Source: Escherichia phage Halfdan
Sequence record: NC_072811.1
Reading direction: 5' to 3' (one strand)
Length of the DNA stretch: 42,858 bases
Shown: in pieces, positions 1 through 42,858 of the stretch
Numbering within the stretch: position 1 is the stretch's first letter
How the letters are laid out: every line of letters starts with the position of its first letter
The notes under the pieces: model-generated
Database searches by the model: none
Seen by the model: the letters and a program-made list of their open reading frames with translations, nothing else
What the model was told of the DNA's origin: nothing
Program-made: the position numbers and the translations under genes

Positions 1-70
1 TGGCGGGGCTAGGCGGGGCGTTCGTGCCCCTAGCGTGTAGGGTAGTACCGGCTAAGGCGCTGCGACGCGC

Positions 71-721
71 TTACGGCGTCCCGCTTGGGGTAATGGTGCC
101 CTTGGCGACCACGTTTCCGGCCCCGTCAACTTTGAACACCGCTACGCCGTCGGAATTCTGAACCAGAACCGACGACCCCGAATCGGCCGTATGAGTTCGC
201 AAAATGATTCGATGGTCAATCCCCGGCGAACCAATCAATATACGAAGAAGGCCGGTCGGGTCAACAACCGACGTATACCCGCCTTGAATCAGCGCAACCG
301 GGGCCATAACGAAAGTGCGTTCGTCGGTAATCATGGCGTTAAGAATTGCCGTATCGTCGGGTTCCAACGAAATTTGGCAAATCGGAAACACGCCGAACGG
401 AATTGCCGGGGGCGTAGGGGTTGCCGCTTCCGTACCGACAACGCGATGATACGTGCGGTCGTTCAGGTCGAGATAAACCCGGTCGATTCGCGGATTCGCG
501 GAAGGCGCACCAATTCCGGTTACGTTGGTTCCCATGATAACGGAACCGTCCATAAGCAAACCGGCTTCAATCGCAATACCCATACCGACGGTCGCCATTT
601 CACGCGGGGCGAACTGGCGGCCGGTTTCCGCCAATACCGCGATACTGTTGTCGATAGCCGATTTGTAGTTAGCGGCCGTTTGGGTCGTAAAGTCCGGTTG
701 TACGAATTCAGATACAGACAT
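71..721 (-). CDS. putative tail fibre / distal tail structural protein
   Basis: 216-aa ORF; ATG at 719-721 overlaps stop of upstream gene (TAATG coupling); last gene of the tail module; no diagnostic motif recognised. Confidence 0.4.
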   Translation of the reverse strand: MSVSEFVQPDFTTQTAANYKSAIDNSIAVLAETGRQFAPREMATVGMGIAIEAGLLMDGSVIMGTNVTGIGAPSANPRIDRVYLDLNDRTYHRVVGTEAATPTPPAIPFGVFPICQISLEPDDTAILNAMITDERTFVMAPVALIQGGYTSVVDPTGLLRILIGSPGIDHRIILRTHTADSGSSVLVQNSDGVAVFKVDGAGNVVAKGTITPSGTP

Positions 722-3186
722 TATAGTTTCTCCAACGTCGAATTAAGGCCCAAGAATTGTACGCCTTGGGGGTCGGTAACGGTAGCCCGGAAACCAAGTT
801 TAATATTCGCATCGCCGGTTAACACGAATTGCCCTTGTTGGTATTCGGTGTTATCGAAATGCGCCACTTGCGCCGACGCATTCAAAGTCGGCAATACGCC
901 CGGAATGTTTGGCGAACGAAGCCAGCCAACCGAACCGGATACACGAAGGGTTGCGGGCGGTGCCTGATACGTCGCATCTTTAGACCAGTATTCGCACTGG
1001 CCGAAAGGTGCCGGAACCATCATATCGAACACTTCCCAACCAAGCGACGCCGCCAGTTGTTGCGAATCGACAACCGCTTTGTACGGCGTAACCCAAACCC
1101 CGTTAATCAAATCGCCTTCGTACTTGCTAAAACCGGTTTGCTTGACGATAGTAGCGGGCGGGCGACCGGTTGCCGCAACACTTGCCGGAACGCCGACCAT
1201 ACCCGCGTCGGATACGAACGCCGCGAAGTAAACGCCGTCTTGAATTTCGCGTTGAACGCGCAACGTCGTTTGCGGAAGCGGAATCGTCGCAACGATAACA
1301 CCTTGTTCGTAATCTTCAATCGACTTTGCCCACACAATGACCGTCGAAGCCGCCAGCGAACCCGGAAGCGGGGCCGACCAAGCAAGGTCGCCGTACAGGC
1401 TATCGACAACGTTAAAGGTCAGCGATTGGACGGCTTCCGGGTATTCAGACCCAAGGCCGACAACGACAACCGTATTCGAAGGCGTAGTCGTAGAACGCTT
1501 TTCGTAACTGTTCACGGTTCGGATATAGCCGATATACGTGTCGCCAGCGCCAAGCGGCGGCGTTGTATACGTTATCGTCGTGCGACCCGACATAAAGATA
1601 TAGTCGGAATCGACAGGCGTAAACGGATACTTGCCGTAAGCCAGTTCGTAACCAACGACGTAAATATCGGCGGATTGCGGCCAGTCAAAGCGAACGCGGG
1701 GTTTGTTGGTGCCCGGTTCGACAGCGGTAACGCCCGAAGTCGCGTACAGAACCGACAACGGCTTCGGTTGGGTAACATCTGGTACGATGATTTGACCGCC
1801 GCCGTCAATCGGCTTTAAGTCCATATCGTCGGAATAAATGTCGTCGCTGTATTCAACTAGCGTTAGTTCGATGCCGCCGGGGTCGGTATTGGTCGGCGGC
1901 GTCATTTTCCAATCGGTAATTTGAAACAGCTTCGAAATCCAACCAAGTTGGGGCAAGTTCAGCGGTACAACGTCCCAAACTTCGTAATTAAATACCGTCC
2001 ATTTGCACGGAAGGGTAATCGTCTTTTCCAGCCGCGCACGGCGTAAGAAAATGGTTGCCAGTCGTTGCGCCGTAATCGGCGAAGTCGTGAAGTTCAACAC
2101 AATATCTTTGAATTGCTGAATACCGCCGTCTTGTGCGATATATTCAGCGCCGGATACTGGCGGGAAGTCGTTAAATACCCAACCGTTCGTAGAATCAAGG
2201 AAAGTACCCTTGACGCTGTTAAACGATTGGTCGGTCGGCGTGCGCGGTTGAAGCGACGGATTATCCCGCAAGTCTTCGGCCGTAATCTGGCGCGAAACGG
2301 CGGTACGGGCCGCACCGACAAACAGGCGGTAGACGCCTTCCGTCCATACGACAGTACCGGCACAAGCCGAAAGCATTTGCGAAATTGTGTCGCCGTTCTT
2401 GGTCGAAAGTTCGACAACACCGTCGATTGTATATCGGCCGTCGCAAAGACTGGCGGCCATGCTTGCCGGGATTTGGTCGGAAATGTCGGCGGCGGCTTTA
2501 ACGGTTTCCCAATCCATTTCGGCGGAAGTTGCGCCCAAGCCGTCTACCGAAGTCATAAAGTCGGCGGTGCAAAGCGCACCGTTGTTCGTCCACTTGGTCA
2601 AGCCGTCGCGGGGGTCGTATACCGGTTTACCCTTAACGTCGAATTGCACGTTAGGGCGGCCGTTCTTCCAAGCGGTTTTGTCGTATTTCAGCTTAACGAC
2701 CGCATACGCGCAACCGGTCAAAATGCAATCGGCGGTGTATTCGCTGAAAGTCGCGTGCAACTGCGGGTCAACGGCGGTTTGCGAACCGTCGTAATACCAC
2801 CATTCATACCAGCCCGCCGCAACATCCGGCCCGGCTTCGCCGTCGAAATAGATTTGCGTAACTTCTTGGATTCGGTGCGCCGCAATTACAACGACCATCC
2901 AAAGATATTCGTAACCGTCGCCGGATACGTTGGCGTAACTAACGACGCCAGAAATCCGCGCTTTCCCATAGACCATACGGCGCGGGGCGTCGGCCTGAAA
3001 GGTAAGCGATAACGGGTTCGTCTGGTACGTCGTACCAACCGGGTTCGGTGACGATTGAACCCCGGACATATTGCGCGACATTGCCAGCGTTAAGCCGACG
3101 GCGACAATCGTACCGATAACAAGCGCGGTCGTCGTACCGACCACGGCCGCAACGGCGATTGCAATTACGGGAAGTACGGCGGGCAT
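721..3186 (-). CDS. large tail-tip / host-specificity-like protein
   Basis: about 821 aa from ATG 3184-3186 (track ORF extends to a TTG at 3201); hydrophobic N-terminus; assignment by size and synteny only. Confidence 0.45.
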   Translation of the reverse strand: MPAVLPVIAIAVAAVVGTTTALVIGTIVAVGLTLAMSRNMSGVQSSPNPVGTTYQTNPLSLTFQADAPRRMVYGKARISGVVSYANVSGDGYEYLWMVVVIAAHRIQEVTQIYFDGEAGPDVAAGWYEWWYYDGSQTAVDPQLHATFSEYTADCILTGCAYAVVKLKYDKTAWKNGRPNVQFDVKGKPVYDPRDGLTKWTNNGALCTADFMTSVDGLGATSAEMDWETVKAAADISDQIPASMAASLCDGRYTIDGVVELSTKNGDTISQMLSACAGTVVWTEGVYRLFVGAARTAVSRQITAEDLRDNPSLQPRTPTDQSFNSVKGTFLDSTNGWVFNDFPPVSGAEYIAQDGGIQQFKDIVLNFTTSPITAQRLATIFLRRARLEKTITLPCKWTVFNYEVWDVVPLNLPQLGWISKLFQITDWKMTPPTNTDPGGIELTLVEYSDDIYSDDMDLKPIDGGGQIIVPDVTQPKPLSVLYATSGVTAVEPGTNKPRVRFDWPQSADIYVVGYELAYGKYPFTPVDSDYIFMSGRTTITYTTPPLGAGDTYIGYIRTVNSYEKRSTTTPSNTVVVVGLGSEYPEAVQSLTFNVVDSLYGDLAWSAPLPGSLAASTVIVWAKSIEDYEQGVIVATIPLPQTTLRVQREIQDGVYFAAFVSDAGMVGVPASVAATGRPPATIVKQTGFSKYEGDLINGVWVTPYKAVVDSQQLAASLGWEVFDMMVPAPFGQCEYWSKDATYQAPPATLRVSGSVGWLRSPNIPGVLPTLNASAQVAHFDNTEYQQGQFVLTGDANIKLGFRATVTDPQGVQFLGLNSTLEKL

Positions 3187-3623
3187 TAGCGGAACCCCCA
3201 AACGTCGATAATGCGATGCGTTACCGGAACTTGCACAATTCCGACCGGATGCAAACAGGCAAACGCCTTATTGCGGTAGAACACACCCAAGCCGCAACGT
3301 TGGTCTACGCGACCTTTGCCGACGGATGCGCGGGGCCATTGAATGCAAACAACGTCGCCGTCTTTGGCTTCGGATAGGTCAATGATTCGACCGCCGACAG
3401 GCTTAACCAACGTTTCGAATACTTCCCGAACGACGACCGTTCCGAAGGTATCGTTAAGCATCATTGCGCAAGTTGATTCGTCCTTATAAGTCCGAATATC
3501 GCGCATAACGTCAACACCGGTTGCGATTTCGATAGCGCCAGCGGCAAAGGTGCAACAATCGAACTTGCCCCATTCGAAACGCTGTTCGGCGCATTCCGCC
3601 ATGTATTCGTGAATGTCTTTCAT
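3186..3623 (-). CDS. tail-associated protein, possible NlpC/P60-like cysteine peptidase
   Basis: 145 aa from ATG 3621-3623; FDCCTFAAG cysteine motif with downstream His; TAATG stop-start coupling on both sides. Confidence 0.3.
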   Translation of the reverse strand: MKDIHEYMAECAEQRFEWGKFDCCTFAAGAIEIATGVDVMRDIRTYKDESTCAMMLNDTFGTVVVREVFETLVKPVGGRIIDLSEAKDGDVVCIQWPRASVGKGRVDQRCGLGVFYRNKAFACLHPVGIVQVPVTHRIIDVWGFR

Positions 3624-4159
3624 TATGAACCCCAACGTACTTTTAATGTGGGCATCGAAGCGATGAACTTAAACCCTTTATCGTTCGGGTATTTCGCTTG
3701 CTGGTCTTCGTTAGTATACCGGGAATTAACCGAACGTGCCCAATTAATCAAGCGTGACGACGCGGAAGCCGCAACCGAAACAACTTGGCCTAAGTCAACG
3801 GTTAACGAATCAATTGTTCCGTTGAACCACGTAATCAAACCGGTTACAAGCTGGTTGTTTTTATCGACAAGCGCAATCGAAACCTTAATCGGTTTATTAC
3901 GCGTGTTTTCGTTAACAACGTCACCGGTCATAGTTGACGGAATATTAGTTAGGGTCAACTTTAACGCCGTAGCGGTTACACCGTTGGTCGTGGTGTAATC
4001 GCCGATTCGCCCAAGCGAACCGACGCCGTAATAAAGTTTTCCGCCGACAGTAATATTCCGGTCGGAAGTGTTCGCCAAGAACGGGCCACTTTCGAAACTG
4101 ATTTCTACAAAGTAAACCGGACGAACGACCTTTTCGTCGAACTGCGGGAAGTTACGCAT
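3623..4159 (-). CDS. tail protein, paralogue of the C-terminal domain of the 915-aa tail protein
   Basis: 178 aa; shares RPV(F/Y)FV and RYT(N/D)E.QQ...P.D(K/R)GFKFIA...K(V/L)(R/K)WG blocks with residues ~725-915 of ORF 4152..6899. Confidence 0.5.
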   Translation of the reverse strand: MRNFPQFDEKVVRPVYFVEISFESGPFLANTSDRNITVGGKLYYGVGSLGRIGDYTTTNGVTATALKLTLTNIPSTMTGDVVNENTRNKPIKVSIALVDKNNQLVTGLITWFNGTIDSLTVDLGQVVSVAASASSRLINWARSVNSRYTNEDQQAKYPNDKGFKFIASMPTLKVRWGS

Positions 4160-6899
4160 TTTGGTCGCCCCATTTTAGTTTGGTCGATTGCAAATCGGCG
4201 ATGAACTTAAATCCACGGTCGCCTGGGTGCAATAGTTGTTGGTATTCGTCGGTATAGCGGGCGGTTGAAGCCTTGTGCCAATCCGAAAGCGAAGACCGAA
4301 CGTTTAACTTAATCGTCGCGGTGTTACCGGTAAATTGAACGTTATTGTCGAGAATAGCGCCCGACCCGATAAGTCGCGGATTGCTGATTAGGATATTCGA
4401 AGGGTCAACCAAACCCAAGAACATTTTAACGCCCTTCGCCCGGATATGTTCGGTAACGTAATCGACCATATTAAGCGGAATGCCCGCAAGGCCCATTGAC
4501 CAACCAGCGTCGGAAGCGGCCAAGCCTTCCGTTACCGCTTCAATCTTGCCGAACTGGCCGGTCGCGAACCACGTTTTACCGTCATAGTCGATATTCTTGT
4601 CGGAACTGTTCATAAACGAATCGTCGCCAACTTGAACAAAGAACACCGGCCGAATAATACGGTCTTCAATTTCCGCGCCAAGTTGTCGGCGTGGCGGCAC
4701 GTATGGTTGAATCGCCGGGTCGGTTCCGTACAACGTATCGTCGTATGTAATACCGTCGCGGATAACTTGCGGGTATGCCCACACATAGATATTAGGGATT
4801 TCGTTCAAAATGGCTTCACGCGTCGCGATATTCACGTTAGGCCAAACCCAAGTTTCGCGGGCCGTGTTCACGAAGCCGACGAAGTAATGCACGACGGCCA
4901 ACGGATATTGCAAACGCACCGTCGCCGCTTCAAGGGTCAACGGCAACAAGTCAAGGTCGCCGTTAATAATCCAATCGTAATCCTCAATCTGTACGAAATC
5001 GTAATTCGGATAAATCCATTCCGATTCGGGGAAATTGATAATCGGCAACATTTCCGAAGCCGGGTTCATAATCTGCGGTGTAAAGAACAGCAGCGTACCC
5101 AACGAATCAGGATAAGCGGCCTTTACCGCATCCCGAATATAGTTGGTCGATTGGCCCAACTTCACGCCCAACCATTCCAAGTACGGGCGTTGGTCGTCGG
5201 TAATCGGCTGTTTATAGTTGGTGTAATACGGCGTCGGTACAGCGTGCCCGGTTTCGGTCGTATAAAGCCCCTTCGTGTATTCGTCGTAAATACACGGCGC
5301 ACCGTTCGTATAAGAACCGTCCCACCACCACGGTTCGCCAATCTGGAACATTAGCGTACTAATGCCGGATTCTTGAAGAAGTTTCATACCGTGTTTAATC
5401 GTCCGGGCTAGGTAATCCATCGCCGGAATAAACGTCGGAATCAGGAACGACGAAGGCGGCGACCAGCCCGAAAGCGCCGGGCTTCCGTAAGCGTCGCGTT
5501 GCTTCCATTCGTCCGGGCAATACGTGTTAAGGATTTCGTAAGACGTAGACCAAATAAACGTATAGCCGTAGGCTTGCATTTGGGTGAAGAAGTTACGGCA
5601 CCAAACTTCCGTAGGATAGTTCAGCGGTTCGGCCGCATCCTTTACCACTTGGTTAACGAATGTCGTACTTCCCCCGGTCGAATACGCCTTGAAATAGTGC
5701 GACATACCCATATACAGGTTGAAATGCCCCCGGTATCCAAGGTTGTACGTGTTATCAACTTGTCGCCACGGCGTAATATTGTATGTATCGTCGAAACCCG
5801 AAGTCATTTGCATATTATGCACGGCTTGCGGATAGAAACGACGACCGATAATGCGTCGCGCACCAGTTACCGAAATGTTCATCATTTCGAAGTTAAGCGA
5901 TTCGTTACCGATAGCCGTGTCGAGTTGAAGCGTAACGGCGTTCGCCGGGCCGCCGATAATCGCAACGTCTTTAAGCGGCCCGTTTTCGGCTTTTACATAT
6001 AGCGAAGTTCCCCGCATGTACCAGTTATTAACCTGAATCAAGAACGTTTGCAGGTTTTGAGTATAGATAGCGATAGGGTCGCCGCCGCCTTTACCGCCGT
6101 TCTTCTTACCGGTATTGACCGTTTTAACGTACTTGTCCGGTTGGACAATCGTAAATTGCAGAATGTCACCCTTCTTTAACCGCAAGTTAGGGTTAACGTT
6201 CATTACTTCCCAATAATCAAGCGTACCCGTACCCTTTACGCCGACGTATCGGGAACCGTAGTAACCAATTTCACCAATGCTTCGGATACGCGCATTCGGC
6301 CCAAGGCCATACGACCCCGGAGTAATGGCGAAGAAGAAGTTAATAATATAACGCGGGTCGATAACGTCGCCGTCGAAGTTGAACCCGGTTTTCATGTTGT
6401 CGAAATCAAGAATATAGATTTCGTAACCATCGGGAACGGTCGGCGTACCTTCGGGGAAGATATCAGAAATCGCGTAAATCAGGCCCGGCCCCGGCCCGGT
6501 AATTTCGATCGCACCGGGATTCGGAACCAGCGACTCGCCTTGTATCTTATACGGAAACATTCGGTAAACCTGATTACCGGAGTTCGACAGAACAGTTACC
6601 GTAAATTTGTACGGATAAAGCGGGTTCGCAACGAACCCAACTTTAACGCCGGAATAATCGCGGTCTTCGACGTACTGCAACAGGGGGTGCCCCATATCGT
6701 CGTGCGAAGTCCAAAGCAAGCCGACCAAATCGCGGTTAGAACGAAACTCACAATTTACGGTCAGCTTGTCGGGCGTATCGGCGATAATGGTTGCAATCGC
6801 CGACAACGGAAAGTCAAGGTGAAAATACCGGCCGTCGAAACGCGTAAGCGTCGAATTGGCGGCCGGTAGGGTTTCGCAGTATGCGCTATCGAATGCCAT
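4152..6899 (-). CDS. large tail protein (baseplate-hub-like, tail-tip complex)
   Basis: 915 aa; ATG 6897-6899 abuts stop of upstream gene; downstream of tape measure and distal tail genes; function inferred from synteny. Confidence 0.5.
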   Translation of the reverse strand: MAFDSAYCETLPAANSTLTRFDGRYFHLDFPLSAIATIIADTPDKLTVNCEFRSNRDLVGLLWTSHDDMGHPLLQYVEDRDYSGVKVGFVANPLYPYKFTVTVLSNSGNQVYRMFPYKIQGESLVPNPGAIEITGPGPGLIYAISDIFPEGTPTVPDGYEIYILDFDNMKTGFNFDGDVIDPRYIINFFFAITPGSYGLGPNARIRSIGEIGYYGSRYVGVKGTGTLDYWEVMNVNPNLRLKKGDILQFTIVQPDKYVKTVNTGKKNGGKGGGDPIAIYTQNLQTFLIQVNNWYMRGTSLYVKAENGPLKDVAIIGGPANAVTLQLDTAIGNESLNFEMMNISVTGARRIIGRRFYPQAVHNMQMTSGFDDTYNITPWRQVDNTYNLGYRGHFNLYMGMSHYFKAYSTGGSTTFVNQVVKDAAEPLNYPTEVWCRNFFTQMQAYGYTFIWSTSYEILNTYCPDEWKQRDAYGSPALSGWSPPSSFLIPTFIPAMDYLARTIKHGMKLLQESGISTLMFQIGEPWWWDGSYTNGAPCIYDEYTKGLYTTETGHAVPTPYYTNYKQPITDDQRPYLEWLGVKLGQSTNYIRDAVKAAYPDSLGTLLFFTPQIMNPASEMLPIINFPESEWIYPNYDFVQIEDYDWIINGDLDLLPLTLEAATVRLQYPLAVVHYFVGFVNTARETWVWPNVNIATREAILNEIPNIYVWAYPQVIRDGITYDDTLYGTDPAIQPYVPPRRQLGAEIEDRIIRPVFFVQVGDDSFMNSSDKNIDYDGKTWFATGQFGKIEAVTEGLAASDAGWSMGLAGIPLNMVDYVTEHIRAKGVKMFLGLVDPSNILISNPRLIGSGAILDNNVQFTGNTATIKLNVRSSLSDWHKASTARYTDEYQQLLHPGDRGFKFIADLQSTKLKWGDQNA

Positions 6900-7514
6900 T
6901 TAGCTTTGTCCGTACAATGCTTCGGTGAATTCAAGCGAAGCGGAATGCAACATTCCGTCGATACTCACTTCGCCGCCCCCGGTAAGTTGACACGATACAA
7001 CCGGCGCAATCGACGAAATCGCGGTTCCGTTTACTGGCGGGTTGCGCAATGGCGGAAGAATCGGAATGTTCGCGTTCCCGCTGGCATCCGACGAAACAGC
7101 CGCCGTAACAATATGCATTCGATACATGCCGTCGGAACACAAGTAAGAAATTTGGTCGCCGACTTCAAGAATCGCAATGCTTGGCGTCCAACCAGCGGAA
7201 GCCAGAACGGCCCCCGCTTGGTTTGCGCCGTTAACCGTCGGCGTGCCCGGTTCGGTACTGCGACGCGGGATATACGACAGGTCGTAAATGTGGGCAACTT
7301 CCGCCCCGCCCCGCAACATCGCTTTAATTGCTTTCAGTTGTCGGCCATACTTGGCGGATAGGCTGTCGTATCCGAACGTAAGTTTCCAGCGTGCGCCCGG
7401 AAGTTCGACAACCTGAATGCCGCCAGTGAAAGGCGACGCCGCGATGCCCACATTATTAAGAATGTCGGCTTTTGCCGTATCCGGCGCGAATAGCGTAGTC
7501 CGTAAATCAATCAT
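6900..7514 (-). CDS. putative distal tail protein
   Basis: 204 aa; ATG 7512-7514 directly follows tape measure stop; position typical of a Dit-like protein. Confidence 0.4.
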   Translation of the reverse strand: MIDLRTTLFAPDTAKADILNNVGIAASPFTGGIQVVELPGARWKLTFGYDSLSAKYGRQLKAIKAMLRGGAEVAHIYDLSYIPRRSTEPGTPTVNGANQAGAVLASAGWTPSIAILEVGDQISYLCSDGMYRMHIVTAAVSSDASGNANIPILPPLRNPPVNGTAISSIAPVVSCQLTGGGEVSIDGMLHSASLEFTEALYGQS

Positions 7515-10500
7515 TTAGTTTGCCGCCTGTTTAATGACTTTCGACCAAGTACCGCCCATGCGGATACTATCCATAATGTCGGCTTGCGTCTTCTGCGAAA
7601 TTGCGGTCGCCGCTTTTTCCAGCGAATCGGCGGAACTGTCGCCGGAACCGCCCTGTACGGTAATATTGTTGTCGATATCGAATGCGACCATAACAACACC
7701 GCCGCCACCATTACCGGCATTATCGCTATTTTGGTTCACTGCGGCAACCGAACCGCCGTTGTTCATCGCTTCAAGCGTTGCGCGGTGTTTGCGCGTAGCC
7801 GCCGCATTAACGACGAATTCTTGACCGTGAACCACGCCCGCAACTTCGGACGTACCGACGTCGCCGGTATAGCCACCAGTTTTAAAGCCCTTGGCCGCGA
7901 AGCCCATTACCATACCGAACAACACGGCAAGCGCCGCGATACCGGCCACGGCCGCACCGCCGAACGATGCCGCCGAAGTCACGGCCGCCGCTGGTGCCCA
8001 AGCTGCCGTAGTCGTGGCCGCCGCTGCGGTCGATTGTGCGGTCGTCGCAGTGATAGCGGTTTGCGCTAACGCTTGGTTGACGACGTATTGAATACCGACC
8101 TTGATAAGTGCGCCGATAAGTTCCGAAAGAATTTGCTTCGAAACTTGCGACAACGTATCTTGCAGGTTTTCACCGTACACGATAGCGCGGCCGATGCTGT
8201 TTGCGAATCCGTCAACGAACCCGGTAAAGAAGTTACCCCAAGCGCCCGACAGACCTTGCAACACGCCTTGATAGTTCGAAACAAGTTGGCCCATACCGGC
8301 GACAATTGCGTCGTTAAATCCGGCCGTACCCATTTGCATTTTAAGATTTGCGGCATCGACGTTCAGTTGTTGCATTTTAATGCCGTACTGTTCCGCCGAA
8401 ATTGCGCCGTTCGCCAACGCCTGATTATACGCCTGTTGTTGCGCCGTCAAGTCGGCTTGTGCGCCCTTGGTTTCGCTGTAAATCTTGTTCAGAACGTCCG
8501 ATTTCTTTTGCGCTTCGTCAAGTGCAACGGTCGTCTTACGGATGCTTTCGGCCATAGCTTCGCTAAACGGCAAGCCCGCTTGCAATGCGGCGTTTCGCGC
8601 CTGAATAACGTTTCGTTCCGCTTCCATCGCCGGGCCGACTTTCGACAGTACGTCGAATTGTTCTTGTGCCGCCTTGTTGAACGAATACAGCGGGTCGGTT
8701 GCGCTGGCGTATGCGTCTTTCGCCTTGGCGACCAATGCGTTATATTTTTCAAGGCTAATTGCGCCAGTGTCATAAAGCGCCTTGGCGACAGCCATTGCGG
8801 CGTTATATTCGCGCAAAGGTGCGGTAACTTCTTTAAGAGCCTTGTTGTAATCTTTCTGTTCTTGCGTCAACTTGGCTTTCTTCGTTTTGCCGTCGTCGCC
8901 CGAAAGCTGGTTCGTACCGGCACCGCGAAGGTTCGACTTAGCCGCTTCGGCTTCCGCTGCGCGGCGGGCTTCCGAAATCTTGCGGGCACCTTGCATAATG
9001 GCGTCGGTCATACCGCCAACGTAATCGGTTTGGAAGCCCGACACGGCGGCTTGTGCGACAGCCGAACCGGCGTCTTTCGCTTCCTGTTCGATTTGCATAC
9101 GCGGCAATTCGATTTTCGCTTTGTCAAGTGCGCCGTTCAACTTGGCGACCAGTTCCGGGGCAACACCTTCGGCAAGCGACGCAATGCCGCGAATGCCGAT
9201 TTGCCAGCTATTCACCAGCGTTTCAACAGCCGTTGCGCCAGCGTTCACGACAAGCGCAAACAGCCCTTTCATAAGGGCCGGGAAGTTGTCCCAAACGGTT
9301 TTAACGACGTTGTACGCGGAAACCCAAGCGCCGATATAACCGTTAACAGTCGCCTTAACTAGCGACAGAATGGTATCGCCAAGCGAACGGAAGTTTTCAC
9401 CCCAACCGTTAGTTTTTTCGTTAATCCAATCAATCGCCTTACCCCAAAGCGATTGGATTTCGGCACCAACGGCGCTAAACCCGTCGCCGACAATCGAAAG
9501 AACCGACTTCGCAACGTCTTGCAGGTTAACCAGACCGTCGGAAGTAACCGAAATCTTGTCGCCGAATACGGTAAGGGCTGCGATAGCGGTTGTAATGGCA
9601 ATCGCGATAAGGCCAATCGGGTTGGCCGCTAGGGCCGCCGTGAAGCCAATTACGGCGGTCGTCGCTGCGCCAAGGGCGGATAGCAGGGCTGGCCCGAACG
9701 CGACCAGCAGGGCCGCGCCTACGGCCACAAGCGCCACGGTCAACAGGTCGAGATTGTTACCAAGCCAAAGAATCGCCTTCGCCAGTGCCGACGATACGCC
9801 GGTCGCTTTATCCAGCTTACCGACGAATTGGCCGACTTGGTTGTTAAGTACGGTCATCGCTTGCCCGATTGTGGGCGTCGTTTTCGCGAAGGTATCGTCG
9901 ATTTGCTGTTGAATAAGCTGGAACGCTTTAAACAGAACTTCCGACGTAATCTTGCCTTCTGTACCGAGTTTTTTAACTTGGTCAACCGGTTTGTTAAGCG
10001 CCTTGGCTACGGCGTCCAATACGACGGGCATGTTTTCCGACACGGAACGGAATTCGTCGCCTTGCAACTTACCGGAGTTGAACGCCTGCGAAAGCTGCAA
10101 CAGGGCCGACGATGCTTCCGACGAAGTGGCACCGGATACGACCAACGCTTTGTTAATGGTTTCGGTCATTCGCAAAGTATCTTCTTGCGATTTACCCATT
10201 AACTTCAACGACCGGTCAAAGCGCGTAAATGCGGTCGCGGTTTCGTCAACCCCGGCACGCGTCTTGTTCGCAAGTTCGTACAGGCGGTCGGTAAGTTCGT
10301 TAACTTGCGCTTGCGACGACGAAACGTTTTGCAATTTGTTTTGCAAAGCGGTATAACTGTCGGCGTACTTCAACAGGGCACCGGTTGCGGCGGTAATCGC
10401 GGCAATCGAAAGCGCACGCTTTGCGAAGTCCATAAACGAATTAGTCGTTTTCTGGTTCTGTTCTTCCAACTTCTTTTGCGCCTGTTGCAGACGAATAGAA

Positions 10501-10964
10501 GCCAGTTCCGCACGCGACGCGGCGGCGGCACTGTTCGATTGTGCGGTCGAAGTCTTAGCCGTTTCGGTCGCTAACTTCGCTTCGGCGGTCGCGGTGTTAG
10601 CGGTTGCGGTAGCCAAGCGTTGTTGCGCCGTCGCCGTATTGGTCGAAGCGGTAGCCAAACGGGCTTGCGCGTTCGCGGCGTTTGCGGCCGACTGTTCAAC
10701 GCGGTTTTGCAAGATAGCGGCTTGCGCGGCCGTGGTATTGGCCGCCTGTTGCGCTTGTGCAAGTTTGGTCGAAGCCGACGCCGCTTGGTTCATTGCGGCC
10801 GAAAGCGATTGCAACCCCTTACCGTCAAGCATGGCAAGTTGTTGTTTCAGCGTTTCAACTGCGGTATGCGCGTTGCGGGCCGACGCGGCGATTCGGTCAA
10901 TCTTCGCCGGGATAGACGCCGCTACGCCGTCCGTAATTTCAATAACGATTTGTTCGTCGGCCAT
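7515..10964 (-). CDS. tail tape measure protein
   Basis: 1149 aa; Ala/Gln-rich N-terminal region with tandem peptide repeats, central hydrophobic segments, location after chaperone genes. Confidence 0.85.
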   Translation of the reverse strand: MADEQIVIEITDGVAASIPAKIDRIAASARNAHTAVETLKQQLAMLDGKGLQSLSAAMNQAASASTKLAQAQQAANTTAAQAAILQNRVEQSAANAANAQARLATASTNTATAQQRLATATANTATAEAKLATETAKTSTAQSNSAAAASRAELASIRLQQAQKKLEEQNQKTTNSFMDFAKRALSIAAITAATGALLKYADSYTALQNKLQNVSSSQAQVNELTDRLYELANKTRAGVDETATAFTRFDRSLKLMGKSQEDTLRMTETINKALVVSGATSSEASSALLQLSQAFNSGKLQGDEFRSVSENMPVVLDAVAKALNKPVDQVKKLGTEGKITSEVLFKAFQLIQQQIDDTFAKTTPTIGQAMTVLNNQVGQFVGKLDKATGVSSALAKAILWLGNNLDLLTVALVAVGAALLVAFGPALLSALGAATTAVIGFTAALAANPIGLIAIAITTAIAALTVFGDKISVTSDGLVNLQDVAKSVLSIVGDGFSAVGAEIQSLWGKAIDWINEKTNGWGENFRSLGDTILSLVKATVNGYIGAWVSAYNVVKTVWDNFPALMKGLFALVVNAGATAVETLVNSWQIGIRGIASLAEGVAPELVAKLNGALDKAKIELPRMQIEQEAKDAGSAVAQAAVSGFQTDYVGGMTDAIMQGARKISEARRAAEAEAAKSNLRGAGTNQLSGDDGKTKKAKLTQEQKDYNKALKEVTAPLREYNAAMAVAKALYDTGAISLEKYNALVAKAKDAYASATDPLYSFNKAAQEQFDVLSKVGPAMEAERNVIQARNAALQAGLPFSEAMAESIRKTTVALDEAQKKSDVLNKIYSETKGAQADLTAQQQAYNQALANGAISAEQYGIKMQQLNVDAANLKMQMGTAGFNDAIVAGMGQLVSNYQGVLQGLSGAWGNFFTGFVDGFANSIGRAIVYGENLQDTLSQVSKQILSELIGALIKVGIQYVVNQALAQTAITATTAQSTAAAATTTAAWAPAAAVTSAASFGGAAVAGIAALAVLFGMVMGFAAKGFKTGGYTGDVGTSEVAGVVHGQEFVVNAAATRKHRATLEAMNNGGSVAAVNQNSDNAGNGGGGVVMVAFDIDNNITVQGGSGDSSADSLEKAATAISQKTQADIMDSIRMGGTWSKVIKQAAN
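10570..10700 (-). repeat. in-frame tandem repeats within tape measure gene
   Basis: about 42-nt units encoding repeated (Q/E)A(R/K)LAT(A/E)(S/T).NTATA-type peptides. Confidence 0.5.
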
Positions 10965-10973
10965 GATTTCGCC

Positions 10974-11411
10974 TTATTTCAGTTTTAGTTTATACCGCTG
11001 AACAGCCTTGCGAACCTTGGCTAAACAGCGTTCTACAAATCCGGCCGATTGTTGGGCCGAATAACCGTCGTTCAATCGCTTGATATACGGTTGATTGTTC
11101 GTTATATAAATCTTTTGTCCGGGCTTCTTATTAGCCAATACGGCTTTTGCTTGCGCGATTGTTTCGGCGGCCGATGCGTTGCGCGTCGAACCCTTTTCGC
11201 CGGGATAATGCGCCTTGCCCACATTAGAAGACGGCGCGTCTAAGGTGACTTCCCAAGACGACAGTGCCTTCGACGTATCAACGGGCGTCGTATATGCCAG
11301 TTCAGCGACGGCGGTAACAGCAACAAAAACGGCCGCTTCGCTGGCGGCCGTCTCAATTTCGGCCTTTTTCTTTTCTAGCCGATTGGCTAAGTCTAAAAGA
11401 TTACCGGCCAT
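10974..11411 (-). CDS. hypothetical tail-associated protein
   Basis: 145-aa ORF, ATG 11409-11411, between chaperone and tape measure genes. Confidence 0.4.
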   Translation of the reverse strand: MAGNLLDLANRLEKKKAEIETAASEAAVFVAVTAVAELAYTTPVDTSKALSSWEVTLDAPSSNVGKAHYPGEKGSTRNASAAETIAQAKAVLANKKPGQKIYITNNQPYIKRLNDGYSAQQSAGFVERCLAKVRKAVQRYKLKLK

Positions 11412-12206
11412 GTTTAGGAACCTTTACGGGTTGTTTCGACTGTTTGGGTTGCTTTGACTCCAAACGTTTTAAGTGTTCGGTATCCATCCGTCGAATATGA
11501 AACAACAGTGATTCGGTTTGTTCTTCGTCGAATTCGAAAGCCCTTGCGTATCCGATGATTGACGACCAACTAATCGGCGTTAATCCTAACGAATGCGAAC
11601 GTTCGGAATCTAAATCGAAGAACGCTTGCAAATACAGTTGTAACCCTAATTCTAGTTCTGGTGCATTTGCTATCCGGTCGGGCATCGGTTCACCCGACCG
11701 GAACGCCTGTTGTGCTATGGTCTTTTCGTGCGGCCCTAACTCCAACAGATACAACAGAACTTCGGTTAGTTTTTTGCTTCGGCTTCCTGCGCTTCTTCCT
11801 TGAACATTGCGGCCGACTTCGCTTGGTTCTGCAAGTCGTCGTACAGTTCCGGCAAACGGCCGAACAGCGACAGCGCATTCGCACGGTTGAACGGCGCGAA
11901 GCCGGTATCTTCTTCGTTGCCGGTTACGTCGGAAAGTTGGACGTTTTCCCAACCTTTCAACACGGTATCGACGAATACGCCCATGAATACGCGTTCGGCA
12001 ACGTCGTTCGCCAGCGTACCCATTTCGATTTGACGACGGTACGGACGGGTTGCCGCTTCAAGCGCACGCGTGTAACGCGTATTCGCTTTCGACATACGGG
12101 AAATATGGAAGCCGGGAACGGAACCGTCGTCGTTCTGGCCGAATTGGATAACTACGCCTTCGACTTCTTTGGCGGTATCGGTAGCGAACTGTTTGGAAAG
12201 CGACAT
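11401..12206 (-). CDS. tail assembly chaperone G-T fusion via -1 programmed ribosomal frameshift
   Basis: track ORF 11401..11952 is in the -1 frame and open across the end of the G ORF; shift at 11769-11775 gives a ~268-aa product; the first ~60 codons of the track ORF are Arg-rich and unlikely to be translated independently. Confidence 0.5.
11766..12206 (-). CDS. tail assembly chaperone (G-like)
   Basis: 146 aa; coding strand ends GCA AAA AAC TAA; the -1 frame stays open for a further 123 codons. Confidence 0.6.
   Translation of the reverse strand: MSLSKQFATDTAKEVEGVVIQFGQNDDGSVPGFHISRMSKANTRYTRALEAATRPYRRQIEMGTLANDVAERVFMGVFVDTVLKGWENVQLSDVTGNEEDTGFAPFNRANALSLFGRLPELYDDLQNQAKSAAMFKEEAQEAEAKN
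11769..11775 (-). other. slippery heptanucleotide A_AAA_AAC (candidate -1 frameshift site)
   Basis: minus-strand sequence AAAAAAC immediately before the G stop codon. Confidence 0.5.
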
Positions 12207-12271
12207 AATTTCAAATCCTTATTTCGGAAGTTGGAGAAAAACGGGCCGGATATCGCACCGGCCCATTTAGT

Positions 12272-13801
12272 TTACTGCGGCATTGCCTTGTTTGGCAAGT
12301 ATTCGAAGAATTCAACCAACAGCGTATGGCCGAATTTCGATTCTGCGCCGTTGGTATCCAACGGAACAGTAATCGGGTTGTCTTTTTCGACGTTGATACG
12401 ACCGCCGCCAAGCGACAACAGCGGGATATCGTAAATCATGCCGCGATTGTTTGCCGCAAGAATCGCGTAGATACCAACGTCGGCGTTATTGCGTACCGCT
12501 TGGGTTGCCGCAACAGTGGTAAAGTAAGCGGTAACAGACCCGCCGACTTCGAAGTCGCCCGCCGAAGTATCGAACGCACCCAATACCCCGACCGCTTTGT
12601 TCGGCGTGATATTGTTGTTCACTTCGATAGAACCTTCGGAAATGTAGCCGAACAGCGGGGTCGGATTCGGGTTCGCCGAATTGTTGACCGACATACGGAT
12701 ACGGTAAACGTCGGACGAAGTGTTATACGCCGATTGACCAAGCGCCGAAACACGCGTACCCGCCTTGACGCCAACCGCACCGGTACGCTGTTCGTTGTCG
12801 CACGCTACAAAGGTAACGTCGGCGTTCAGCTTGTCGGCTTGCGGAATGTTCAAGGTGAATTCGTTTGCAACGGCACCGACAAGGTATTCGGATTGCATAC
12901 CGTCGGCGTCTTGGCCTAGCGTGCGTTCCAGTTGGTACGAACGGCGCTTAATCAGGTTGGCCGACTTTTCGTTACGAATGACGGTGCCGAAGTATACTTG
13001 CAGCGTGATACCGGTTCCGGCTTCGGTTACAGGCGTCCAAGTGGCGTTGTCGAGCGTAACGGTTTTGCTGTCGGTCGAAATGGCCGCAACGCGGGCGTAA
13101 CCAACGTTGTTGGCAAACGAAGTGCCAGCGCCATCGCCGCCGATGAACACCCATTGACCCGGAATCAGGCCAAAGGCGAACGAACCGGCCGTCGCGGTCA
13201 GGGTCAGCAGACCGGCCGCATAGGTCAACGCAACGTCGCCCGATGCGAATTCGTGACCGACGCGGGTAAGTGCGCCGTTCGGTGCCGCGCCTTCGTCGGA
13301 CAACGCGCCCCATACGGTAACGGCGGTTGCGATTGCGTCGCTAACCTTTTTCATGCCGTTGTTTGTGGGCACCGCGAAACCGCTTGCGACAACCAAGTCG
13401 CCAGCCGCGAAGATACCCAATCCCGAAGCGGCGGTGTACTTGATTTCGTCGCCGTCTACGCCGGTCATCGAAACTTTAGCCGCATTCAACGGCGCGGTTT
13501 GCGGTTGCTGGCGGGCATCGGCAAAGCAAAAGCCTTGCATAAGCCGGGTAATGTTGTCGGCCGTTACGTCGGTGTTGAAACCGCCCGAAGCGTCCAAGTC
13601 GGTAACGGTGCCTTTCTTCCGCTGGCGCGAAGGGTCAATCGGGGCGCGTGCCACGGTCGTAACTTCGCCGCCGAAGTCCGAATAGCTGTTCGGTTCCAGC
13701 CCGTACCAAATGGGCGTAGCCGGAAGCTGTTTCAAGCATTCTTCTTCGGCGAACGAAAGGCCCGAAATATTGCTGTCGATTTTGTTAACGTCGCAGACCA
13801 T
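12272..13801 (-). CDS. major tail protein (tube; sheath not excluded)
   Basis: 509 aa; ATG 13799-13801 with AAGGA SD; lies between connector genes and chaperones. Confidence 0.45.
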   Translation of the reverse strand: MVCDVNKIDSNISGLSFAEEECLKQLPATPIWYGLEPNSYSDFGGEVTTVARAPIDPSRQRKKGTVTDLDASGGFNTDVTADNITRLMQGFCFADARQQPQTAPLNAAKVSMTGVDGDEIKYTAASGLGIFAAGDLVVASGFAVPTNNGMKKVSDAIATAVTVWGALSDEGAAPNGALTRVGHEFASGDVALTYAAGLLTLTATAGSFAFGLIPGQWVFIGGDGAGTSFANNVGYARVAAISTDSKTVTLDNATWTPVTEAGTGITLQVYFGTVIRNEKSANLIKRRSYQLERTLGQDADGMQSEYLVGAVANEFTLNIPQADKLNADVTFVACDNEQRTGAVGVKAGTRVSALGQSAYNTSSDVYRIRMSVNNSANPNPTPLFGYISEGSIEVNNNITPNKAVGVLGAFDTSAGDFEVGGSVTAYFTTVAATQAVRNNADVGIYAILAANNRGMIYDIPLLSLGGGRINVEKDNPITVPLDTNGAESKFGHTLLVEFFEYLPNKAMPQ

Positions 13802-13812
13802 TTTAAGAGTCC

Positions 13813-14277
13813 TTATTTAATTTCGTCGTATTCGAATTCGGTTACGACGTTCAACCGATAAAACAGTTCTTCGGGCGCGATACCGTCATTAATACGCGCA
13901 CGGTAATAGAAGATACCGGCTTCGCCGCTTGGCGCGTTTCGGAACGCATCCCGAATAATCGCGGCGGCTTTGCCCCCTTTCACGCCCGAATCGCGAACGG
14001 CCTTCGGCATGTACATTTCAACGATAAGTACGCCGACGGTTTCGTATTTCTTTTGGCCCGGCGCACCTTCGCAAGTTGATAGCGTGATTTGCTGTTCTTC
14101 GACGATTTGCGACGAAACGCGAAACCAAATCTTTTCGGTATTCGGCTTGTTCGGTTCCGCCACATACGGCCAACGCGTTTCGGCTTTGTAACCGAGTAGC
14201 GCGGCGACCGGCCCGTCGATAGCCGCTTTCACACGGCCGTAAATCGAATCTTTCGCATCCGAATAGTTCGTCGTCAT
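13813..14277 (-). CDS. head-tail joining / tail-terminator-like protein
   Basis: 154-aa ORF in the connector block, translationally coupled. Confidence 0.35.
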   Translation of the reverse strand: MTTNYSDAKDSIYGRVKAAIDGPVAALLGYKAETRWPYVAEPNKPNTEKIWFRVSSQIVEEQQITLSTCEGAPGQKKYETVGVLIVEMYMPKAVRDSGVKGGKAAAIIRDAFRNAPSGEAGIFYYRARINDGIAPEELFYRLNVVTEFEYDEIK

Positions 14278-14663
14278 TCTTGAAACTCCAACGTATACAA
14301 GATAACGCCTTCACCGTTCGGCCGGATTGGGTCGATGTTTTTGATTCGGTAAACCGAACCGTCGCCCCGCGTCAACGTATCCAACGACGAAATTTCGAAC
14401 GGGACTTGTGCCATGTAACCGAGTTCGTTACCTGTCGGAACATCGCTATTCCGCATAAAGCGGATAAGCTGGCCGATGCTGGAATTAGTCGGGAAGAAAG
14501 CAACCTTAATCCCCGGCCGGTCAATTGGCGGAACGTCCGTCCCGTTCCAAGGCGTATCGTCGTCGGCTGGTTGCGACGGCGGGGCCGAATGCCAAGTTAC
14601 GGATTCGCCGTATTTGGCAATAAGCCGTTTCGCCGTGGCGATTTGTCGGTCGTATACGCCCAT
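14274..14663 (-). CDS. head-tail joining protein
   Basis: 129-aa ORF with stop-start overlaps on both sides. Confidence 0.35.
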   Translation of the reverse strand: MGVYDRQIATAKRLIAKYGESVTWHSAPPSQPADDDTPWNGTDVPPIDRPGIKVAFFPTNSSIGQLIRFMRNSDVPTGNELGYMAQVPFEISSLDTLTRGDGSVYRIKNIDPIRPNGEGVILYTLEFQE

Positions 14664-14665
14664 AA

Positions 14666-15196
14666 TTACACCCGAACCGTTTTCAACATGCCGCCGTTAG
14701 TGGCGCATTTGCCGAACAGCGGGGCTAACATCGAATCAACGGCCGAAAGCGTCGGGCGCATTCCAACCGCCAGCGGGTCGGCGTACTTGGTCGTAATCGG
14801 GCCGACAGTTTCTTCGGTTACGAAGTCGCTTGCCGTATAGTTCGGCATAAGTTCTATGCCGTTGAACTGCGCGATTACGGCTTGACACTGCGCCGCTTTG
14901 ATTTGTGCCGGTACTTCGTCGGCCGCTGCAATCAACTTACCGGAACACCCGCCGCCGTAATACGCATCGGTACGCGGCCACGAAAGGGCTTGCCCGTCGT
15001 TGGTGCGATAGCCGACGTATTCACATTCGAACGTCAACAGGTAGTCGGTTGCGTTAATCAGTTGCGCCGCGATTGCTTCGTCGTCGCCCAACGTTACACC
15101 ACGATTCGCGGCATACTGGCGGGCGTCGGCAACCGAAACGTAACTGTTGGCGTTTGCCTTACCGGTTCCGTCTTCGACAACAATTTCGATTGCCAT
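14666..15196 (-). CDS. head-tail adaptor-like protein
   Basis: 176 aa; N-terminus MAIEIVVEDGTG...ANSY resembles phage adaptor (DnaT-like domain) proteins by recollection only. Confidence 0.4.
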   Translation of the reverse strand: MAIEIVVEDGTGKANANSYVSVADARQYAANRGVTLGDDEAIAAQLINATDYLLTFECEYVGYRTNDGQALSWPRTDAYYGGGCSGKLIAAADEVPAQIKAAQCQAVIAQFNGIELMPNYTASDFVTEETVGPITTKYADPLAVGMRPTLSAVDSMLAPLFGKCATNGGMLKTVRV

Positions 15197-15207
15197 AGTC
15201 GAACCCC

Positions 15208-15669
15208 TTACGCCGACAGCGCGACGGCGGAAATCTTGCCGTCGGTAACGGTTAGCGTTACTTTGGTGCCCGTACCAGTTGCCGCGATGCCGGTAAGTTC
15301 ACCGGATACGGCTAGGGCATGGGTCGCCGGAAGGTTCGTCCATTGGGCCACGCCGTCGGCAACGTGAATCGCCGAAGCGACAAAGGCGTCGCCCGCGCTG
15401 TTCGAAACGTTCAACGCTTGGCCGTCGGTGACGATAGCGCCGTTCGCCGGAATATGCGGGTTGTCGGTCGTCGGAACGTCGGCGTATGCGTCGGGAATGT
15501 TCGCATTGTCGAAAACGTAGTCGCACGGTTCCAGACGGTCGGCCCCGTATTCAGCGTTTGCCGCGCCGTTGCGAACCAGAATATCGACGTTACCGGCGAC
15601 GATAGCCGCAATCGCGTTTCGTTCGTCGGTAGTCGGCACCGCACCGGCCGTAAAGAAAAGAACTTTCAT
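15208..15669 (-). CDS. hypothetical virion protein
   Basis: 153-aa ORF; AAGGAA SD 9 nt upstream of ATG. Confidence 0.35.
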   Translation of the reverse strand: MKVLFFTAGAVPTTDERNAIAAIVAGNVDILVRNGAANAEYGADRLEPCDYVFDNANIPDAYADVPTTDNPHIPANGAIVTDGQALNVSNSAGDAFVASAIHVADGVAQWTNLPATHALAVSGELTGIAATGTGTKVTLTVTDGKISAVALSA

Positions 15670-15730
15670 CGCATAGATTCCTTGTCAATTGCCCGATGCC
15701 CACAATAAGCCGTCGGCATCGGGCACGGCC

Positions 15731-16228
15731 TTAGTTCTGTTTCCAGCCATTAGCGGCCGGGGTGCCCTTAGCCGGGGTTGCAGGTGCGCCCGCTGCGGCG
15801 GCTGCGGCGGCCTTGGCGGGGTCTTCTTCGGTCGGGGTAGGGGTAGGCCCGCCCTTGCCGTCGTTCGCGTCACCTTGGCCCGCTGCGGCCCCTTGCTGGC
15901 CGTCCTTTTTGTCGCCGTCGCCGGTCTTGTTACCGGTTTCGGTCGATTCGCCCGGTTTCGGGGCTTTGCCGCCGACTTCCAGCAGTTTCGCACGCGCTTT
16001 CTTCACTTCGGCTTTGTACGCCTTCAAAGCGTCTTCGGCCGTCGGATGGTCTTTGTACGCTTCGGGTACGTGACCGGTAACGCCGTCGCATTCTTCTTCG
16101 ATGCGGCTAACGTGTTGCGCGTTGCGGAACTGAACCGGGACGCCCAAATCGAAAGCGTCCAGCTTTTCGGCTTCCGACGGAACAGGCCCGTCGATAAAGA
16201 AAATGATTTTCGGTTGTTTGAGATTCAT
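15731..16228 (-). CDS. hypothetical head-associated protein with Ala/Gly/Pro-rich C-terminus
   Basis: 165-aa ORF directly downstream of the capsid gene. Confidence 0.35.
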   Translation of the reverse strand: MNLKQPKIIFFIDGPVPSEAEKLDAFDLGVPVQFRNAQHVSRIEEECDGVTGHVPEAYKDHPTAEDALKAYKAEVKKARAKLLEVGGKAPKPGESTETGNKTGDGDKKDGQQGAAAGQGDANDGKGGPTPTPTEEDPAKAAAAAAAGAPATPAKGTPAANGWKQN

Positions 16229-16291
16229 TGCCGTAATTCCCGTCGGTTAGTTGCGAAAACGGGGGCCGAAGCCCCCGCCCCGTCGCGGCCC

Positions 16292-17260
16292 TTACTTGGT
16301 CTTGTACAGAACGCCCGCAAGGTCTTTGTGCGAAGTGGAATACTTATCCCAATTCGACGCCGTGAACAGCGCCGCATCGGTCGGCGATTTGCCGCCGTTC
16401 GGCTTGTCCCACGCGAAGCCCTGAATACCGACGTTGTACGACCATTCGGCTTGGTAAGTCCGTTTGATGTTTTCGTCACCGGTTGCCACGGTTTCGGCGG
16501 CGTCGAAGTCGTTGTTTTGACCGACGTAGATACCGCCCTGTACCAGACCCAGCGACATAAAGCCGGAAGCCGGGGACGGGGTAGTTACCGACCATTGCAG
16601 CGACGGCGAGTCGGTCACGACGAACAGACGGCCGAACGGGTCACGGATAACGTTAACCGTGTCGTACTTGAACAGGTTTTCGGCGTTGGTCAACGCATTG
16701 ACGTACAGTTTAGTAACCGGCGTCGAATGCATAATCCATGCACGAATGGCGTTTTGACGGTCGCCGAACAGGCCAGCGGCTTCGGTCAGGCCGACGAAAG
16801 ACGGGTCGGAAGTCGAATCGTCTTTGACGACGGCGGATTGCGCCGACAGGGCCGAAACACCGCAACCGATAGCGGTGTTCAGCATATCGGCCAGCAGGTC
16901 GCCCGCCAGTTGTTGACCGAGTGCCGCGCCAGCGACTTCGGGGTTCTGTTGAATCCAACGGAACTGGCCGGGGTCAAGGCGGATTTCGGAAGTACCGGCC
17001 GCGACCTTAACGGACGTATCGACCAGATGTTTCAGGGTCTTTTGTGCGATTGCGCCGGAACCGTAAGCGTTACGGCGGCGAACCAGACCGGAAATCTTCG
17101 CGAAGAAGGCTTCGTCGGAAAAGTCGCCTTGATGCGCGGCCGGAACCAGAACGATAACGCCGTCGGAAGCGCCGTTGAACAGTTCGATTTGCTGCGCCAG
17201 AACTTCGGTCATCGAAGAATAGGCGTATTCGGAATATACCGCGAGGTCGGAAAGTGCCAT
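16292..17260 (-). CDS. major capsid protein
   Basis: 322 aa; AAGGA SD; immediately follows scaffolding gene. Confidence 0.7.
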   Translation of the reverse strand: MALSDLAVYSEYAYSSMTEVLAQQIELFNGASDGVIVLVPAAHQGDFSDEAFFAKISGLVRRRNAYGSGAIAQKTLKHLVDTSVKVAAGTSEIRLDPGQFRWIQQNPEVAGAALGQQLAGDLLADMLNTAIGCGVSALSAQSAVVKDDSTSDPSFVGLTEAAGLFGDRQNAIRAWIMHSTPVTKLYVNALTNAENLFKYDTVNVIRDPFGRLFVVTDSPSLQWSVTTPSPASGFMSLGLVQGGIYVGQNNDFDAAETVATGDENIKRTYQAEWSYNVGIQGFAWDKPNGGKSPTDAALFTASNWDKYSTSHKDLAGVLYKTK

Positions 17261-17275
17261 GATATAGCGTCCTTA

Positions 17276-17977
17276 TTACTGGTTGTTTGCTTCCGCCTTC
17301 TGCGCCTGAATCCGGGCCGCAAGGTCGCGGGGACTCAGTTTCGACAGGTCGGCGGGTTTGTCGGAATCGTTGTTGAACTTACCGGCACCGCCGTTGACAG
17401 AAGCGCCAGTCTTAGGGGCACCGCCCCCGGACGCTTTGTTACCCCGGATAATAGCAGAAAAATCTTTGTTGGCAACAAATTCGGCGGTAAGTTGTTCGAT
17501 AGTCGTTTCGGACGGTTTGCCGTCGGCCCCAAGAACTTTGGTAGCCGGGGCGTCGCCGCTAAGGTCAGCGGTAAGCCGGGCCTTAATGTGGGGAACCAGC
17601 AACGCCGGGGCGGTACTGATTTCGGTTGCGATTTTGGTTGCGACGGAATCAACCAAAGTCGATTGGATAAACGCGTTCGCCTTCGTCAACTGGCCGTCTT
17701 TCTCGCCAAGTTGCTTTTTCAGTTCTTTATCGAACTTGGCGGCGTTGCCTTGAACTTCGCTGGTAAGCGTTGCGATTTGTTCTTCGGCGTCGCGCAACTT
17801 GCTTTCTACTTCCTTGCGCTGTTTGACTTCGTGGTCTTTAGCGCGGCGAAGTGCGCCGGTATCTTCCAGCCCGTCAACGTCAAGATGGTATTCACCATCT
17901 TTTTCGAAGTATTCGGCTTTGACGGCATCCGACAGCTTGTCGAAAACTTCTTTAGTGATTTTGAGTTTCAGCGCCAT
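17276..17977 (-). CDS. scaffolding protein
   Basis: 233 aa, charged helical composition; between head morphogenesis and capsid genes. Confidence 0.6.
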   Translation of the reverse strand: MALKLKITKEVFDKLSDAVKAEYFEKDGEYHLDVDGLEDTGALRRAKDHEVKQRKEVESKLRDAEEQIATLTSEVQGNAAKFDKELKKQLGEKDGQLTKANAFIQSTLVDSVATKIATEISTAPALLVPHIKARLTADLSGDAPATKVLGADGKPSETTIEQLTAEFVANKDFSAIIRGNKASGGGAPKTGASVNGGAGKFNNDSDKPADLSKLSPRDLAARIQAQKAEANNQ

Positions 17978-17993
17978 TTCGGTTTACCTTTCG

Positions 17994-19094
17994 TTAGCGT
18001 TTCAAAATATCCGACACTTTGTCGGCGTACTGTTCAACCGATACGGGTTTTTCGGCCCGGTATTCGGTGAAGTCTTTTGCGCGTGCCTTACCGCTGGTTA
18101 GCGCGTCGGCCGCTTCTTTCGTAAATGCGTCGCGCAAGAAACTTTCAGGTTGGCGACGCGACCAAGTATAAAACGTTTCGTCGCTTCCGTCACCATCCGT
18201 CGGGCCGTTTCCGAAAATCGGCGTAATGCGCGAACGGCACCGAATATGCGCCGGGGGAAGTGGCCCCCTTCCGAAGACGTAAACACGTTGGTTACGCCCC
18301 CGGCAAATTTCGGTCGTCGCATTGTCGATTATCGAATCCCAACGATACCGCCCCGCAAAGGCCGACGACACGGCGGCCCCGACGCTTTGGGCGATATGCT
18401 GAATAACGGTCGCGGTTACTGCGGTGTTTTGGCTGTAAATGCGGTCGAGTGCGCCACGGTTGCCGGTAATCGCGGCGATGGTCTGGTTAACCGTCCATTG
18501 ATTAGCCCAACCTTGGCGAATCAGGTTTTCGACTGCGGCTTGTGCCGACTTGCTGAACCCGGCGATAAACGCGCCAAGCAACAGGCCGTTAGCCGGAATC
18601 GGGTTGTTCGCGATGGTAGACCACAACCGCGAATCGCCGTCTTCCGACCGTGCAAGCGACGCCCAACCGAACAGCGGCACGAACAACGATTCATCTTTCG
18701 ACTGTTGCAACAGGTCGTCGGCTTCGGCTTCCGTTACGTCGTCGCTATCCGAAACCAACGCGCCGTAAATACGAAGCGATACGCGCTTATCGGTTCGCAT
18801 GAATGCGTAAAGTTGGTCTAACAGGTCTTGCGTGTACTTGTTGTAAATCTTCGATTGTGATTTACGAAGCGTCACGATAAACCGGTTAAGTTCCGCCTTG
18901 GTCATTCCGTCAAGCGTACTATATTGCAAGCGGCTTAACAGTTGGCGGAATTCGTCCGACAGTTCTTGAACCACTTTGCGAAACGTGTTCGCTTCCGACA
19001 ACTTTACGCCTTCGACGTAGATTTGTTGGCGCGTGATTACGTCGAACAAACGTTTCGCGTTTGGCGGGTTCCGATTCAATAATACGCGTGCCAT
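17994..19094 (-). CDS. head morphogenesis / minor head protein
   Basis: 366-aa ORF immediately after portal gene; call by position. Confidence 0.5.
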   Translation of the reverse strand: MARVLLNRNPPNAKRLFDVITRQQIYVEGVKLSEANTFRKVVQELSDEFRQLLSRLQYSTLDGMTKAELNRFIVTLRKSQSKIYNKYTQDLLDQLYAFMRTDKRVSLRIYGALVSDSDDVTEAEADDLLQQSKDESLFVPLFGWASLARSEDGDSRLWSTIANNPIPANGLLLGAFIAGFSKSAQAAVENLIRQGWANQWTVNQTIAAITGNRGALDRIYSQNTAVTATVIQHIAQSVGAAVSSAFAGRYRWDSIIDNATTEICRGRNQRVYVFGRGPLPPAHIRCRSRITPIFGNGPTDGDGSDETFYTWSRRQPESFLRDAFTKEAADALTSGKARAKDFTEYRAEKPVSVEQYADKVSDILKR

Positions 19095-19096
19095 GA

Positions 19097-20644
19097 TTAA
19101 CCCCCGTTGCCCACATTAGACGGCTGCGGATTGCTGGCGGCCGGGTCTTCACCCATAGCCTTTGCAGTGGCCGCGATTTGGTCGGCTTGTTCTTGGTCGA
19201 TTTTCTTTTTCGCTTCGGCATCGTCTTCGGTAGCGACGCCACCTTTACGAAGTACGGCCCGCATTTCGGCGAAGGTAAGTGCGCCGCCTTGCCATTCCTT
19301 GATAGTTTCGGCGCGGTCTGCGGCCGAAAGTTTCATCAAGTCGAAGTCGGTGTTAAGTTGATATACGATTTTGGATTCGTCCAAACCCATATAGAACGCG
19401 CACCAGCCGAAGGCCCATTCGAACGCGGCCGATACGTTCTTCGCAGTTGCGGCCAAGAACGACGATTCGGCGGCTTCGTCTTGTTGCGCTTCGGTTGCGG
19501 TACGTTGTACCGACTTTTGTTCGACCAGCTTTGCGCCCAATGCGACCATTTGGTTTTCTTTGTGGCCCATTGCTTCGAACGGCATGGTATTCGGCTGCAT
19601 TTGCAGCAAGCCGCCTTGCGCATTCGGCGGAAGTGCGACGCCGCCCCACGAACCCAACTTGATTTGGCCGCCAAGAACGTTTTTCATCCATTCTTCGGTA
19701 AGACCGCTGAACCAGTAAGTCGGCTGGCCCATGACGTAACACGCTTCTTCGTAATCGGCCGAATTGCGGTAATGCGCTAAGTTCAGTTCGCAAAGGTCAA
19801 TGAACGGCGGGTTATCGACCGACGTATCGTTGTTTTCCGAACCGACGAACATAAACGGGATTTCTTGGATGTTCGAACCGTCCGGGCCGGTTGGATAAAA
19901 CGGGCCTTCTTTCAGTTCGAACGATTTGTTCTTCGGGATGTTATCGCCGTTCCAAACCGTCGGCGACTTTTCCCGGTAGATTTCGACTTTGTATTTCGTT
20001 TCGCCGACAACGTTACCGTTTTCGTCGGCTTCGTATTCCAGCGACATAACGCGGAATTGGCAACCGTGTTTGATTTCGAAGCCGTCGTCGTAGAACGGCC
20101 AAGATTCGGCGATTACGACCAGCGACAGCAGGGTTTTAGCGCCAACCTGAATTGTACGCCAGTTGACAACGGTATTCGGGTCGCAAACGGTAATCGTCGG
20201 GCGAAGGTGCCCGGCGTCTAGTTCTTTCTTGGTTGCGCCTTCTTCGCCGGTATTCGGATAATCGACGTAAATACCGCCACGCGCATAACCAAGTGCGTAA
20301 TTCAACAGGCGTTTAGCTTGTTGTGCGGCCGATACGCCGGTTCCGGTTGCGTCGATTTCGACGATATCCAGCGCGTCGGGAATTTCCGACACGGGGTCGC
20401 GGGCGAACACTTGGCCCGACAGACCGGCCAGCGTTCGGCGTGCGACGTTGTAGAACACGGCGCGGCCTTTATAGCCCTTGTAACGGGCGATGTTTTCCGG
20501 CGACTTATCGGCTTCGTTCGGCATCGGCAAATAGACAACACCGGCCGCCTTTACTTTGTCCGAACCGGACAAACAATCCCGAATCTTTTTGTACAGCGGC
20601 ATTACTGCGGCAAGTTCCGGGCGAATAAACGATACGTTTGGCAT
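19097..20644 (-). CDS. portal protein
   Basis: 515-aa ORF immediately downstream of large terminase. Confidence 0.65.
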   Translation of the reverse strand: MPNVSFIRPELAAVMPLYKKIRDCLSGSDKVKAAGVVYLPMPNEADKSPENIARYKGYKGRAVFYNVARRTLAGLSGQVFARDPVSEIPDALDIVEIDATGTGVSAAQQAKRLLNYALGYARGGIYVDYPNTGEEGATKKELDAGHLRPTITVCDPNTVVNWRTIQVGAKTLLSLVVIAESWPFYDDGFEIKHGCQFRVMSLEYEADENGNVVGETKYKVEIYREKSPTVWNGDNIPKNKSFELKEGPFYPTGPDGSNIQEIPFMFVGSENNDTSVDNPPFIDLCELNLAHYRNSADYEEACYVMGQPTYWFSGLTEEWMKNVLGGQIKLGSWGGVALPPNAQGGLLQMQPNTMPFEAMGHKENQMVALGAKLVEQKSVQRTATEAQQDEAAESSFLAATAKNVSAAFEWAFGWCAFYMGLDESKIVYQLNTDFDLMKLSAADRAETIKEWQGGALTFAEMRAVLRKGGVATEDDAEAKKKIDQEQADQIAATAKAMGEDPAASNPQPSNVGNGG

Positions 20645-20656
20645 TTGAAGCCCCTT

Positions 20657-22276
20657 TTATGATGGTCGAACAAGTTTAATTGCGGTTGCGGCCCGGTTGT
20701 TGCCAGCAAGGACGCGGTAACGTACTTCGTCGTAAACGTGGTCTTCGGAATCCGTATCCACGTCGTCGAGTATTTTAGAGTCGCGGGGCAATGTGGGCAA
20801 TATCGAAATAGCGGCCCGGCAACAGTCCATAATATACAACCCTTTGTGTTCACCGGTCGAAGTTGCTTCTAACCGTTCGCGCACAAGTTCAAGGCCGATT
20901 TTACGACTACCCGGCGATTTATCCGATTCAGTCCAGCGGATACCGACCGACGACATTTTCTTTTCGATGGTTTCCGTTTCATCGTCCGTAACGTTTCGAA
21001 TCTGGTTATCCGCTGGCCCCGGCCACGGTTGCGACTGAATCCAGCCGTTAGTCATTAATGCGATTTCAATATCGCGGATACCTTCCGCCACTTTACGCGA
21101 CGACATTTTAAGACCCTTGTTCGTTCCGATTTCCTTTGTACCGTACCATTCGAATATGCGAACAAGCGAACCAGCGGGCGGGCAAAACTTCTTCGTCGTT
21201 CCGTCGGGAAATACGATAGTCGCTTCTTCGCCGTTAGCTTCGGCCCACCAGCCAACCGAAAACGGATGCGACGAACCCCAGTCGAAAGACCGGTCGATTC
21301 GCCAACTTTTCGGAACAACGAACCGGGGAACGATAACGGTTTGTTTATTCCAAACGTCGTCGAGTGCGCCGCCTGCGACGATATCCCAATCGCCAAGCAA
21401 CCACGCTTTACGGCGGTTTTCGTCTTTTTCGCTATTCAGTTCGGCAACGTATTCGGGAGAAAGATAAATGTTTTCGACATACGAACCGAAGATAGCGACT
21501 TGCGTTTTCGTAACGGTAATTTCTTTCTTGGTCTTCGGGTCGAATACTTCGACGCTGTTTTCGACCATAGTTCCGTAAGGTGCCGGGTCGATAAACCGAC
21601 GCTTAACCCAATTATGGCCCGCGCCGTATGGGTTGCAAGTGCTGAACACTTCCAACGGAATCGGCGGGATTTCGTAAACCGGGCCTTCTTCAACGAAGAT
21701 AATTTCGCCTGTCGCTTCGTAATGGTCGCCGTCAATACACGGTGAATCTTTTTCAGGCGTAAACGAACTACGGTTCGTTGACATCATCATATTGTAAAGT
21801 TCGCCGGTTGGATATTTCGTTAATTCGTTCCAACCGATAAACGGGAATTCTTGGCCGTGATAGTTCCAATAATCGTCGGGATTCTTTGCGACGCGAAACA
21901 ACAGTTCTTCGCCGGTCGGCCAAACCCATTTAAGCGACGAAGCCGATTCAAGAAACTTTGCGCCGTCTTTGAATGCGTAAAACCAACGTTTCGACTTGTT
22001 GATTAAGTCGTCAAGGTTCTTATATTCGCGGTCGAATATGACGCCACGCCAGAACACGCCATAGCCCAAACCGACGCGACGACGAAATCGCATTAGCTGG
22101 GTATCGGTCTTTCCGGGGCCGCGTGCGCCAGTGTATAGGGTATGATGTGCCCGCGTATCTAACGCCAGTTCTTGCGACGTATCCGGTATCGGTTGCCAAA
22201 TTACGTTGGCGTTTTCCGGCGTCCAAATGATGCGTTCGGGCGAATCCGGGTTAGTGTTTGGTAGTATTAGCGACAT
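20657..22276 (-). CDS. terL: terminase large subunit
   Basis: 539 aa; Walker-A-like GARGPGKT near N-terminus; C-terminal nuclease-sized domain. Confidence 0.85.
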   Translation of the reverse strand: MSLILPNTNPDSPERIIWTPENANVIWQPIPDTSQELALDTRAHHTLYTGARGPGKTDTQLMRFRRRVGLGYGVFWRGVIFDREYKNLDDLINKSKRWFYAFKDGAKFLESASSLKWVWPTGEELLFRVAKNPDDYWNYHGQEFPFIGWNELTKYPTGELYNMMMSTNRSSFTPEKDSPCIDGDHYEATGEIIFVEEGPVYEIPPIPLEVFSTCNPYGAGHNWVKRRFIDPAPYGTMVENSVEVFDPKTKKEITVTKTQVAIFGSYVENIYLSPEYVAELNSEKDENRRKAWLLGDWDIVAGGALDDVWNKQTVIVPRFVVPKSWRIDRSFDWGSSHPFSVGWWAEANGEEATIVFPDGTTKKFCPPAGSLVRIFEWYGTKEIGTNKGLKMSSRKVAEGIRDIEIALMTNGWIQSQPWPGPADNQIRNVTDDETETIEKKMSSVGIRWTESDKSPGSRKIGLELVRERLEATSTGEHKGLYIMDCCRAAISILPTLPRDSKILDDVDTDSEDHVYDEVRYRVLAGNNRAATAIKLVRPS

Positions 22277-22721
22277 ATCGACCGTTCACCAATTCGCGCT
22301 GTTGCTTTGCGACCTTCTGCGCCCATTCGTCGTTAGTGCCGTGGTCTTTAACGACCATGACACGCGGGGCCGCGTCAACGTTGATATTCGTTGTCGTATT
22401 CGCTTTGGGGTCGTAGATACCGGCAACCGCGCCGTACTTTTCAGCGGCGGCGATTCGGTCTTTAGGGTCGATTTTTTCGTTATTCGCCAAATCCCAATAG
22501 AAGCGGGCAAGGTCGAATTTCGACGCAATGGCTTGAACGTTCTTCGCGTCCGACCGAAGCCGGTTCATTTCTGCGATAACGTCTTCGTCGTTCGCCCAAT
22601 TGGTCGCATACCATAGGGCTTGGCCCGTGTTGTCCGGGCATAGCAGGCAAGCGGCCTTGAACGGGTCGCGTTCCTGTAAAAGAAAAGCCGCATAAGCGGC
22701 CTTCGATTTCGTGTCTTCCAT
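22251..22721 (-). CDS. putative terminase small subunit
   Basis: 156 aa from ATG 22719-22721 (TAAGG SD); 3' end overlaps terL start; call by position. Confidence 0.4.
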   Translation of the reverse strand: MEDTKSKAAYAAFLLQERDPFKAACLLCPDNTGQALWYATNWANDEDVIAEMNRLRSDAKNVQAIASKFDLARFYWDLANNEKIDPKDRIAAAEKYGAVAGIYDPKANTTTNINVDAAPRVMVVKDHGTNDEWAQKVAKQQRELVNGRYVANTTKH

Positions 22722-22782
22722 ATCGGGCGGCCTTACTGTTAATCGAACTTGGTTCAATCATAATACAGCCGCCCGATATAGT

Positions 22783-23019
22783 CTATTTCTTTGACTTCCG
22801 GGGGTCGCCGCAATTCTTTACGAACGTTTCGTTATGCGATAAGATTTGCCGCGCCGTTCCATCCGTGATTACGTCGTCTTTCGACACGTAAATCGGCTGA
22901 ACCCATTTGCAAGCGGTATCAACCGTTACGACTTTCGGCGATTCAATCCCGCGACCATTCGTCGCGCAACTTGTTAGCAGCATCGCCGGGATTAAGACGG
23001 TTAATATCCGCTTGAACAT
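22783..23019 (-). CDS. o-spanin (outer-membrane lipoprotein)
   Basis: 78 aa; signal peptide with lipobox LLTSC; embedded out of frame in the 3' end of the i-spanin gene. Confidence 0.6.
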   Translation of the reverse strand: MFKRILTVLIPAMLLTSCATNGRGIESPKVVTVDTACKWVQPIYVSKDDVITDGTARQILSHNETFVKNCGDPRKSKK

Positions 23020-23227
23020 CGTTAGCCCCTTTAACTGATTCAGTTACTTGTTCGACCGTCGCTTTCGCTTCGGCTACCGCTTCGGCGGCTTTGTCTTCGG
23101 CGTGTTTCGTTTCCGCTTCCGACTTACCGGCTTTCTTACCGCCAAAGTACAGACCAAGCGCACCAGCAATCGCGCCAATGATGCCCACAATCCAAGGCCC
23201 GAAGTCGCCTAACAGTGCTGTAATCAT
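22943..23227 (-). CDS. i-spanin
   Basis: 94 aa; N-terminal TM helix then charged helical region; directly downstream of endolysin. Confidence 0.55.
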   Translation of the reverse strand: MITALLGDFGPWIVGIIGAIAGALGLYFGGKKAGKSEAETKHAEDKAAEAVAEAKATVEQVTESVKGANDVQADINRLNPGDAANKLRDEWSRD

Positions 23228-23238
23228 TTCGGCCGCCT

Positions 23239-23793
23239 TTACTTGAAAACGCGCTGTTGCCAGCCGTTCGAAAAGTCTTCTTGCGATTGGTCACGTTCCG
23301 ACAGTTCCATAAGGAACACCGACCGTTGCGCCTTAACCATTTCGGCCAGATACGCAAGCCCGGCACCCCCGCGCTTCGCTGCGAAGCCGTCAAGTGCGCC
23401 GAAGGTAATACGGCCTAAGCCGCCGTCGGGGTCGATATCGGGATAGTCCTTGCCTTGTCGATTCAGGGTATTCAACGCCCGTTGCATTGCGCGAACGGCG
23501 CGGCTTGGCCCGCTATTAACGCCCCAATCGAACAGCACTTCGGCCAGTACCGGCGACCGGTCGTTAATCTGGTCGAACTTCGGGGCCAACCAAAAGCGTT
23601 CGCGGTAGATTGCGAAGGCTTGGTCGTAAGTCATATCGCGGATATCGCCAGTATAACCGAACGCCTTTGCGGTCGTTGCGGTAATGCCCCACTTGGTAGG
23701 GCCGCCCTTGTCGTTCGGTAAGTTGGTGTATTTGTCCCAACCTTCCGCCCGCATTACGGCATCAATTCGGGTTTTTAGTTCCGTCGGTTGCAT
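23239..23793 (-). CDS. endolysin (GH108 lysozyme-like domain plus peptidoglycan-binding domain)
   Basis: 184 aa; AEGW...NDKGGPTKWGIT and DWGVNSG...DPDGGLGRITFGAL motifs; strong AAAGGAG SD. Confidence 0.8.
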   Translation of the reverse strand: MQPTELKTRIDAVMRAEGWDKYTNLPNDKGGPTKWGITATTAKAFGYTGDIRDMTYDQAFAIYRERFWLAPKFDQINDRSPVLAEVLFDWGVNSGPSRAVRAMQRALNTLNRQGKDYPDIDPDGGLGRITFGALDGFAAKRGGAGLAYLAEMVKAQRSVFLMELSERDQSQEDFSNGWQQRVFK

Positions 23794-24103
23794 TGTCGGT
23801 TACTCCTTTCGGTTCCGGCCGCTGTTGCTTAATCAACCGGGCCACCAGCGACAGCACGAACACGCCGACGCCGATAAGTGGAACGTACTGTTCGGGAATA
23901 GCGGCCTTCAAATCCGACGGTAACAGGTTCCACGCATACAACGCCGCATCGGGAAATGCGACAAGTACGCCAGTTAATGCCGTTCCGATGATTCCAAGCC
24001 GTACCGACCAGAACCGCCAGAACAAACGCCAATCGTCGATAAGTTCGACCTTAACGCGGTTTATCATTGCTCCAACCCTTCCGTAAAAGTTCGTCATTTG
24101 CAT
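23762..24103 (-). CDS. holin (two TM segments, possible dual start)
   Basis: 113 aa with in-frame ATGs at 24103, 24097 and 24067; two hydrophobic helices; overlaps endolysin start. Confidence 0.6.
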   Translation of the reverse strand: MQMTNFYGRVGAMINRVKVELIDDWRLFWRFWSVRLGIIGTALTGVLVAFPDAALYAWNLLPSDLKAAIPEQYVPLIGVGVFVLSLVARLIKQQRPEPKGVTDNATDGTKNPN

Positions 24104-24494
24104 TAATCGCCTTCAACTGGTATTCAAGCGCCAGAATCCGACGGTCGGCCGCGTTATCGGCCGCTTGCAAATTCTGAATCGTGGAATACGAAAAACCAAC
24201 AAGGCCGGTACAGGCTAACAGTACCGCCCCGGTAATCTTCCAAATGGTCGAATGCGATTGTAATTTCTGGCCGTGAACCGTCGTAACGTCACCTTGCGCC
24301 GAAAGGGCTTTAAATAACCGGTCGGTCTTTGCGTCCAACACTGCGATATCTTTCTGAATCACGGCGAATTGCTGAATAGCGGTATTTTGTGCGATAACCA
24401 TTCCGCGCAATTCTTGGTAATCGTCAAGTACACGACCGATTCGTTCGTATAAAACCGCCAATTCTGGCGACGTAACGTTGTCGTTTTCGGCCAT
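24051..24494 (-). CDS. membrane protein with coiled-coil regions
   Basis: 147 aa from ATG 24492-24494 (GGAAAGGTGG SD); central TM segment ITGAVLLACTGLVGF; immediately upstream of holin. Confidence 0.4.
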   Translation of the reverse strand: MAENDNVTSPELAVLYERIGRVLDDYQELRGMVIAQNTAIQQFAVIQKDIAVLDAKTDRLFKALSAQGDVTTVHGQKLQSHSTIWKITGAVLLACTGLVGFSYSTIQNLQAADNAADRRILALEYQLKAINANDELLRKGWSNDKPR

Positions 24495-24576
24495 GTTTCG
24501 CCACCTTTCCAAGTCGTATTATCCGAAATTAAACGCATTCAATGTCGGATAGCATAACGCAAGATTGACGGACACG

Positions 24577-24610
24577 CAAAGAAAAGCCCCCGGACGCGAT
24601 GCCGGGGGCT
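24577..24610 (-). terminator. rho-independent terminator after gene 24655..25257
   Basis: 9-bp GC-rich stem (24585-24593 / 24602-24610), 8-nt loop, followed on the minus strand by UUUCUUUG; a second hairpin lies at 24614-24631. Confidence 0.65.
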
Positions 24611-24654
24611 TTAATGGGGCCGTCATTGGCCCCGGTTGCTACGGGGTTGCGGCG

Positions 24655-25257
24655 TTACAGGGTACGCCACACGCCCGCGCCCTTGACGCCGGGGAAGCCC
24701 CACGGTGCGCCGTCTTCGACGGTGCGAACGGCGAATTCGCGAATCTGGCGGGTAGCCGGAACGACGTTGCCTTTCGCCGGGGATTTCTTCGGCGCGGGGA
24801 TTTCTTCGGCGTAACGTTCGTTGGCGCTGGTGACAGTGGAAGCCAGCGACTTCGCCGGGTTCGGCTTGGCTTCGGTCGCGGCCACGAAGAACGATTGCCC
24901 TTTTTCCAGCTTGTCGAACGGGTAAGTTTCGGTCGAACGGCCGCCACGGGAAGCGCCCGGCATGGCAACGTCGGCGACAATTGCGAAGTTCGATGCGACG
25001 GCCGGTGCGGCGGAAGCGCCTTCGGTGCCGGTGTTCTGGTTGGTGTTCTGTTCGTTCATAGCTGCGATGCCCTTTTCGGTTGCACGGGTAGCGAAGTCGC
25101 CCCCTTCGTTGGTGATGGTTTCGTTCTGTTCGACCAGACCTTCGGCGACCAGAACTTTCGCGGCCTTGGCGGAAGCGAAGGCGTAACCGGCGTCGCCGGT
25201 AGTTGCGGTAACGATGGCGGCCAGCAGTTCCGAAGCCGCTTTGTTCAGTTTAGCCAT
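24655..25257 (-). CDS. hypothetical protein, independently transcribed
   Basis: 200 aa from ATG 25255-25257 with AAGGAG SD; own TTGACG-N17-TAGAAT promoter and downstream hairpin terminator. Confidence 0.55.
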   Translation of the reverse strand: MAKLNKAASELLAAIVTATTGDAGYAFASAKAAKVLVAEGLVEQNETITNEGGDFATRATEKGIAAMNEQNTNQNTGTEGASAAPAVASNFAIVADVAMPGASRGGRSTETYPFDKLEKGQSFFVAATEAKPNPAKSLASTVTSANERYAEEIPAPKKSPAKGNVVPATRQIREFAVRTVEDGAPWGFPGVKGAGVWRTL

Positions 25258-25325
25258 TTTGAAAACTCCTTGCAAGTAAGTTCTTCGTTTGTCCCCGACG
25301 AACCATTCGGCGGGGTACGTGTTGA

Positions 25326-25354
25326 ATTCTAGGGTAACTTAGCCGACGCGTCAA
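25326..25354 (-). promoter_or_regulatory. sigma70-like promoter for gene 24655..25257
   Basis: minus-strand TTGACG (25349-25354), 17-nt spacer, TAGAAT (25326-25331); same -35 hexamer and spacing as the two rightward promoters. Confidence 0.5.
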
Positions 25355-25357
25355 CAA

Positions 25358-25555
25358 CTATTTTCCGTTGTATTCGCCATTTTTGCAGTATTCGGCGTAA
25401 GTACCGTTGTAATCCGGCCACAACCCCGAATGCACGTTAGCGCAATATGCTTCGGCTTCCCGCTTGGCTTCTTCGTAATCGCTGTTACCGGCGACGCCTG
25501 CGAGTATAACCAAGGCGGCAATTCCGATGCAATAGGCTAAATGTTTCTGGGTCAT
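25358..25555 (-). CDS. small membrane or secreted protein
   Basis: 65 aa from ATG 25553-25555 (AAAGGAG SD 8 nt upstream); N-terminal hydrophobic segment; track ORF begins 3 codons earlier at GTG. Confidence 0.45.
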   Translation of the reverse strand: MTQKHLAYCIGIAALVILAGVAGNSDYEEAKREAEAYCANVHSGLWPDYNGTYAEYCKNGEYNGK

Positions 25556-25568
25556 TGTGGGCACTCCT

Positions 25569-25949
25569 TTATTTAAGGCCGGTTCGAAGTATCGTCGTTG
25601 CGACGTTGTTAAGTCCGTCCGTCGCGCACTGTTGCGCCAGCATGGCCGCGTTTTGCATTGATACCAGCGTCTTACGCAAATCCGATTCTTCCGGCTGGCC
25701 TAGCGCGTCCAACATATCCAACAGCTTTTGTAACCAAACCGTTTGGTCGTTCAACGCGCCGAACATGACACGCGAAGCGGCCAACAGGTTGTAGTAACCC
25801 GGTGCGACCGCGCATTCGGCGATTACCGGGTTAGGACTTGCGACCCCGTTTTCGATTGCCATTACGAACGCTTGCCCGGTTGGGCTTGCTTCGCTGGCAA
25901 TCATTACGAAATCTGTTGCGAGTATTTCAGCTTTCGTTTTCATTGTCAA
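25569..25949 (-). CDS. hypothetical protein
   Basis: 126-aa ORF. Confidence 0.4.
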   Translation of the reverse strand: MTMKTKAEILATDFVMIASEASPTGQAFVMAIENGVASPNPVIAECAVAPGYYNLLAASRVMFGALNDQTVWLQKLLDMLDALGQPEESDLRKTLVSMQNAAMLAQQCATDGLNNVATTILRTGLK

Positions 25950-26139
25950 CCCCTGTACCGGTAATTGTTTCGGTCTTGGTTACGACCGCCCGCAACGCCG
26001 GGTATTCGGTGCGGCCGATAGGCGTTACGTCTATCGTTTCATATTCGACATTGTATCCGCCTTCGGCGATTTCGGCAACCATTTCGTTAACGGCGTTGAT
26101 ACGGCGGTTAAGTTCGGCAACCTTTGCGTTAATGTTCAT
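25927..26139 (-). CDS. hypothetical protein
   Basis: 70-aa ORF; stop-start overlap with dCMP deaminase gene. Confidence 0.35.
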   Translation of the reverse strand: MNINAKVAELNRRINAVNEMVAEIAEGGYNVEYETIDVTPIGRTEYPALRAVVTKTETITGTGVDNENES

Positions 26140-26597
26140 TCTTCGCCCCTTGTTACGATAAGTTTAACGCCCGCTTCTTTGAACATCGAAACGGCAATAT
26201 CTAAGTGTTCGTCGTATGCAAGCCGGTTGCCCACATATTCAGCGACGACGCGTTTAACGCCGCTTTGAATGATGGCCCCGGCGCAAACCGGGCACGGCGT
26301 CAACGGCGTTACGAACAGCGTACAACCGACAAGCGATTCGCGGCTGTTTAGTATAGCGTTCAATTCGGCGTGTACGGTGCGCGGGTACTTCTGCGCCCGG
26401 TCGTTCAACCGGGATTCAGTATCGGCCACGCCACGCGGAAAGCCGTTGTAACCGAACGATACCGGGCTGTTATCCGGCCGTGCAATGAACGCACCAACCT
26501 TCGTCGAAGGGTCTTTCGATTTGGTGCGAACAGTGCGGGCCAACGACAGGTAGAACCGTTCCCATTCGGTAAGGTCTTCGTACCGACGTTCAATCAT
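26136..26597 (-). CDS. dCMP deaminase (cytidine/deoxycytidylate deaminase family)
   Basis: 153 aa; zinc-binding HAE and PCxxC motifs (VHAELNAI, TPCPVCAGAI). Confidence 0.8.
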   Translation of the reverse strand: MIERRYEDLTEWERFYLSLARTVRTKSKDPSTKVGAFIARPDNSPVSFGYNGFPRGVADTESRLNDRAQKYPRTVHAELNAILNSRESLVGCTLFVTPLTPCPVCAGAIIQSGVKRVVAEYVGNRLAYDEHLDIAVSMFKEAGVKLIVTRGEE

Positions 26598-27001
26598 CGT
26601 TTCGACTCCTTTTCGTTGTCCAGATACAACAACGCTTCGTGTCGGTCAATCTTGCCGGTCGCGTCGCAGAAGTCGCAGTCGAACCAGTCGCCGGGGCTAA
26701 TTTCGACGCCCTGTACGCCTTTGCATTTCGGGCACGTTACGGCTTCGGCTTCGTGTGAGTAATCCGGCCCGTAAAAGTTCTTGATTACGTCGTCAGGGTT
26801 GCCGCCTGCGGCCATGTAACCGCGTGCGTATTGTGCGGCATCCGTAACCGGCATGTAACCGTCGCAGATTGCGCAAGTTACCTTTTGGCCTAACTGATAC
26901 GGCGGCGGGCCAACGTCGAACAGATGGCGCGGGCACGCGTCCAGCTTGCGGCGGTTTTCCTTGATAGCGGCGAACAGTGCGGCCGATTCTTGCTTGTTCA
27001 T
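26594..27001 (-). CDS. cysteine-rich zinc-ribbon protein
   Basis: 135 aa; three CxxC(x)G motifs (CAICDG, CPKCKG, CDFCDATG). Confidence 0.45.
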   Translation of the reverse strand: MNKQESAALFAAIKENRRKLDACPRHLFDVGPPPYQLGQKVTCAICDGYMPVTDAAQYARGYMAAGGNPDDVIKNFYGPDYSHEAEAVTCPKCKGVQGVEISPGDWFDCDFCDATGKIDRHEALLYLDNEKESKR

Positions 27002-27225
27002 TTCGTCAACTCCTTAATAAGATGCGGCGTATAAGGCGACAGCTTGGACGCCCGAAATATACCCTTGCACCAACATTCGCCGTTCGCTTCAATTCCGACG
27101 TAATAGCTTTCGCCATAGTCGGCCGACAGCTTCGCGGCGATTTCTTGCGGCGTCCATTTCAAAGCCAAAAGGGCCGTAGCTTTCGCCTTGGCCCTTATGA
27201 GTTCGCATCGCAAACAGTTAATCAT
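26998..27225 (-). CDS. hypothetical protein
   Basis: 75 aa from ATG 27223-27225; upstream part of the track ORF is an Arg-rich out-of-frame overlap. Confidence 0.35.
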   Translation of the reverse strand: MINCLRCELIRAKAKATALLALKWTPQEIAAKLSADYGESYYVGIEANGECWCKGIFRASKLSPYTPHLIKELTK

Positions 27226-27520
27226 AATCGTAAAAGTCCGGTTCGTAATCCGGTTCGCGTAACGATTCGTTGTATCCGAATTCGCCCGGCCCGGCCTGTT
27301 CCAGTTTATCCGCGATGACCGCCAGCCCTTTCGGCAAGTTGTCGTAATCGACTTCTTCGCCGTCAATGGTAAACACGCCTTCCGATGCTTCGGATTCTTC
27401 CGGGTAGCAGTTTTCCGGCGCACCCCAAAGACGGGCGGGAGTGACCGACAGAACGTAAGTGCATTCAAGAATGCGGCCGTCGGTCATTTCGAAAGAAGTG
27501 GTTACGTCGTATGCTGGCAT
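27218..27520 (-). CDS. highly acidic small protein (candidate DNA mimic)
   Basis: 101 aa from ATG 27518-27520; about 24 Asp/Glu against 5 Lys/Arg. Confidence 0.45.
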   Translation of the reverse strand: MPAYDVTTSFEMTDGRILECTYVLSVTPARLWGAPENCYPEESEASEGVFTIDGEEVDYDNLPKGLAVIADKLEQAGPGEFGYNESLREPDYEPDFYDYD

Positions 27521-27539
27521 GATTGCGGTTCCTGTTTCG

Positions 27540-27707
27540 TTATCCGATGAACAGATTATACGCCGACGCAACGACGAATGCAACACCCCCAAAGCCGATA
27601 ACCATTGCGATAACGGTTTCGACAATCGACGGGCCTTTGCGGTTGCGCGGCGGCACTGAAAAGGTGCGCAAGTTCTGGTCGGCGATGCGTTCGGCGTGAA
27701 TGTTCAT
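27540..27707 (-). CDS. small membrane protein
   Basis: 55-aa ORF below the track cutoff, translated by hand (MNIHAERIADQNLRTFSVPPRNRKGPSIVETVIAMVIGFGGVAFVVASAYNLFIG); C-terminal TM helix. Confidence 0.3.
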   Translation of the reverse strand: MNIHAERIADQNLRTFSVPPRNRKGPSIVETVIAMVIGFGGVAFVVASAYNLFIG

Positions 27708-27716
27708 TTTGAACCC

Positions 27717-27923
27717 CTATGCTTGGTTGTAGTTCCGATAAAAGTAATAACCCTTATCGTCGTTGCCGAACGTCCAACCGTAAATGGAATGGGTGCGTTC
27801 GTCCAACTGTTCCGATTTTAAACCGGCCGCTTTCAGGTTGTCAAGGGCTTGTTTCAGCGTTTTAGCCGATTCAAGATGCGACCCGTTTTTCGCGATGCGG
27901 TCGTTATGCCGTTGTACCGTCAT
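27717..27923 (-). CDS. hypothetical protein
   Basis: 68-aa ORF. Confidence 0.35.
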   Translation of the reverse strand: MTVQRHNDRIAKNGSHLESAKTLKQALDNLKAAGLKSEQLDERTHSIYGWTFGNDDKGYYFYRNYNQA

Positions 27924-28519
27924 TGTTCCAACCCCAAATAGGTTACGATTGCGGCCCGCGCTTCAAGCCAGCCGTTGCAGCGAACAGCGGCGTAACCATC
28001 GGCCCGAAGTTCGGCAATGCGTTTCGCCTGTTCTTCCGACAGCGAACCGCCCTTAACCTTTTTCATTTCGATATACAGACCGCACAACATTTCGTGTTTC
28101 GGTTCGCTATCGCCGAAAAGGCGTTGCATGTAACCCATTGCGACAACAGGTTTCGGCAAGCATACGTCGGGAACGCCAACGCGCACGCCTTCGCCTTTCA
28201 GCATAGCGGCCGTTCGTGCGTCACGCTTACCGCCGTTCGGGATTGCGTACATTTTCGACAGGTCGGGCGCAATGCCGATATTAGCCATTGCGGCGGCCCA
28301 ACAGAACAACGCGGCTTGTTCGCCGTGTTCCGACTTCTGTATGCACAAGTCACGGGGAAGCGGGTTCGAACCAATCCATTCGCCTTGGAAGACGGCGGCC
28401 CGCGTGTGGCGTTCGTCGTTGGTTACGTCTTGCCAATCGGCATCGGCTTTCAATTCGGCCACGGTTGCGGCCAGATATACGCCAACCGATGCGTCGTACA
28501 GAAGATGCGTGCGTTTCAT
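27920..28519 (-). CDS. VRR-NUC domain nuclease
   Basis: 199 aa from ATG 28517-28519 (TAAGGGG SD); PD-(D/E)xK signature GVPDV...EMKKVKGGSLSEEQ. Confidence 0.6.
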   Translation of the reverse strand: MKRTHLLYDASVGVYLAATVAELKADADWQDVTNDERHTRAAVFQGEWIGSNPLPRDLCIQKSEHGEQAALFCWAAAMANIGIAPDLSKMYAIPNGGKRDARTAAMLKGEGVRVGVPDVCLPKPVVAMGYMQRLFGDSEPKHEMLCGLYIEMKKVKGGSLSEEQAKRIAELRADGYAAVRCNGWLEARAAIVTYLGLEQ

Positions 28520-28529
28520 GCGGTGCCCC

Positions 28530-28721
28530 TTACGGTAGATTGTGGCGGTCGCGGCAAGGTGCGCAAGCGCCATTGACAAGGCGGCCCGACCATTCGCCGC
28601 ACAAGTCGCATTCGCCGGGAACCCCGGCCGGTATTGCCTTCGCTTTCGCGGTAATCGCTGCGATTGCGTCGGCGGTTTCGATTTCGGTTCTTGCGTCGGT
28701 CATATCCACTTCGTCGGCCAT
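28530..28721 (-). CDS. small C4 zinc-ribbon protein
   Basis: 63 aa; CDLCGEW...CAPC; spacing between Cys pairs shorter than classical TraR/DksA fingers. Confidence 0.45.
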   Translation of the reverse strand: MADEVDMTDARTEIETADAIAAITAKAKAIPAGVPGECDLCGEWSGRLVNGACAPCRDRHNLP

Positions 28722-28754
28722 GTTACCCCCATTGGTTAGCCAATACAGAATAGC

Positions 28755-28778
28755 AGAAAGCCGGGAACTTGTCCCGGC
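28755..28778 (-). terminator. weak candidate terminator after gene 28792..29274
   Basis: 7-bp stem GCCGGGA/TCCCGGC with 5-nt loop, followed on the minus strand by CUUUCUG. Confidence 0.3.
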
Positions 28779-28791
28779 CTTCGTGTTGCGG

Positions 28792-29274
28792 TTAGTGTTT
28801 CGTCGGCTTACGGCCCGTCAACGCTTCGAACAAGTCGGATTCGCTGTCGATATGTACGACCTTTGCGCCTTTCATCATTTCGCGCAATTCGGCGGGCATA
28901 GCGGCCCATACTTCGGGCGGCAATCCGGGGTTGCCTTCGGGTTCGGCGTCGTTGCGACGCTTCAAGCCGATAAGCGCCCCGATAAGGTCGAACAGGGCTT
29001 CGGCTTCGTCTTTGCCCGAATGCGCGGCCATTTCGGCGTTACGATGTTCGGTCGCTTCCACGCTATCCGACAGGCAAGCCGAAGCAATGACAGCGGTATC
29101 AAGGAAAACGCGCTTGTCGATACCGGGGCCAGTTTCGGCGTATTGCTTGCCAAGTTCGGTTACGTTGTGAAGAATGCGGGCCATCAATTCGACGCGCTGC
29201 ATAACGAAGCCGATAGCTTCGGGGTCGCGCACTTCGATAGCCAGTTTGTTACGGATTTCGCAAACGATACACAT
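28792..29274 (-). CDS. hypothetical protein
   Basis: 160-aa ORF; strong AAGGAG SD. Confidence 0.5.
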   Translation of the reverse strand: MCIVCEIRNKLAIEVRDPEAIGFVMQRVELMARILHNVTELGKQYAETGPGIDKRVFLDTAVIASACLSDSVEATEHRNAEMAAHSGKDEAEALFDLIGALIGLKRRNDAEPEGNPGLPPEVWAAMPAELREMMKGAKVVHIDSESDLFEALTGRKPTKH

Positions 29275-29354
29275 AGTTAAAACTCCTTGGGTTCGGGCCG
29301 GGGAACATCCCCGACCACGATTAGATTATGCGACAACTAAACCGATAACGCAAG

Positions 29355-29534
29355 CTATGCGACGAAAATAATTGCGCAAAGCATGTACCAAATTGCGTCG
29401 GCGTTGCGACCAGCCTTGCGGGCTTTGATTGCCTTGGTTACGAACACCATACCGACGACGAAGCCGATAACACGGCAAAGCGACAGGGCAAGCGCCAGCG
29501 TTGCGGCGTCGAAGTGGGGCGGGATAATTGGCAT
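29355..29534 (-). CDS. small membrane protein
   Basis: 59-aa ORF below the track cutoff, translated by hand (MPIIPPHFDAATLALALSLCRVIGFVVGMVFVTKAIKARKAGRNADAIWYMLCAIIFVA); ATG overlaps upstream stop (TAATG). Confidence 0.35.
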   Translation of the reverse strand: MPIIPPHFDAATLALALSLCRVIGFVVGMVFVTKAIKARKAGRNADAIWYMLCAIIFVA

Positions 29535-29785
29535 TAGCGGGTCGCCTTTATATAGCGGTTGAAGGTGCGTTCGGCGATACCGAACAACGTAAGGTGTACC
29601 AGTTCGCCGCCCGCGTTCGTGCTGTCGCGGCGATAGACGATAAGCGTATCGTTTTCGACTTCGTGACGCATTCTAAGGACTTCGTAAGCGCCCTTGCACT
29701 GGTGACGCTTCCAACCCTGTTTTTCGCACCATGCGGCGAAGTGTTCCAGCTTGCCGACTGCAAGCCTGTTGCGCGAACGTGACAT
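29534..29785 (-). CDS. hypothetical protein
   Basis: 83-aa ORF; AAAGGAGAA SD. Confidence 0.45.
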   Translation of the reverse strand: MSRSRNRLAVGKLEHFAAWCEKQGWKRHQCKGAYEVLRMRHEVENDTLIVYRRDSTNAGGELVHLTLFGIAERTFNRYIKATR

Positions 29786-29788
29786 TTC

Positions 29789-30019
29789 CTATTCTCCTTT
29801 CATTTCGTCAACCGCTACCAAGTTCCAGTTAGAACCGGCAAACGGCCGACTTGCGTTAAGCCGACGCACGAAATCATGCGCGGCCGTCCAATCCCGATGG
29901 CACTTCGAATATTTGCGCCAACGGGGCCGAAACGGTGATACGCGCCAGAATCCGGCACGCAATACGATATGCGGTTTCCGGTCTACTGGTGCGACGATGC
30001 TTTGATTACTGAAAGCCAT
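29789..30019 (-). CDS. hypothetical protein
   Basis: 76-aa ORF; TAAGGGGG SD; preceded by a motif-carrying stem-loop. Confidence 0.4.
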   Translation of the reverse strand: MAFSNQSIVAPVDRKPHIVLRAGFWRVSPFRPRWRKYSKCHRDWTAAHDFVRRLNASRPFAGSNWNLVAVDEMKGE

Positions 30020-30040
30020 AGCGGCCCCCTTATGCCCACA

Positions 30041-30241
30041 TTAGGCCGCGTTAAGTTTGGCGACAGCGGCGTCGATAGCGGCTTGCGTGTCGTCGGTCTT
30101 GATGATGCGGCACTTTTCGTCGGAATACGAATCGTCGCGTTCCTGTTCGACGCATTCGCGGTCGTAGTCGCCAAACTGAACCGACCAAACGCCGTCGGTC
30201 TTGGTCAACAAGCTGAAATACTGTTTCGCTTTCTTCGCCAT
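30041..30241 (-). CDS. hypothetical protein
   Basis: 66 aa from ATG 30239-30241 with GAAGGAG SD; track ORF extends to an ATG at 30322 that lacks an SD. Confidence 0.4.
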   Translation of the reverse strand: MAKKAKQYFSLLTKTDGVWSVQFGDYDRECVEQERDDSYSDEKCRIIKTDDTQAAIDAAVAKLNAA

Positions 30242-30362
30242 TTCGATAACTCCTTCGCTGTATCCGGTGACTGTTGCGACAGTATCGCCGCATTCCGTCG
30301 GACTGTCAACCGGATTTTTCATCGGATAGCAAACCGGTTCGTCGTTTGCCCCTTGGCCCCAG

Positions 30363-30603
30363 CCTTATACGAATTTAAGGGTTCCGATTAGCCCTAAGTC
30401 CTTGTATTTATTGAAGATATAAAAAGTATAAAGAGTATAAGGATAGTACCTATTTTAGTGAATGTACGGAATCCGATAACCAATCCGACGGTTTGGGGGA
30501 TAGAAGGGGAAGTGAAGGTTTATCGCCTTATAACCCTTATACCCTTATAACATCAATGAAATCAGGGGGTTAGGGCTTATACGCGGCCTTAGCCCCCTTA
30601 TAC
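30363..30603. repeat. iteron cluster with AT-rich core (candidate replication origin)
   Basis: at least 7 copies of CC(C)TTATA(A/C) in both orientations, three in tandem at 30526-30550; AT-rich stretch 30400-30470; noncoding gap between primase stop (30624) and next gene. Confidence 0.5.
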
Positions 30604-30623
30604 TGATTCGTCGGATAGGTTAG

Positions 30624-32930
30624 CTAGAAGCCGAACGCCCGTGGTGCCGAAATCATGTACGCAACGCCACGGAATCCGAACTTATCAATCAATTGACCTT
30701 TACCCAATTCCGCAATGTCGCCACGGTCGCAAAGCGTCTTCAAGGTGCGTCGGATAACGTCGGATGCCGTGATTCGTTCGCCTTTGAAAGCGGATAGGTT
30801 AGCCAATTTACGTTGAAGGTACGGATACGGAATAATGCGTTCGCCGTGCATCATTGCCGACCCGCCATACGACGCCACTTCCGACCAAGGCCGAACGACG
30901 TATTCGCGAATAACGCGTACCATTTCGTTAAGCTGTTTGGTTTCGTTGCTGTTCTGGCCGACTTCGCCGCTATTGAACCGACCTAACAGGTTGTTCGAAT
31001 CCGCTTCAACGATACGCAAGGCCCAAGCGGCGGCGCTGGCATCAATGGTCGGGTTATAGGGGTCACAACCGACGGCAACCAGCCCGGCTAGTTTCATGGC
31101 CTTAATGTGGGCACGGTTCCAAAGGTGGCGCGTGACTTCGCGGGATGCGTTGTTAATTCGCTTGTCGCATTCTTCGTTGAAAGCGTCGAACAGTTCTTTC
31201 GCTTCCGGCGATACGCGGATATGCACCGCTTTATGCGAGTTGTTCAGCATCAACGCTTGCGCGCACAATTGCGCCATACGTTCGACCAGTTCATTCGACG
31301 GCATTACGAACGCGTGGCCTTCGTTCATAGACGGCCGCTTTCCTCGGTATTCGATGATGGTAAAGCGCGGCAACAAACCTTCGCTAATCATCATTTCATC
31401 AAGGAATTCGTAAAAGCGTTCGGGCGTTGATTCGCCTAGCATCGTGTAAGACGGTGCCAGAACCGAAGCCGTATTCTTTTCTTTATCCGAATAGATGGTC
31501 GGACGCAAAACCGAACCTTCGCCGGACTTGTTGAACAGGTCAAGCAACAGGCGGCGCAAGCCGACAAGGTGCGTCGGTGCGCGGGGGTCGGTCATTTGCT
31601 GCAATGCGATACCGATTTCGCCGACGATGCTTACAAAGCTGGTCGGGCCTTTCGACATATATTTAACCAACGCTTGCGCCGATGCGATTTCAGCCGGGCC
31701 GATGAATTCGTTAGCCGCTGGCACGGTGCGTTGCACTTGGCCCATTAGCTTTTCAATGCCCTTTGCGATTGCTTCTTTACCGGTGCCGGTTGGGGCCAAC
31801 AACATAACGTATTGGTTCAATCCGGTATTCGACACGTTGTACGCACGCCCACATATACCAGCCATCAAGCCAATAGCGGCCGTAAGCGCGATTTCCGGTA
31901 CAGGCCGGGGCGCTTGCTGGTAAATGAATTGCGCGATTTCGCCCATAAGGCCGGGCGGCACGGTGTACGGCGTATCGCCTTGGGGTTCGGGGATATATTC
32001 GGCTGTCGGCACGCTGGCGGCTTCCTGTTGCACGGCGACGCGGCTTTGTTGCAATGCTTCGTTAAGCCGGTTCATAAGTGCGGCGGTATCGACTGGCGGC
32101 AACATGCGGTCGAAAGACTTGTTAATCATGTAGTCGATATAACCGACGCCACGAATCGACGTTTGTTTGTCGCGTGCGCCCAACGGCGACGCTTTGAACA
32201 TCCGGGTAAGCTGTTCGCGGTTTTGGGTATAAAACGCCAAAATGTTGATATACGCTAAGTCGGCTTCGGATTGCGACGGATACAGGCCGACCCAATCGCC
32301 GTTATGCAACGACATAAACTTCGCGCCGTTTTCCGCATTGCGTGCGATTTCGATAACTTCGTCGTCCGACTTGGTTTGCGGTTCGTTGCCGTCGTAATAT
32401 GTCTTTTCTTCTTTACCGCCCAACAGGGTATAAAGTTCGTTGACCATATCGTTACGGTCTTCGATAGCAGGGTTCGAACCGTTAAGGAAATTGCCCGTCA
32501 TGGTCATAAAGCGACCGGACGAATACAGTTCGATACGGTTACGCTTGCGACCGGCTGGCAACGCACCTTTTACGATGATATGCACGCCCTTACCGCTTGG
32601 CGAAAGTTCGGTATACGACCCTAGCCGTTGGTAAATCGTGATTTGGTCGGCGTACAATTTCGGGTCGCCGTCCGTATCGTCAAGGTCGATAAAGCAATAC
32701 GGGTCGTTTTGCGTTAACACGAAGCCCAAGCCGTTAAACCATCCGTCTTGGCACGCTTGCGCGGCTTGCTCAAACGTTCCGAATGTTGACGGTTCGTTGA
32801 CATTCGCCCGCGTTTGGAAATTATGCGGCGAATACGGTACTTTGGTCGGCTTATCGGCTTGCGTGTCTTCGTAACGCCAAACTACCCAATGCGGCGTATT
32901 CCGCAATTCTTCGGGTATGTTCTGGTACAT
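30624..32930 (-). CDS. DNA primase (prim-pol-type N-terminal domain) with C-terminal NTPase-like region
   Basis: 768 aa; PHWVVWRYE, FIDLDD, SPSGKGVHI, ELYSSGRFMTMTG motifs; P-loop-like APTGTGKE. Confidence 0.7.
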   Translation of the reverse strand: MYQNIPEELRNTPHWVVWRYEDTQADKPTKVPYSPHNFQTRANVNEPSTFGTFEQAAQACQDGWFNGLGFVLTQNDPYCFIDLDDTDGDPKLYADQITIYQRLGSYTELSPSGKGVHIIVKGALPAGRKRNRIELYSSGRFMTMTGNFLNGSNPAIEDRNDMVNELYTLLGGKEEKTYYDGNEPQTKSDDEVIEIARNAENGAKFMSLHNGDWVGLYPSQSEADLAYINILAFYTQNREQLTRMFKASPLGARDKQTSIRGVGYIDYMINKSFDRMLPPVDTAALMNRLNEALQQSRVAVQQEAASVPTAEYIPEPQGDTPYTVPPGLMGEIAQFIYQQAPRPVPEIALTAAIGLMAGICGRAYNVSNTGLNQYVMLLAPTGTGKEAIAKGIEKLMGQVQRTVPAANEFIGPAEIASAQALVKYMSKGPTSFVSIVGEIGIALQQMTDPRAPTHLVGLRRLLLDLFNKSGEGSVLRPTIYSDKEKNTASVLAPSYTMLGESTPERFYEFLDEMMISEGLLPRFTIIEYRGKRPSMNEGHAFVMPSNELVERMAQLCAQALMLNNSHKAVHIRVSPEAKELFDAFNEECDKRINNASREVTRHLWNRAHIKAMKLAGLVAVGCDPYNPTIDASAAAWALRIVEADSNNLLGRFNSGEVGQNSNETKQLNEMVRVIREYVVRPWSEVASYGGSAMMHGERIIPYPYLQRKLANLSAFKGERITASDVIRRTLKTLCDRGDIAELGKGQLIDKFGFRGVAYMISAPRAFGF

Positions 32931-33133
32931 TACTTAACCTTTGCTTTCAGATATGCGTAAAGGGTTTCGACGAAGACGACGCCGGGGTTATCCGACTGGC
33001 CTACCGCGAACGCACGAATCCAAGCGACCGACAGGCCGGTTTCGTCAGCAATGGTCTTGTATTCAAGGTTACGGGGGCGATTCAACAGAAGTTGCCGGGT
33101 TTCATCCCGCCAACCGGTGACAAGCTGGGTCAT
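32930..33133 (-). CDS. small helix-turn-helix DNA-binding protein
   Basis: 67 aa from ATG 33131-33133 (TAAGGA 9 nt upstream) or 70 aa from ATG 33140-33142; YKTIADETGLSVAWIRAF HTH-like segment; first gene of the leftward unit. Confidence 0.5.
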   Translation of the reverse strand: MTQLVTGWRDETRQLLLNRPRNLEYKTIADETGLSVAWIRAFAVGQSDNPGVVFVETLYAYLKAKVK

Positions 33134-33173
33134 TGTGGGCATTCCTTACGGTTGCGCGTGGTCATTGGCCGAA

Positions 33174-33202
33174 ATGATACGGCGAAAATCATGTAACGTA
33201 AA
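33174..33202 (-). promoter_or_regulatory. candidate leftward promoter for the HTH-primase unit
   Basis: minus-strand TTTACG, 17-nt spacer, TATCAT; back to back with the rightward promoter. Confidence 0.35.
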
Positions 33203-33214
33203 GCGAAAATTCTA

Positions 33215-33243
33215 TTGACGCCCGCAAGCCCCGGCGCTACTAT
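33215..33243 (+). promoter_or_regulatory. sigma70-like promoter for the rightward early unit
   Basis: TTGACG (33215-33220), 17-nt spacer, TACTAT (33238-33243); GGAG SD before mazG-like ATG at 33294. Confidence 0.5.
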
Positions 33244-33293
33244 ATGGGCACGGTTGGGAACCCCCGGCCGCAACCCTAACCGGAGTCGTCCCA

Positions 33294-33917
33294 ATGACCC
33301 AACCCAAACCCTTCAACTATCAAGCGGAAGCCGTGCAAACCCTGTCGGCTTCGTTCTTTGGCGAATTCGTAAGCCGCGCCGAATTGCTTGGCGCACTGCA
33401 AGCGTTCAGCATCGCCGCCGCCCGGCTTGACGAAATCAAGAAACGCCTGTTCTACGGCCGCAACGTCGAAGCGATGCCGATGTTCGTTCCCGAAGAATCC
33501 ATCGAATCCAGCGAAATGCCTTGGACTTCGGCCGAAGAAACCATCGCGCACGCAATCATCGGCGTCGGCACCGAAGCGGGCGAACTGGCCGACGGTCTTA
33601 TCGCCGCACTGATTAACAAGTTCGGCGGCCAGCCTACCGGCTTCGACCTTGTGAACCTTGGCGAAGAAGGCGGCGACGTTCTTTGGTATCTGGCCGCACT
33701 GGCCCAAGGAACCGAAATCAGCATCGACGGTATGATGCGGGCGAACATCGCCAAACTTCGCAAACGCTACCCGAACAAGTTTACCGCATACGACGCGAAT
33801 AACCGCGACCTTGGCGGCGAACGCGACATTCTGGAATTGATGCAACCGAACTTGCCGGGTATCACTTCGCCGGATGCCGAATTGAAACATCGCATCGAAA
33901 GCGAAAAAGACGCTTGA
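33294..33917 (+). CDS. MazG-like nucleoside triphosphate pyrophosphohydrolase
   Basis: 207 aa; TEAGELAD and GEEGGDVLWYLAAL motifs. Confidence 0.7.
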   Translation: MTQPKPFNYQAEAVQTLSASFFGEFVSRAELLGALQAFSIAAARLDEIKKRLFYGRNVEAMPMFVPEESIESSEMPWTSAEETIAHAIIGVGTEAGELADGLIAALINKFGGQPTGFDLVNLGEEGGDVLWYLAALAQGTEISIDGMMRANIAKLRKRYPNKFTAYDANNRDLGGERDILELMQPNLPGITSPDAELKHRIESEKDA

Positions 33918-33942
33918 CGCGCCGGTTCGATTGACGTATATT
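33914..33942 (+). promoter_or_regulatory. sigma70-like promoter upstream of gene 33995..34462
   Basis: TTGACG (33914-33919), 17-nt spacer, TATATT (33937-33942); overlaps the mazG-like stop codon; followed by leader hairpin 33953-33971. Confidence 0.5.
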
Positions 33943-33994
33943 TCTATTCAACGGGCCGAATTGGTCGGCCCGGTTTAACGAAAGGGTAATCGAA

Positions 33995-34462
33995 ATGACC
34001 GACAACAACGCGCAAGCATGGGGCCAGCCGACCGAAGCCACCAAAACCAACGACCAGCTTATCGGCGAATGGGAAGCGGCGGCGAAACAACTGGCGCACT
34101 TCAAAGCGATTGAAGCGGCGGCCCGTAAGGCGATGGTTGACCGCATGTTCCCGAACAACGCCGGTCTTTCCGGCACCAAAAACGCCGACTTGGCTAACGG
34201 TTACAAGCTGAAAGCCGTGTTCAAGCTGAATTACAGCTTGAACAACAAAGACGATGCCGTCGATAAGGCGCTGTCGAAAATCGAAAAGGCTGGCCCCGAA
34301 GGTCAGTTCATCGCGAACCGTCTGGTCAAATGGAAGCCGGAACTTTCGGTTTCCGAATACAACGAACTTGAACCGAAGTTCAAGAAAATTATTGACGAAG
34401 TGTTGAAGATTTCGGACGGTACGCCGTCGGTTGAAATCGTCGCACCGAAAGAAAAACGTTAA
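33995..34462 (+). CDS. hypothetical early protein
   Basis: 155-aa ORF; AAAGGG SD; precedes Sak4-like gene. Confidence 0.45.
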   Translation: MTDNNAQAWGQPTEATKTNDQLIGEWEAAAKQLAHFKAIEAAARKAMVDRMFPNNAGLSGTKNADLANGYKLKAVFKLNYSLNNKDDAVDKALSKIEKAGPEGQFIANRLVKWKPELSVSEYNELEPKFKKIIDEVLKISDGTPSVEIVAPKEKR

Positions 34463-34514
34463 TCAACGACGCCCGGTTGCCCACATTAGGCCGCCGGGCT
34501 TTTCAGGTGAAACT

Positions 34515-35195
34515 ATGCAAACACGCGACTTACGACCGGCCGGGGATTTCGCCCGGCAATACGGCGTCAAGATGTTGGCCTATGGGCCGCCCGGTTCGGG
34601 TAAGACGCCGCTTATCAACACCGCACCGCGCCCGGTATTGCTGATTACCGAACCGGGTATGTTGTCGATGCGCGGTTCGACGGTTCCCGCATGGGAAGCG
34701 CCAACGGTTGAACGAATCGACGAATTCTTCGATTGGCTGTTTCGGTCGAATGAATCCAAAGGTTTCGATACCGTCGGCGTCGATTCAGTGTCGCAACTGG
34801 CCGAAATCGTGGTGAAAGCCGAATTGAAACGCAACCGCGACGGTCGGAAGGCTTACGGCGAAATGGCCCGAAAGGTACTAGACCACCTTACCGGCCTGTA
34901 CTACATGCAACAGAAACACACGTATCTAATCGCAAAACAAGCGATGGCGGAAGAAGAAGGTACGCAAGTTAAGAAACCGTATTTCCCCGGTCAAGAATTG
35001 GGGATTCAGGTTCCGCACTTGTACGACCTAATCGGGCATGTTGCAAAGACGACGGTTCCCGGTGTACAATCGCAAGTGTTGGCGATTCGCACCGCACCAA
35101 CCTTCGGAATCAACGCACCACGCGACCGAAGCGGTCGGCTTAACGAACTGGAACAACCAGATTTAACGGCACTGTTCAAAAAGGCAATGTCGTAA
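34515..35195 (+). CDS. Sak4-like RecA-fold ATPase (recombination / single-strand annealing)
   Basis: 226 aa from ATG 34515 (track ORF starts upstream at a non-ATG codon); Walker A AYGPPGSGKT and Walker-B-like VGVDSVSQL. Confidence 0.7.
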   Translation: MQTRDLRPAGDFARQYGVKMLAYGPPGSGKTPLINTAPRPVLLITEPGMLSMRGSTVPAWEAPTVERIDEFFDWLFRSNESKGFDTVGVDSVSQLAEIVVKAELKRNRDGRKAYGEMARKVLDHLTGLYYMQQKHTYLIAKQAMAEEEGTQVKKPYFPGQELGIQVPHLYDLIGHVAKTTVPGVQSQVLAIRTAPTFGINAPRDRSGRLNELEQPDLTALFKKAMS

Positions 35196-35251
35196 ATAAC
35201 CGAATTCGACACGGTTTGATTGTCGGAACTTTTCGAAAAGGTAGAAACAAA

Positions 35252-36061
35252 ATGGCTCAATTGATGCAAGCGTTCGACGCACGTAACGTAGACCCGACCC
35301 AAGGCGTCGGCGGTTTGCCAATCGGCAAGCATCCGGTTATCGCTATCAAGTCGGAAGTAAAGCCGACCAAGGATAACGATTCCGGTTATCTGCAATTCGA
35401 CTTGCAGGTTATCGACGGCCCGAACAAAGGTGCGGTCGGCGCTTACCGCCTGAACCTGTACCATACCAACCCGCAAACCGTCGAAATCGCGCACAAACAG
35501 TTGTCGGCTTTGTGCCACGTTACCGGCGTGTTCCAAGTGCAAGATTCGCAACAGTTGCACAACATCCCGTTTATGGTCGAAGTCGGGTTGCAGAAAGAAC
35601 CGAACCCGAACAAGTACACCGACGTAAAACGCGTGTTCGATATCAACGGTAACGAACCCGGCCACGCCAACGGCAACGGTCAAGCCGCGCAGAACAACGG
35701 CGGCCAAGCCGGTAACAACGGCGGTTCGTGGGGCAACCAGCAACAGAACGGCGGCCAGAACCAGCAGCAAAACAACGGCGGCAATAACGCCGGTTGGGGC
35801 GGTCAATCGCAAGTCGCGAACAACGTTCCGATGCCGGATAACAACGGCGGTAACAACCAGAACCAAGGCCAGAACAACGGCGGCGGTAATCCGGGTTGGG
35901 GCCAGAACAACGGCAACAACGGCCAGCAGGGCAACCAGCAGGGCGGCGGCTGGCAAGGCAACCAGCAGGGCAACCAAGGCCAGCAGCAAGGCAACGGCGG
36001 CGGCTGGAACCAGAACCAAGGCAACGGCGGCGGCCAACCGGCTTGGGGCCAACCGCGCTAA
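35252..36061 (+). CDS. putative ssDNA-binding partner of Sak4 with G/N/Q/W-rich C-terminal tail
   Basis: 269 aa from ATG 35252; globular N-terminal ~140 aa then ~130-aa low-complexity tail with periodic GW; functional call by context. Confidence 0.4.
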   Translation: MAQLMQAFDARNVDPTQGVGGLPIGKHPVIAIKSEVKPTKDNDSGYLQFDLQVIDGPNKGAVGAYRLNLYHTNPQTVEIAHKQLSALCHVTGVFQVQDSQQLHNIPFMVEVGLQKEPNPNKYTDVKRVFDINGNEPGHANGNGQAAQNNGGQAGNNGGSWGNQQQNGGQNQQQNNGGNNAGWGGQSQVANNVPMPDNNGGNNQNQGQNNGGGNPGWGQNNGNNGQQGNQQGGGWQGNQQGNQGQQQGNGGGWNQNQGNGGGQPAWGQPR

Positions 36062-36076
36062 GTCGCAATCAACGGT

Positions 36077-36104
36077 AAGGGGCTTCGGCCCCTTATCGTC
36101 TTTA
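36077..36104 (+). terminator. candidate terminator after gene 35252..36061
   Basis: stem AAGGGGC/GCCCCTT with TTCG tetraloop, then ATCGTCTTT. Confidence 0.45.
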
Positions 36105-36121
36105 CAGGGGAATAATGCCGT

Positions 36122-42858: not shown

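What the first reader, a model, noticed from the sequence alone, without database searches (positions are those of the whole stretch)
3623..4725. Intragenomic duplication: ORF 3623..4159 is a paralogue of the C-terminal ~190 aa of the adjacent 915-aa tail protein
The two share the blocks RPV(F/Y)FV, (V/I)K(V/M)(S/F)(I/L)(A/G)LVD and RYT(N/D)E.QQ...P.D(K/R)GFKFIA...K(V/L)(R/K)WG in the same order. A domain present once fused and once free in adjacent genes points to duplication or module shuffling in the tail-tip complex, which may bear on receptor-binding architecture.
Basis: seen in the sequence. Interest (0 to 1): 0.5.

Follow-up and report, generated by a model that had tools for sequence, protein, structure and literature searches.

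The report
Duplicated hub anchor mounts tail enzyme
In phage Halfdan the small protein that joins the tail tube to the tail tip is present twice, once free and once as the C-terminal anchor of a large sugar-hydrolase-like tail protein borrowed from N4-type phages, which shows how phages bolt new host-recognition modules onto an old scaffold.

Summary
The 178-aa ORF (3623-4159, minus strand) and residues 743-911 of the adjacent 915-aa protein are 32% identical over 173 aa (BLASTP E=1e-29; Smith-Waterman z=42 against shuffles). The window is the whole genome of Escherichia phage Halfdan (Lokivirus).

The first 725 residues of the 915-aa protein are the N4 gp65/gp64 "non-contractile sheath" module. 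It contains a glycoside-hydrolase-like TIM barrel and is joined to the anchor by a flexible linker.

Most of the 233 phage genomes that carry this family have one free copy. Twelve, all Lokivirus-like, carry the fused-plus-free pair, as do about 30 metagenomic relatives. Both copies are under purifying selection (dN/dS 0.17 and 0.06).

Other phages fuse the same N4-like module to a distal-tail-protein domain, again next to a free copy or as a tandem pair.

Where the second anchor docks is unresolved. I rate this a new variant of a known kind, of moderate interest.

The parts
3623..4159 (-). Free 178-aa baseplate hub protein 1 (BH1P / gpL-N-like attachment domain only; no cysteines)
4155..4682 (-). 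C-terminal domain (residues 740-915) of the 915-aa protein: a second, more divergent copy of the BH1P attachment domain, the proposed anchor
   Evidence: It is 32% identical to the free copy at E=1e-29. It matches PHROG 2048 at E=4e-25. It has the same order of secondary-structure elements in the full-length AF2 model. It retains family-invariant residues, including the RYTxExQQ...PxDxGFxF...WG motif. dN/dS is 0.166.
4683..4724 (-). Flexible linker (residues 726-739) between the TIM barrel and the anchor domain
   Evidence: This is a segment of the AF2 model with pLDDT below 50, lying between two confidently folded parts.
4752..5819 (-). Glycoside-hydrolase-like TIM barrel (residues 361-716) of the 915-aa protein
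5820..6899 (-). N-terminal beta-rich region (residues 1-360) of the 915-aa protein, homologous to the N-terminus of the N4 gp65 sheath protein
   Evidence: It matches Pfam NCTSP_N at E=5e-20. Residues 15-408 match N4 gp65 (9lc0_I) residues 53-420 at E=2e-41. It also matches PHROG 15324 'tail sheath and receptor binding protein'.
6900..7514 (-). Distal tail protein (Dit), 204 aa
   Evidence: It matches PHROG 1302 'distal tail protein' at E=3e-38. The Loki orthologue was linked to T5 pb9. It lies directly downstream of the tape measure gene.
3186..3623 (-). DUF6950 protein (145 aa), in the position of the gpK/g14 cell-wall peptidase
   Evidence: It matches Pfam DUF6950 at E=4e-20. The syntenic genes in L009 and L010 hit NlpC/P60 weakly. 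The Loki gp19 homologue matched peptidoglycan hydrolases by HHsearch.
721..3186 (-). Baseplate hub protein 2 / central fibre (J-like, 821 aa)
   Evidence: It matches PHROG 31 'central tail fiber J' and Pfam Phage-tail_3. Residues 164-521 match T5 pb3 residues 414-777 at E=3e-8. Its N-terminal ~500 aa are colinear with the J proteins of the single-copy phage JenK1 and of locus L006.
7515..10964 (-). Tape measure protein, which marks the start of the tail-tip operon
   Evidence: It is an 1149-aa ORF and is annotated as tape measure protein in the 99%-identical record.

Best explanation
The 178-aa protein is the phage's canonical baseplate hub protein 1 (BH1P). It is a tube-fold 'attachment domain' that, in solved relatives, sits in three copies under the hexameric distal tail protein (Dit), alternating with a domain of the large hub/central-fibre protein. 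That arrangement converts six-fold into three-fold symmetry. The 915-aa protein is an accessory tail-tip protein built from two parts. The first is an N4 gp65/gp64-type module: a beta-rich N-domain plus a glycoside-hydrolase-like TIM barrel. The second is a duplicated, faster-evolving copy of the BH1P attachment domain, joined by a flexible linker. I propose that this C-terminal copy is an anchor. By mimicking BH1P's contacts it plugs the enzyme-like module into the tail tip at a site that is not equivalent to the one held by the free copy. The most likely stoichiometry is three copies of each protein. The modules would then project sideways as the short terminal 'spikes' seen on the related phage Loki, where they bind or cut a surface glycan during adsorption.

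Shown: the homology of the two copies, the fold and family of the domain, the identity of the N-terminal module, conservation of the pair, and selection on both copies. Inferred: virion incorporation, stoichiometry, docking site and enzymatic activity.
For: Paralogy: BLASTP E=1e-29 and z=42 against shuffles.

Solved analogue: Sf11 has a 156-aa BH1P at 3 copies, an 828-aa BH2P at 3 copies and Dit at 6 copies, close to Halfdan's 178, 821 and 204 aa. The RcGTA paper describes the attachment domain and the megatron central domain binding odd and even Dit subunits.

The free copy is the ancestral one. Single-copy phages have the order TMP-Dit-BH1P-DUF6950-J. The free copy scores 166 bits against PHROG 2048, the fused copy 90 bits. 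dN/dS is 0.062 for the free copy and 0.166 for the fused one. The J-like hub protein is colinear with those of single-copy phages, so the standard hub still needs a BH1P.

N-terminal or loop-inserted cargo on this domain is tolerated elsewhere: LamG-BH1P and NCTSP fused to a full hub protein.

The pair is conserved in a 44%-identical relative and an 89%-identical relative, and pairing by contig across about 10 metagenomic genomes agrees. The genes overlap by 8 nt, which is consistent with coupled translation.

A parallel design exists with a different anchor: NCTSP-Dit followed by a free Dit (28% identity, E=4e-19), and NCTSP-Dit-Dit in one chain.

Loki virions show short spikes at the tail terminus.
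Against: No structure, proteomics or multimer model places either protein in the virion. The canonical hub ring has only three BH1P positions, and no extra docking site for a BH1P-like domain is known in any solved tail tip. In locus L010 and in the LamG fusions, a cargo-bearing hub protein works as the only copy. Steric need therefore does not explain why Halfdan keeps a free copy. The fused copy keeps the family's most conserved C-terminal motif, which could mean that it occupies the same kind of site as the free copy rather than a different one. Hydrolase activity is untested, and N4's homologous module has no demonstrated enzymatic role in the papers read.
Confidence: 0.65

Rival explanations
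1. Hetero-ring model. The fused and free copies alternate, three of each, in one additional six-membered ring of tube-fold domains stacked between the Dit hexamer and the hub. The duplication would then exist to halve the number of bulky modules from six to three.
Against: In the solved relatives read, the BH1P attachment domain (3 copies) joins the tail together with the large hub protein rather than as a ring of its own. Halfdan's J-like protein has lost no hub domain, so a BH1P would still be needed in the hub ring. No tandem BH1P-BH1P chain was found among the 150 best family representatives.
Confidence: 0.15
2. Same-site model. Both copies compete for the three canonical BH1P positions, giving mixed or alternative tips, some with and some without the enzyme module. 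This would be a form of built-in heterogeneity or bet-hedging.
For: The fused copy retains the family-invariant residues. Cargo-bearing hub proteins do occupy the canonical position as sole copies in other phages.
Against: Both genes are strictly co-conserved in all roughly 30 genomes of the clade. Each forms its own well-supported clade (bootstrap 98 and 91), and the two evolve at different rates. This pattern fits two distinct roles better than interchangeable ones.
Confidence: 0.12
3. The C-terminal copy is an evolutionary remnant of a fusion event and no longer has an anchoring role. The 915-aa protein would attach some other way, or would not be a virion protein at all.
For: The C-terminal domain evolves about 2.5 times faster than the free copy at non-synonymous sites and scores lower against family profiles. 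The last ~40 residues of the model have low confidence.
Against: A dN/dS of 0.17 is clear purifying selection. The domain is retained at full length in all 32 homologues, down to 44% overall identity. The same module is always found fused to some tail-tip scaffold domain in other lineages: hub, Dit or phage stabilisation protein.
Confidence: 0.05

Closest known systems
Baseplate hub protein 1 of Chi/Sf11-type siphophages (Sf11 gp16, PDB 9occ; Chi gp27, PDB 8vjh)
   Different: There is no detectable sequence similarity (8-16% identity in the structural alignment). Sf11 has one copy and hangs its tailspikes on an adaptor domain of Dit, not on a duplicated BH1P.
Lambda gpL / T1 gp36 / RcGTA g13 / R4C and JBD30 hub proteins (Pfam PF05100, PF09931 + PF09356)
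   Same: The N-terminal attachment domain and the gene position between Dit and the NlpC/P60-like gene are shared.
   Different: Those proteins carry a C-terminal Fe-S or oligosaccharide-binding part with four cysteines. Both Halfdan copies have no cysteine and end right after the attachment domain. The 178-aa protein is below the Pfam threshold for PF09931 (16.3 against 26 bits).
T5 pb3 baseplate hub protein (PDB 7zhj)
   Same: It is the only solved protein with detectable sequence homology. pb3 residues 14-176 align to the BH1P family, and pb3 residues 414-777 align to the Halfdan J-like protein residues 164-521. The Halfdan hub is therefore a split version of pb3.
   Different: pb3 is one chain, whereas Halfdan splits it into two genes and adds a third gene carrying a second copy of the first domain.
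Coliphage N4 non-contractile sheath gp65:gp64 (PDB 9lc0, 9yf4)
   Same: Residues 15-408 are homologous to gp65 residues 53-420, and residues 423-719 to gp64 residues 110-410 (E=1e-101). The Pfam families are the same.
   Different: N4 is a podophage with six heterodimers wrapped around the tube, and gp65 continues for ~960 more residues down to the tail plug. Halfdan has the module in one chain, lacks the long C-terminal part of gp65, and ends instead in a hub attachment domain.
Adaptor-domain mounting of receptor-binding modules on siphophage tips (e.g. the Sf11 Dit adaptor for P22-like tailspikes)
   Same: The principle is the same: a conserved scaffold fold is used to hang a horizontally acquired host-recognition or enzyme module on the tail tip.
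   Different: Here the adaptor is a paralogue of a core ring subunit, covalently fused to the cargo and encoded next to the unmodified copy.

Membership tests
Baseplate hub protein 1 / hub attachment domain (gpL-N, RcGTA g13 residues 1-142, T5 pb3 HDI; Pfam PF09931) | Tube-like beta-barrel attachment-domain fold superimposable on solved hub proteins | tested here: met
   [not shown]
Baseplate hub protein 1 / hub attachment domain (gpL-N, RcGTA g13 residues 1-142, T5 pb3 HDI; Pfam PF09931) | Sequence match to the curated family model above its threshold | tested here: not met
   The 178-aa protein scores 16.3 bits (E=0.011) against PF09931, below the cut-off of 26. Of 80 family members, 16 match at E<=1, the best at 2.5e-6. 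PF05100 was not hit. Homology is supported instead by the family profile against T5 pb3, at E=2.6e-7.
Baseplate hub protein 1 / hub attachment domain (gpL-N, RcGTA g13 residues 1-142, T5 pb3 HDI; Pfam PF09931) | Gene position: after TMP and Dit, before the NlpC/P60-like gene and the large hub/central-fibre gene | tested here: met
   The order is met for the free copy in Halfdan and in JenK1, Vibrio K449, CRP-406, L006, L007 and L011.
Baseplate hub protein 1 / hub attachment domain (gpL-N, RcGTA g13 residues 1-142, T5 pb3 HDI; Pfam PF09931) | Three copies per virion, bound under alternate Dit subunits next to the large hub protein | not testable with these tools
   This is known for RcGTA, T1 and Sf11 from the papers read. 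There are no virion data for Halfdan.
Lambda gpL-type tail tip protein (Fe-S cluster protein) | C-terminal domain with four conserved cysteines coordinating a [4Fe-4S] cluster | tested here: not met
   Neither the 178-aa protein nor residues 735-915 of the 915-aa protein contains a cysteine. Both end immediately after the attachment domain.
N4-type non-contractile tail sheath protein (Pfam NCTSP_N + TIM-barrel_NCTSP) | Both Pfam domains above threshold, and sequence homology to N4 gp65/gp64 | tested here: met
   NCTSP_N scores 72 bits, although only profile positions 2-72 of 191 are matched. TIM-barrel_NCTSP scores 327 bits. PDB 9lc0_M matches at E=1e-101 and 9lc0_I at E=2e-41.
N4-type non-contractile tail sheath protein (Pfam NCTSP_N + TIM-barrel_NCTSP) | Long C-terminal extension (part of gp65's ten domains D1-D10) that runs along the tube to the tail plug and forms a six-fold sheath | tested here: not met
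   The homology to gp65 stops at gp65 residue ~420 of 1382. The Halfdan protein ends in a hub attachment domain instead.
Glycoside hydrolase, (beta/alpha)8 barrel | TIM-barrel fold similar to characterised glycosidases | tested here: met
   [not shown]
Glycoside hydrolase, (beta/alpha)8 barrel | Catalytic acid/base and nucleophile carboxylates in the active-site positions; measurable activity | tested here: inconclusive
   E522 (motif QIGEPWWWDG) and E639 (motif QIEDYDW) are invariant in 38 homologues and lie at the C-terminal ends of predicted barrel strands. No superposition on a catalytic site and no assay was possible.

The most novel reading that the evidence does not exclude
Duplicating a ring-forming tail-tip subunit into a 'cargo-bearing' and a 'plain' paralogue may be a recurrent way to mount three copies of a large N4-type glycan-processing module on a siphophage tip. 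The paralogues can be encoded side by side, as in Halfdan (hub-1 type) and L009 (Dit type), or joined in tandem, as in P0209 (Dit-Dit). This reading implies hetero-oligomeric (3+3) rings of Dit or hub-type subunits. No such ring appears in the tail-tip structures I read about here.
Probability: 0.3. Interest if true: 0.65.

Novelty: new variant of a known kind. Interest (0 to 1): 0.45.

Why it matters
Tail-tip scaffolds determine which receptor-binding or enzymatic modules a phage can carry, so they matter for host-range engineering. This locus gives a natural, conserved example in which the hub attachment domain itself has been copied and reused as a covalent adaptor for a module shared with N4-type podophages. 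A parallel case uses the distal tail protein in the same way. If the docking geometry were solved, it would show whether core tail-tip rings can be heteromeric. It would also give a portable 'plug' for mounting enzymes on siphophage tips. In addition, the result corrects database annotations: the 915-aa homologues are labelled 'hypothetical' or 'capsid and scaffold protein'.

Tried and rejected
Several searches gave nothing useful.
- The 178-aa protein alone found nothing significant in Pfam or in the PDB sequence search. An 80-sequence profile was needed.
- The word-indexed homologue search returned only close orthologues. The exhaustive HMMER search was needed to see the family, which has 4368 representative clusters.

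The origin of the second copy could not be settled.
- In the NJ tree the fused and free Lokivirus clades are sisters.
- Bootstrap support for that grouping is only 15%. Support for grouping the two fused-copy clades together is 1%.
- In-lineage duplication, independent duplications and acquisition from elsewhere therefore cannot be separated at 25-30% identity.

Some candidate parallels did not hold.
- The 165-aa gene after the fused protein P0147 (locus L012) is not a free copy.
- I looked for tandem BH1P-BH1P chains among the top family hits and found none. Instead, some LamG or short insertions sit inside a loop of the domain.
- I considered that the J-like protein might have lost a hub domain to make room for the extra copy. 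I rejected this because it is colinear with the J proteins of single-copy phages.

Literature searches for a prior description of the duplication found none in the held library. The Loki genome paper recognised gp18 as gpL-like and gp17 as hydrolase-like, but did not link them.

A linker-fused AlphaFold run to model the heterodimer was considered and dropped. The tool returns no coordinates or contact maps, so the result could not have been read.
Full report
**Identity of the window.** The window is 42,858 bp. It matches Escherichia phage Halfdan_Juelich_variant and phage Shy (genus Lokivirus) at 99% identity. The published Halfdan genome, MH362766, is exactly 42,858 bp, so the window is the whole phage genome.

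The finding lies in the tail-tip operon on the minus strand. The gene order is:
- tape measure protein (7515-10964)
- distal tail protein Dit (6900-7514, PHROG 1302)
- the 915-aa protein (4152-6899)
- the 178-aa protein (3623-4159)
- a DUF6950 protein (3186-3623)
- a J-like hub/central-fibre protein (721-3186)
- a 216-aa structural protein (71-721)

The genes abut or overlap. The stop of the 915-aa gene and the start of the 178-aa gene overlap by 8 nt, and the next junction reads TAATG.

**Observation check.** BLASTP aligns residues 6-177 of the small protein with residues 743-911 of the large one, at 32% identity, 55% positives and E=1e-29. The Smith-Waterman score is 259, against 37.7 +/- 5.2 for 500 shuffles (z=42). 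PHROG 2048 independently matches both copies over the same profile positions.

**What the shared domain is.** The single sequence finds nothing in Pfam or the PDB. An exhaustive HMMER search finds 4368 representative clusters, almost all of them free-standing proteins of about 185 aa.

In RcGTA this attachment domain, together with the central domain of the large 'megatron' protein, binds the odd and even subunits of the Dit hexamer. That converts six-fold into three-fold symmetry. T1 and lambda are built the same way.

Sf11 has a 156-aa hub protein 1 at 3 copies, an 828-aa hub protein 2 at 3 copies and a Dit at 6 copies. This is the closest solved analogue of Halfdan's 178-aa and 821-aa proteins. 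T5 pb3 residues 414-777 align with the Halfdan J-like protein, so the Halfdan hub is a split pb3. Neither copy has a cysteine, so the Fe-S domain of gpL and g13 is absent.

**What the rest of the 915-aa protein is.** Pfam finds NCTSP_N and TIM-barrel_NCTSP. Residues 15-408 match the N-terminus of the N4 sheath protein gp65. Residues 423-719 match N4 gp64 at E=1e-101. In N4 these two proteins form the heterodimeric non-contractile sheath, which is the receptor-binding protein.

**Which copy is ancestral.** In JenK1, Vibrio phage K449 and Roseobacter phage CRP-406 the order is TMP-Dit-BH1P-DUF6950-J, with a single free copy. Of the 233 phage records that carry the family, only 12 have two matching places. 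These are the Lokivirus-type records, such as Shy and Acinetobacter phage W9, which are listed with two places.

The free Halfdan copy keeps the ancestral position. It scores much higher against the family profile (166 against 90 bits) and is more constrained. Against an 89%-identical relative, dN/dS is 0.062 for the free copy and 0.166 for the fused one. The values for the rest of the 915-aa protein and for Dit are 0.073 and 0.122.

Both copies are therefore under purifying selection. The pair is kept in a 44%-identical relative (L007), and matching contig lengths pair the two genes in about ten metagenomic genomes. The J-like protein is colinear with those of single-copy phages. The standard hub is thus intact, and the second attachment domain is supernumerary.

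**Origin of the second copy.** The fused-copy clade and the free-copy clade are each monophyletic (bootstrap 98 and 91). They are sisters in the NJ tree, but that node has only 15% support. The more distant 'group 2' fused copies do not group with the group 1 fused copies (1% support). Duplication clearly predates the radiation of the clade. Whether it happened once, several times, or involved exchange between neighbouring copies is not resolved.

**Module shuffling in other lineages.** The N4-like module occurs fused to several different tail-tip scaffolds:
- a complete GTA-type hub protein that is the only hub copy (P0213/L010)
- a DUF2460 Dit followed by a free Dit paralogue (P0214/L009, 28% identity, E=4e-19)
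- two tandem Dit domains in one chain, with no free Dit gene (P0209/L008)
- a phage stabilisation protein, and DUF285 repeats

Conversely, the BH1P-like domain carries other cargo, such as LamG lectin-like domains. These are attached at the N-terminus or inserted in a loop, and the protein is then the sole copy.

The attachment domain therefore tolerates cargo, and the N4-like module is always tied to a scaffold domain. The tandem Dit-Dit chain implies 1:1 stoichiometry, and hence three modules per tip, in that lineage.

**Mechanism.** I conclude that the 178-aa protein is the canonical hub protein 1. The 915-aa protein is an accessory, probably glycan-binding or glycan-cleaving, tail-tip protein. 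It is anchored by a duplicated hub attachment domain and tethered through a flexible linker.

Loki virions show short spikes at the tail terminus, which fits this picture. The exact docking site is not known. It could be a second non-equivalent site (my favoured reading), an extra 3+3 ring, or competition for the canonical site. These tools cannot decide among them.

**Novelty.** The Loki genome paper already called gp18 gpL-like and gp17 hydrolase-like, but it did not connect them. I found no description of the duplication in the held literature. The components are known kinds. What is new is the arrangement: a core hub subunit copied and reused as a covalent adaptor next to its plain paralogue, with a parallel case built on Dit. 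I rate it a new variant of a known kind, of moderate interest.

Noticed in passing
window 4752-5819 (915-aa protein residues 361-716); P0215: The TIM barrel is one chain in Halfdan but appears to be split between two proteins in N4-type phages. The gp65-like protein P0215 matches only profile positions 2-57 of the barrel model. N4 gp64 residues 110-410 align to the rest of the barrel (Halfdan residues 423-719). The known gp64:gp65 heterodimer may therefore be a barrel completed across two chains.
   Followed up: partly
L008 6001-9420 (P0209) and L009 635-3540 (P0214 plus the next gene): The same N4-like module is fused to a DUF2460 distal-tail-protein domain. In one case two tandem Dit domains sit in one chain (30.5% identical, E=1e-29) with no free Dit gene. 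In the other a free Dit paralogue follows the fused one (28% identical, E=4e-19). This suggests Dit rings built from two kinds of subunit.
   Followed up: partly
window 3060-3186 (N-terminus of the J-like protein): The J-like hub protein starts with a ~40-residue hydrophobic stretch (MPAVLPVIAIAVAAVVGTTTALVIGTIVAVGLTLAM). This is reminiscent of the 'iris/penetration' helix at the N-terminus of the RcGTA megatron protein, which plugs the channel and is proposed to line a membrane pore.
   Followed up: no
P0093 (389 aa, metagenomic family member): This hub attachment-domain protein carries Hint / intein-splicing domain matches at its C-terminus (residues ~248-388). That is an unexpected partner for a tail-tip protein.
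   Followed up: no
P0167, P0138, P0130 (family members): Extra sequence interrupts the attachment domain about 40-50 residues in. In P0167 it is a ~390-aa insertion that includes a LamG lectin-like domain, and in the other two it is ~60-70 aa. This marks a permissive loop in the domain.
   Followed up: partly
records PP954860 (L001), PP146379 (L005), MW151244, KF811200: Database annotations of the 915-aa homologues are uninformative or wrong ('hypothetical protein', 'putative capsid and scaffold protein'). The 99%-identical Halfdan_Juelich_variant record lists Pseudomonas taiwanensis as host, although the phage is an E. coli K-12 phage.
   Followed up: no
[not shown]
   Followed up: no

What the first reader, a model, noticed from the sequence alone, without database searches (positions are those of the whole stretch)
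10570..10700. Tandem ~42-nt repeats inside the tape measure gene
Repeated units encode Ala/Thr/Gln-rich 14-residue peptides in the N-terminal part of the tape measure protein. Such repeats are common in these proteins and could change tail length by unit gain or loss. Low novelty, recorded for completeness.
Basis: seen in the sequence. Interest (0 to 1): 0.2.

Follow-up and report, generated by a model that had tools for sequence, protein, structure and literature searches.

The report
Double-heptad repeats in tape measure protein
The flagged 42-base repeats are real but ordinary: they encode 14-residue (two-heptad) units of a long predicted helix near the start of the tail-length ruler protein of Escherichia phage Halfdan.

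Summary
A 42-nt (14-aa) periodicity lies in the minus-strand gene 7515..10964. DNA identity at lag 42 is 0.55-0.63, and 0 of 5000 codon shuffles reach it. The three clear units are aa 99-140 (window 10545-10670), with degenerate units on both sides.

The gene is the tape measure protein (TMP) of phage Halfdan, genus Lokivirus (Pfam TMP_3 E 3e-63; phrog_3336 E 1e-234). It sits between the tail chaperone/tail completion genes and the distal tail protein gene.

The basic period is the heptad. Hydrophobicity shows sharp peaks at 3.5 and 7 residues and none at 11. AlphaFold2 gives one continuous helix over aa 48-172, which is 18 heptads. The 14-mer arises because Leu/Thr alternate at position a and Arg/Lys alternate with Asn at position g.

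Unit number is identical in all Lokivirus genomes compared, so there is no gain or loss within the genus. In the wider related group the segment has a modal length, and most variants differ from it by multiples of 7 aa. One 63-bp deletion in a relative is flanked by a 10-bp direct repeat.

The most likely role is a coiled-coil ruler segment at the head-proximal end of the tail. Novelty and interest are low. One minor extra: the repeat core is a local divergence hot spot between Halfdan and a close relative.

The parts
7515..10964 (-). Tape measure protein gene, 1149 aa
   Evidence: ORF and translation. Pfam TMP_3 E 3.1e-63. phrog_3336 E 1.1e-234. Protein identical to the annotated TMP of Halfdan_Juelich_variant and Shy.
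10545..10670 (-). Three clear 42-nt / 14-aa units (aa 99-140): AQARLATASTNTAT, AQQRLATATANTAT, AEAKLATETAKTST
   Evidence: Register listing and lag-42 statistics. Pairwise DNA identity 0.60-0.71 and aa identity 0.50-0.79.
10671..10712 (-). Degenerate upstream unit, aa 85-98 LQNRVEQSAANAAN. Its counterpart in Loki is a good unit, NQQRLATETARTAT.
10461..10544 (-). Two degenerate downstream units, aa 141-168 (AQSNSAAAASRAEL, ASIRLQQAQKKLEE)
   Evidence: The RLQQAQ motif is conserved across the wider group.
10449..10823 (-). Whole heptad-periodic helix, aa 48-172 (18 heptads), which contains the repeats
   Evidence: AlphaFold2 gives a single helix H48-172 with pLDDT about 80-96 over aa 60-160. Hydrophobicity power peaks only at periods 3.5 and 7.
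10824..10964 (-). Conserved N-terminal segment, aa 1-47 (MADEQIVIEITDGV...). It has a non-helical start followed by helix 17-44.
   Evidence: Conserved across Lokivirus, Septimatrevirus, Kilunavirus and other relatives. AF2 secondary structure.
10606..10658 (-). Pair of exact 11-nt direct repeats TTGGCTACCGC (10648-10658 and 10606-10616), 42 nt apart. These are a possible substrate for slippage by one unit.
10515..10706 (-). Repeat core that is a local divergence hot spot against the close relative L011
   Evidence: 69% nt identity here against 93-94% in the flanks. 35 of 64 codons differ (17 synonymous, 18 nonsynonymous).
9807..10379 (-). TMP_3 domain, aa 196-386, immediately after a hydrophobic segment (aa ~179-199)
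10974..11411 (-). Tail completion protein gene (145 aa), directly upstream of the TMP gene
   Evidence: phrog_169 E 1.1e-33. Annotated the same way in relatives.
11766..12206 (-). Tail assembly chaperone gene (146 aa). The heptamer AAAAAAC lies at 11769-11775, just before the stop codon. The downstream frame 11401-11952 carries Pfam Phage_TAC_18.
   Evidence: The same motif is described for Loki in PMC5313236.

Best explanation
The 42-nt repeats are the DNA trace of old internal duplications within a coiled-coil-type helical segment of the tape measure protein of Escherichia phage Halfdan (Lokivirus). The protein segment aa 48-172 is a single long alpha-helix of 18 uninterrupted heptads. Position a alternates Leu and Thr, position d is mostly Ala, and position g alternates Arg/Lys with Asn. 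That alternation makes the visible unit a double heptad of 14 residues.

By analogy with solved siphophage tails, three copies of the TMP would run as a helical bundle through the tail tube lumen, with the N-terminus at the head-proximal end. At about 1.5 Angstrom per residue this segment would supply roughly 18-19 nm of a ruler of about 172 nm. Selection acts on helix periodicity and length, and only loosely on the outward-facing residues. This explains three things: the units have drifted to 60-71% DNA identity, relatives change the segment mostly in whole heptads, and the core evolves fast.

What is shown: the periodicity, the TMP identity, the helix prediction, the conserved unit number in the genus, and the indels in relatives that mostly fall in whole heptads. 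What is inferred: trimeric coiled-coil packing, the position in the tail, and the contribution to tail length.
For: - Periodicity beyond chance: 0 of 5000 codon shuffles reach the observed value.
- TMP identity and gene context.
- Hydrophobicity power at period 3.5 is 50.3 in Halfdan, against a shuffle mean of 7.6; 6 of 5000 shuffles reach it. The family mean over 22 unique sequences gives 61.2 at 3.5 and 52.0 at 7, with all other tested periods (including 11 and 14) at or below 5.2.
- Residues by heptad phase: a = LALAAVALTLTLTSALL, d = GAAATLSAAAAAEAAAAQ, g = SQKAQRNRNRNKKNRRKK.
- AlphaFold2 predicts one helix over aa 48-172 with high confidence.
- The distance from the N-terminal anchor D12 to Y204 is 192 aa in 31 loci (22 unique sequences) whose repeat regions are as little as 25% identical pairwise.
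- Of 13 other distinct distances, 4 differ by exact multiples of 7 (-56, -21, +14, +21). Another 5 form a second class offset by one residue (158, 172, 186, 270, 284) whose internal steps are 14 or 84.
- A 63-bp (3-heptad) deletion between 96.5%-identical relatives is flanked by the 10-bp direct repeat AACCGCAGCC.
- Ruler relation in the genus: the Loki tail measures 176 +/- 3 nm and its TMP has 1161 aa, which gives 1.5 Angstrom per residue (PMC5313236; length).
- The TMP N-terminus lies at the proximal tube end as a trimer in T5 and 80alpha.
- Halfdan and Pavpe01 differ at 39 synonymous and 32 nonsynonymous codons in aa 57-168, so the constraint is on the protein and not on the DNA sequence.
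Against: - The core residues are weakly hydrophobic (Ala, Thr), so stable self-association of this segment alone is uncertain.
- The structure prediction was a monomer with a 6-sequence alignment and cannot show oligomerisation.
- No tail length has been measured for Halfdan. The published length for KL1 (about 160 nm for a 1272-aa TMP, PMC3483164) does not fit the ruler rule, although it is only an approximate figure.
- Four of the 13 variant segment lengths (51, 103, 146, 163) do not fit the heptad rule. They come from the most divergent proteins, where the sequence anchors may not be equivalent.
- The strong conservation of one modal length (192) suggests a constraint beyond plain ruler length. 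This explanation does not account for it.
Confidence: 0.8

Rival explanations
1. The repeats form a register-tolerant docking zone and are more than passive ruler. In 80alpha the three TMP N-termini bind one monomeric tail completion protein asymmetrically, which staggers their helices by 6-7 residues. A sequence that repeats every 7/14 residues would let chains staggered by one heptad still pack equivalently. The repeats could alternatively be iterated binding sites for the tail assembly chaperone.
For: [quoted passage not shown]
- Halfdan encodes a tail completion protein homolog directly upstream of the TMP gene (phrog_169 E 1e-33).
- The TMP starts with a non-helical, strand-like segment QIVIEIT followed by helices, an arrangement comparable to 80alpha.
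- The heptad segment begins about 48 residues from the N-terminus and keeps a constant modal length of 192 aa in very diverged relatives. That fits a specific structural role.
Against: - There is no direct evidence for stagger or for binding in this phage group.
- The 14-residue unit is specific to Lokivirus. Septimatrevirus-like relatives show heptad periodicity but other higher-order lags.
- Lineages with segments 35-56 aa shorter or 77-91 aa longer exist.
- Multimer modelling was not possible with the tools available.
Confidence: 0.12
2. The array is an actively variable tandem repeat (contingency-type locus). Frequent slippage would generate tail-length variants within populations.
For: - Two in-phase exact 11-nt direct repeats lie 42 and 126 nt apart in the array.
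- A relative shows a 63-bp deletion between 10-bp direct repeats.
Against: - Units are only 60-71% identical at the DNA level, and TRF finds no array.
- Three independent isolates at 99% nt identity (Halfdan, Juelich variant, Shy) have identical TMP proteins.
- Unit number is unchanged across the genus, down to 47% aa identity in the N-terminal region.
Confidence: 0.03
3. The periodicity is a by-product of low-complexity Ala/Thr/Gln composition, or of a feature on the opposite strand, and has no meaning for the protein.
For: The region is compositionally biased, and long opposite-strand ORFs exist (10594-11001 and 10620-10988 on the + strand).
Against: - Codon shuffles that keep the composition never reach the observed lag-42 identity.
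- The register is conserved without gaps in Pavpe01 and Loki.
- The overlapping ORFs on the opposite strand and in the alternative frame have no Pfam match.
- There is no Rfam or tRNA hit anywhere in the window.
Confidence: 0.02

Closest known systems
Tape measure proteins of Lokivirus phages (Acinetobacter phage Loki gp15, IMEAB3, vB_AbaS_D0; Pseudomonas phage Pavpe01)
   Same: These are orthologous proteins of 1149-1161 aa. They share the gene order (chaperone with frameshift, tail completion protein, TMP, distal tail protein). The 14-aa units sit in the same register and in the same number. The Loki paper already notes a predicted coiled coil in gp15 (PMC5313236).
   Different: The units are better preserved in Loki, where paralogous units are 74% identical in aa against 43% in Halfdan. 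Residue 11 of the unit differs by lineage: N,N,N,K in Halfdan, Q,Q,Q,R in Pavpe01, R,R,R,R in Loki.
TMP N-terminal regions of Septimatrevirus, Kilunavirus and related phages (SCUT-S3, PaMx42, KL1, VCLv11, Kmi2C)
   Same: Same architecture: a conserved ~45-aa N-terminus, an Ala/Thr/Gln-rich heptad segment with QRLATEQQRTA-type motifs, a DRAALAALRLQQAQ motif, a hydrophobic segment, and then the TMP_3 domain. Many have the same 192-aa spacing.
   Different: Higher-order periodicity is 21-35 aa and not 14. Segment length varies among them: D-to-Y distances of 158, 171, 206, 213, 270 and 284.
11/18-residue aromatic-marked TMP repeats (mycobacteriophage and lactococcal TMPs; Belcaid et al. 2011 PMC3271669; Mahony et al. 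2016 PMC5099701)
   Same: They are internal tandem peptide units within a tape measure protein. They are proposed to allow tail-length change by duplication or loss. Experimentally, periodicity mattered more than side-chain identity.
   Different: The period here is 7/14, with no power at period 11. There is no Trp or Phe marker; the segment aa 48-172 contains no aromatic residue (phase listing). The array is short, with 3 clear and about 3 degenerate units against 29 in TP901-1. It lies near the N-terminus.
Head-proximal TMP N-terminus in solved siphophage tails (80alpha gp56, T5 pb2)
   Same: [quoted passage not shown] The protein is trimeric and helical. In 80alpha it contacts the tail completion protein.
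   Different: No sequence homology was shown between those N-termini and this one. PDB sequence matches of the Halfdan TMP cover the TMP_3 region or aa 23-362 of other TMPs (9occ_M, 8rk3_A, 8vjh_Q). No structure of this repeat segment exists.

Membership tests
Tape measure protein (Pfam TMP_3 PF20155 / phrog_3336) | Match to the family profile above the curated threshold | tested here: met
   213.4 bits against a cutoff of 41, E 3.1e-63, aa 196-386. phrog_3336 E 1.1e-234 over aa 101-1145.
Tape measure protein (Pfam TMP_3 PF20155 / phrog_3336) | Position in the tail module: after the frameshifted chaperone pair and before the distal tail protein | tested here: met
   Chaperone at 11766-12206 with AAAAAAC, tail completion protein at 10974-11411, TMP at 7515-10964, distal tail protein at 6900-7514. 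The order is the same in annotated relatives.
Tape measure protein (Pfam TMP_3 PF20155 / phrog_3336) | Protein length proportional to tail length (about 1.5 Angstrom per residue) | tested here: inconclusive
   This holds for the congener Loki (1161 aa, 176 +/- 3 nm). No measurement was found for Halfdan. The approximate 160 nm reported for KL1 does not fit its 1272 aa.
Heptad-repeat coiled coil | 3.5/7-residue periodicity of hydrophobicity with a continuous phase | tested here: met
   Power 50.3 at period 3.5 against a shuffle mean of 7.6 (6 of 5000 shuffles reach it). The family mean peaks only at 3.5 and 7. The local phase drifts slowly over aa 48-146, within -46 to -149 degrees.
Heptad-repeat coiled coil | Apolar residues at positions a and d | tested here: met
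   Position a is L/A/V/T and position d is mostly Ala. The core is weak, being rich in Ala and Thr.
Heptad-repeat coiled coil | Helices actually associate (trimer in the tail lumen) | not testable with these tools
   Only a monomer prediction was possible. The trimer is inferred from T5 and 80alpha.
11/18-aa aromatic-marked TMP repeats (Belcaid 2011; Mahony 2016) | Unit length of 11 (or 18) residues | tested here: not met
   Power at period 11 is 0.0 in Halfdan and 1.4 in the family mean. The best peptide lag is 14.
11/18-aa aromatic-marked TMP repeats (Belcaid 2011; Mahony 2016) | Trp or Phe at a fixed position of each unit | tested here: not met
   There is no W, F or Y in aa 48-172 (sequence; phase listing).
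Variable-number tandem DNA repeat | Highly similar head-to-tail DNA copies | tested here: not met
   Unit DNA identity is 0.60-0.71. TRF reports no 42-nt array at minimum score 30.
Variable-number tandem DNA repeat | Copy number differs among close relatives | tested here: not met
   The number is the same in Halfdan, the Juelich variant, Shy, L011, Pavpe01, Loki and D0. Length changes are seen only in other lineages of the wider group.

The most novel reading that the evidence does not exclude
The strictly heptad-periodic, self-similar segment just after the TMP N-terminus may be a register-tolerant zipper. Three TMP chains would be anchored asymmetrically to a single tail completion protein, and so staggered by about one heptad as seen in 80alpha. 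The repeat would let them still form a regular bundle. A one-heptad stagger would also mix the alternating Leu and Thr a-layers. This would explain why one segment length (192 aa from D12 to Y204) is kept across genera while the sequence drifts, and why changes come in whole heptads.
Probability: 0.1. Interest if true: 0.45.

Novelty: new member of a known kind. Interest (0 to 1): 0.15.

Why it matters
It matters little on its own. The gene is already annotated as a tape measure protein, a coiled coil was already predicted for the Loki ortholog, and internal repeats in such proteins are well known.

This check adds a precise description. The unit is a double heptad, which differs from the published 11/18-residue aromatic-marked TMP repeats. 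It also adds comparative evidence that this N-proximal segment has a preferred length in a broad group of Pseudomonadota siphophages and mostly changes in whole heptads.

That gives a simple design rule for engineering tail length in these phages: insert or delete multiples of 7 aa in aa 85-168. It also provides a small test case for how TMP N-termini cope with asymmetric attachment at the neck.

Tried and rejected
- **Tandem Repeats Finder.** Run on the whole window at minimum score 30, it found no 42-nt array. The units are too diverged, so autocorrelation and shuffling were used instead.
- **The search for homologous proteins with aa 1-400.** It returned only 39 proteins and not even the query itself. 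Relatives were collected instead from the phage collection and from IMG/VR.
- **A first anchor script mis-assigned starts.** It picked internal MA[N] motifs as start codons. It was redone with a conserved N-terminal D anchor.
- **Concerted evolution of units.** Loki paralogous units (74% aa identity) are far more alike than Halfdan-Loki orthologous units (46%, the same as non-orthologous pairs at 44%). Unit position 11 changes in parallel within lineages. This is equally explained by well-preserved ancestral units that drifted in the Halfdan lineage, so it stays undecided.
- **Tail length against TMP length across relatives.** Only Loki has a careful measurement. The KL1 figure is approximate and inconsistent. 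No test of the N-segment's contribution was possible.
- **Assembly collapse as the cause of the L030/L031 length difference.** This was judged unlikely, because the junction repeat is only 10 bp and the two contigs differ at 3.5% of flanking positions. It cannot be excluded for the truncated metagenomic proteins P0001 and P0003.
- **Features on the opposite strand and in the alternative frame.** No Pfam match for four overlapping ORFs, no Rfam family and no tRNA.

Full report
**What the window is.** The window is 42,858 bp long. Its tape measure gene is 99.1-99.4% identical in DNA to Escherichia phage Halfdan_Juelich_variant (PP954860) and Escherichia phage Shy (OR996328), both classified in Lokivirus. 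Olsen et al. list phage Halfdan (MH362766) at exactly 42,858 bp (PMC7552041). The window is therefore almost certainly the Halfdan genome. This is inferred from the length match and the near-identity.

**The observation.** The finding lies inside the minus-strand ORF 7515..10964, which encodes 1149 aa.
- Autocorrelation of the coding strand around 10570-10700 peaks at lag 42 (0.56) and lag 84 (0.515), with all other lags at or below 0.40.
- In a scan of the whole gene over all in-frame lags, the ten strongest signals all map to gene nt 189-294, at lag 42 or 84.
- None of 5000 codon shuffles reached the observed lag-42 identity of 0.548. The highest shuffle value, taken over all lags, was 0.48.
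- In register, the clear units are aa 99-112 AQARLATASTNTAT, aa 113-126 AQQRLATATANTAT and aa 127-140 AEAKLATETAKTST (window 10545-10670). Degenerate units flank them at aa 85-98 and aa 141-168.
- The units share only 60-71% DNA identity, which is why Tandem Repeats Finder misses them.

**What the gene is.**
- Pfam TMP_3 (PF20155) matches aa 196-386 at E 3.1e-63. PHROG 3336, tail length tape measure protein, matches aa 101-1145 at E 1.1e-234.
- This is the same order as in Loki, Pavpe01 and KL1.
- Overlapping ORFs on the other strand or in another frame have no Pfam match. The window holds no Rfam family and no tRNA.

**What the repeat is at the protein level.**
- Kyte-Doolittle hydrophobicity over aa 48-172 has sharp Fourier peaks at 3.5 and 7 residues only. 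In Halfdan the power at 3.5 is 50.3 against a shuffle mean of 7.6, and 6 of 5000 shuffles reach it.
- In the mean of 22 unique relatives the power is 61.2 at 3.5 and 52.0 at 7, with every other tested period, including 11 and 14, at or below 5.2.
- Sorted by heptad phase, one position is L/A/V/T (position a), the position three residues later is mostly Ala (d), and the position just before a is basic or Asn (g).
- Leu alternates with Thr at a, and Arg/Lys alternates with Asn at g.
- AlphaFold2, run on aa 1-230 with a shallow 6-sequence alignment as a monomer, predicts one uninterrupted helix from residue 48 to 172. pLDDT is about 80-96 over residues 60-160. A non-helical N-terminus and a helix at 17-44 come before it.

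**Comparison with relatives: within the genus.**
- Halfdan, its Juelich variant and Shy have identical TMP proteins.
- Pavpe01 (74% aa identity over the first 200 residues) and Loki (47%) align through the array without any gap, so the unit number is the same. The same holds for vB_AbaS_D0 and the IMG/VR contig L011.
- The array therefore predates the genus and is not changing in copy number there.

**Comparison with relatives: the wider group.** Septimatrevirus, Kilunavirus KL1, Variovorax phage VCLv11, Klebsiella phage Kmi2C and 49 IMG/VR loci share the same architecture. I measured the distance from the conserved Asp near the N-terminus (D12) to the Tyr that opens the TMP_3 region (Y204).

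| Distance class | Values | Notes |
|---|---|---|
| Modal | 192 aa | 31 loci, 22 unique sequences; repeat regions as little as 25% identical pairwise |
| Exact multiples of 7 from 192 | -56, -21, +14, +21 | 4 of 13 other distinct values |
| Second class, offset by one residue | 158, 172, 186, 270, 284 | Internal steps of 14 or 84; these sequences share a one-residue-longer loop near residue 48 |
| Do not fit | 51, 103, 146, 163 | From the most divergent proteins |

- The count of 9 of 13 values in the two classes has a binomial P of about 0.003. This figure is not corrected for phylogeny.
- One clean event is visible between L031 and L030, which are 96.5% identical outside the gap. It is a 63-bp (21-aa) deletion flanked by the exact 10-bp direct repeat AACCGCAGCC.
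- Halfdan itself carries in-phase exact 11-nt repeats 42 and 126 nt apart.
- Unit loss and gain do therefore occur in this protein family, in whole heptads.
- The modal length is strongly preferred, however. In the 192 class, total TMP length varies mostly downstream, where the C-terminal part ranges from 946 to 1029 aa.

**Likely mechanism.**
- The tape measure protein sets tail length at about 1.5 Angstrom per residue. This is established for lambda and TP901-1 (my own knowledge, and PMC5099701).
- Loki fits the rule: 1161 aa and 176 +/- 3 nm.
- In solved siphophage tails the TMP is a trimer in the tube lumen, with its N-terminus at the head-proximal end (T5; 80alpha).
- I infer that aa 48-172 of the Halfdan TMP is the head-proximal stretch of this helical bundle, about 18-19 nm of roughly 172 nm.
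- I also infer that the 14-aa units are relics of duplications of a double heptad, kept in phase because out-of-phase changes would break the coiled-coil register.
- The basic g stripe fits the positively charged TMP facing a negative lumen, as described for 80alpha. This point is analogy only.

**Rivals.**
- A contingency-type variable repeat is unlikely. The units are too diverged, and copy number is fixed among close isolates.
- A composition artefact or an opposite-strand feature is excluded by the shuffles, the conservation and the empty searches.
- A more interesting reading remains possible. In 80alpha the three TMP N-termini bind one tail completion protein asymmetrically and are staggered by 6-7 residues. 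A self-similar heptad array would tolerate such a stagger. Halfdan has the tail completion gene immediately upstream and a strand-like TMP N-terminus. Nothing here tests this reading, and I give it about 10%.

**Comparison with what is known.**
- Published TMP repeat classes have 11- or 18-residue units marked by Trp or Phe (Belcaid 2011, PMC3271669; Mahony 2016, PMC5099701).
- The Halfdan array fails both defining features. It has no period-11 signal and no aromatic residue.
- It works like those repeats but is not a member of that class. It is a heptad-based example of the general phenomenon.
- The Loki paper already mentions a predicted coiled coil in gp15.

**A side observation.**
- L011 is a close relative of Halfdan. 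It is 93.4% identical in DNA over the 5 kb upstream and 93-94% identical in the TMP flanks. In the repeat core (gene nt 259-450, window 10515-10706) identity is only 69%.
- There, 17 synonymous and 18 nonsynonymous codon differences fall in 64 codons. The N-terminal flank has 12 and 1 in 86 codons.
- In the core, L011 resembles Pavpe01 at the protein level.
- The core is therefore a hot spot, caused by patch recombination, within-array conversion or relaxed constraint. Which of these applies is unresolved.

**Verdict.** It is biologically ordinary and of low novelty.

Noticed in passing
window 10515-10706 (gene nt 259-450) compared with L011:5259-5450: The repeat core is a local divergence hot spot. 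Halfdan and the IMG/VR relative IMGVR_UViG_3300022742_000020 are 93-94% identical in DNA in the flanks and over 5 kb upstream, but only 69% identical in the core. Both synonymous and nonsynonymous differences are raised there, and the length is unchanged. At the protein level the L011 core looks like Pavpe01.
   Followed up: partly
window 10545-10712 (residue 11 of each 14-aa unit; heptad position g): Residue 11 of successive units changes in parallel within lineages: N,N,N,K in Halfdan, Q,Q,Q,R in Pavpe01 and L011, and R,R,R,R in Loki. This hints at gene conversion between units or at coordinated selection on one face of the helix.
   Followed up: partly
window 11769-11775 (minus strand), at the end of the chaperone ORF 11766-12206: The slippery heptamer AAAAAAC sits immediately before the chaperone stop codon. 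The overlapping frame 11401-11952 carries Pfam Phage_TAC_18. This is the expected -1 frameshift giving a G/GT-like chaperone pair, as proposed for Loki. The Halfdan_Juelich_variant record annotates the two parts as separate genes.
   Followed up: partly
window 10974-11411 (minus strand): A tail completion protein gene (phrog_169) lies between the chaperone pair and the tape measure gene. This is an HK97/SPP1-like order and differs from the lambda order.
   Followed up: partly
window 12272-13801 (minus strand): The tail tube protein is unusually long at 509 aa. The 266-position Pfam Phage_tube_2 profile is spread over residues 12-482, which implies large insertions or an added domain.
   Followed up: no
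whole window; records PP954860 and OR996328: A 99%-identical variant of this E. coli K-12 phage is recorded with Pseudomonas taiwanensis as host. The next relative, Pavpe01, infects Pseudomonas syringae, and other genus members infect Acinetobacter. Either the host range is unusually broad or a record is wrong.
   Followed up: no
window 35923-35995 and 24778-24811: TRF reports other short tandem repeats. One is a 12/21-nt CAAGGCAACCAG-type array (score 53-63). The other is a perfect 17-nt duplication, CGGGGATTTCTTCGGCG x2.
   Followed up: no
window ~7880-8090 (gene nt ~2877-3087, aa ~960-1030): There is a weak lag-33 (11-aa) DNA self-similarity of 0.49-0.50 in the Ala/Thr-rich, hydrophobic C-terminal part of the TMP. 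It is the only other periodic signal in the gene.
   Followed up: no

What the first reader, a model, noticed from the sequence alone, without database searches (positions are those of the whole stretch)
11401..12206. Programmed -1 frameshift in the tail assembly chaperone (G/GT) with slippery site A_AAA_AAC
The 146-aa G ORF ends GCA AAA AAC TAA, and the -1 frame is open from this heptamer for another 123 codons to 11401. That is the conserved G/GT arrangement of long-tailed phages and supports the tail-module annotation. An extra 145-aa gene lies between GT and the tape measure, which is less usual.
Basis: partly seen in the sequence, partly recalled or inferred. Interest (0 to 1): 0.4.

Follow-up and report, generated by a model that had tools for sequence, protein, structure and literature searches.

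The report
Tail chaperone frameshift with RNA structure
This is the standard "slip back one base" trick that long-tailed phages use to make two versions of a tail-building helper protein, already noted for this phage genus, though a large conserved RNA fold right after the slip site seems not to have been described.

Summary
The 146-aa ORF (12206..11766, minus strand) ends GCA AAA AAC TAA. The -1 frame runs on from the heptamer (11775..11769) for 122 sense codons to the stop at 11403..11401.

The window is Escherichia phage Halfdan (Lokivirus). The two ORFs match tail-assembly-chaperone families, and one 271-position PHROG profile spans both. They lie between the tail-tube and tape-measure genes.

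In 71 distinct relatives the slippery heptamer sits at the same codon. It is A_AAA_AAC or G_GGA_AAC in nearly all, and the -1 frame is often closed only 9 nt upstream. A programmed -1 G/GT frameshift is therefore strongly supported, though untested here. It was already predicted for the same genus (phage Loki, PMC5313236), as was the HK97-gp10-like gene before the tape measure. GenBank records of Halfdan-type phages still annotate two separate genes.

The new point is a ~108-nt three-helix RNA structure that starts 7 nt after the heptamer. Its energy is -50.5 kcal/mol (z about -5 to -6). Its stability is conserved in 70 relatives, while control regions of the same genes show none, and covariation is moderate. 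It is probably a frameshift stimulator, comparable to the IS911 three-way junction. This is an ordinary finding with one modestly novel detail.

The parts
11766..12206 (-). G ORF: tail assembly chaperone, 146 aa, 0 frame, ending ...EAEAKN*
   Evidence: ORF list and sequence. Matches phrog_313 (E 1.7e-29) and phrog_8233 (E 3.7e-26), both 'tail assembly chaperone'.
11769..11775 (-). Slippery heptamer A_AAA_AAC (P-site AAA Lys, A-site AAC Asn)
   Evidence: Sequence. Same position in 71 relatives: A_AAA_AAC in most, otherwise G_GGA_AAC, plus single cases of GGGAAAT, AAAAAAT and GGAAAAC.
11766..11768 (-). 0-frame TAA stop of G, directly 3' of the heptamer
   Evidence: Sequence. A stop directly follows the heptamer in 65 of 67 IMG/VR relatives. 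It is 39 nt further downstream in YuA.
11401..11769 (-). T extension in the -1 frame: 122 sense codons plus stop. With G it gives a 268-aa GT fusion.
   Evidence: Translation. Matches phrog_3817 'tail chaperonin' (E 2.7e-36), phrog_8233 positions 139-256, and Pfam PF23812 Phage_TAC_18 (E 1.4e-26, above its cut-off).
11654..11761 (-). Predicted three-way-junction RNA structure, closed by helix P1 (11761..11749 pairs with 11666..11654). The spacer between heptamer and P1 is 7 nt.
   Evidence: MFE -50.5 kcal/mol, z -6.2 against dinucleotide shuffles and z -5.1 against a synonymous-codon null. Helix coordinates and pair probabilities of 0.93 or more. Conserved in relatives.
11707..11748 (-). Helix H2, Halfdan/Pavpe01 variant: CUGUUG 11748..11743 pairs with CAACAG 11712..11707, with short inner pairs. 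Most relatives instead pair the 5' arm with GAACAG about 12 nt nearer.
   Evidence: In the alignment, pairs 28-54 and 31-51 show synonymous double changes.
11669..11706 (-). Helix H3: an 11-bp perfect stem (11702..11692 with 11683..11673) plus 2 outer pairs
   Evidence: Best covariation support: column pair 75-102 ranks first of 8256 by corrected mutual information and 78-99 ranks fourth. 8 of its 13 pairs show changes on both sides.
11783..11788 (-). Possible upstream Shine-Dalgarno-like AGGAAG, 7 nt 5' of the heptamer. Weak and unverified.
   Evidence: Sequence. AGGA/GGAG/GAGG motifs start 10-12 nt upstream of the heptamer in 37 of 71 relatives.
10974..11411 (-). 145-aa Neck1/tail-completion (HK97 gp10-like) gene between GT and the tape measure. 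Its start overlaps the end of T.
   Evidence: phrog_169 E 1.1e-33. Same position in PaMx42_20, YuA gp68, IME_AB3_29 and RcTitan gp20. Loki gp14 was described as HK97 gp10-like.
12272..13801 (-). Major tail tube protein gene (509 aa), immediately upstream of G
   Evidence: Pfam PF18906 Phage_tube_2 E 5e-25. Annotated as major tail protein in relatives.
7515..10964 (-). Tape measure protein gene (1149 aa)
   Evidence: Pfam PF20155 TMP_3 E 3e-63.

Best explanation
Gene G (12206..11766, minus strand) encodes a 146-aa tail assembly chaperone, and most ribosomes stop at its TAA. A minority slip back one base on A_AAA_AAC (11775..11769), with tRNA-Lys on AAA and tRNA-Asn on AAC re-pairing to AAA AAA. 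They then read CTA ACC GAA... and produce a 268-aa GT fusion (...EAEAKN-LTEVLLYLL...). By analogy with lambda gpG/gpGT, the G part binds the tape measure protein and the T part recruits the tail tube protein, in a fixed low GT:G ratio.

What is shown: the ORF arrangement, the family matches, and the strict conservation of a slippery heptamer at this codon.

What is inferred: that the shift happens, how efficient it is, and what the proteins do.

A further inference, which I put at about 0.6: the 108-nt three-helix mRNA structure that begins 7 nt after the heptamer (11761..11654) acts as the stimulator. It would resist unwinding at the ribosome's mRNA entry site while the heptamer is being decoded. 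This would compensate for a heptamer ending in AAC, which is much less shift-prone on E. coli ribosomes than A_AAA_AAG. The adjacent stop codon and a weak upstream SD-like AGGAAG may also contribute.
For: - Anatomy.
- Family matches: one PHROG profile spans G and T, and the T part matches Pfam Phage_TAC_18.
- Synteny: tail terminator, tube, G/GT, Neck1, tape measure.
[quoted passage not shown] The -1 frame is closed 9 nt upstream in several, and a stop follows the heptamer in 65 of 67.
- T coding: T-frame amino-acid conservation starts at the first codon after the heptamer. The internal ATG is not conserved.
- Rarity: in-frame canonical heptamers occur at 4 per 10,058 codons in the window.
- Prior annotation and literature: joined CDS in RcSimone-Hastad and the same prediction for Loki and IME_AB3.
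- RNA structure in the window: MFE -50.5 kcal/mol, z -6.2, z -5.1 against a synonymous-codon null, ranked third of 797 windows on this strand.
- RNA structure in relatives: in 70 relatives the 120 nt after the heptamer has median z -3.65, with 86% below -2. Three control regions of the same genes have medians of 0.04, -1.18 and -0.80.
- Spacing: the first stable helix starts 5-8 nt after the heptamer in 53 of 71.
- Pairing: 75% of cells are paired against 31-41% for slid controls, and the covariation score exceeds all 500 shuffles. The figure is 74% in 46 sequences not used to derive the structure.
- Independent prediction: RNAalifold recovers the same three helices from 18 sequences. The top mutual-information column pair is an H3 pair.
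- Context: the Atkins review states that A_AAA_AAC is much less shifty than A_AAA_AAG in E. coli and that IS911 uses a three-way-junction stimulator.
Against: - There is no experimental evidence for this phage or any close relative: no junction peptide and no reporter assay.
- Covariation is moderate. P1 is mostly conserved sequence with little variation, and only 2 of 35 proposed pairs fall in the top 100 mutual-information pairs (p = 0.07).
- Synonymous-site identity is not elevated over the structured region.
- RNAalifold gave no consensus on the full 26-sequence set.
- The Acinetobacter members IME_AB3 (L096) and L099 keep the heptamer but show no excess stability (z about -0.1), so the structure cannot be indispensable.
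- From my own memory of Levin et al. 1993, not checked here: lambda G/GT needs no downstream structure.
- The AlphaFold model of GT (pLDDT 80) matched no solved chaperone fold.
Confidence: 0.85

Rival explanations
1. G and T are two independent genes, as the GenBank records of Halfdan_Juelich_variant and Shy annotate them. T would be translated on its own from the internal ATG at 11685 (94 aa 'tail chaperonin') or from the TTG at 11952.
For: The records list separate CDS for 'tail assembly chaperone' and 'tail chaperonin'. In this window the -1 frame happens to be open 288 nt upstream, with a TTG at 11952.
Against: The ATG codon is ATG or GTG in only 12 of 71 relatives and is often ATA, TTA or CTN. 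The 28 T-frame codons upstream of it are conserved as protein right back to the heptamer. In relatives the -1 frame is closed 9-30 nt upstream of the heptamer, so the TTG-11952 ORF does not exist there. One PHROG profile spans both parts.
Confidence: 0.04
2. The fusion arises by transcriptional slippage. RNA polymerase adds one extra A in the A6 run, giving mRNAs that encode ...AKK-LTEV... without any ribosomal shift.
For: The site contains six consecutive A residues, and an insertion of one A would give the same downstream frame.
Against: At least 15 relatives use G_GGA_AAC, with only three A residues in a row, at the same position. That sequence is a tandem-slippage heptamer but not a polymerase slippage run. 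By general knowledge, productive bacterial transcriptional slippage usually needs runs of about 8-9 or more. The conserved feature is the X_XXY_YYZ pattern in the G frame.
Confidence: 0.03
3. The shift is ribosomal, but it is a single P-site slip provoked by the adjacent stop codon. After AAC is decoded, the ribosome waits with TAA in the A site and peptidyl-tRNA-Asn slides from AAC to AAA. This is not classical tandem slippage. The product would be identical.
For: A 0-frame stop directly follows the heptamer in 65 of 67 IMG/VR relatives and in 5 of 6 annotated relatives.
Against: The first three bases of the heptamer (AAA or GGG) are conserved as a slippery triplet, which a P-site-only slip would not require. 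In YuA the stop is 39 nt downstream and in two contigs it is one codon further on, yet the heptamer is kept.
Confidence: 0.15
4. The conserved RNA structure is real but is not a frameshift stimulator. It might instead protect the sparsely translated T region from Rho or RNases, set mRNA half-life, or control expression of the downstream Neck1 and tape measure genes.
For: Only a small share of ribosomes should translate the 366 nt after the G stop, so the region is exposed. The Acinetobacter relatives keep the heptamer without the structure. Other strongly structured windows exist in this genome.
Against: Excess stability is confined to the first 120 nt after the heptamer. T codons 43-82 have median z 0.04. 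The first helix starts 5-8 nt after the heptamer in 53 of 71 relatives, which is the canonical stimulator spacing.
Confidence: 0.25

Closest known systems
Lambda gpG/gpGT and the conserved tail-assembly-chaperone frameshift of long-tailed phages (Levin et al. 1993; Xu, Hendrix & Duda 2004, as summarised in PMC5009743)
   Same: Two overlapping ORFs downstream of the major tail gene and upstream of the tape measure gene. A -1 shift on an X_XXY_YYZ heptamer near the end of G, with the T domain made only as a fusion. G_GGA_AAC in relatives differs from lambda's G_GGA_AAG by one base.
   Different: There is no detectable sequence similarity to lambda G/T. The heptamer ends in AAC, not AAG. The G stop codon directly abuts the heptamer. 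An extra Neck1-like gene separates GT from the tape measure. A large conserved downstream RNA structure is present, whereas lambda is thought to need none (from memory).
Acinetobacter phage vB_AbaS_Loki gp12/gp13 and IME_AB3_31/30 (Turner et al. 2017, PMC5313236)
   Same: Same genus by NCBI taxonomy. The paper notes the same motif, AAAAAAC next to the stop codon of the chaperone gene, and the same HK97 gp10-like gene between the chaperones and the tape measure.
   Different: That paper gives a prediction only and mentions no RNA structure. The Acinetobacter members lack the excess RNA stability seen in Halfdan and the Septimatrevirus-like relatives.
IS911 -1 frameshift cassette (A_AAA_AAG, upstream SD, downstream three-way junction; cited in PMC5009743)
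   Same: A bacterial -1 shift on an A-rich heptamer with a multi-helix three-way junction a few nucleotides downstream, and possibly an upstream SD-like element.
   Different: Unrelated sequence and gene. IS911 uses AAG in the A site and has a well-defined SD. Its stimulator has been shown by mutagenesis, whereas this one is only predicted.
E. coli dnaX frameshift (A_AAA_AAG, SD 10 nt upstream, stem-loop downstream, stop soon after)
   Same: The local context AAGCAAAAAAN, a nearby 0-frame stop, and a downstream structure at similar spacing.
   Different: dnaX yields a shorter product at about 50% efficiency and uses a simple hairpin. Here the shift extends the protein and is expected to be a few per cent.
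IS1 insA-insB' frameshift on A6C (from memory: Sekine & Ohtsubo 1989)
   Same: The same heptamer, A_AAA_AAC, working at low efficiency on E. coli ribosomes.
   Different: It is a transposase gene, and no elaborate stimulator has been reported for it.

Membership tests
G/GT tail assembly chaperone with programmed frameshift (Xu, Hendrix & Duda 2004) | Two overlapping ORFs located between the major tail (tube) gene and the tape measure gene | tested here: met
   Tube gene 12272..13801 (Phage_tube_2), G 11766..12206, T 11401..11769, tape measure 7515..10964 (TMP_3). One extra gene (10974..11411) lies between GT and the tape measure.
G/GT tail assembly chaperone with programmed frameshift (Xu, Hendrix & Duda 2004) | A canonical slippery sequence within the overlap, near the 3' end of G, leading into the frame of T | tested here: met
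   A_AAA_AAC at 11775..11769 covers the last two codons of G. It is the only such heptamer in the G frame.
G/GT tail assembly chaperone with programmed frameshift (Xu, Hendrix & Duda 2004) | The slip site and the two-frame arrangement are conserved in relatives, and T has no start of its own | tested here: met
   71 distinct relatives keep a slippery heptamer at the same codon. The -1 frame is closed 9-30 nt upstream in many. The internal ATG is not conserved.
G/GT tail assembly chaperone with programmed frameshift (Xu, Hendrix & Duda 2004) | Sequence membership in annotated tail-assembly-chaperone families | tested here: met
   phrog_313, phrog_8233 and phrog_3817 (E 1e-26 to 1e-36). Pfam PF23812 Phage_TAC_18 on T scores 92.8 bits against a cut-off of 27. 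No Pfam family matches G.
G/GT tail assembly chaperone with programmed frameshift (Xu, Hendrix & Duda 2004) | The spiral fold of solved tail assembly chaperones (Pell et al. 2013) | tested here: inconclusive
G/GT tail assembly chaperone with programmed frameshift (Xu, Hendrix & Duda 2004) | Both G and GT are made at a fixed low GT:G ratio, both are required for tail assembly, and neither is in virions | not testable with these tools
   Needs proteomics, reporter assays and genetics.
-1 PRF cassette with a 3' stimulatory mRNA structure (dnaX / IS911 type) | A stable structure beginning about 5-9 nt 3' of the heptamer | tested here: met
   In the window P1 starts 7 nt after the heptamer, with MFE -50.5 kcal/mol and z -6.2 or -5.1. 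The spacer is 5-8 nt in 53 of 71 relatives.
-1 PRF cassette with a 3' stimulatory mRNA structure (dnaX / IS911 type) | The structure is conserved beyond what coding requires, with compensatory changes | tested here: met
   Median z -3.65 in 70 relatives against about 0 to -1.2 in control regions. 75% of cells paired against 31-41% for slid controls, and 0 of 500 shuffles reach the covariation score. The figure is 74% in 46 held-out sequences. Covariation is strong only in H3, and synonymous identity is not elevated.
-1 PRF cassette with a 3' stimulatory mRNA structure (dnaX / IS911 type) | An upstream Shine-Dalgarno-like stimulator about 10-14 nt 5' of the shift site | tested here: inconclusive
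   AGGAAG lies 7 nt upstream in the window. A 4-nt SD core starts 10-12 nt upstream of the heptamer in 37 of 71 relatives. It is weak and is also explained by the conserved LE.E peptide.
-1 PRF cassette with a 3' stimulatory mRNA structure (dnaX / IS911 type) | Mutations that break the structure lower frameshifting, and compensatory mutations restore it | not testable with these tools
   Needs a reporter assay.
Neck1 / tail-completion protein (HK97 gp10-like), for the 145-aa gene | A sequence match to the family | tested here: met
   phrog_169 'tail completion or Neck1 protein' E 1.1e-33. Pfam PF04883 gave no hit even at E <= 10. The Loki paper reports the HK97 gp10-like domain by HHsearch for the homologue gp14.
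Neck1 / tail-completion protein (HK97 gp10-like), for the 145-aa gene | The usual gene position among the head-tail connector genes, upstream of the major tail gene | tested here: not met
   Here, and in PaMx42, YuA, IME_AB3 and RcTitan, it lies between GT and the tape measure.
Any described RNA family (Rfam 15) | A covariance-model match at or near the gathering score | tested here: not met
   No match over 11300..12300 apart from two chance-level hits (E about 0.6), and none in the whole window at gathering thresholds.

The most novel reading that the evidence does not exclude
The ~108-nt three-way-junction mRNA element that begins 5-8 nt after the heptamer is a dedicated stimulator of the G/GT frameshift, specific to this phage clade. 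It is conserved across Halfdan-type phages, Septimatrevirus-like phages, Titanvirus and the YuA-like group. It would have evolved because X_XXA_AAC heptamers are intrinsically weak on bacterial ribosomes, and it would set the GT:G ratio. If so, it would be the first conserved, multi-genus structured stimulator described for the phage tail-chaperone frameshift, and a candidate new cis-regulatory RNA family.
Probability: 0.55. Interest if true: 0.45.

Novelty: new member of a known kind. Interest (0 to 1): 0.28.

Why it matters
The frameshift mainly matters for annotation. Public records of Halfdan, Shy, Pavpe01, PaMx42 and many Septimatrevirus-like phages list G and a truncated 'tail chaperonin' as separate genes, or omit T altogether. 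The correct product is a joined 268-aa GT.

The downstream RNA structure would be of modest interest to recoding specialists if it proves functional. It would show that some tail-chaperone frameshifts rely on a large three-way-junction stimulator, as IS911 does. It would also offer a natural series for studying how heptamer strength and stimulator strength together set a fixed protein ratio. [quoted passage not shown]

Tried and rejected
- Rfam scans of the region at a permissive E-value and of the whole window at gathering thresholds found nothing relevant.
- RNAalifold on the first 26-sequence alignment returned no consensus structure. It succeeded only on an 18-sequence subset of closer relatives.
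- A synonymous-codon identity profile along G and T showed no clear rise over the structured region. It therefore gives no support, and I rely on stability and pair counts instead.
- A mutual-information ranking supported H3 strongly, but P1 and H2 only weakly.
- A search for pseudoknot partners of the H2 and H3 loops, spacer and junction downstream found only 5-nt matches, which is chance level.
- PDB sequence searches with GT and with the 145-aa protein were empty.
- Pfam gave no family for G or for the 145-aa protein, even at E <= 10.
- Considered and rejected: that the 509-aa upstream protein is a sheath and the 146-aa ORF a tube protein, which would be a myovirus layout. The 509-aa protein matches Phage_tube_2, and the 146-aa ORF matches chaperone families.
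- Literature searches found no description of a stimulatory structure for this clade.
Full report
**What is in the sequence.** On the minus strand, the ORF 12206..11766 encodes 146 aa and ends GAA GCA AAA AAC TAA. The heptamer A_AAA_AAC occupies 11775..11769 and the stop codon occupies 11768..11766. Reading from the C of the heptamer in the -1 frame gives CTA ACC GAA GTT..., that is LTEVLLYLLELGPHEK.... The predicted fusion is 268 aa. It is the only canonical X_XXY_YYZ heptamer in the G frame. Across 26 large ORFs of the window there are only 4 such in-frame heptamers in 10,058 codons. The 145-aa ORF 11411..10974 follows, its ATG sitting 8 nt upstream of the T stop. The 1149-aa ORF 10964..7515 comes next.

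**What the window is.** Megablast shows it is essentially Escherichia phage Halfdan. It is 99.1% identical to PP954860, the Halfdan_Juelich_variant, which NCBI places in Lokivirus. It is 98.4% identical to phage Shy and 81% to Pseudomonas phage Pavpe01. More distant relatives include Septimatrevirus (PaMx42, phage 73), Acinetobacter phages Loki and IME_AB3, Rhodobacter Titanvirus, and the YuA-like phages.

**Gene identities.**
- PHROG and Pfam scans give the order major head protein, Ad1 adaptor, Hc1 head closure, tail terminator, 509-aa tail tube protein (Pfam Phage_tube_2), G, T, a 145-aa 'tail completion or Neck1' protein (phrog_169, E 1e-33), and the tape measure protein (Pfam TMP_3).
- G matches phrog_313 and phrog_8233, both 'tail assembly chaperone'.
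- The -1 extension matches phrog_3817 'tail chaperonin' and Pfam PF23812 Phage_TAC_18, above its curated cut-off.
- The single 271-position profile phrog_8233 aligns to G over positions 6-140 and to T over 139-256. Fused GT proteins therefore already exist among annotated phage proteins.

**Comparative test of the frameshift.** I collected relatives using the T protein only, in two scans of IMG/VR plus annotated phage records.
- All 71 distinct sequences (T identity down to about 40-50%) have a slippery heptamer at exactly the codon position aligned with 11775..11769. It is A_AAA_AAC in most and G_GGA_AAC in at least 15. There is one case each of G_GGA_AAT, A_AAA_AAT and the non-canonical G_GAA_AAC.
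- The switch between AAAAAAC and GGGAAAC changes the encoded residue from Lys to Gly (...EAKN versus ...EAGN) but keeps the X_XXY_YYZ pattern. This is the signature of selection on slipperiness and not on the protein.
- In many relatives the -1 frame is closed by a stop only 9-30 nt upstream of the heptamer. The 288-nt upstream opening and the TTG at 11952 in this window are therefore accidental.
- T-frame amino-acid conservation begins at the first codon after the heptamer. The internal ATG (11685) that GenBank uses as the start of a 94-aa 'tail chaperonin' is ATG or GTG in only 12 of 71 relatives.
- A 0-frame stop follows the heptamer directly in 65 of 67 IMG/VR sequences. In YuA it lies 39 nt downstream while the heptamer is retained.
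- The record of the distant homologue RcSimone-Hastad annotates the joined CDS.
- G_GGA_AAC has no homopolymer run, so transcriptional slippage does not explain the conserved pattern.

I conclude that a ribosomal -1 shift producing GT is very likely (about 0.9), although nobody has shown it experimentally for this clade.

[quoted passage not shown] It also describes gp14, encoded between the chaperones and the tape measure, as HK97 gp10-like (PMC5313236). The 145-aa gene's position is indeed unusual for a Neck1 protein. It is nevertheless conserved across the clade: PaMx42_20, YuA gp68, IME_AB3_29 and RcTitan gp20.

- The 119 nt after the heptamer (11768..11650) fold at -50.5 kcal/mol, against -29.6 +/- 3.4 for dinucleotide shuffles (z -6.2, 0 of 200 shuffles as stable).
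- Against a null that keeps the amino-acid sequence and the phage's codon usage, z is -5.1 (0 of 1000). The protein sequence therefore does not explain the fold.
- In a scan of 797 windows on this strand the region ranks third.
- The fold is a three-way junction. P1 pairs 11761..11749 with 11666..11654 (12 pairs, one mismatch) and starts 7 nt after the heptamer. H2 pairs 11748..11743 with 11712..11707. H3 pairs 11702..11692 with 11683..11673 (11 perfect pairs). Pair probabilities in P1 and H3 are 0.93 or higher.
- The first 59 nt alone do not fold well, so the long-range P1 helix is essential to the model.

**Conservation of the structure.**
- In 70 relatives the 120 nt after the heptamer have a median MFE of -48 kcal/mol and a median z of -3.65 against the synonymous-codon null. 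86% fall below -2. Three control regions of the same genes give medians of 0.04, -1.18 and -0.80.
- The first stable helix begins 5-8 nt after the heptamer in 53 of 71 relatives. It usually closes about 115 nt downstream.
- With the three-helix structure imposed on the ungapped 71-sequence alignment, 75% of cells form standard pairs, against 31-41% when the 3' partners are slid by 1-3 columns. The covariation score is 0.177 against 0.05-0.09 for slid controls, and 0 of 500 shuffles reach it.
- The 46 sequences not used to derive the structure pair at 74%.
- RNAalifold independently recovers the same three helices on an 18-sequence subset.
- Several double changes are synonymous on both sides. 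Examples are Leu CUG/UUG with Gln CAG/CAA at columns 28-54, and Ala GCN with Ile AUH at columns 72-105.
- Column pair 75-102 has the highest corrected mutual information of all 8256 column pairs, and 78-99 ranks fourth.

**Weaknesses of the structural case.**
- P1 is mostly invariant sequence and so says little about covariation.
- Only 2 of 35 proposed pairs are among the top 100 mutual-information pairs.
- Synonymous-site identity is not raised over the region.
- RNAalifold failed on the broader 26-sequence set.
- The Acinetobacter members show no excess stability (z about -0.1).
- No Rfam family matches, and no pseudoknot partner was found.

I put the structure being real and selected at about 0.8, and its role as the frameshift stimulator at about 0.6.

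**Mechanism.**
- Shown: the anatomy and its conservation.
- Inferred: tRNA-Lys (P site, AAA) and tRNA-Asn (A site, AAC) re-pair in the -1 frame on AAA AAA while the ribosome is held by P1 at its entry channel. Translation then continues into T.
- According to the Atkins et al. review, A_AAA_AAC is much less shift-prone than A_AAA_AAG on E. coli ribosomes. [quoted passage not shown]
- A weak heptamer combined with a strong structure is therefore a coherent way to obtain a low, fixed GT:G ratio. None of the 71 relatives uses AAG.
- The abutting stop codon may add a pause, or may allow a P-site-only slip. This is a mechanistic variant I cannot exclude.
- The upstream AGGAAG (11788..11783) is too weak and too poorly conserved to call.
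- The protein functions follow from the lambda model summarised: G binds the tape measure and T recruits the tube protein. They were not tested here.

**Verdict.** The finding is real and correctly interpreted, but ordinary. It is a textbook G/GT frameshift, already predicted for the genus and mis-annotated as two genes in the public Halfdan-type records. The one modestly novel element is the conserved three-way-junction RNA immediately downstream, which appears not to have been described and can be tested with a simple reporter.

Noticed in passing
window 22660-22840 (minus strand): This is the strongest RNA-structure outlier on the strand (z -8.5 in the scan). It contains a ~28-bp near-perfect long hairpin, followed by a GC-rich hairpin with a U-run that looks like an intrinsic terminator. 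It has no Rfam match.
   Followed up: partly
window 12236-12264 (minus strand), between the tail tube gene and G: The hairpin GGGCCGG-TGCGATAT-CCGGCCC is followed by GTTTTTCT, directly after the major tail gene stop. It looks like an attenuating terminator ahead of the chaperone genes, and PaMx42 annotates terminators at the same place. The scan tool listed this stem on the + strand only.
   Followed up: partly
L001 (PP954860) 3195-4000; also OR996328, PP179316, JQ067092: Public records of Halfdan-type and related phages annotate G and a truncated 'tail chaperonin' starting at a non-conserved internal ATG as separate genes, or leave T unannotated as in Pavpe01. The joined GT CDS is missing.
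   Followed up: yes
window 11707-11748 versus alignment columns 48-54 in relatives: In Halfdan and Pavpe01 the 3' arm of helix H2 has moved about 12 nt downstream. This goes with a swap of Gln and Lys codons (HEK..AQQ instead of HEQ..AKQ). The hairpin is kept with a different partner.
   Followed up: partly
L096 (IME_AB3) and L099, 120 nt after the heptamer: The Acinetobacter members of the clade keep AAAAAAC plus the adjacent stop, but show no excess RNA stability (z about -0.1). Nearly all other relatives do show it.
   Followed up: no
L061:1495-1501: One metagenomic relative has G_GAA_AAC, which is not a canonical X_XXY_YYZ heptamer, at the slip position. This could be an A-site-only slip, a sequencing error or a defective phage.
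   Followed up: no
L031 (YuA) 1954-2114: The YuA record annotates an experimentally active -24/-12 type promoter inside the T-coding region, just upstream of the Neck1 homologue gp68. This suggests the downstream genes may have their own transcription start in some relatives.
   Followed up: no
window 4152-6899 (minus strand): The 915-aa protein downstream of the tape measure carries the Pfam 'non-contractile tail sheath protein' N-terminal and TIM-barrel domains (E 1e-97). This is an unusual tail component for a siphophage.
   Followed up: no
records PP954860 and OR996328: Nearly identical phages (98-99%) are recorded with Pseudomonas taiwanensis as host in one case and E. coli K-12 in the other. 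This hints at cross-order host range or at a labelling issue.
   Followed up: no
window 11326-11354 (minus strand), inside the 145-aa gene: A terminator-like hairpin (11 pairs followed by a T-run) lies within the first 30 codons of the Neck1-like gene. It is a consensus match only.
   Followed up: no

What the first reader, a model, noticed from the sequence alone, without database searches (positions are those of the whole stretch)
22783..24494. Lysis cassette upstream of the packaging genes, with an extra membrane coiled-coil protein
Order on the minus strand is membrane coiled-coil protein (24051..24494), holin with three in-frame ATGs (possible holin/antiholin dual start), GH108-type endolysin, i-spanin, and an o-spanin embedded in the i-spanin 3' end. 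The extra membrane protein directly upstream of the holin could act as an antiholin or lysis-timing regulator.
Basis: partly seen in the sequence, partly recalled or inferred. Interest (0 to 1): 0.35.

Follow-up and report, generated by a model that had tools for sequence, protein, structure and literature searches.

The report
Phage lysis cassette with holin partner
This is the ordinary five-gene cell-bursting module of coliphage Halfdan, but its first gene encodes an uncharacterised single-pass coiled-coil membrane protein that always travels with the holin gene and is probably a second subunit or regulator of the membrane hole that times lysis.

Summary
The window is the whole genome of Escherichia phage Halfdan (42,858 bp). 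The cassette is real: on the minus strand lie a 147-aa protein (p147), a DUF7940 class II holin, a GH108 endolysin, an i-spanin and an o-spanin, then TerS and TerL.

Two details need correcting. The o-spanin gene overlaps the i-spanin gene rather than lying embedded in it. The holin's first two ATGs are not conserved; the family N-terminus corresponds to the third ATG (24067).

p147 belongs to a small uncharacterised family (PHROG 26164, no Pfam). It has a heptad-patterned N-terminal helix, one marginally hydrophobic transmembrane segment and a short conserved C-terminal helix.

In 17 of 18 loci carrying this family, a clear DUF7940 gene follows directly, usually overlapping it. The eighteenth has a divergent DUF7940-like ORF. 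Five endolysin types follow this pair.

In other phages the same slot holds a LydA-type holin or an N-terminal-TM coiled-coil protein.

A lysis role is therefore well supported by context. Whether p147 inhibits or promotes hole formation is not decided. The closest tested analogue, XhlA/XhlB of PBSX and gp24.1/gp26 of SPP1, is a cooperative two-part holin, but p147 shows no sequence homology to XhlA. No experiments exist. Interest is modest.

The parts
24575..24612 (-). GC-rich hairpin followed by a T-run (intrinsic-terminator-like). It lies between the DUF7303 gene and p147, so it marks the upstream boundary of the lysis/late gene block.
   Evidence: Fold of 24555-24640(-): -38.8 kcal/mol, z -3.4, stem AAAGCCCCCGG/CCGGGGGCUUU followed by UCUUU. 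The position is conserved in 8 phages with different stem sequences. The consensus scanner did not list it.
24051..24494 (-). p147: a 147-aa predicted single-pass membrane protein. It has an N-terminal heptad helix (about residues 10-66), a transmembrane segment (about 83-103) and a C-terminal helix with invariant R119 and E124. It is the first gene of the cassette and the proposed holin partner.
   Evidence: phrog_26164, E 7e-17; no Pfam or NCBIfam match. 45 representative homologues among 1.84 billion proteins. Alignment A2. Hydropathy, heptad and uncharged-run analyses. AlphaFold2 helices 10-66 and 70-143. Shine-Dalgarno GGAAAGGTGG.
23762..24067 (-). Class II (two-TM) holin of family DUF7940, 101 aa from the conserved start ATG 24067. 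The ORF extends upstream to ATGs at 24097 and 24103. Its start lies 17 nt inside the end of p147.
   Evidence: PF25612, 81.8 bits; phrog_1356 'holin', E 2.3e-26. Two hydrophobic peaks, KD19 1.64 and 2.15, and a charged C-terminal tail. Family N-termini align to M13.
23239..23793 (-). Soluble endolysin, GH108 catalytic domain plus PG_binding_3, with no N-terminal signal or SAR segment. It overlaps the holin 3' end by 32 nt.
   Evidence: PF05838, E 2.5e-23; PF09374, E 2.1e-12; phrog_315. No hydrophobic window.
22943..23227 (-). i-spanin, 94 aa: N-terminal transmembrane segment followed by a charged helical periplasmic domain.
   Evidence: phrog_1026 'Rz-like spanin', E 7.2e-20. Transmembrane segment at residues 1-31.
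22783..23019 (-). o-spanin, 78 aa: lipoprotein signal peptide with lipobox LTS|C (Cys18). The gene overlaps the i-spanin gene by 77 nt and extends 160 nt beyond it (overlapped architecture).
   Evidence: phrog_1275, E 2.5e-26; weak Pfam LysC (Rz1-like), E 0.02. Sequence and Shine-Dalgarno AAAGGGG.
22251..22757 (-). Small terminase subunit (context). Packaging genes follow the cassette directly. The annotated start in the Juelich variant corresponds to 22721.
   Evidence: phrog_5334, E 1.4e-40; annotation of PP954860.
24655..25257 (-). DUF7303 protein (context). This is the last gene before the terminator-like hairpin and is syntenic upstream of the cassette in several relatives.
   Evidence: PF23978, E 1.2e-57. 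Same position in L013, L016 and L017.

Best explanation
The region is the multigene lysis cassette of phage Halfdan.

The inferred sequence of events is as follows. The DUF7940 two-TM holin accumulates in the inner membrane and opens holes. The soluble GH108 endolysin passes through and cuts the cell wall. The overlapped i-spanin/o-spanin pair then disrupts the outer membrane.

p147 is a dedicated partner of the holin. Its gene overlaps the holin start, so the two are probably translationally coupled. It is anchored by one transmembrane helix. Its roughly 85-residue coiled-coil domain probably faces the cytoplasm, and its conserved D-x-x-x-D-R-R-x-x-x-x-L-E helix probably lies on the periplasmic side.

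My commitment is that p147 works as the second subunit of a two-part holin, like XhlA with XhlB in PBSX. In this model its coiled coil oligomerises and clusters transmembrane helices, which helps or times the lethal assembly of the holin. It is therefore more likely a positive or timing co-factor than a pure inhibitor.

Shown here: the gene identities, the architecture, and the strict linkage between p147 and the holin gene. Inferred: the topology, the physical interaction with the holin, and the direction of the effect.
For: - Family matches for the holin, endolysin, spanins and TerS.
- The p147 family is followed by a clear DUF7940 gene in 17 of 18 loci (alignment gap -19 to +135 nt). The eighteenth (L015) has a divergent DUF7940-like ORF: Pfam E 0.0025, hhalign probability 69%.
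- The pair recurs with GH108, amidase, GH24, CHAP and PF11860 muramidase endolysins, and on different phage backbones.
- 10 of 11 endolysins paired with p147-type partners have no N-terminal hydrophobic segment, so large holes are needed.
- The slot upstream of DUF7940 is filled in other phages by a LydA-type holin (PF16083, E 2.7e-23; LPPA15, JC1, L025/L026). In Ebordelon it is filled by a protein with an N-terminal coiled coil and a C-terminal TM, exactly the XhlA architecture.
- PBSX XhlA/XhlB and SPP1 gp24.1/gp26 have the same architecture: a coiled-coil single-TM protein plus a two-TM holin. PBSX also has the same gene order (both holin genes before the endolysin); in SPP1 the two genes flank the endolysin gene. 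Neither protein alone is harmful, and the two together are lethal (PMC6316719; PMC6834076).
- phiKZ provides a Gram-negative precedent for a fifth cassette gene that accelerates holin lethality (PMC12894885).
- Heptad pattern, transmembrane segment and AlphaFold2 helices.
Against: - There is no experiment on any member of the p147 or DUF7940 families.
- p147 has no detectable sequence homology to XhlA. hhalign against SPP1 gp24.1 gives probability 4.6%, and XhlA is not among the 25 Pfam families most often matched by the 37 family members scanned. The analogy is therefore architectural only.
- DUF7940 holins exist without any such partner: three-TM forms in L035-L039, and Ralstonia phage Simangalove. 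The holin can therefore probably work alone, which fits an accessory regulator, including an antiholin, as well as or better than an obligate subunit.
- The partner slot is filled by three unrelated protein types, which is typical of replaceable regulators.
- The transmembrane segment is only marginally hydrophobic (KD19 1.56; family range 0.93-2.17).
- Positive-inside evidence for the N-in topology is weak: 21 members favour it, 8 oppose it and 8 are tied.
Confidence: 0.42

Rival explanations
1. p147 is an antiholin. It binds the DUF7940 holin in the membrane and delays hole formation until a trigger, setting the lysis clock.
For: - Separately encoded antiholins sit next to their holin genes, for example P1 lydA-lydB.
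- The partner slot is evolutionarily replaceable, with three unrelated types.
- DUF7940 occurs without a partner in some phages, as expected if the partner is an accessory regulator.
- The JC1 authors proposed a holin/antiholin pair for LydA plus DUF7940 (PMC9144972).
Against: - p147 has no homology to LydB (hhalign probability 0.6%).
- None of the antiholins considered here (P1 LydB, whose sequence was read; T4 RI and RIII, P2 LysA and lambda S107 from my own knowledge) has this coiled-coil single-TM architecture, whereas the cooperative XhlA/gp24.1 proteins do.
- The slot can hold a bona fide holin family, LydA.
Confidence: 0.3
2. The roles are reversed. p147 (or whatever fills the slot) is the true hole-former, and the DUF7940 protein is the regulator or antiholin.
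For: - The slot holds a LydA-type holin in LPPA15, JC1 and L025/L026.
- Xanthomonas phage records call the p147 homologue 'putative holin'.
- Pfam still lists DUF7940 as of unknown function.
- The JC1 paper suggests that the DUF7940 gene is the antiholin.
Against: - In L035-L039 and Simangalove, DUF7940 is the only holin candidate between the endolysin and the spanins.
- DUF7940 has the classic small two-TM, charged-tail holin form.
- p147's single transmembrane segment is weakly hydrophobic.
Confidence: 0.13
3. p147 is a late membrane protein unrelated to lysis, for example a superinfection-exclusion or assembly factor, and sits beside the holin gene by genomic accident.
For: There is no functional annotation or experimental data. 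It is the first gene after a terminator-like hairpin, so its position could simply reflect operon structure.
Against: Linkage to DUF7940 survives changes of endolysin type, of downstream genes (Serratia phage Rovert, L014, L015) and of phage backbone, with overlapping reading frames.
Confidence: 0.1

Closest known systems
PBSX XhlA/XhlB and SPP1 gp24.1/gp26 (two-part holins of Bacillus phages)
   Same: A small protein with a cytoplasmic coiled coil and one transmembrane helix is encoded next to a two-TM holin and an endolysin. In PBSX the gene order (accessory, holin, endolysin) is the same as here. The two proteins cooperate to kill (PMC6316719).
   Different: There is no sequence homology: p147 against gp24.1 gives hhalign probability 4.6%. 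The holin here is DUF7940, not Holin_SPP1. p147 is longer, with a roughly 45-residue conserved tail after the transmembrane segment. The host is Gram-negative and spanins are present. In SPP1 the two genes flank the endolysin gene.
Phage P1 LydA/LydB (holin and separately encoded antiholin)
   Same: Two adjacent, overlapping genes for membrane proteins govern lysis timing. A LydA-type holin actually occupies the p147 slot in some DUF7940 phages.
   Different: LydB is downstream of its holin, has an N-terminal transmembrane segment and a non-helical domain, and is unrelated to p147. P1 uses a SAR endolysin.
phiKZ gp143 lysis regulator
   Same: It is a fifth gene in a Gram-negative lysis cassette and modulates holin timing, in this case accelerating it, through the holin's cytoplasmic domain (PMC12894885).
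   Different: gp143 is a soluble cytoplasmic protein and the holin is class III. No homology was tested or expected.
Lambda S107/S105 dual-start holin/antiholin
   Same: The Halfdan holin ORF has extra in-frame ATGs upstream of the main start, and the first has a plausible Shine-Dalgarno sequence.
   Different: The extra ATGs are 10-12 codons upstream and lie within the p147 coding sequence. They are absent or different in relatives, so a conserved dual-start motif is not present.
Annotated relatives: Halfdan_Juelich_variant, phage Shy, Pseudomonas phage Pavpe01, Lokivirus
   Same: Same cassette at 74-98% DNA identity. The holin, endolysin and spanins are already annotated.
   Different: p147 is 'hypothetical protein' in those records, or is mis-named (hppA sodium pump in Pavpe01).

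Membership tests
XhlA (Pfam PF10779) | Sequence match to the XhlA profile or to a verified member | tested here: not met
   p147 itself has no XhlA hit at E <= 1, and XhlA is not among the 25 Pfam families most often matched by the 37 family members scanned. hhalign of A2 against SPP1 gp24.1 (itself PF10779, E 3.9e-14) gives probability 4.6%.
XhlA (Pfam PF10779) | Architecture: N-terminal coiled coil plus a single transmembrane helix towards the C-terminus, encoded upstream of a two-TM holin and an endolysin | tested here: met
   Heptad helix 10-66, transmembrane segment about 83-103, gene order p147-holin-endolysin. p147 has an extra tail of about 45 residues.
XhlA (Pfam PF10779) | Needed together with the holin for lethality or lysis | not testable with these tools
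   Requires expression or deletion experiments.
Antiholin (functional class) | Delays holin triggering; its loss gives early lysis | not testable with these tools
   No experimental data found for this family.
Antiholin (functional class) | Homology to a known separately encoded antiholin (P1 LydB) | tested here: not met
   hhalign probability 0.6%.
Dual-start holin/antiholin (lambda S type) | Two conserved in-frame starts a few codons apart, giving products that differ by N-terminal charge | tested here: not met
   ATGs at 24103, 24097 and 24067 exist. Relatives start at the position of the third ATG and lack conserved upstream ATGs.
DUF7940 / phrog_1356 holin | Profile match above the curated threshold | tested here: met
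   PF25612, 81.8 bits (cut-off 27); phrog_1356, E 2.3e-26.
DUF7940 / phrog_1356 holin | Small size, at least one transmembrane domain, charged C-terminal tail, adjacency to an endolysin gene | tested here: met
   Two hydrophobic peaks, tail RLIKQQRPEPKGVTD..., overlaps the endolysin gene.
DUF7940 / phrog_1356 holin | Demonstrated hole formation | not testable with these tools
   No publication mentions DUF7940 or PF25612. The function is an annotation inference.
GH108 endolysin | Glyco_hydro_108 catalytic domain plus PG_binding_3 domain | tested here: met
   E 2.5e-23 and E 2.1e-12.
Two-component spanin (Rz/Rz1 type) | i-spanin with an N-terminal transmembrane segment and a helical periplasmic domain; o-spanin lipoprotein with a lipobox; the two genes overlapping | tested here: met
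   phrog_1026, E 7e-20; phrog_1275, E 2.5e-26; lipobox LTSC at Cys18; 77-nt overlap, i.e. the 'overlapped' class.
PHROG 26164 (uncharacterised) | Profile match | tested here: met
   E 7e-17, covering residues 2-134 of p147 against profile positions 2-134 of 137.

The most novel reading that the evidence does not exclude
Many Gram-negative siphophages may use a two-part holin in which the two-TM DUF7940 protein needs, or is clocked by, a co-translated single-pass coiled-coil partner. This would be a convergent counterpart of Bacillus XhlA/XhlB. The partner slot would be interchangeable among at least three unrelated protein types: the p147 family, N-terminal-TM coiled-coil proteins, and LydA-type holins.
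Probability: 0.35. Interest if true: 0.55.

Novelty: new variant of a known kind. Interest (0 to 1): 0.36.

Why it matters
Holin timing sets phage burst size and fitness, yet nearly all mechanistic knowledge comes from a few model holins. Here a holin family found in at least 185 sequenced phages of Pseudomonas, Klebsiella, Serratia, Xanthomonas, Acinetobacter and E. coli is regularly paired with an unstudied membrane partner.

Halfdan grows on E. coli K-12, so the question of co-holin versus antiholin could be answered with standard genetics. If the partner is required, heterologous use of these holins and annotation of these cassettes would both need it.

If it proves to be only a modest timing modulator, the finding remains a routine lysis cassette.

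Tried and rejected
- **Homology of p147 to P1 LydB:** none.
- **Homology to XhlA / SPP1 gp24.1:** none. Only Nazgul gp40 gives a sub-threshold XhlA hit, E 0.014.
- **Conserved dual-start in the holin:** rejected.
- **'Embedded' o-spanin:** rejected; the gene is overlapped.
- **Sigma-70 promoter between the hairpin and p147:** the scanner lists none there and my manual candidates were weak. The late promoter is therefore not located.
- **Lambda Q-like antiterminator** (suggested for Loki gp45 in PMC5313236): the Halfdan counterpart (26594..27001) gives only sub-threshold DnaJ zinc-finger hits and no solved-structure match.
- **The search for related loci:** it failed with the broad alignments A2 and A4 and found only 2 viral-contig loci with A3.
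- **Rfam and tRNA scans of the region:** nothing above threshold.
- **NCBIfam:** nothing for p147 or the holin.
- **Structure search:** not run, because a two-helix model would give meaningless matches.
Full report
**Identity of the window.** A megablast of 22200-25300 finds Escherichia phage Halfdan_Juelich_variant (97.3% identity) and phage Shy (98.3%). The original Halfdan genome is listed as MH362766, 42,858 bp, which is exactly the window length (PMC7552041). The window is therefore the whole genome of a Lokivirus-related siphophage. No paper found discusses its lysis genes.

**The observation.** All five minus-strand ORFs are present. Their family matches are strong.

| Gene | Coordinates | Best matches |
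|---|---|---|
| Holin | 23762..24103 | DUF7940, 81.8 bits (cut-off 27); phrog_1356 'holin', E 2.3e-26 |
| Endolysin | 23239..23793 | GH108, E 2.5e-23; PG_binding_3, E 2.1e-12 |
| i-spanin | 22943..23227 | phrog_1026, E 7e-20 |
| o-spanin | 22783..23019 | phrog_1275, E 2.5e-26 |
| TerS | 22251..22757 | phrog_5334, E 1.4e-40 |

TerL follows TerS.

- The endolysin has no hydrophobic N-terminus. It is therefore a soluble enzyme that needs a large-hole holin. That requirement is established knowledge of canonical holin-endolysin systems.
- The o-spanin has a lipoprotein signal peptide ending in LTS|C. Its gene starts 77 nt before the i-spanin stop and runs 160 nt beyond it. This is the 'overlapped' class, not the 'embedded' class.
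- Each gene has a Shine-Dalgarno sequence.

**The holin start.** ATGs occur at 24103, 24097 and 24067. The first (GAAGG, 6-nt spacing) and the third (GGAAGGG, 8-nt spacing) have plausible ribosome-binding sites. In nine relatives the protein begins 5-7 residues before the conserved ELIDDWR motif, at the position of the third ATG. Upstream in-frame ATGs are absent or non-homologous in those relatives. A conserved dual-start holin/antiholin motif is therefore not supported. The likely product is 101 aa. Its start lies 17 nt inside the end of p147, as in Pavpe01.

**What p147 is.** It matches only the uncharacterised phrog_26164 (E 7e-17). It has no Pfam or NCBIfam family.

- An exhaustive phmmer search of 1.84 billion representatives finds just 45 relatives at E <= 0.001. 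Apart from three long repetitive proteins with multi-stretch partial matches, they are 107-207 aa long.
- The alignment of 37 members shows an N-terminal AVLxERV motif, then H-x-x-x-W-K before a hydrophobic segment, G-L-x-G-W within it, and a following D...RR...LE helix. R119 and E124 are invariant.
- The hydrophobic segment is marginal: KD19 is 1.56 in Halfdan, with a family median of 1.55. It coincides with a conserved uncharged run of median 23 residues, which equals the 95th percentile of shuffled sequences.
- Residues 10-66 carry a heptad pattern. The a/d core-hydrophobic fraction is 0.75 against 0.53 in shuffles (P 0.0055).
- AlphaFold2 from the single sequence gives two helices, 10-66 and 70-143, with mean pLDDT 75.6.
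- Charge flanking the transmembrane segment weakly favours the N-terminus inside: 21 members favour it, 8 oppose it and 8 are tied.
- Against Pavpe01, 61 codons changed synonymously and 29 non-synonymously. The ORF is a real gene under purifying selection.

**Linkage to the holin.** tblastn finds p147 homologues at 24-30% identity in Xanthomonas, Achromobacter, Serratia and Acinetobacter phages. In each, the gene lies immediately upstream of the holin and endolysin genes.

Metagenomic contigs show the same arrangement. Across all loci, the endolysin that follows is of five types:

- GH108
- amidase
- GH24 lysozyme, in this case with a SAR-like N-terminus
- CHAP
- PF11860 muramidase

The surrounding backbones also differ.

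I searched all fetched loci with HMMs built from the two families. This gave 18 loci with p147-family hits. In 17 of them a DUF7940 hit begins between -19 and +135 nt from the end of the p147 alignment. The eighteenth (L015) has an uncalled, divergent DUF7940-like ORF: Pfam E 0.0025, hhalign probability 69%.

The reverse does not hold. DUF7940 occurs in 185 phage records, against 23 for p147.

**The partner slot.** In other phages the gene directly upstream of DUF7940 falls into several types.

- **N-terminal-TM coiled-coil protein.** This is an 84-93-aa protein in Septimatrevirus and relatives (phrog_462). BcepNazgul gp40 is similar.
- **XhlA-like layout.** Ebordelon has a 110-aa protein with an N-terminal coiled coil and a C-terminal TM.
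- **LydA-type holin.** PF16083, E 2.7e-23, in LPPA15, JC1 and L025/L026. In KpF5 and L040-L043 the order is LydA-endolysin-DUF7940.
- **No partner.** Three-TM DUF7940 forms directly follow the endolysin gene in L035-L039. Simangalove also lacks a partner.

So the two-TM DUF7940 holin usually has a second membrane protein encoded beside it, and that protein's identity is interchangeable.

**Comparison with known systems.**

- P1 LydB, the classical separately encoded antiholin, is unrelated to p147.
- The closest tested architecture is PBSX XhlA/XhlB and SPP1 gp24.1/gp26. Each pairs a coiled-coil protein carrying a C-terminal TM with a two-TM holin. Neither protein alone is harmful, and together they kill at once (PMC6316719; PMC6834076).
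- p147 has no sequence similarity to XhlA-family proteins, and DUF7940 is not Holin_SPP1. Membership fails and only the working analogy stands.
- phiKZ shows that a fifth cassette gene in a Gram-negative phage can accelerate holin action (PMC12894885).
- The JC1 authors guessed that the DUF7940 gene there is an antiholin, without experiments (PMC9144972).

**Verdict on mechanism.** That p147 belongs to the lysis system is well supported, at about 0.85 summed over the readings below. The direction of its effect is open.

| Reading | Confidence |
|---|---|
| Cooperative or timing partner (two-part holin) | 0.42 |
| Antiholin | 0.30 |
| Reversed roles | 0.13 |
| Unrelated function | 0.10 |

- For the cooperative reading: the XhlA-like design, the oligomerising coiled coil, and a true holin family occupying the same slot.
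- For the antiholin reading: the partner is replaceable, and DUF7940 can occur alone.

**Context.** A GC-rich hairpin with a T-run lies between the DUF7303 gene and p147 (24612..24575). It is conserved in position in eight phages with differing stem sequences, whatever the partner type. p147 is therefore the first gene after a probable terminator, at the head of the lysis, packaging and structural block. No promoter could be placed.

**Novelty and interest.** The cassette itself is already annotated in relatives and is ordinary. The partner family and the interchangeable slot have not been described in any paper I could find. I rate this a new variant of a known kind, namely accessory holin partners, with modest interest (0.36).

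Noticed in passing
window 24575..24612 (minus); A6 alignment of 8 phages: The terminator-like hairpin upstream of the first lysis gene is conserved in position across Halfdan, Pavpe01, Langgrundblatt2, phiAxp-1, LPPA15, UF_RH5 and two metagenomic contigs. The stem sequences differ but remain complementary. This suggests a regulated boundary (termination or antitermination) before the late genes.
   Followed up: partly
window 23239..23793 against L001 4202..4756: Between Halfdan and the Juelich variant the endolysin gene differs at 67 nt (44 synonymous and 12 non-synonymous codon changes). p147, the holin, both spanins and TerS differ at 0-2 nt. This indicates a recombinational exchange limited to the endolysin gene.
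   Followed up: partly
L002 3501..3932; L022 1669..2001; L008 2244..2498; L004 ~3395..3620; L001 5012..5212: Probable annotation errors in public records. The Pavpe01 p147 homologue is named 'hppA K(+)-stimulated pyrophosphate-energized sodium pump'. The Ebordelon partner is named 'tape measure protein'. The Septimatrevirus partner is named 'lipoprotein' although it has no cysteine. The phiAxp-1 holin ORF is unannotated. The Juelich o-spanin start is truncated to MLLTSC (66 aa), whereas the 78-aa ORF carries a full signal peptide.
   Followed up: partly
window 24519..24626 (minus): A 35-aa ORF annotated as a hypothetical protein in the Juelich variant lies directly over the terminator hairpin and is probably not a gene.
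   Followed up: no
L035-L039, L019, L010 against two-TM forms: DUF7940 holins come in two-TM and three-TM versions, the latter with an extra N-terminal helix. Several three-TM versions lack any upstream partner, whereas nearly all two-TM versions seen have one. The correlation is imperfect: KpF5 and Nazgul have both the extra helix and a partner.
   Followed up: partly
L034 1483..2694: One viral contig has a DUF7940 holin domain at the N-terminus of a 403-aa ORF with a long C-terminal extension. This would be an unusual holin fusion if it is not a sequencing or frame artefact.
   Followed up: no
window 24655..25257 (minus): A DUF7303 protein (E 1.2e-57) of unknown function is conserved immediately upstream of the lysis block in several related phages and contigs.
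   Followed up: no
window 26594..27001 (minus): This is the counterpart of Loki gp45, which its authors likened to lambda Q antiterminator. Here it gives only sub-threshold DnaJ CXXCXGXG zinc-finger hits, so an antitermination role before the lysis genes remains an untested lead.
   Followed up: partly

What the first reader, a model, noticed from the sequence alone, without database searches (positions are those of the whole stretch)
24577..25354. Stand-alone promoter-to-terminator unit encoding a 200-aa protein of unknown function
Gene 24655..25257 has its own TTGACG-N17-TAGAAT promoter (the same -35 hexamer and spacing as the two rightward early promoters), a consensus AAGGAG SD and a strong hairpin terminator, inside a block of otherwise translationally coupled genes. 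The protein has no motif I recognise. An autonomously and probably early expressed gene of this kind is a good candidate for a host-takeover or anti-defence factor.
Basis: partly seen in the sequence, partly recalled or inferred. Interest (0 to 1): 0.55.

Follow-up and report, generated by a model that had tools for sequence, protein, structure and literature searches.

The report
Insulated high-expression cassette for conserved DUF7303 protein
A phage gene with its own strong promoter and the genome's strongest terminator is real, but it encodes a core protein conserved across a large group of tailed phages, most likely an abundant nucleic-acid-binding factor of unknown exact role, not a host-specific anti-defence gadget.

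Summary
The window is Escherichia phage Halfdan (Lokivirus). Gene 24655-25257 (minus strand, 200 aa) has a TTGACG-N17-TAGAAT promoter, an AAGGAG ribosome-binding site and a double-hairpin terminator, the strongest in the genome. Its neighbours overlap or nearly touch.

The cassette is conserved. Seventeen relatives, from phages of at least nine host genera, keep a sigma-70-like promoter, and 16 keep a terminator whose stem sequence differs between lineages.

The protein is a full-length member of Pfam DUF7303, of unknown function. It has three parts:
- an acidic winged-helix-like N-domain
- a disordered linker
- a basic C-domain, preceded by an RGGR arm, with no structural relative among solved structures

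It is a core gene, present in all four distant genomes tested and conserved about as well as the SSB. Most neighbouring small genes are found in none or only one of those genomes. It always sits just upstream of the lysis, terminase and structural genes.

The anti-defence or host-takeover reading is therefore not supported. My best reading is inferred, not shown: an abundantly made nucleic-acid-binding protein acting on phage DNA or transcription, with the terminator shielding the lysis genes from its strong promoter. Its function remains untested.

The parts
25326..25354 (-). Sigma-70-type promoter TTGACG-N17-TAGAAT of the DUF7303 gene; predicted transcript start near 25319.
   Evidence: Scores 10 of 12. 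It is one of only three TTGACG-N17-TAnnnT sites in the genome, against 0.39 expected. An equivalent promoter scoring 7-11 of 12 was found upstream of the homologue in all 17 loci examined.
25291..25318 (-). 5'-terminal stem-loop of the predicted mRNA (GUACCCCGCCGAAUGGUUCGUCGGGGAC). It probably stabilises the mRNA; that role is inferred.
   Evidence: Folds at -13.9 kcal/mol (z = -2.1) and starts 1 nt from the predicted 5' end. A hairpin with 2 or fewer unpaired 5' nucleotides is seen in 10-11 of 17 loci, with different sequences, so it is common but not universal.
25266..25271 (-). Shine-Dalgarno sequence AAGGAG, 8 nt upstream of the ATG.
   Evidence: Read directly from the sequence. AAGGAG-like sites occur in the relatives (alignment A3).
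24655..25257 (-). CDS of 200 aa, a full-length DUF7303 protein (hypothetical protein P7I17_gp27 of phage Halfdan).
   Evidence: Pfam PF23978, E = 1.7e-57, covering residues 3-199. phrog_7597, E = 1.2e-54. 723 homologues, and 122 phage records that all annotate it as hypothetical.
25042..25257 (-). N-terminal domain (residues 1-72): acidic, winged-helix-like fold.
24952..25041 (-). Disordered linker rich in Ala, Pro, Val and Thr (residues 73-102).
   Evidence: pLDDT below 50. Length varies from 20 to 45 residues in the family and the mean net charge is -1.4.
24658..24951 (-). C-terminal domain (residues 103-200): an RGGR arm followed by a conserved basic beta-alpha-beta4 domain containing the motif YPFxxLxxGQSFFV.
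24577..24633 (-). Tandem-hairpin intrinsic terminator ending in TTTTCTTTG.
   Evidence: The 101-nt region folds at -40.7 kcal/mol, z = -2.9. It is the strongest terminator candidate in the genome. A terminator is present in 16 of 17 loci, with stems that differ in sequence between lineages, and one is annotated independently in phages Loki and Guyu.
24551..24579 (-). Candidate late promoter abutting the terminator: TTGCGT (24579-24574), 17 nt, TATGCT (24556-24551), upstream of the first late gene (ATG at 24494).
   Evidence: Scores only 7 of 12 in Halfdan, which is not significant alone (P = 0.24). However, a promoter-like site with its -35 starting exactly 6 nt into the T-tract recurs in 9 loci, reaching 9 of 12 in Pavpe01 and QH3 (alignment A4).

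Best explanation
The unit is an insulated, high-output expression cassette for a core phage protein that binds nucleic acid and is needed in large amounts.

Shown:
- A host-type promoter, a frequent 5' stem-loop, a strong ribosome-binding site and the genome's strongest terminator surround a gene with SSB-like codon bias.
- The whole arrangement is conserved across phages of many host genera.
- The protein has an acidic winged-helix-like N-domain, a flexible linker and a conserved basic C-domain preceded by an RGGR arm.

Inferred:
- The basic C-domain and arm bind DNA or RNA.
- The acidic N-domain, whose helix and wing are not basic, mediates self-association or contact with another protein.
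- The protein acts stoichiometrically on replicating phage DNA or on its transcription, at the boundary between the replication genes and the late genes.
- The terminator stops the strong promoter, and read-through from the upstream early and middle genes, from driving the holin and endolysin genes too early. Those genes start from their own weak promoter, which begins inside the terminator's T-tract.
For: Cassette and its conservation.

High expression: GC3 of 0.72 ranks 3rd of 54 genes, next to SSB at 0.73. The terminator is the strongest in the genome. The 5' hairpin is seen.

Core status: found in 4 of 4 distant genomes and ranked 19th of 56. Synteny is fixed. The family has 1341 clusters with one architecture.

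Nucleic-acid binding: the C-domain has pI 9.8 against 4.7 for the N-domain. An RGG-type arm occurs in 52 of 66 members, and a quarter of members have Lys/Thr/Ala-rich basic N-terminal tails.

The protein is really made: the phiAxp-1 homologue was detected by LC-MS/MS at trace level, together with DNA-handling enzymes (PMC4764938).

No phage RNA polymerase is annotated and the only annotated regulator-like protein is a DksA-like zinc-finger protein, so regulatory and architectural roles are unassigned in this genome.
Against: No binding has been shown, and no specific DNA motif was found. TATCCGA looked enriched but is compositional. The inverted repeat at 24520-24551 is not conserved in Pavpe01.

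The C-domain has no structural or sequence relative of known function, so calling it nucleic-acid-binding rests on charge and motifs alone. Codon bias separates genes only weakly here. The 5' hairpin is absent from about a third of loci. An SSB is separately encoded, so that role is already filled.
Confidence: 0.4

Rival explanations
1. It is a sequence-specific transcription factor that drives the switch to late genes, similar in logic to T4 MotA. One domain contacts host RNA polymerase and the other binds DNA at the weak late promoter that abuts the gene's own terminator, or it shuts off early promoters.
For: - The gene always sits directly upstream of the roughly 24-kb late operon.
- The late promoter has a conserved poor -35 (TTGCGT or TTGCCT), as activator-dependent promoters often do.
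- No other late regulator is annotated except a DksA-like zinc-finger protein.
- The putative recognition helix is variable while the C-domain is conserved.
Against: - There is no sequence relationship to MotA (hhalign probability 0.7% and 0.1%), and the C-domain is not a MotA double-wing fold.
- No conserved operator was found.
- The late promoter keeps TTG plus a reasonable -10, so it may work unaided.
- A regulator rarely needs expression signals this strong.
Confidence: 0.2
2. It is a host-takeover or anti-defence factor: an early, abundant protein that neutralises a widely conserved host function, for example a nuclease or restriction system, as T7 Ocr or lambda Gam do.
For: - It has an autonomous sigma-70 promoter sharing the -35 and spacing of the early promoters.
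- Its expression signals are strong.
- The N-domain and linker are acidic, a feature of DNA-mimic inhibitors.
- It has no known function.
Against: - Its conservation and synteny are those of a core gene, across phages of alpha-, beta- and gamma-proteobacteria, unlike the variable small genes around it.
- The overall pI is 6.4 and the most conserved part is basic, so it is not an Ocr-like mimic.
- It lies at the distal end of the leftward arm, not at its start.
- It matches no model in PADLOC, although that library covers defence proteins rather than anti-defence proteins.
Confidence: 0.15
3. It is a Q-like antiterminator embedded in its own promoter-terminator unit. Once enough protein has been made, it modifies polymerase starting at its own promoter so that it reads through the terminator into the lysis, terminase and structural genes.
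For: - The position matches lambda Q: about 200 aa, directly upstream of lysis genes, then terminase, then head and tail genes.
- A strong promoter is followed by a strong terminator ahead of the late operon.
- Further strong terminators lie inside the late operon at 12241 and 11329.
- From general knowledge, Q proteins form several unrelated sequence families.
Against: - No Q family of Pfam matches.
- Family members have at most one cysteine, so there is no zinc site.
- A separate promoter-like element is conserved downstream of the terminator, which makes read-through unnecessary.
- In lambda, the Q gene lies upstream of its target promoter, not inside the terminated transcript.
Confidence: 0.07
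4. It is a virion or morphogenetic protein encoded outside the structural module.
For: The phiAxp-1 homologue (AKJ71360.1) is listed among proteins detected in a virion preparation (PMC4764938 Table 3). The gene is adjacent to the late genes.
Against: - Its emPAI was 0.3 against 11.3 for the portal, and the same preparation contained helicase, recombinase, endonuclease and terminase, so it is at contaminant level.
- It is separated from the late operon by the strongest terminator in the genome and driven by an early-type promoter.
- It has no structural similarity to any virion protein.
Confidence: 0.05

Closest known systems
Pfam DUF7303 (PF23978) / PHROG 7597
   Same: Full-length match, E = 1.7e-57 and 1.2e-54, so this gene is a typical member. 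All 122 phage records annotate their copy as hypothetical.
   Different: Nothing differs in sequence. What this analysis adds is the domain anatomy, the core-gene status and the conserved expression cassette. The family has no assigned function, and no paper in the library mentions it.
Phage T4 MotA (middle-transcription activator)
   Different: There is no detectable sequence relationship. The C-domain does not match the MotA double-wing domain. The fold similarity is no better than to dozens of generic winged helices. No AsiA-like partner is annotated.
MarR-type winged-helix DNA-binding domains
   Different: The putative recognition helix and wing are net negative (-0.7 and -1.0) and the helix is poorly conserved. 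The domain is monomer-sized, without the MarR dimerisation helices.
Abundant phage-encoded DNA-binding proteins such as phi29 p6 and SPO1 TF1 (from general knowledge)
   Same: A stand-alone, strongly expressed early gene for a small protein that would act stoichiometrically on phage DNA and influence replication and the early-to-late switch.
   Different: There is no homology: no HU/IHF or other DNA-binding Pfam family matches. The architecture differs, and binding is not demonstrated.
Lambda Q and the PR'-tR' late-control region (from general knowledge)
   Same: A protein of similar size encoded immediately upstream of a single long operon ordered lysis genes, terminase, head, tail, with a promoter and strong terminator at the junction.
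   Different: No Q family matches and there is no zinc-binding cysteine set. The gene lies inside the terminated unit, and a separate promoter follows the terminator.

Membership tests
Pfam DUF7303 (PF23978) | Full-length match to the family HMM above the gathering score of 27 bits. | tested here: met
   194.5 bits, E = 1.7e-57, residues 3-199 matched to profile positions 6-194 of 195. Each half also matches alone.
PHROG 7597 | Match to the PHROG profile. | tested here: met
   E = 1.2e-54, residues 1-199 matched to profile positions 1-192 of 193; functional category unknown.
Winged-helix (MarR-like) DNA-binding domain | Winged-helix fold. | tested here: met
Winged-helix (MarR-like) DNA-binding domain | A basic, conserved DNA-contacting recognition helix and wing. 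| tested here: not met
   Family mean net charge is -0.73 on the helix and -1.0 on the wing. The helix is variable and the wing tip reads NEAGE. Domain pI is 4.7. Only R58 is invariant.
T4 MotA family | Sequence homology to MotA. | tested here: not met
   hhalign of the family profile against T4 MotA gives probability 0.7% (full length) and 0.1% (C-domain). No MotA Pfam family was hit.
T4 MotA family | C-terminal double-wing DNA-binding domain. | tested here: not met
T4 MotA family | An N-domain that binds the sigma-70 C-terminus, and an AsiA co-factor. | not testable with these tools
Lambda-type Q antiterminators | Match to a known Q protein family. | tested here: not met
   Only DUF7303 was found in Pfam at E up to 1, and nothing in NCBIfam.
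Lambda-type Q antiterminators | Gene immediately upstream of a promoter-terminator pair that heads the late operon (lysis genes, terminase, structural genes). | tested here: inconclusive
   The position matches. However, the gene lies between the promoter and the terminator, and a second promoter-like site follows the terminator.
Anti-defence / host-takeover accessory genes | Patchy, lineage- or host-specific distribution and variable position. | tested here: not met
   Found in 4 of 4 distant genomes at 43-50% identity and ranked 19th of 56, while most neighbouring small genes are in 0-1 of 4. Synteny is fixed.
Anti-defence / host-takeover accessory genes | Demonstrated inhibition of a host system, or toxicity. 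| not testable with these tools
   Needs expression and plating experiments.
Virion structural proteins | Stoichiometric presence in purified virions. | tested here: not met
   From the literature, not a computation: the phiAxp-1 homologue had emPAI 0.3 against 11.3 for the portal, in a preparation that also contained helicase, recombinase and terminase (PMC4764938 Table 3).

The most novel reading that the evidence does not exclude
DUF7303 would be a previously unrecognised, very widespread family of phage factors that time late gene expression through host RNA polymerase. The conserved basic C-domain and the acidic winged-helix-like domain would together link the polymerase to the junction where the gene's own terminator overlaps the weak late promoter. 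The protein would either activate that promoter or allow read-through of the terminator, so that its accumulation sets the moment at which lysis and virion genes switch on. It would be unrelated in sequence and C-domain fold to MotA, Q, Ogr, Mor and gp33/55.
Probability: 0.12. Interest if true: 0.75.

Novelty: new variant of a known kind. Interest (0 to 1): 0.4.

Why it matters
This protein is a core component of a large clade of roughly 42-46 kb siphoviruses. The clade includes Septimatrevirus, Lokivirus, Titanvirus and relatives infecting Pseudomonas, Acinetobacter, Stenotrophomonas, Xanthomonas, Achromobacter, Rhodobacter and E. coli, and many members are being developed for phage therapy or plant protection. 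The searches here found no published work on how these phages time their late genes or organise their DNA, and they encode no annotated RNA polymerase. The only annotated regulator-like protein is a DksA-like zinc-finger protein.

A core, apparently abundant protein with a structurally unassigned conserved domain is a well-defined experimental target. One knock-out combined with time-resolved RNA-seq would say whether it is a regulator, an architectural protein or a host-directed factor.

The cassette itself may also be useful as a compact, portable expression module for proteobacteria. It combines a strong promoter, a 5' stem-loop, a consensus ribosome-binding site and a very strong terminator fused to the next promoter.

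Tried and rejected

2. **TATCCGA as a binding motif.** It occurs 23 times against 4.75 in dinucleotide shuffles, with two copies forming an inverted repeat in the late-gene gap. A maximal-order Markov model expects 20.8 (z = 0.47) and the flanks show no consensus, so the excess is compositional. The left arm of the inverted repeat is not conserved in Pavpe01.

3. **Gene next to the genome ends.** In the Ab26 and RcTitan records the homologue is the last gene. But RcTitan-type genomes are circularly permuted with headful packaging (PMC8601537), so the record start is a convention.

4. **Domain fusions or named relatives of the C-domain.**
   - The profile search of 1.84 billion representatives found 1341 hits, and all of the top 150 have the same architecture.
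   - BFVD returned only unannotated phage proteins.
   - PDB sequence searches found nothing.
   - NCBIfam and PADLOC found nothing.
   - The afdb50 fold library was not available.

5. **Known RNA families in the untranslated regions.** There were only sub-threshold hits, driven by the terminator hairpins.

6. **Literature.** No paper mentions DUF7303, and the searches found no transcriptomic or functional study of this clade.

7. **Repeats inside the gene's own promoter region.** None were found.

Full report
**What the window is.** The window is 99% identical to Escherichia phage Halfdan (Juelich variant, PP954860; genus Lokivirus) over the 2-kb stretch compared, and 98% to phage Shy. It appears to be essentially the whole genome, about 42.86 kb. 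Genes from 71 to 33129 run on the minus strand. In order of transcription they are: primase, about 17 small genes, dCMP deaminase, the gene of interest, lysis genes, terminase, then head and tail genes. Genes from 33294 to 42835 run on the plus strand and include MazG, Sak4, SSB, exonuclease, helicase, clamp and DNA polymerase. No phage RNA polymerase is annotated.

**Check of the observation.**
- The promoter TTGACG-N17-TAGAAT lies at 25354-25326 and scores 10 of 12.
- AAGGAG lies at 25271-25266, 8 nt before the ATG at 25257.
- The ORF is 200 aa and ends at 24655.
- Two GC-rich hairpins follow, at 24633-24616 and 24612-24583, and run into TTTTCTTTG (-40.7 kcal/mol, z = -2.9).

The built-in terminator scan missed this site because three T's pair with AAA at the base of the stem. 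My own scan ranks it the strongest intrinsic terminator in the genome, at -21.1 kcal/mol.

The pattern TTGACG-N17-TAnnnT occurs only three times in the genome, against 0.39 expected. The flanking gaps are 100 and 160 bp, while neighbouring genes overlap or lie within 13 nt of each other. A single consensus match is weak evidence, since 12 sites were found in 10 kb against 6.6 expected. I therefore tested conservation.

**The cassette is conserved.** I examined 17 loci. Eleven are named phages of Escherichia, Pseudomonas, Xanthomonas, Acinetobacter, Rhodobacter, Paracoccus, Sphingomonas, Achromobacter and Stenotrophomonas. Six are metagenomic relatives at 57-92% protein identity.
- Every locus has intergenic gaps on both sides of the homologue and a sigma-70-like promoter scoring 7-11 of 12 within 130 nt upstream.
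- Sixteen of 17 have a hairpin and T-tract terminator of -16 to -28 kcal/mol within about 140 nt after the stop codon.
- The stems differ completely in sequence between lineages while the T-tract is kept (alignment A4). Selection therefore acts on the structure.
- Terminators at this spot were annotated independently in phages Loki and Guyu.
- A stem-loop starting within 2 nt of the predicted transcript start is present in 10-11 of 17 loci, with different sequences. From general knowledge, such 5'-terminal hairpins protect mRNAs from RNase E.
- The gene's GC3 (0.72) ranks third of 54 genes, next to the SSB at 0.73.

Together these signals point to a monocistronic, highly expressed, well-insulated gene.

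**What follows the terminator.** In nine loci a promoter-like element begins exactly 6 nt into the T-tract. It has a weak -35 (TTGCGT or TTGCCT), a 17-18 nt spacer and then TATGCT, TATCAT or TATTAT. In Halfdan the -35 is at 24579-24574 and the -10 at 24556-24551, scoring 7 of 12. Pavpe01 and QH3 reach 9 of 12. Each match is marginal on its own, and only 8 of 17 reach P of 0.1 or less. The constant position argues for a real, weak late promoter fused to the terminator. The first late genes are a small membrane protein, then holin and endolysin. The simplest reading of the strong terminator is that it keeps the strong upstream promoter, and read-through from the early and middle genes, from switching on lysis genes too early.

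**The protein.** It is a full-length member of Pfam DUF7303 (E = 1.7e-57) and of phrog_7597, both of unknown function. There is nothing in NCBIfam, PADLOC or PDB sequences, and no paper in the library mentions the family. It has 723 close homologues, mostly on 42-46 kb contigs. All 122 phage records call it hypothetical. A profile of the C-terminal half finds 1341 clusters at 50% identity, and all of the top 150 have the same 180-280 aa architecture.

AlphaFold2 gives two confident domains joined by a disordered linker (residues 73-110).

**Core gene or accessory gene.** I compared all Halfdan proteins by tblastn with complete genomes of Ab26 (Pseudomonas), RcTitan (Rhodobacter), vB_PmaS-R3 (Paracoccus) and phiAxp-1 (Achromobacter). 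DUF7303 is present in all four at 43-50% identity. It ranks 19th of 56, level with SSB, head-closure and tail-terminator proteins. Of the roughly 17 small genes between primase and the lysis cassette, only DUF7303 and a VRR-NUC-like protein are found in all four genomes; most of the rest are found in none or only one. The synteny is invariant: dCMP deaminase or small ORFs, then DUF7303, a gap, a small ORF, and then holin, endolysin, Rz and terminase. This is the main argument against a host-specific takeover or anti-defence role.

**Experimental trace.** In the phiAxp-1 paper the homologue (AKJ71360.1, orf35) is listed among 18 proteins detected by LC-MS/MS in a virion preparation. Its emPAI was 0.3, against 11.3 for the portal, and helicase, recombinase, a VRR-NUC endonuclease and terminase were also detected (PMC4764938 Table 3). 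This shows the protein is made. It also suggests the protein travels with DNA-associated contaminants and is not a stoichiometric virion component.

**Most likely mechanism.** I commit to the following reading at about 0.4 confidence. The protein is an abundantly produced nucleic-acid-binding protein. The basic C-domain with its RGG arm would be the binding module, and the acidic winged-helix-like domain an interaction module. It would act on the phage's own DNA or transcription from early in infection, and the cassette exists to deliver high output while insulating the lysis genes.

The shown steps are the cassette and its conservation, the domain anatomy, the charge split, the core-gene status and the fact that the protein is expressed. 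The inferred steps are binding, abundance and site of action.

A sharper version is a MotA-like late-switch factor working at the terminator-promoter junction. It is attractive because of the gene's position, the weak conserved -35 and the lack of another annotated regulator. I rate it at about 0.2. There is no homology to MotA, no operator was found, and the late promoter may work unaided. The remaining rivals are:
- Anti-defence or host takeover: 0.15
- Q-like self-antitermination: 0.07
- Virion role: 0.05

**Comparison with known systems.** The gene is a member of DUF7303 and phrog_7597 (tested, met). Its N-domain has the winged-helix fold (met) but lacks the basic DNA-reading surface (not met). 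It is not a member of the MotA family (sequence and C-domain fold not met) or of known Q families (no Pfam match; at most one cysteine per protein). It resembles MotA in architecture, lambda Q in genomic position, and phi29 p6 or SPO1 TF1 in being a stand-alone, strongly expressed early gene. Each of these is an analogy only.

**Novelty and interest.** The gene and its family are already catalogued as of unknown function. This analysis adds several points:
- the two-domain anatomy, with a structurally unassigned, highly conserved basic domain
- the core-gene status
- the conserved insulated cassette
- the terminator-promoter junction

I rate it a new variant of a known kind (a phage-encoded winged-helix-containing nucleic-acid-binding factor), with interest 0.4. 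It is not startling. It is, however, a clean, widespread and experimentally tractable unknown in phages of therapeutic relevance. The most novel reading not excluded is a new family of late-timing factors, at probability about 0.12.

Noticed in passing
window 30238-30623: The 386-bp gap after the primase-helicase gene holds 6 of the genome's 8 copies of CCTTATA (2.6 expected), plus degenerate copies in both orientations. These surround an AT-rich core and two sigma-70-like promoters at 30462 and 30309 on the minus strand. It looks like an iteron array, so it may be a replication origin or a regulator-binding array.
   Followed up: partly
window 24551-24579 (also L007, L011, L018-L021, L023): A terminator-promoter junction: the T-tract of the DUF7303 terminator runs directly into a weak -35 (TTGCGT or TTGCCT) of a candidate late promoter. 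The -35 starts exactly 6 nt into the T-tract in nine loci.
   Followed up: yes
window about 25250-25357 and 24519-24626 (PP954860 38158-38265 and 38889-38996): The public annotation of the Juelich variant places two 35-aa hypothetical CDSs over the promoter/5' UTR and over the terminator. Independent gene calls on six related contigs and the annotations of other phages have no gene there, so these CDSs are probably spurious.
   Followed up: partly
window 16292-17977 (PP954860 2588-4612): The public record annotates one long hypothetical CDS on the opposite strand where the window carries the major capsid (16292-17260) and scaffold (17276-17977) genes. These are 55-67% and 37-52% identical to the capsid and scaffold regions of the relatives.
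   Followed up: partly
window 12212-12241 and 11303-11329, minus strand: Two further strong intrinsic terminators lie inside the late operon: one just after the major tail gene (-19.2 kcal/mol) and one in the tail-chaperone region (-16.8 kcal/mol). They are upstream of about 11 kb of tail genes, which implies leaky termination or antitermination.
   Followed up: no
whole window: 7-mers containing TTCG or CGAA are strongly over-represented (for example TTCGTCG, 57 copies against 5.5 expected from base composition). This makes many short words look enriched against dinucleotide shuffles. TATCCGA (23 against 4.75) is one such false lead.
   Followed up: yes
L002 / L011 / L012 (Ab26, QH3, Guyu), 5' UTR of the homologue: In the Septimatrevirus copies a second hairpin (CCUUAACGUUAAGG) partly sequesters the Shine-Dalgarno sequence of the DUF7303 gene. 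This may point to translational control.
   Followed up: no
phiAxp-1 (L016), literature: In the phiAxp-1 virion LC-MS/MS table the VRR-NUC-type endonuclease has emPAI 5.76, far above the other non-structural proteins. Its Halfdan counterpart is the only other small gene of this block found in all four distant genomes.
   Followed up: no
PP954860 record header: A phage named for Escherichia was re-isolated in near-identical form (99% over the 2-kb stretch compared) on Pseudomonas taiwanensis. This suggests an unusually broad or misassigned host range for Halfdan.
   Followed up: no

What the first reader, a model, noticed from the sequence alone, without database searches (positions are those of the whole stretch)
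25547..25570. Two unrelated genes share a near-identical 24-nt translation-initiation block containing the motif
The coding-strand sequence AAAGGAGTGCCCACAATGACCCAG (gene 25358..25555) and TAAGGAATGCCCACAATGACCCAG (HTH gene, plus coordinates 33125-33148) match at 22 of 24 positions. In each the TGCCCACA element sits in the spacer between the SD and the ATG, and both proteins then begin MTQ. A shared regulatory element at the ribosome-binding site, for example a translational operator or co-regulation by a site-specific binder, is a reasonable reading; the proteins are otherwise unrelated.
Basis: seen in the sequence. Interest (0 to 1): 0.5.

Follow-up and report, generated by a model that had tools for sequence, protein, structure and literature searches.

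The report
Evenly spaced phage octamer, probably priming sites
The two look-alike ribosome-binding blocks are two of twenty copies of an 8-base word (TGCCCACA) spread at very even intervals along both strands of this phage genome and its relatives. The word is most likely the recognition site of the phage's own primase, not a translation switch shared by two genes.

Summary
AAAGGAGTGCCCACAATGACCCAG (25570..25547, minus strand) and TAAGGAATGCCCACAATGACCCAG (33148..33125, minus strand) match at 22 of 24 positions.

The block is a composite of three ordinary parts:
- a Shine-Dalgarno sequence;
- one copy of TGCCCACA;
- ATG followed by ACC (7 of 58 genes here start ATGAC).

The window is Escherichia phage Halfdan (Lokivirus). 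TGCCCACA occurs 20 times (0.2-0.75 expected):
- 12 copies on the plus strand and 8 on the minus strand;
- 15 copies inside genes, in all frames;
- 10 sense and 10 antisense to transcription;
- very even spacing within each strand (plus-strand coefficient of variation 0.17 against about 0.9 for random placement).

The same word is the top over-represented word in relatives infecting Pseudomonas, Acinetobacter and Burkholderia. More distant phages with a full-length homologous primase-helicase carry variants: TAACCACA, TGACCACA, ACCCACAA and ACCACAGG. CCACA is invariant.

The complement, 5'-TGTGG-3', contains GTGG, the published template recognition site of the NrS-1 primase-polymerase. The Halfdan primase is homologous to that enzyme (E about 1e-27, with the helix-bundle domain present).

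Best reading (about 0.5): these are dispersed priming sites for the phage primase. The translational-operator reading is not supported as the element's function. I found no published description.

The parts
25547..25570 (-). First block: Shine-Dalgarno AAAGGAG, then TGCCCACA (25563..25556), then ATGACCCAG. This is the start of the 65-aa small membrane-protein gene.
   Evidence: The stop codon of the upstream gene (25571..25569) overlaps the Shine-Dalgarno sequence, and the intergenic gap is only 13 nt.
33125..33148 (-). Second block: Shine-Dalgarno TAAGGAA, then TGCCCACA (33141..33134), then ATGACCCAG. This is the start of the 67-aa HTH-like gene at the head of the HTH-primase operon.
25358..25555 (-). 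Small membrane-protein gene: an N-terminal transmembrane helix plus a conserved YCxNVxxGxWPDY segment.
   Evidence: Orthologues in Pavpe01, KL1 gp54 and Kopi gp33 are 38-46% identical, and each has the motif in its Shine-Dalgarno-ATG spacer.
32930..33133 (-). Small HTH-like gene directly upstream of the primase gene.
   Evidence: (weak Cro/XRE-like Pfam hit to CYNS_N, E 9e-5, below the curated cut-off).
30624..32930 (-). Primase-helicase, 768 aa: an archaeo-eukaryotic-type (AEP) primase-polymerase domain, an NrS-1-like helix-bundle domain, and a DUF3987 helicase-like domain. This is the proposed reader of the motif.
   Evidence: Pfam NrS1-1_pol-like_HBD E 4e-7 and DUF3987 E 1e-13; residues 10-274 match NrS-1 primase-polymerase structures 6A9W/6K9A/7RR3 at E about 2e-27. 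The catalytic motifs FIDLDD and SPSGKGVH are kept, and a Tyr aligns with NrS-1 Y261.
1327..1334 (+). TGCCCACA copy, inside the tail fibre gene, antisense.
   Evidence: Conserved in place in Pavpe01.
3647..3654 (-). TGCCCACA copy, near the 3' end of a tail protein gene, sense.
4776..4783 (+). TGCCCACA copy, inside the 915-aa gene, antisense.
   Evidence: Conserved in Pavpe01.
7289..7296 (-). TGCCCACA copy, in the distal tail protein gene, sense.
   Evidence: Conserved in Pavpe01 and Loki.
7445..7452 (+). TGCCCACA copy, in the distal tail protein gene, antisense.
11216..11223 (+). TGCCCACA copy, in the tail completion gene, antisense.
   Evidence: Conserved in Pavpe01.
13364..13371 (-). TGCCCACA copy, in the major tail gene, sense.
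   Evidence: Conserved in Pavpe01.
15697..15704 (+). TGCCCACA copy, intergenic, partly inside a GC-rich hairpin.
19108..19115 (+). TGCCCACA copy, 11 nt from the 3' end of the portal gene, antisense.
   Evidence: Conserved in Pavpe01.
20792..20799 (-). TGCCCACA copy, in the terminase large subunit gene, sense.
   Evidence: Conserved in Pavpe01, Loki and KL1.
23182..23189 (+). TGCCCACA copy, in the spanin gene, antisense.
   Evidence: Conserved in Pavpe01.
26228..26235 (+). TGCCCACA copy, in the dCMP deaminase gene, antisense.
30033..30040 (+). TGCCCACA copy, intergenic, between a stop codon and the next Shine-Dalgarno sequence, antisense, within a hairpin.
31106..31113 (-). TGCCCACA copy, inside the primase gene, sense.
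   Evidence: Conserved in Pavpe01.
34478..34485 (+). TGCCCACA copy, intergenic upstream of the Sak4 gene, in the loop region of a terminator-like hairpin.
   Evidence: The site is conserved in Pavpe01, KL1 and Kopi, with different stem sequences.
38368..38375 (+). TGCCCACA copy, in the helicase gene, sense.
40952..40959 (+). TGCCCACA copy, in the DNA polymerase gene, sense.
42133..42140 (-). TGCCCACA copy, in the DNA polymerase gene, antisense.
30322..30623 (.). Candidate replication origin: a 300-bp non-coding gap downstream of the primase gene with clustered TATAAGG repeats and an AT-rich stretch. Context only; it does not contain the motif.
   Evidence: Six of the genome's eight TATAAGG copies lie here.

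Best explanation
TGCCCACA, with extended consensus W-TGCCCAC-A-W-T-A-R, is a genome-wide signal read one strand at a time. It is most likely the preferred template recognition site of the phage's own NrS-1-like primase-helicase.

Proposed mechanism:
- On the complementary strand the site reads 5'-...Y-T-A-W-T-GTGG-GCA-3'.
- By analogy with NrS-1 and pRN1 primases, the helix-bundle domain would bind GTGG plus the three lineage-specific bases on its 3' side.
- The primer would start opposite the invariant T just 5' of GTGG. The primer would therefore read 5'-A-W-T-A-R.
- Copies are kept on both strands at even intervals of about 3.6 kb and about 5.4 kb, so that any stretch exposed as single-stranded template has a priming site nearby.

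The two ribosome-binding-site blocks are two of these copies. They sit in the only free 8 nt of two very short intergenic gaps, the Shine-Dalgarno-ATG spacers.

Shown here: the motif statistics, its conservation, the even spacing, the lineage variants and the primase homology.
For: 1. Over-representation. There are 20 copies against 0.2-0.75 expected. It is the top word in Halfdan, Shy, Pavpe01, Loki, KL1 and Kopi, whose hosts span four genera and whose GC content is 44-55%. It is also enriched in most of 17 IMG/VR viral-database contigs with GC 39-57%. The signal therefore belongs to the phage, not the host.

2. Selection acts on the DNA. Copies lie inside genes in all frames, 10 sense and 10 antisense. 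Twelve of 20 sites keep a perfect 8-mer in place in Pavpe01, within DNA that is about 75% identical.

3. Even spacing within each strand.
- Halfdan plus strand: 12 sites, coefficient of variation 0.17, gaps 2.6-4.5 kb, P<0.001.
- Halfdan minus strand: coefficient of variation 0.38, P=0.007.
- Same-strand copies are never closer than 2.0 kb, while opposite-strand copies can be 156 bp apart.
- The same holds in Pavpe01, Loki, KL1, Kopi, slur01, JenK1 and PaMx25.

4. Phages with full-length homologues of the primase (21-33% identical) have their own top word:
- slur01: TAACCACA, 22 copies;
- PaMx25, JenK1 and vB_VhaS-tm: TGACCACA, 21-23 copies;
- birk: ACCCACAA, 20 copies;
- RHph_Y55: CCACAGG, 13 copies.
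CCACA, which is 5'-TGTGG-3' on the other strand, is invariant. The bases on its 5' side vary by lineage.

5. Match to published biochemistry.
- Halfdan primase residues 10-274 align to NrS-1 primase-polymerase structures at E about 2e-27, and the helix-bundle domain is detected by Pfam.
- NrS-1 recognises template 5'-GTGG-3', 5'-GTGA-3' and 5'-TTTGGTTA-3', and starts the primer at the first base 5' of the site. pRN1 ORF904 recognises 5'-GTG-3' through its helix-bundle domain (PMC8718748).
- The complement of the slur01 word, TGTGGTTA, differs from TTTGGTTA at one base.
- The semi-conserved 3' flank A-W-T-A is exactly the predicted primer.

6. It is the only primase annotated in the genome, and it sits alongside a separate DNA polymerase and clamp.

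7. About 60% of copies have the orientation expected for lagging-strand priming by forks moving in the same direction as late transcription. This holds in all five complete genomes: 12:8, 11:7, 13:9, 17:10 and 17:10.

8. Controls. Lactobacillus phage A2 and Klebsiella phage KpV79 show no word above -log10P of about 6-8, so the statistic does not fire in every genome.
Against: - No experiment links the primase to the motif.
- The whole replication module (polymerase, clamp, DEAD-box helicase, Cas4-type exonuclease, SSB, Sak4) travels with the primase in every motif-bearing phage examined. The distribution across phages therefore cannot single out the primase.
- Phages with AEP primases that share only the N-terminal primase region with Halfdan's enzyme (A2, KpV79, and NrS-1 itself) have no dispersed motif. 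NrS-1 has clustered origin repeats instead.
- Known primase sites are 3-5 nt long. An 8-12 nt requirement would be unusual.
- There is no switch of motif orientation around the candidate origin, so a simple two-directional replication model is not reflected in the pattern.
- The conserved copy just upstream of the HTH-primase operon in all six genomes hints at an additional, possibly regulatory, role.
- Single-strand hairpin presentation of the motif is not a general feature.
Confidence: 0.5

Rival explanations
1. One reading: the block is a translational operator, or a shared ribosome-binding-site element, that co-regulates the small membrane-protein gene and the HTH gene.
For: The motif lies in the Shine-Dalgarno-ATG spacer, in the sense orientation, at both genes. 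At the membrane-protein gene this arrangement is kept across four genera. A copy near the HTH-primase start is kept in six genomes.
Against: - 18 of 20 copies are not at ribosome-binding sites, and half are antisense to the mRNA.
- At the HTH gene the distance to the ATG varies from 0 to 28 nt, and Loki has the inverted orientation.
- The bases beyond the motif are not conserved between close relatives.
- Even spacing within each strand across the genome is left unexplained.
- No RNA structure is associated with the block.
Confidence: 0.05
2. The sites bind a phage double-stranded-DNA-binding protein, for example the small HTH protein encoded next to the primase, which organises or regulates the genome.
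For: A small HTH-like ORF precedes the primase in most lineages. A motif copy lies just upstream of that operon in six genomes, and in KL1 and Kopi it directly abuts a TTGACA-N17-TAnnnT promoter.
Against: - The site is a single asymmetric 8-mer without dyad symmetry.
- The regular spacing is per strand, not over the combined set: same-strand copies are at least 2 kb apart, while opposite-strand copies come as close as 156 bp. That argues for a strand-specific or directional reader.
- JenK1's small ORF upstream of the primase is not homologous to the HTH, yet JenK1 keeps TGACCACA.
- The match to GTGG and TTTGGTTA would be coincidental.
Confidence: 0.12
3. The sites are recognised by a nicking enzyme, giving localized single-strand interruptions in virion DNA as in phages T5, phiKMV and tf.
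For: The statistical signature is similar: in phage tf a 9-nt consensus occurs 14 times, with positions shared among relatives (PMC3517423). A VRR-NUC nuclease is encoded in Halfdan.
Against: - In T5-, phiKMV- and tf-like phages all sites are on one strand. Here they are on both strands.
- Some opposite-strand pairs are 22 bp (Loki) or 156 bp apart. Nicks there would weaken the duplex.
- The nuclease type is not conserved across motif-bearing lineages: VRR-NUC, Vsr-like, RusA and HNH are all seen.
- No nicks are reported for these genera in the library searched.
Confidence: 0.1
4. The motif is a Chi-like, orientation-dependent signal for the phage's own helicase-nuclease (DEAD-box helicase plus Cas4-type exonuclease). 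It would limit degradation and promote recombination from the random ends of a circularly permuted genome.
For: Per-strand coverage at even intervals fits a signal that must be met soon after entry from any end. The helicase, exonuclease, Sak4 and SSB genes co-occur with the motif.
Against: - No phage-encoded Chi system of this kind is known (my knowledge).
- NrS-1 and A2 carry helicase, RecB-like exonuclease and SSB, or Sak4, helicase and SSB, without any dispersed motif.
- This reading does not explain the GTGG core or the near-identity to the NrS-1 primase site.
Confidence: 0.1
5. The word is host-derived: a DNA uptake sequence, the host's Chi site, or a restriction-modification footprint.
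For: The density and two-strand distribution resemble those of DNA uptake sequences (my knowledge).
Against: The same word is the top word in phages of Escherichia, Pseudomonas, Acinetobacter and Burkholderia and in metagenomic contigs with GC 39-57%. The variants follow phage lineage, not host: E. coli phages Halfdan, slur01 and JenK1 carry three different variants.
Confidence: 0.01

Closest known systems
Template recognition sites of AEP primase-polymerases with a helix-bundle domain (phage NrS-1 polymerase: 5'-GTGG-3', 5'-GTGA-3', 5'-TTTGGTTA-3'; plasmid pRN1 ORF904: 5'-GTG-3')
   Same: The Halfdan primase is homologous to NrS-1 across the primase-polymerase and helix-bundle domains. All motif variants contain 5'-TGTGG-3' on one strand. 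The Seuratvirus variant TGTGGTTA is 7 of 8 identical to the NrS-1 site. The semi-conserved flank corresponds to the predicted primer, which would start with A.
   Different: The known sites were defined in vitro and are short, or occur once at an origin: in NrS-1 the 8-mer lies in an origin repeat cluster. Here an 8-12 nt site is dispersed about 20 times on both strands, evenly spaced, and conserved in place. Recognition by the Halfdan enzyme is untested.
Phage T7 gene 4 primase recognition sites (5'-GTC-3' core, pentamer preferences)
   Same: These are sequence-specific lagging-strand priming sites on single-stranded template, with bases 3' of the primer start that are recognised but not copied (my knowledge; PMC2910064 was listed but not read).
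   Different: T7 uses a zinc-finger/TOPRIM primase. Its sites are 3-5 nt long, abundant by chance, and as far as I know not maintained as an evenly spaced, over-represented word.
Localized nick consensus sites of phages T5, phiKMV and tf
   Same: A conserved 7-9+ nt word occurs about 10-20 times per genome, with positions shared among related phages.
   Different: Those sites are confined to one strand and are physically nicked. Here the copies are on both strands, and nicking is unknown.
Chi sites and DNA uptake sequences
   Same: These are asymmetric 8-12 nt words, strongly over-represented, inside genes, and selected at the DNA level (my knowledge).
   Different: Those words are properties of the host genome and are read by host machinery. 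This word is specific to a phage lineage across hosts, and it is evenly spaced.

Membership tests
Recognition site of an NrS-1/pRN1-type AEP primase | The genome encodes an AEP primase with a helix-bundle domain | tested here: met
   Pfam NrS1-1_pol-like_HBD, E 4e-7, above the curated cut-off. Match to NrS-1 structures 6A9W/7RR3 at E about 2e-27; the catalytic motifs and the Tyr aligned to NrS-1 Y261 are conserved.
Recognition site of an NrS-1/pRN1-type AEP primase | The site contains the GTG or GTGG core on the template strand | tested here: met
   The complement of TGCCCACA is TGTGGGCA. All five lineage variants keep TGTGG. Published specificity is taken from PMC8718748.
Recognition site of an NrS-1/pRN1-type AEP primase | The primase binds the site and starts primers next to it | not testable with these tools
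   This needs an in vitro priming assay or mapping of nascent-strand 5' ends.
Recognition site of an NrS-1/pRN1-type AEP primase | The motif tracks the primase specifically, rather than other replication genes | tested here: inconclusive
   The motif is found in every full-length primase homologue examined, but the whole replication module is inherited together. A three-genome comparison was uninformative. Phages whose primases share only the N-terminal AEP region (A2, KpV79, NrS-1) lack a dispersed motif.
Translational operator or shared ribosome-binding-site element | The element is confined to the ribosome-binding sites of the regulated genes, on the mRNA strand | tested here: not met
   Only 2 of 20 copies are at ribosome-binding sites, and 10 of 20 are antisense.
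Translational operator or shared ribosome-binding-site element | Position relative to the start codon is fixed in orthologues | tested here: inconclusive
   Met at the membrane-protein gene, with 0-2 nt to the ATG in four genera. Not met at the HTH gene, where the distance is 0-28 nt and the orientation is flipped in Loki.
Localized nick sites (T5, phiKMV, tf type) | All consensus sites lie on one strand | tested here: not met
   12 on the plus strand and 8 on the minus strand in Halfdan, and a similar split in relatives. The one-strand rule is taken from PMC3517423.
Localized nick sites (T5, phiKMV, tf type) | A physical single-strand break is present in virion DNA | not testable with these tools
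   This needs virion DNA.
Host Chi site, DNA uptake sequence or restriction-modification word | The word is specific to the host taxon | tested here: not met
   The same word occurs in phages of four host genera, and three different variants occur among E. coli phages.
Origin iterons (as in NrS-1 or P4) | Copies are clustered in a short non-coding region near the replication initiator gene | tested here: not met
   TGCCCACA is dispersed: the largest gap is 3.9 kb and there is no cluster. A different repeat, TATAAGG, clusters at 30363-30602.
Promoter | Copies are oriented with the downstream genes and lie in intergenic DNA | tested here: not met
   Fifteen of 20 copies are inside genes, and orientation is 10 sense to 10 antisense.

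The most novel reading that the evidence does not exclude
A large group of tailed phages carries a replication 'punctuation' code. The group includes Lokivirus, Septimatrevirus, Kilunavirus, the Queuovirinae subfamily, Rosemountvirus and Kleczkowskavirus. All share an NrS-1-like primase-helicase working with a separate polymerase and clamp.

The code would be an 8-12 nt primase recognition word of the form NNN-CCACA plus the primer-start flank. Selection would keep it at even intervals of 2-5 kb on each strand, and its three variable bases would co-evolve with the primase. Okazaki-fragment starts would then be hard-wired in the genome sequence rather than stochastic.
Probability: 0.45. Interest if true: 0.8.

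Novelty: new variant of a known kind. Interest (0 to 1): 0.68.

Why it matters
If the primase reading is right, these phages fix where lagging-strand primers start by means of a long, evenly spaced sequence word.

- This would be the first case I know of where primase specificity visibly shapes a whole genome: about 100-fold over-representation, conservation in place inside genes, and regular spacing.
- It offers a purely computational way to read out primase specificity and its evolution across hundreds of phages.
- It identifies synonymous positions that must not be changed when recoding or engineering these phages. The Halfdan-type phage Shy was isolated on E. coli K-12, and the Queuovirinae appear in E. 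coli phage collections such as BASEL.
- It makes the role of the helix-bundle domain in template choice directly testable with natural variants: GCA, TTA, TCA and GTT on the 3' side of TGTGG.

For the finding as submitted, the practical lesson is different. The look-alike ribosome-binding sites are a by-product of this genome-wide element, not a dedicated two-gene regulatory switch.

Tried and rejected
- **Hairpin presentation.** A few intergenic copies (34478, 30033, 15697) sit in terminator-like hairpins, and the stem at the 34478 site differs among four phages. However, folding all 20 sites with DNA energy parameters showed no difference from 400 random positions: mean energy -7.0 against -7.1, and motif enclosed and unpaired in 15% against 13%. 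I dropped this as a general feature.
- **Replication-direction switch.** I looked for a change of motif orientation around the candidate origin (about 30.4-33.3 kb) and found none (positions).
- **Three-genome test of motif against primase.** Primase identities are slur01-PaMx25 43%, slur01-JenK1 33% and JenK1-PaMx25 30%. The motif grouping (JenK1 with PaMx25) does not follow them, and the other proteins were no more informative. Inconclusive.
- **The NrS-1 genome itself.** There is no dispersed word. Instead AAAGTGTAAC(C) occurs 11 times, clustered just after the primase gene, and this cluster contains the only TTTGGTTA.
- **Literature searches.** I searched for the octamers, for Lokivirus and Halfdan, for nicks in these genera, and for over-represented primase sites. 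None described the motif. The hits for the octamers were PCR primers or eukaryotic Runx sites.
- **Promoter reading.** Rejected on orientation and on location inside genes.
- **Host-derived word.** Rejected by the cross-host comparison.
Full report
**Observation**

On the minus strand, 25570..25547 reads AAAGGAGTGCCCACAATGACCCAG and 33148..33125 reads TAAGGAATGCCCACAATGACCCAG. These match at 22 of 24 positions. A 23-mer search allowing 3 mismatches finds only these two sites, with 0 expected. In both, TGCCCACA fills the space between the Shine-Dalgarno sequence and the ATG.

**Identity of the window**

The window is Escherichia phage Halfdan (MH362766; 42,858 bp; 53.7% GC), genus Lokivirus.
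- It is 99% identical to phage Shy and to Halfdan_Juelich_variant (PMC7552041).
- I transferred the Shy annotation to window coordinates.
- Late and early-lysis genes occupy the minus strand from 71 to 33273. A replication module lies on the plus strand from 33294 to 42835: MazG, Sak4, SSB, Cas4-type exonuclease, DEAD-box helicase, clamp and DNA polymerase.
- The first block starts a 65-aa membrane protein gene (25358-25555).
- The second block starts a 67-aa HTH-like gene (32930-33133), followed directly by a 768-aa primase-helicase gene (30624-32930).

**The motif is genome-wide**

- TGCCCACA occurs 20 times. Shuffles expect 0.75. A 3rd-order Markov model expects 0.2, giving -log10P of about 32, the top 8-mer in the genome.
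- Twelve copies are on the plus strand and 8 on the minus strand.
- The extended consensus is W-TGCCCACA-W-T-A-R, often TGCCCACATTAG.
- Fifteen copies lie inside coding sequence in all three frames. Ten are sense and ten antisense to transcription.
- Five are intergenic, although only about 3% of the genome is non-coding.
- Selection therefore acts on the DNA, not on a protein or an mRNA.

**What this means for the 24-nt block**

The block is Shine-Dalgarno plus motif plus ATG-ACC.
- Among the 190 pairs of copies, this pair has the most similar flanks (13 of 16). Other pairs reach 12 and 11.
- Seven of 58 genes start ATGAC(N).
- The last codon differs in close relatives: CGG in Shy and the Juelich variant, CGT in Pavpe01.
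- At the first site the intergenic gap is only 13 nt and the Shine-Dalgarno sequence overlaps the upstream stop codon. The spacer is the only free place for an 8-mer.

**Conservation**

- The same word is the top over-represented word in Pavpe01 (Pseudomonas syringae; 18 copies), Loki (Acinetobacter; 44% GC; CCCACATT 20 copies), KL1 (Burkholderia; GCCCACA 27 copies) and Kopi (P. aeruginosa; GCCCACA 27 copies).
- It is enriched in most of 17 IMG/VR viral-database contigs whose primases are 47-57% identical and whose GC content is 39-57%.
- Twelve of the 20 Halfdan sites keep a perfect 8-mer at the homologous position in Pavpe01, within DNA that is about 75% identical. The terminase and Sak4-upstream sites persist out to Loki, KL1 and Kopi.
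- The first block's arrangement (Shine-Dalgarno, motif, ATG) is kept at the orthologous membrane-protein gene in Pavpe01, KL1 and Kopi.
- A copy lies 0-28 nt upstream of the HTH-primase operon start in all six genomes. Its distance varies, and it is inverted in Loki.

**Spacing**

- Within each strand the copies are very evenly spaced.
- Halfdan plus strand: 12 sites, gaps of 2.6-4.5 kb, coefficient of variation 0.17 against about 0.9 for random placement (P<0.001).
- Halfdan minus strand: 8 sites, coefficient of variation 0.38 (P=0.007).
- Same-strand copies are never closer than 2.0 kb. Opposite-strand copies can be 156 bp apart.
- Pavpe01, Loki, KL1 and Kopi behave the same way, as do slur01, JenK1 and PaMx25.
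- Two independent per-strand series point to a strand-specific or directional reader with a need for coverage.
- In all five complete genomes about 60% of copies, read as TGCCCACA, lie antisense to the structural genes.

**Link to the primase**

- The 768-aa protein has a Pfam NrS-1-type helix-bundle domain (E 4e-7) and a DUF3987 helicase-like domain.
- Residues 10-274 match the NrS-1 primase-polymerase structures at E about 2e-27. The catalytic motifs are conserved, and so is the Tyr aligned to NrS-1 Y261.
- According to PMC8718748, NrS-1 recognises template 5'-GTGG-3' and 5'-GTGA-3', and the 8-mer 5'-TTTGGTTA-3'. It starts the primer at the first base 5' of the site. Mutating Y261 in the helix-bundle domain disables priming. 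pRN1 ORF904 recognises 5'-GTG-3' through the same domain.
- The complement of the Halfdan word is 5'-TGTGGGCA-3'.
- Phages with full-length homologues of the primase (21-33% identical) each have their own top word:

| Phage (group) | Top word | Copies |
|---|---|---|
| slur01 (Seuratvirus) | TAACCACA | 22 in 30 kb |
| PaMx25 (Nipunavirus) | TGACCACA | 21 |
| JenK1 (Nonagvirus) | TGACCACA | 23 |
| Vibrio phage vB_VhaS-tm | TGACCACA | 21 |
| birk (Rosemountvirus, a myovirus) | ACCCACAA | 20 |
| RHph_Y55 (Kleczkowskavirus) | CCACAGG | 13 |

.
- CCACA, which is TGTGG on the other strand, is invariant. The bases on its 5' side vary by lineage.
- The slur01 complement TGTGGTTA differs from the NrS-1 site TTTGGTTA at one base.
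- Under the NrS-1 rule the primer would begin opposite the invariant T and would read A-W-T-A-R. That is exactly the semi-conserved 3' flank of the motif.

**Controls and caveats**

- Lactobacillus phage A2 and Klebsiella phage KpV79 have AEP primases related only in the N-terminal part. Neither shows an outlying word.
- NrS-1 has AAAGTGTAAC(C) 11 times, clustered after its primase gene, with the single TTTGGTTA inside that cluster.
- A dispersed word is therefore specific to the clade with full-length primase homologues working beside a separate polymerase and clamp.
- That whole replication module is inherited together. The distribution across phages cannot separate the primase from, for example, the helicase-exonuclease pair. 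A three-genome comparison was uninformative.
- Hairpin presentation of the motif is not general.
- There is no orientation switch around the candidate origin.

**Rivals**

- A two-gene translational operator does not fit the distribution, orientation or spacing of the copies.
- A double-stranded-DNA binder such as the HTH protein does not fit the per-strand regularity. It also does not fit JenK1, which keeps the motif although its small ORF upstream of the primase is not homologous to the HTH.
- Nick sites of the T5, phiKMV or tf type are confined to one strand (PMC3517423).
- A phage-encoded Chi-like system is unprecedented. It also leaves the GTGG match unexplained.
- A host-derived word is excluded by the cross-host data.

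**Verdict**

- The interpretation as a shared translation-initiation operator is not supported as the function of the element.
- The two blocks are two copies of a conserved, evenly spaced, strand-wise octamer. It most likely marks priming sites for the phage's NrS-1-like primase (confidence about 0.5).
- I found no description of this motif in the held literature.

Noticed in passing
window 30322-30623: This is a 300-bp non-coding gap just downstream of the primase gene. It holds 6 of the genome's 8 TATAAGG copies, in both orientations, plus an AT-rich stretch. It is a likely replication origin with its own repeats, distinct from TGCCCACA.
   Followed up: partly
L029 (Nitratiruptor phage NrS-1) 17062-17371: AAAGTGTAAC(C) occurs 11 times, clustered directly after the NrS-1 primase gene. 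The published 8-nt primase recognition site TTTGGTTA occurs once in the genome, inside this cluster, at 17198 on the minus strand.
   Followed up: partly
L030 (Vibrio phage vB_VhaS-tm) whole 30.6-kb stretch: A second strongly over-represented word, GCCAGGC/GCCTGGC, occurs 38 times against 2.4 expected, in addition to TGACCACA. It contains CCWGG. Its meaning is unknown.
   Followed up: no
L004 (Acinetobacter phage Loki) 9530-9559: Two motif copies in inverted orientation, 22 bp apart, form the hairpin that the Loki record annotates as a rho-independent terminator at 9527-9563.
   Followed up: no
L002 (Pseudomonas phage Pavpe01): A tandem array based on CCAGAA (AACCAGAACCAG, 11 or more copies) dominates the 9-12-mer counts. 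I did not locate or interpret it.
   Followed up: no
window 1-8000 and 34000-42858 versus 8000-34000: AT skew changes sign near 8 kb and near 34 kb, although genes stay on the minus strand from 1 to 33 kb. This could reflect replication or mosaic origin of the tail-fibre region.
   Followed up: no
window 25358-25555 (minus strand) and orthologues L002:6486-6683, L005:41826-42032, L006:31161-31370: A conserved family of small membrane proteins, with a transmembrane helix plus YCxNVxxGxWPDY, of unknown function. It lies two genes downstream of the dCMP deaminase gene in four genera.
   Followed up: partly
window 33134-33294: This is a divergent control region between the HTH-primase operon and the MazG operon. 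The MazG gene also begins ATGACCCA (33294). A TTTACG-N17-TATCAT promoter-like element lies about 50 nt upstream of the HTH start. The 47-aa 'hyp34' ORF annotated in Shy spans this promoter region and may be spurious.
   Followed up: no
L003 (PP954860.1 Halfdan_Juelich_variant): This record is a near-identical Halfdan variant, but its host is given as Pseudomonas taiwanensis, while Halfdan and Shy were isolated on E. coli K-12. Either the host range is unusually broad or the annotation is odd.
   Followed up: no
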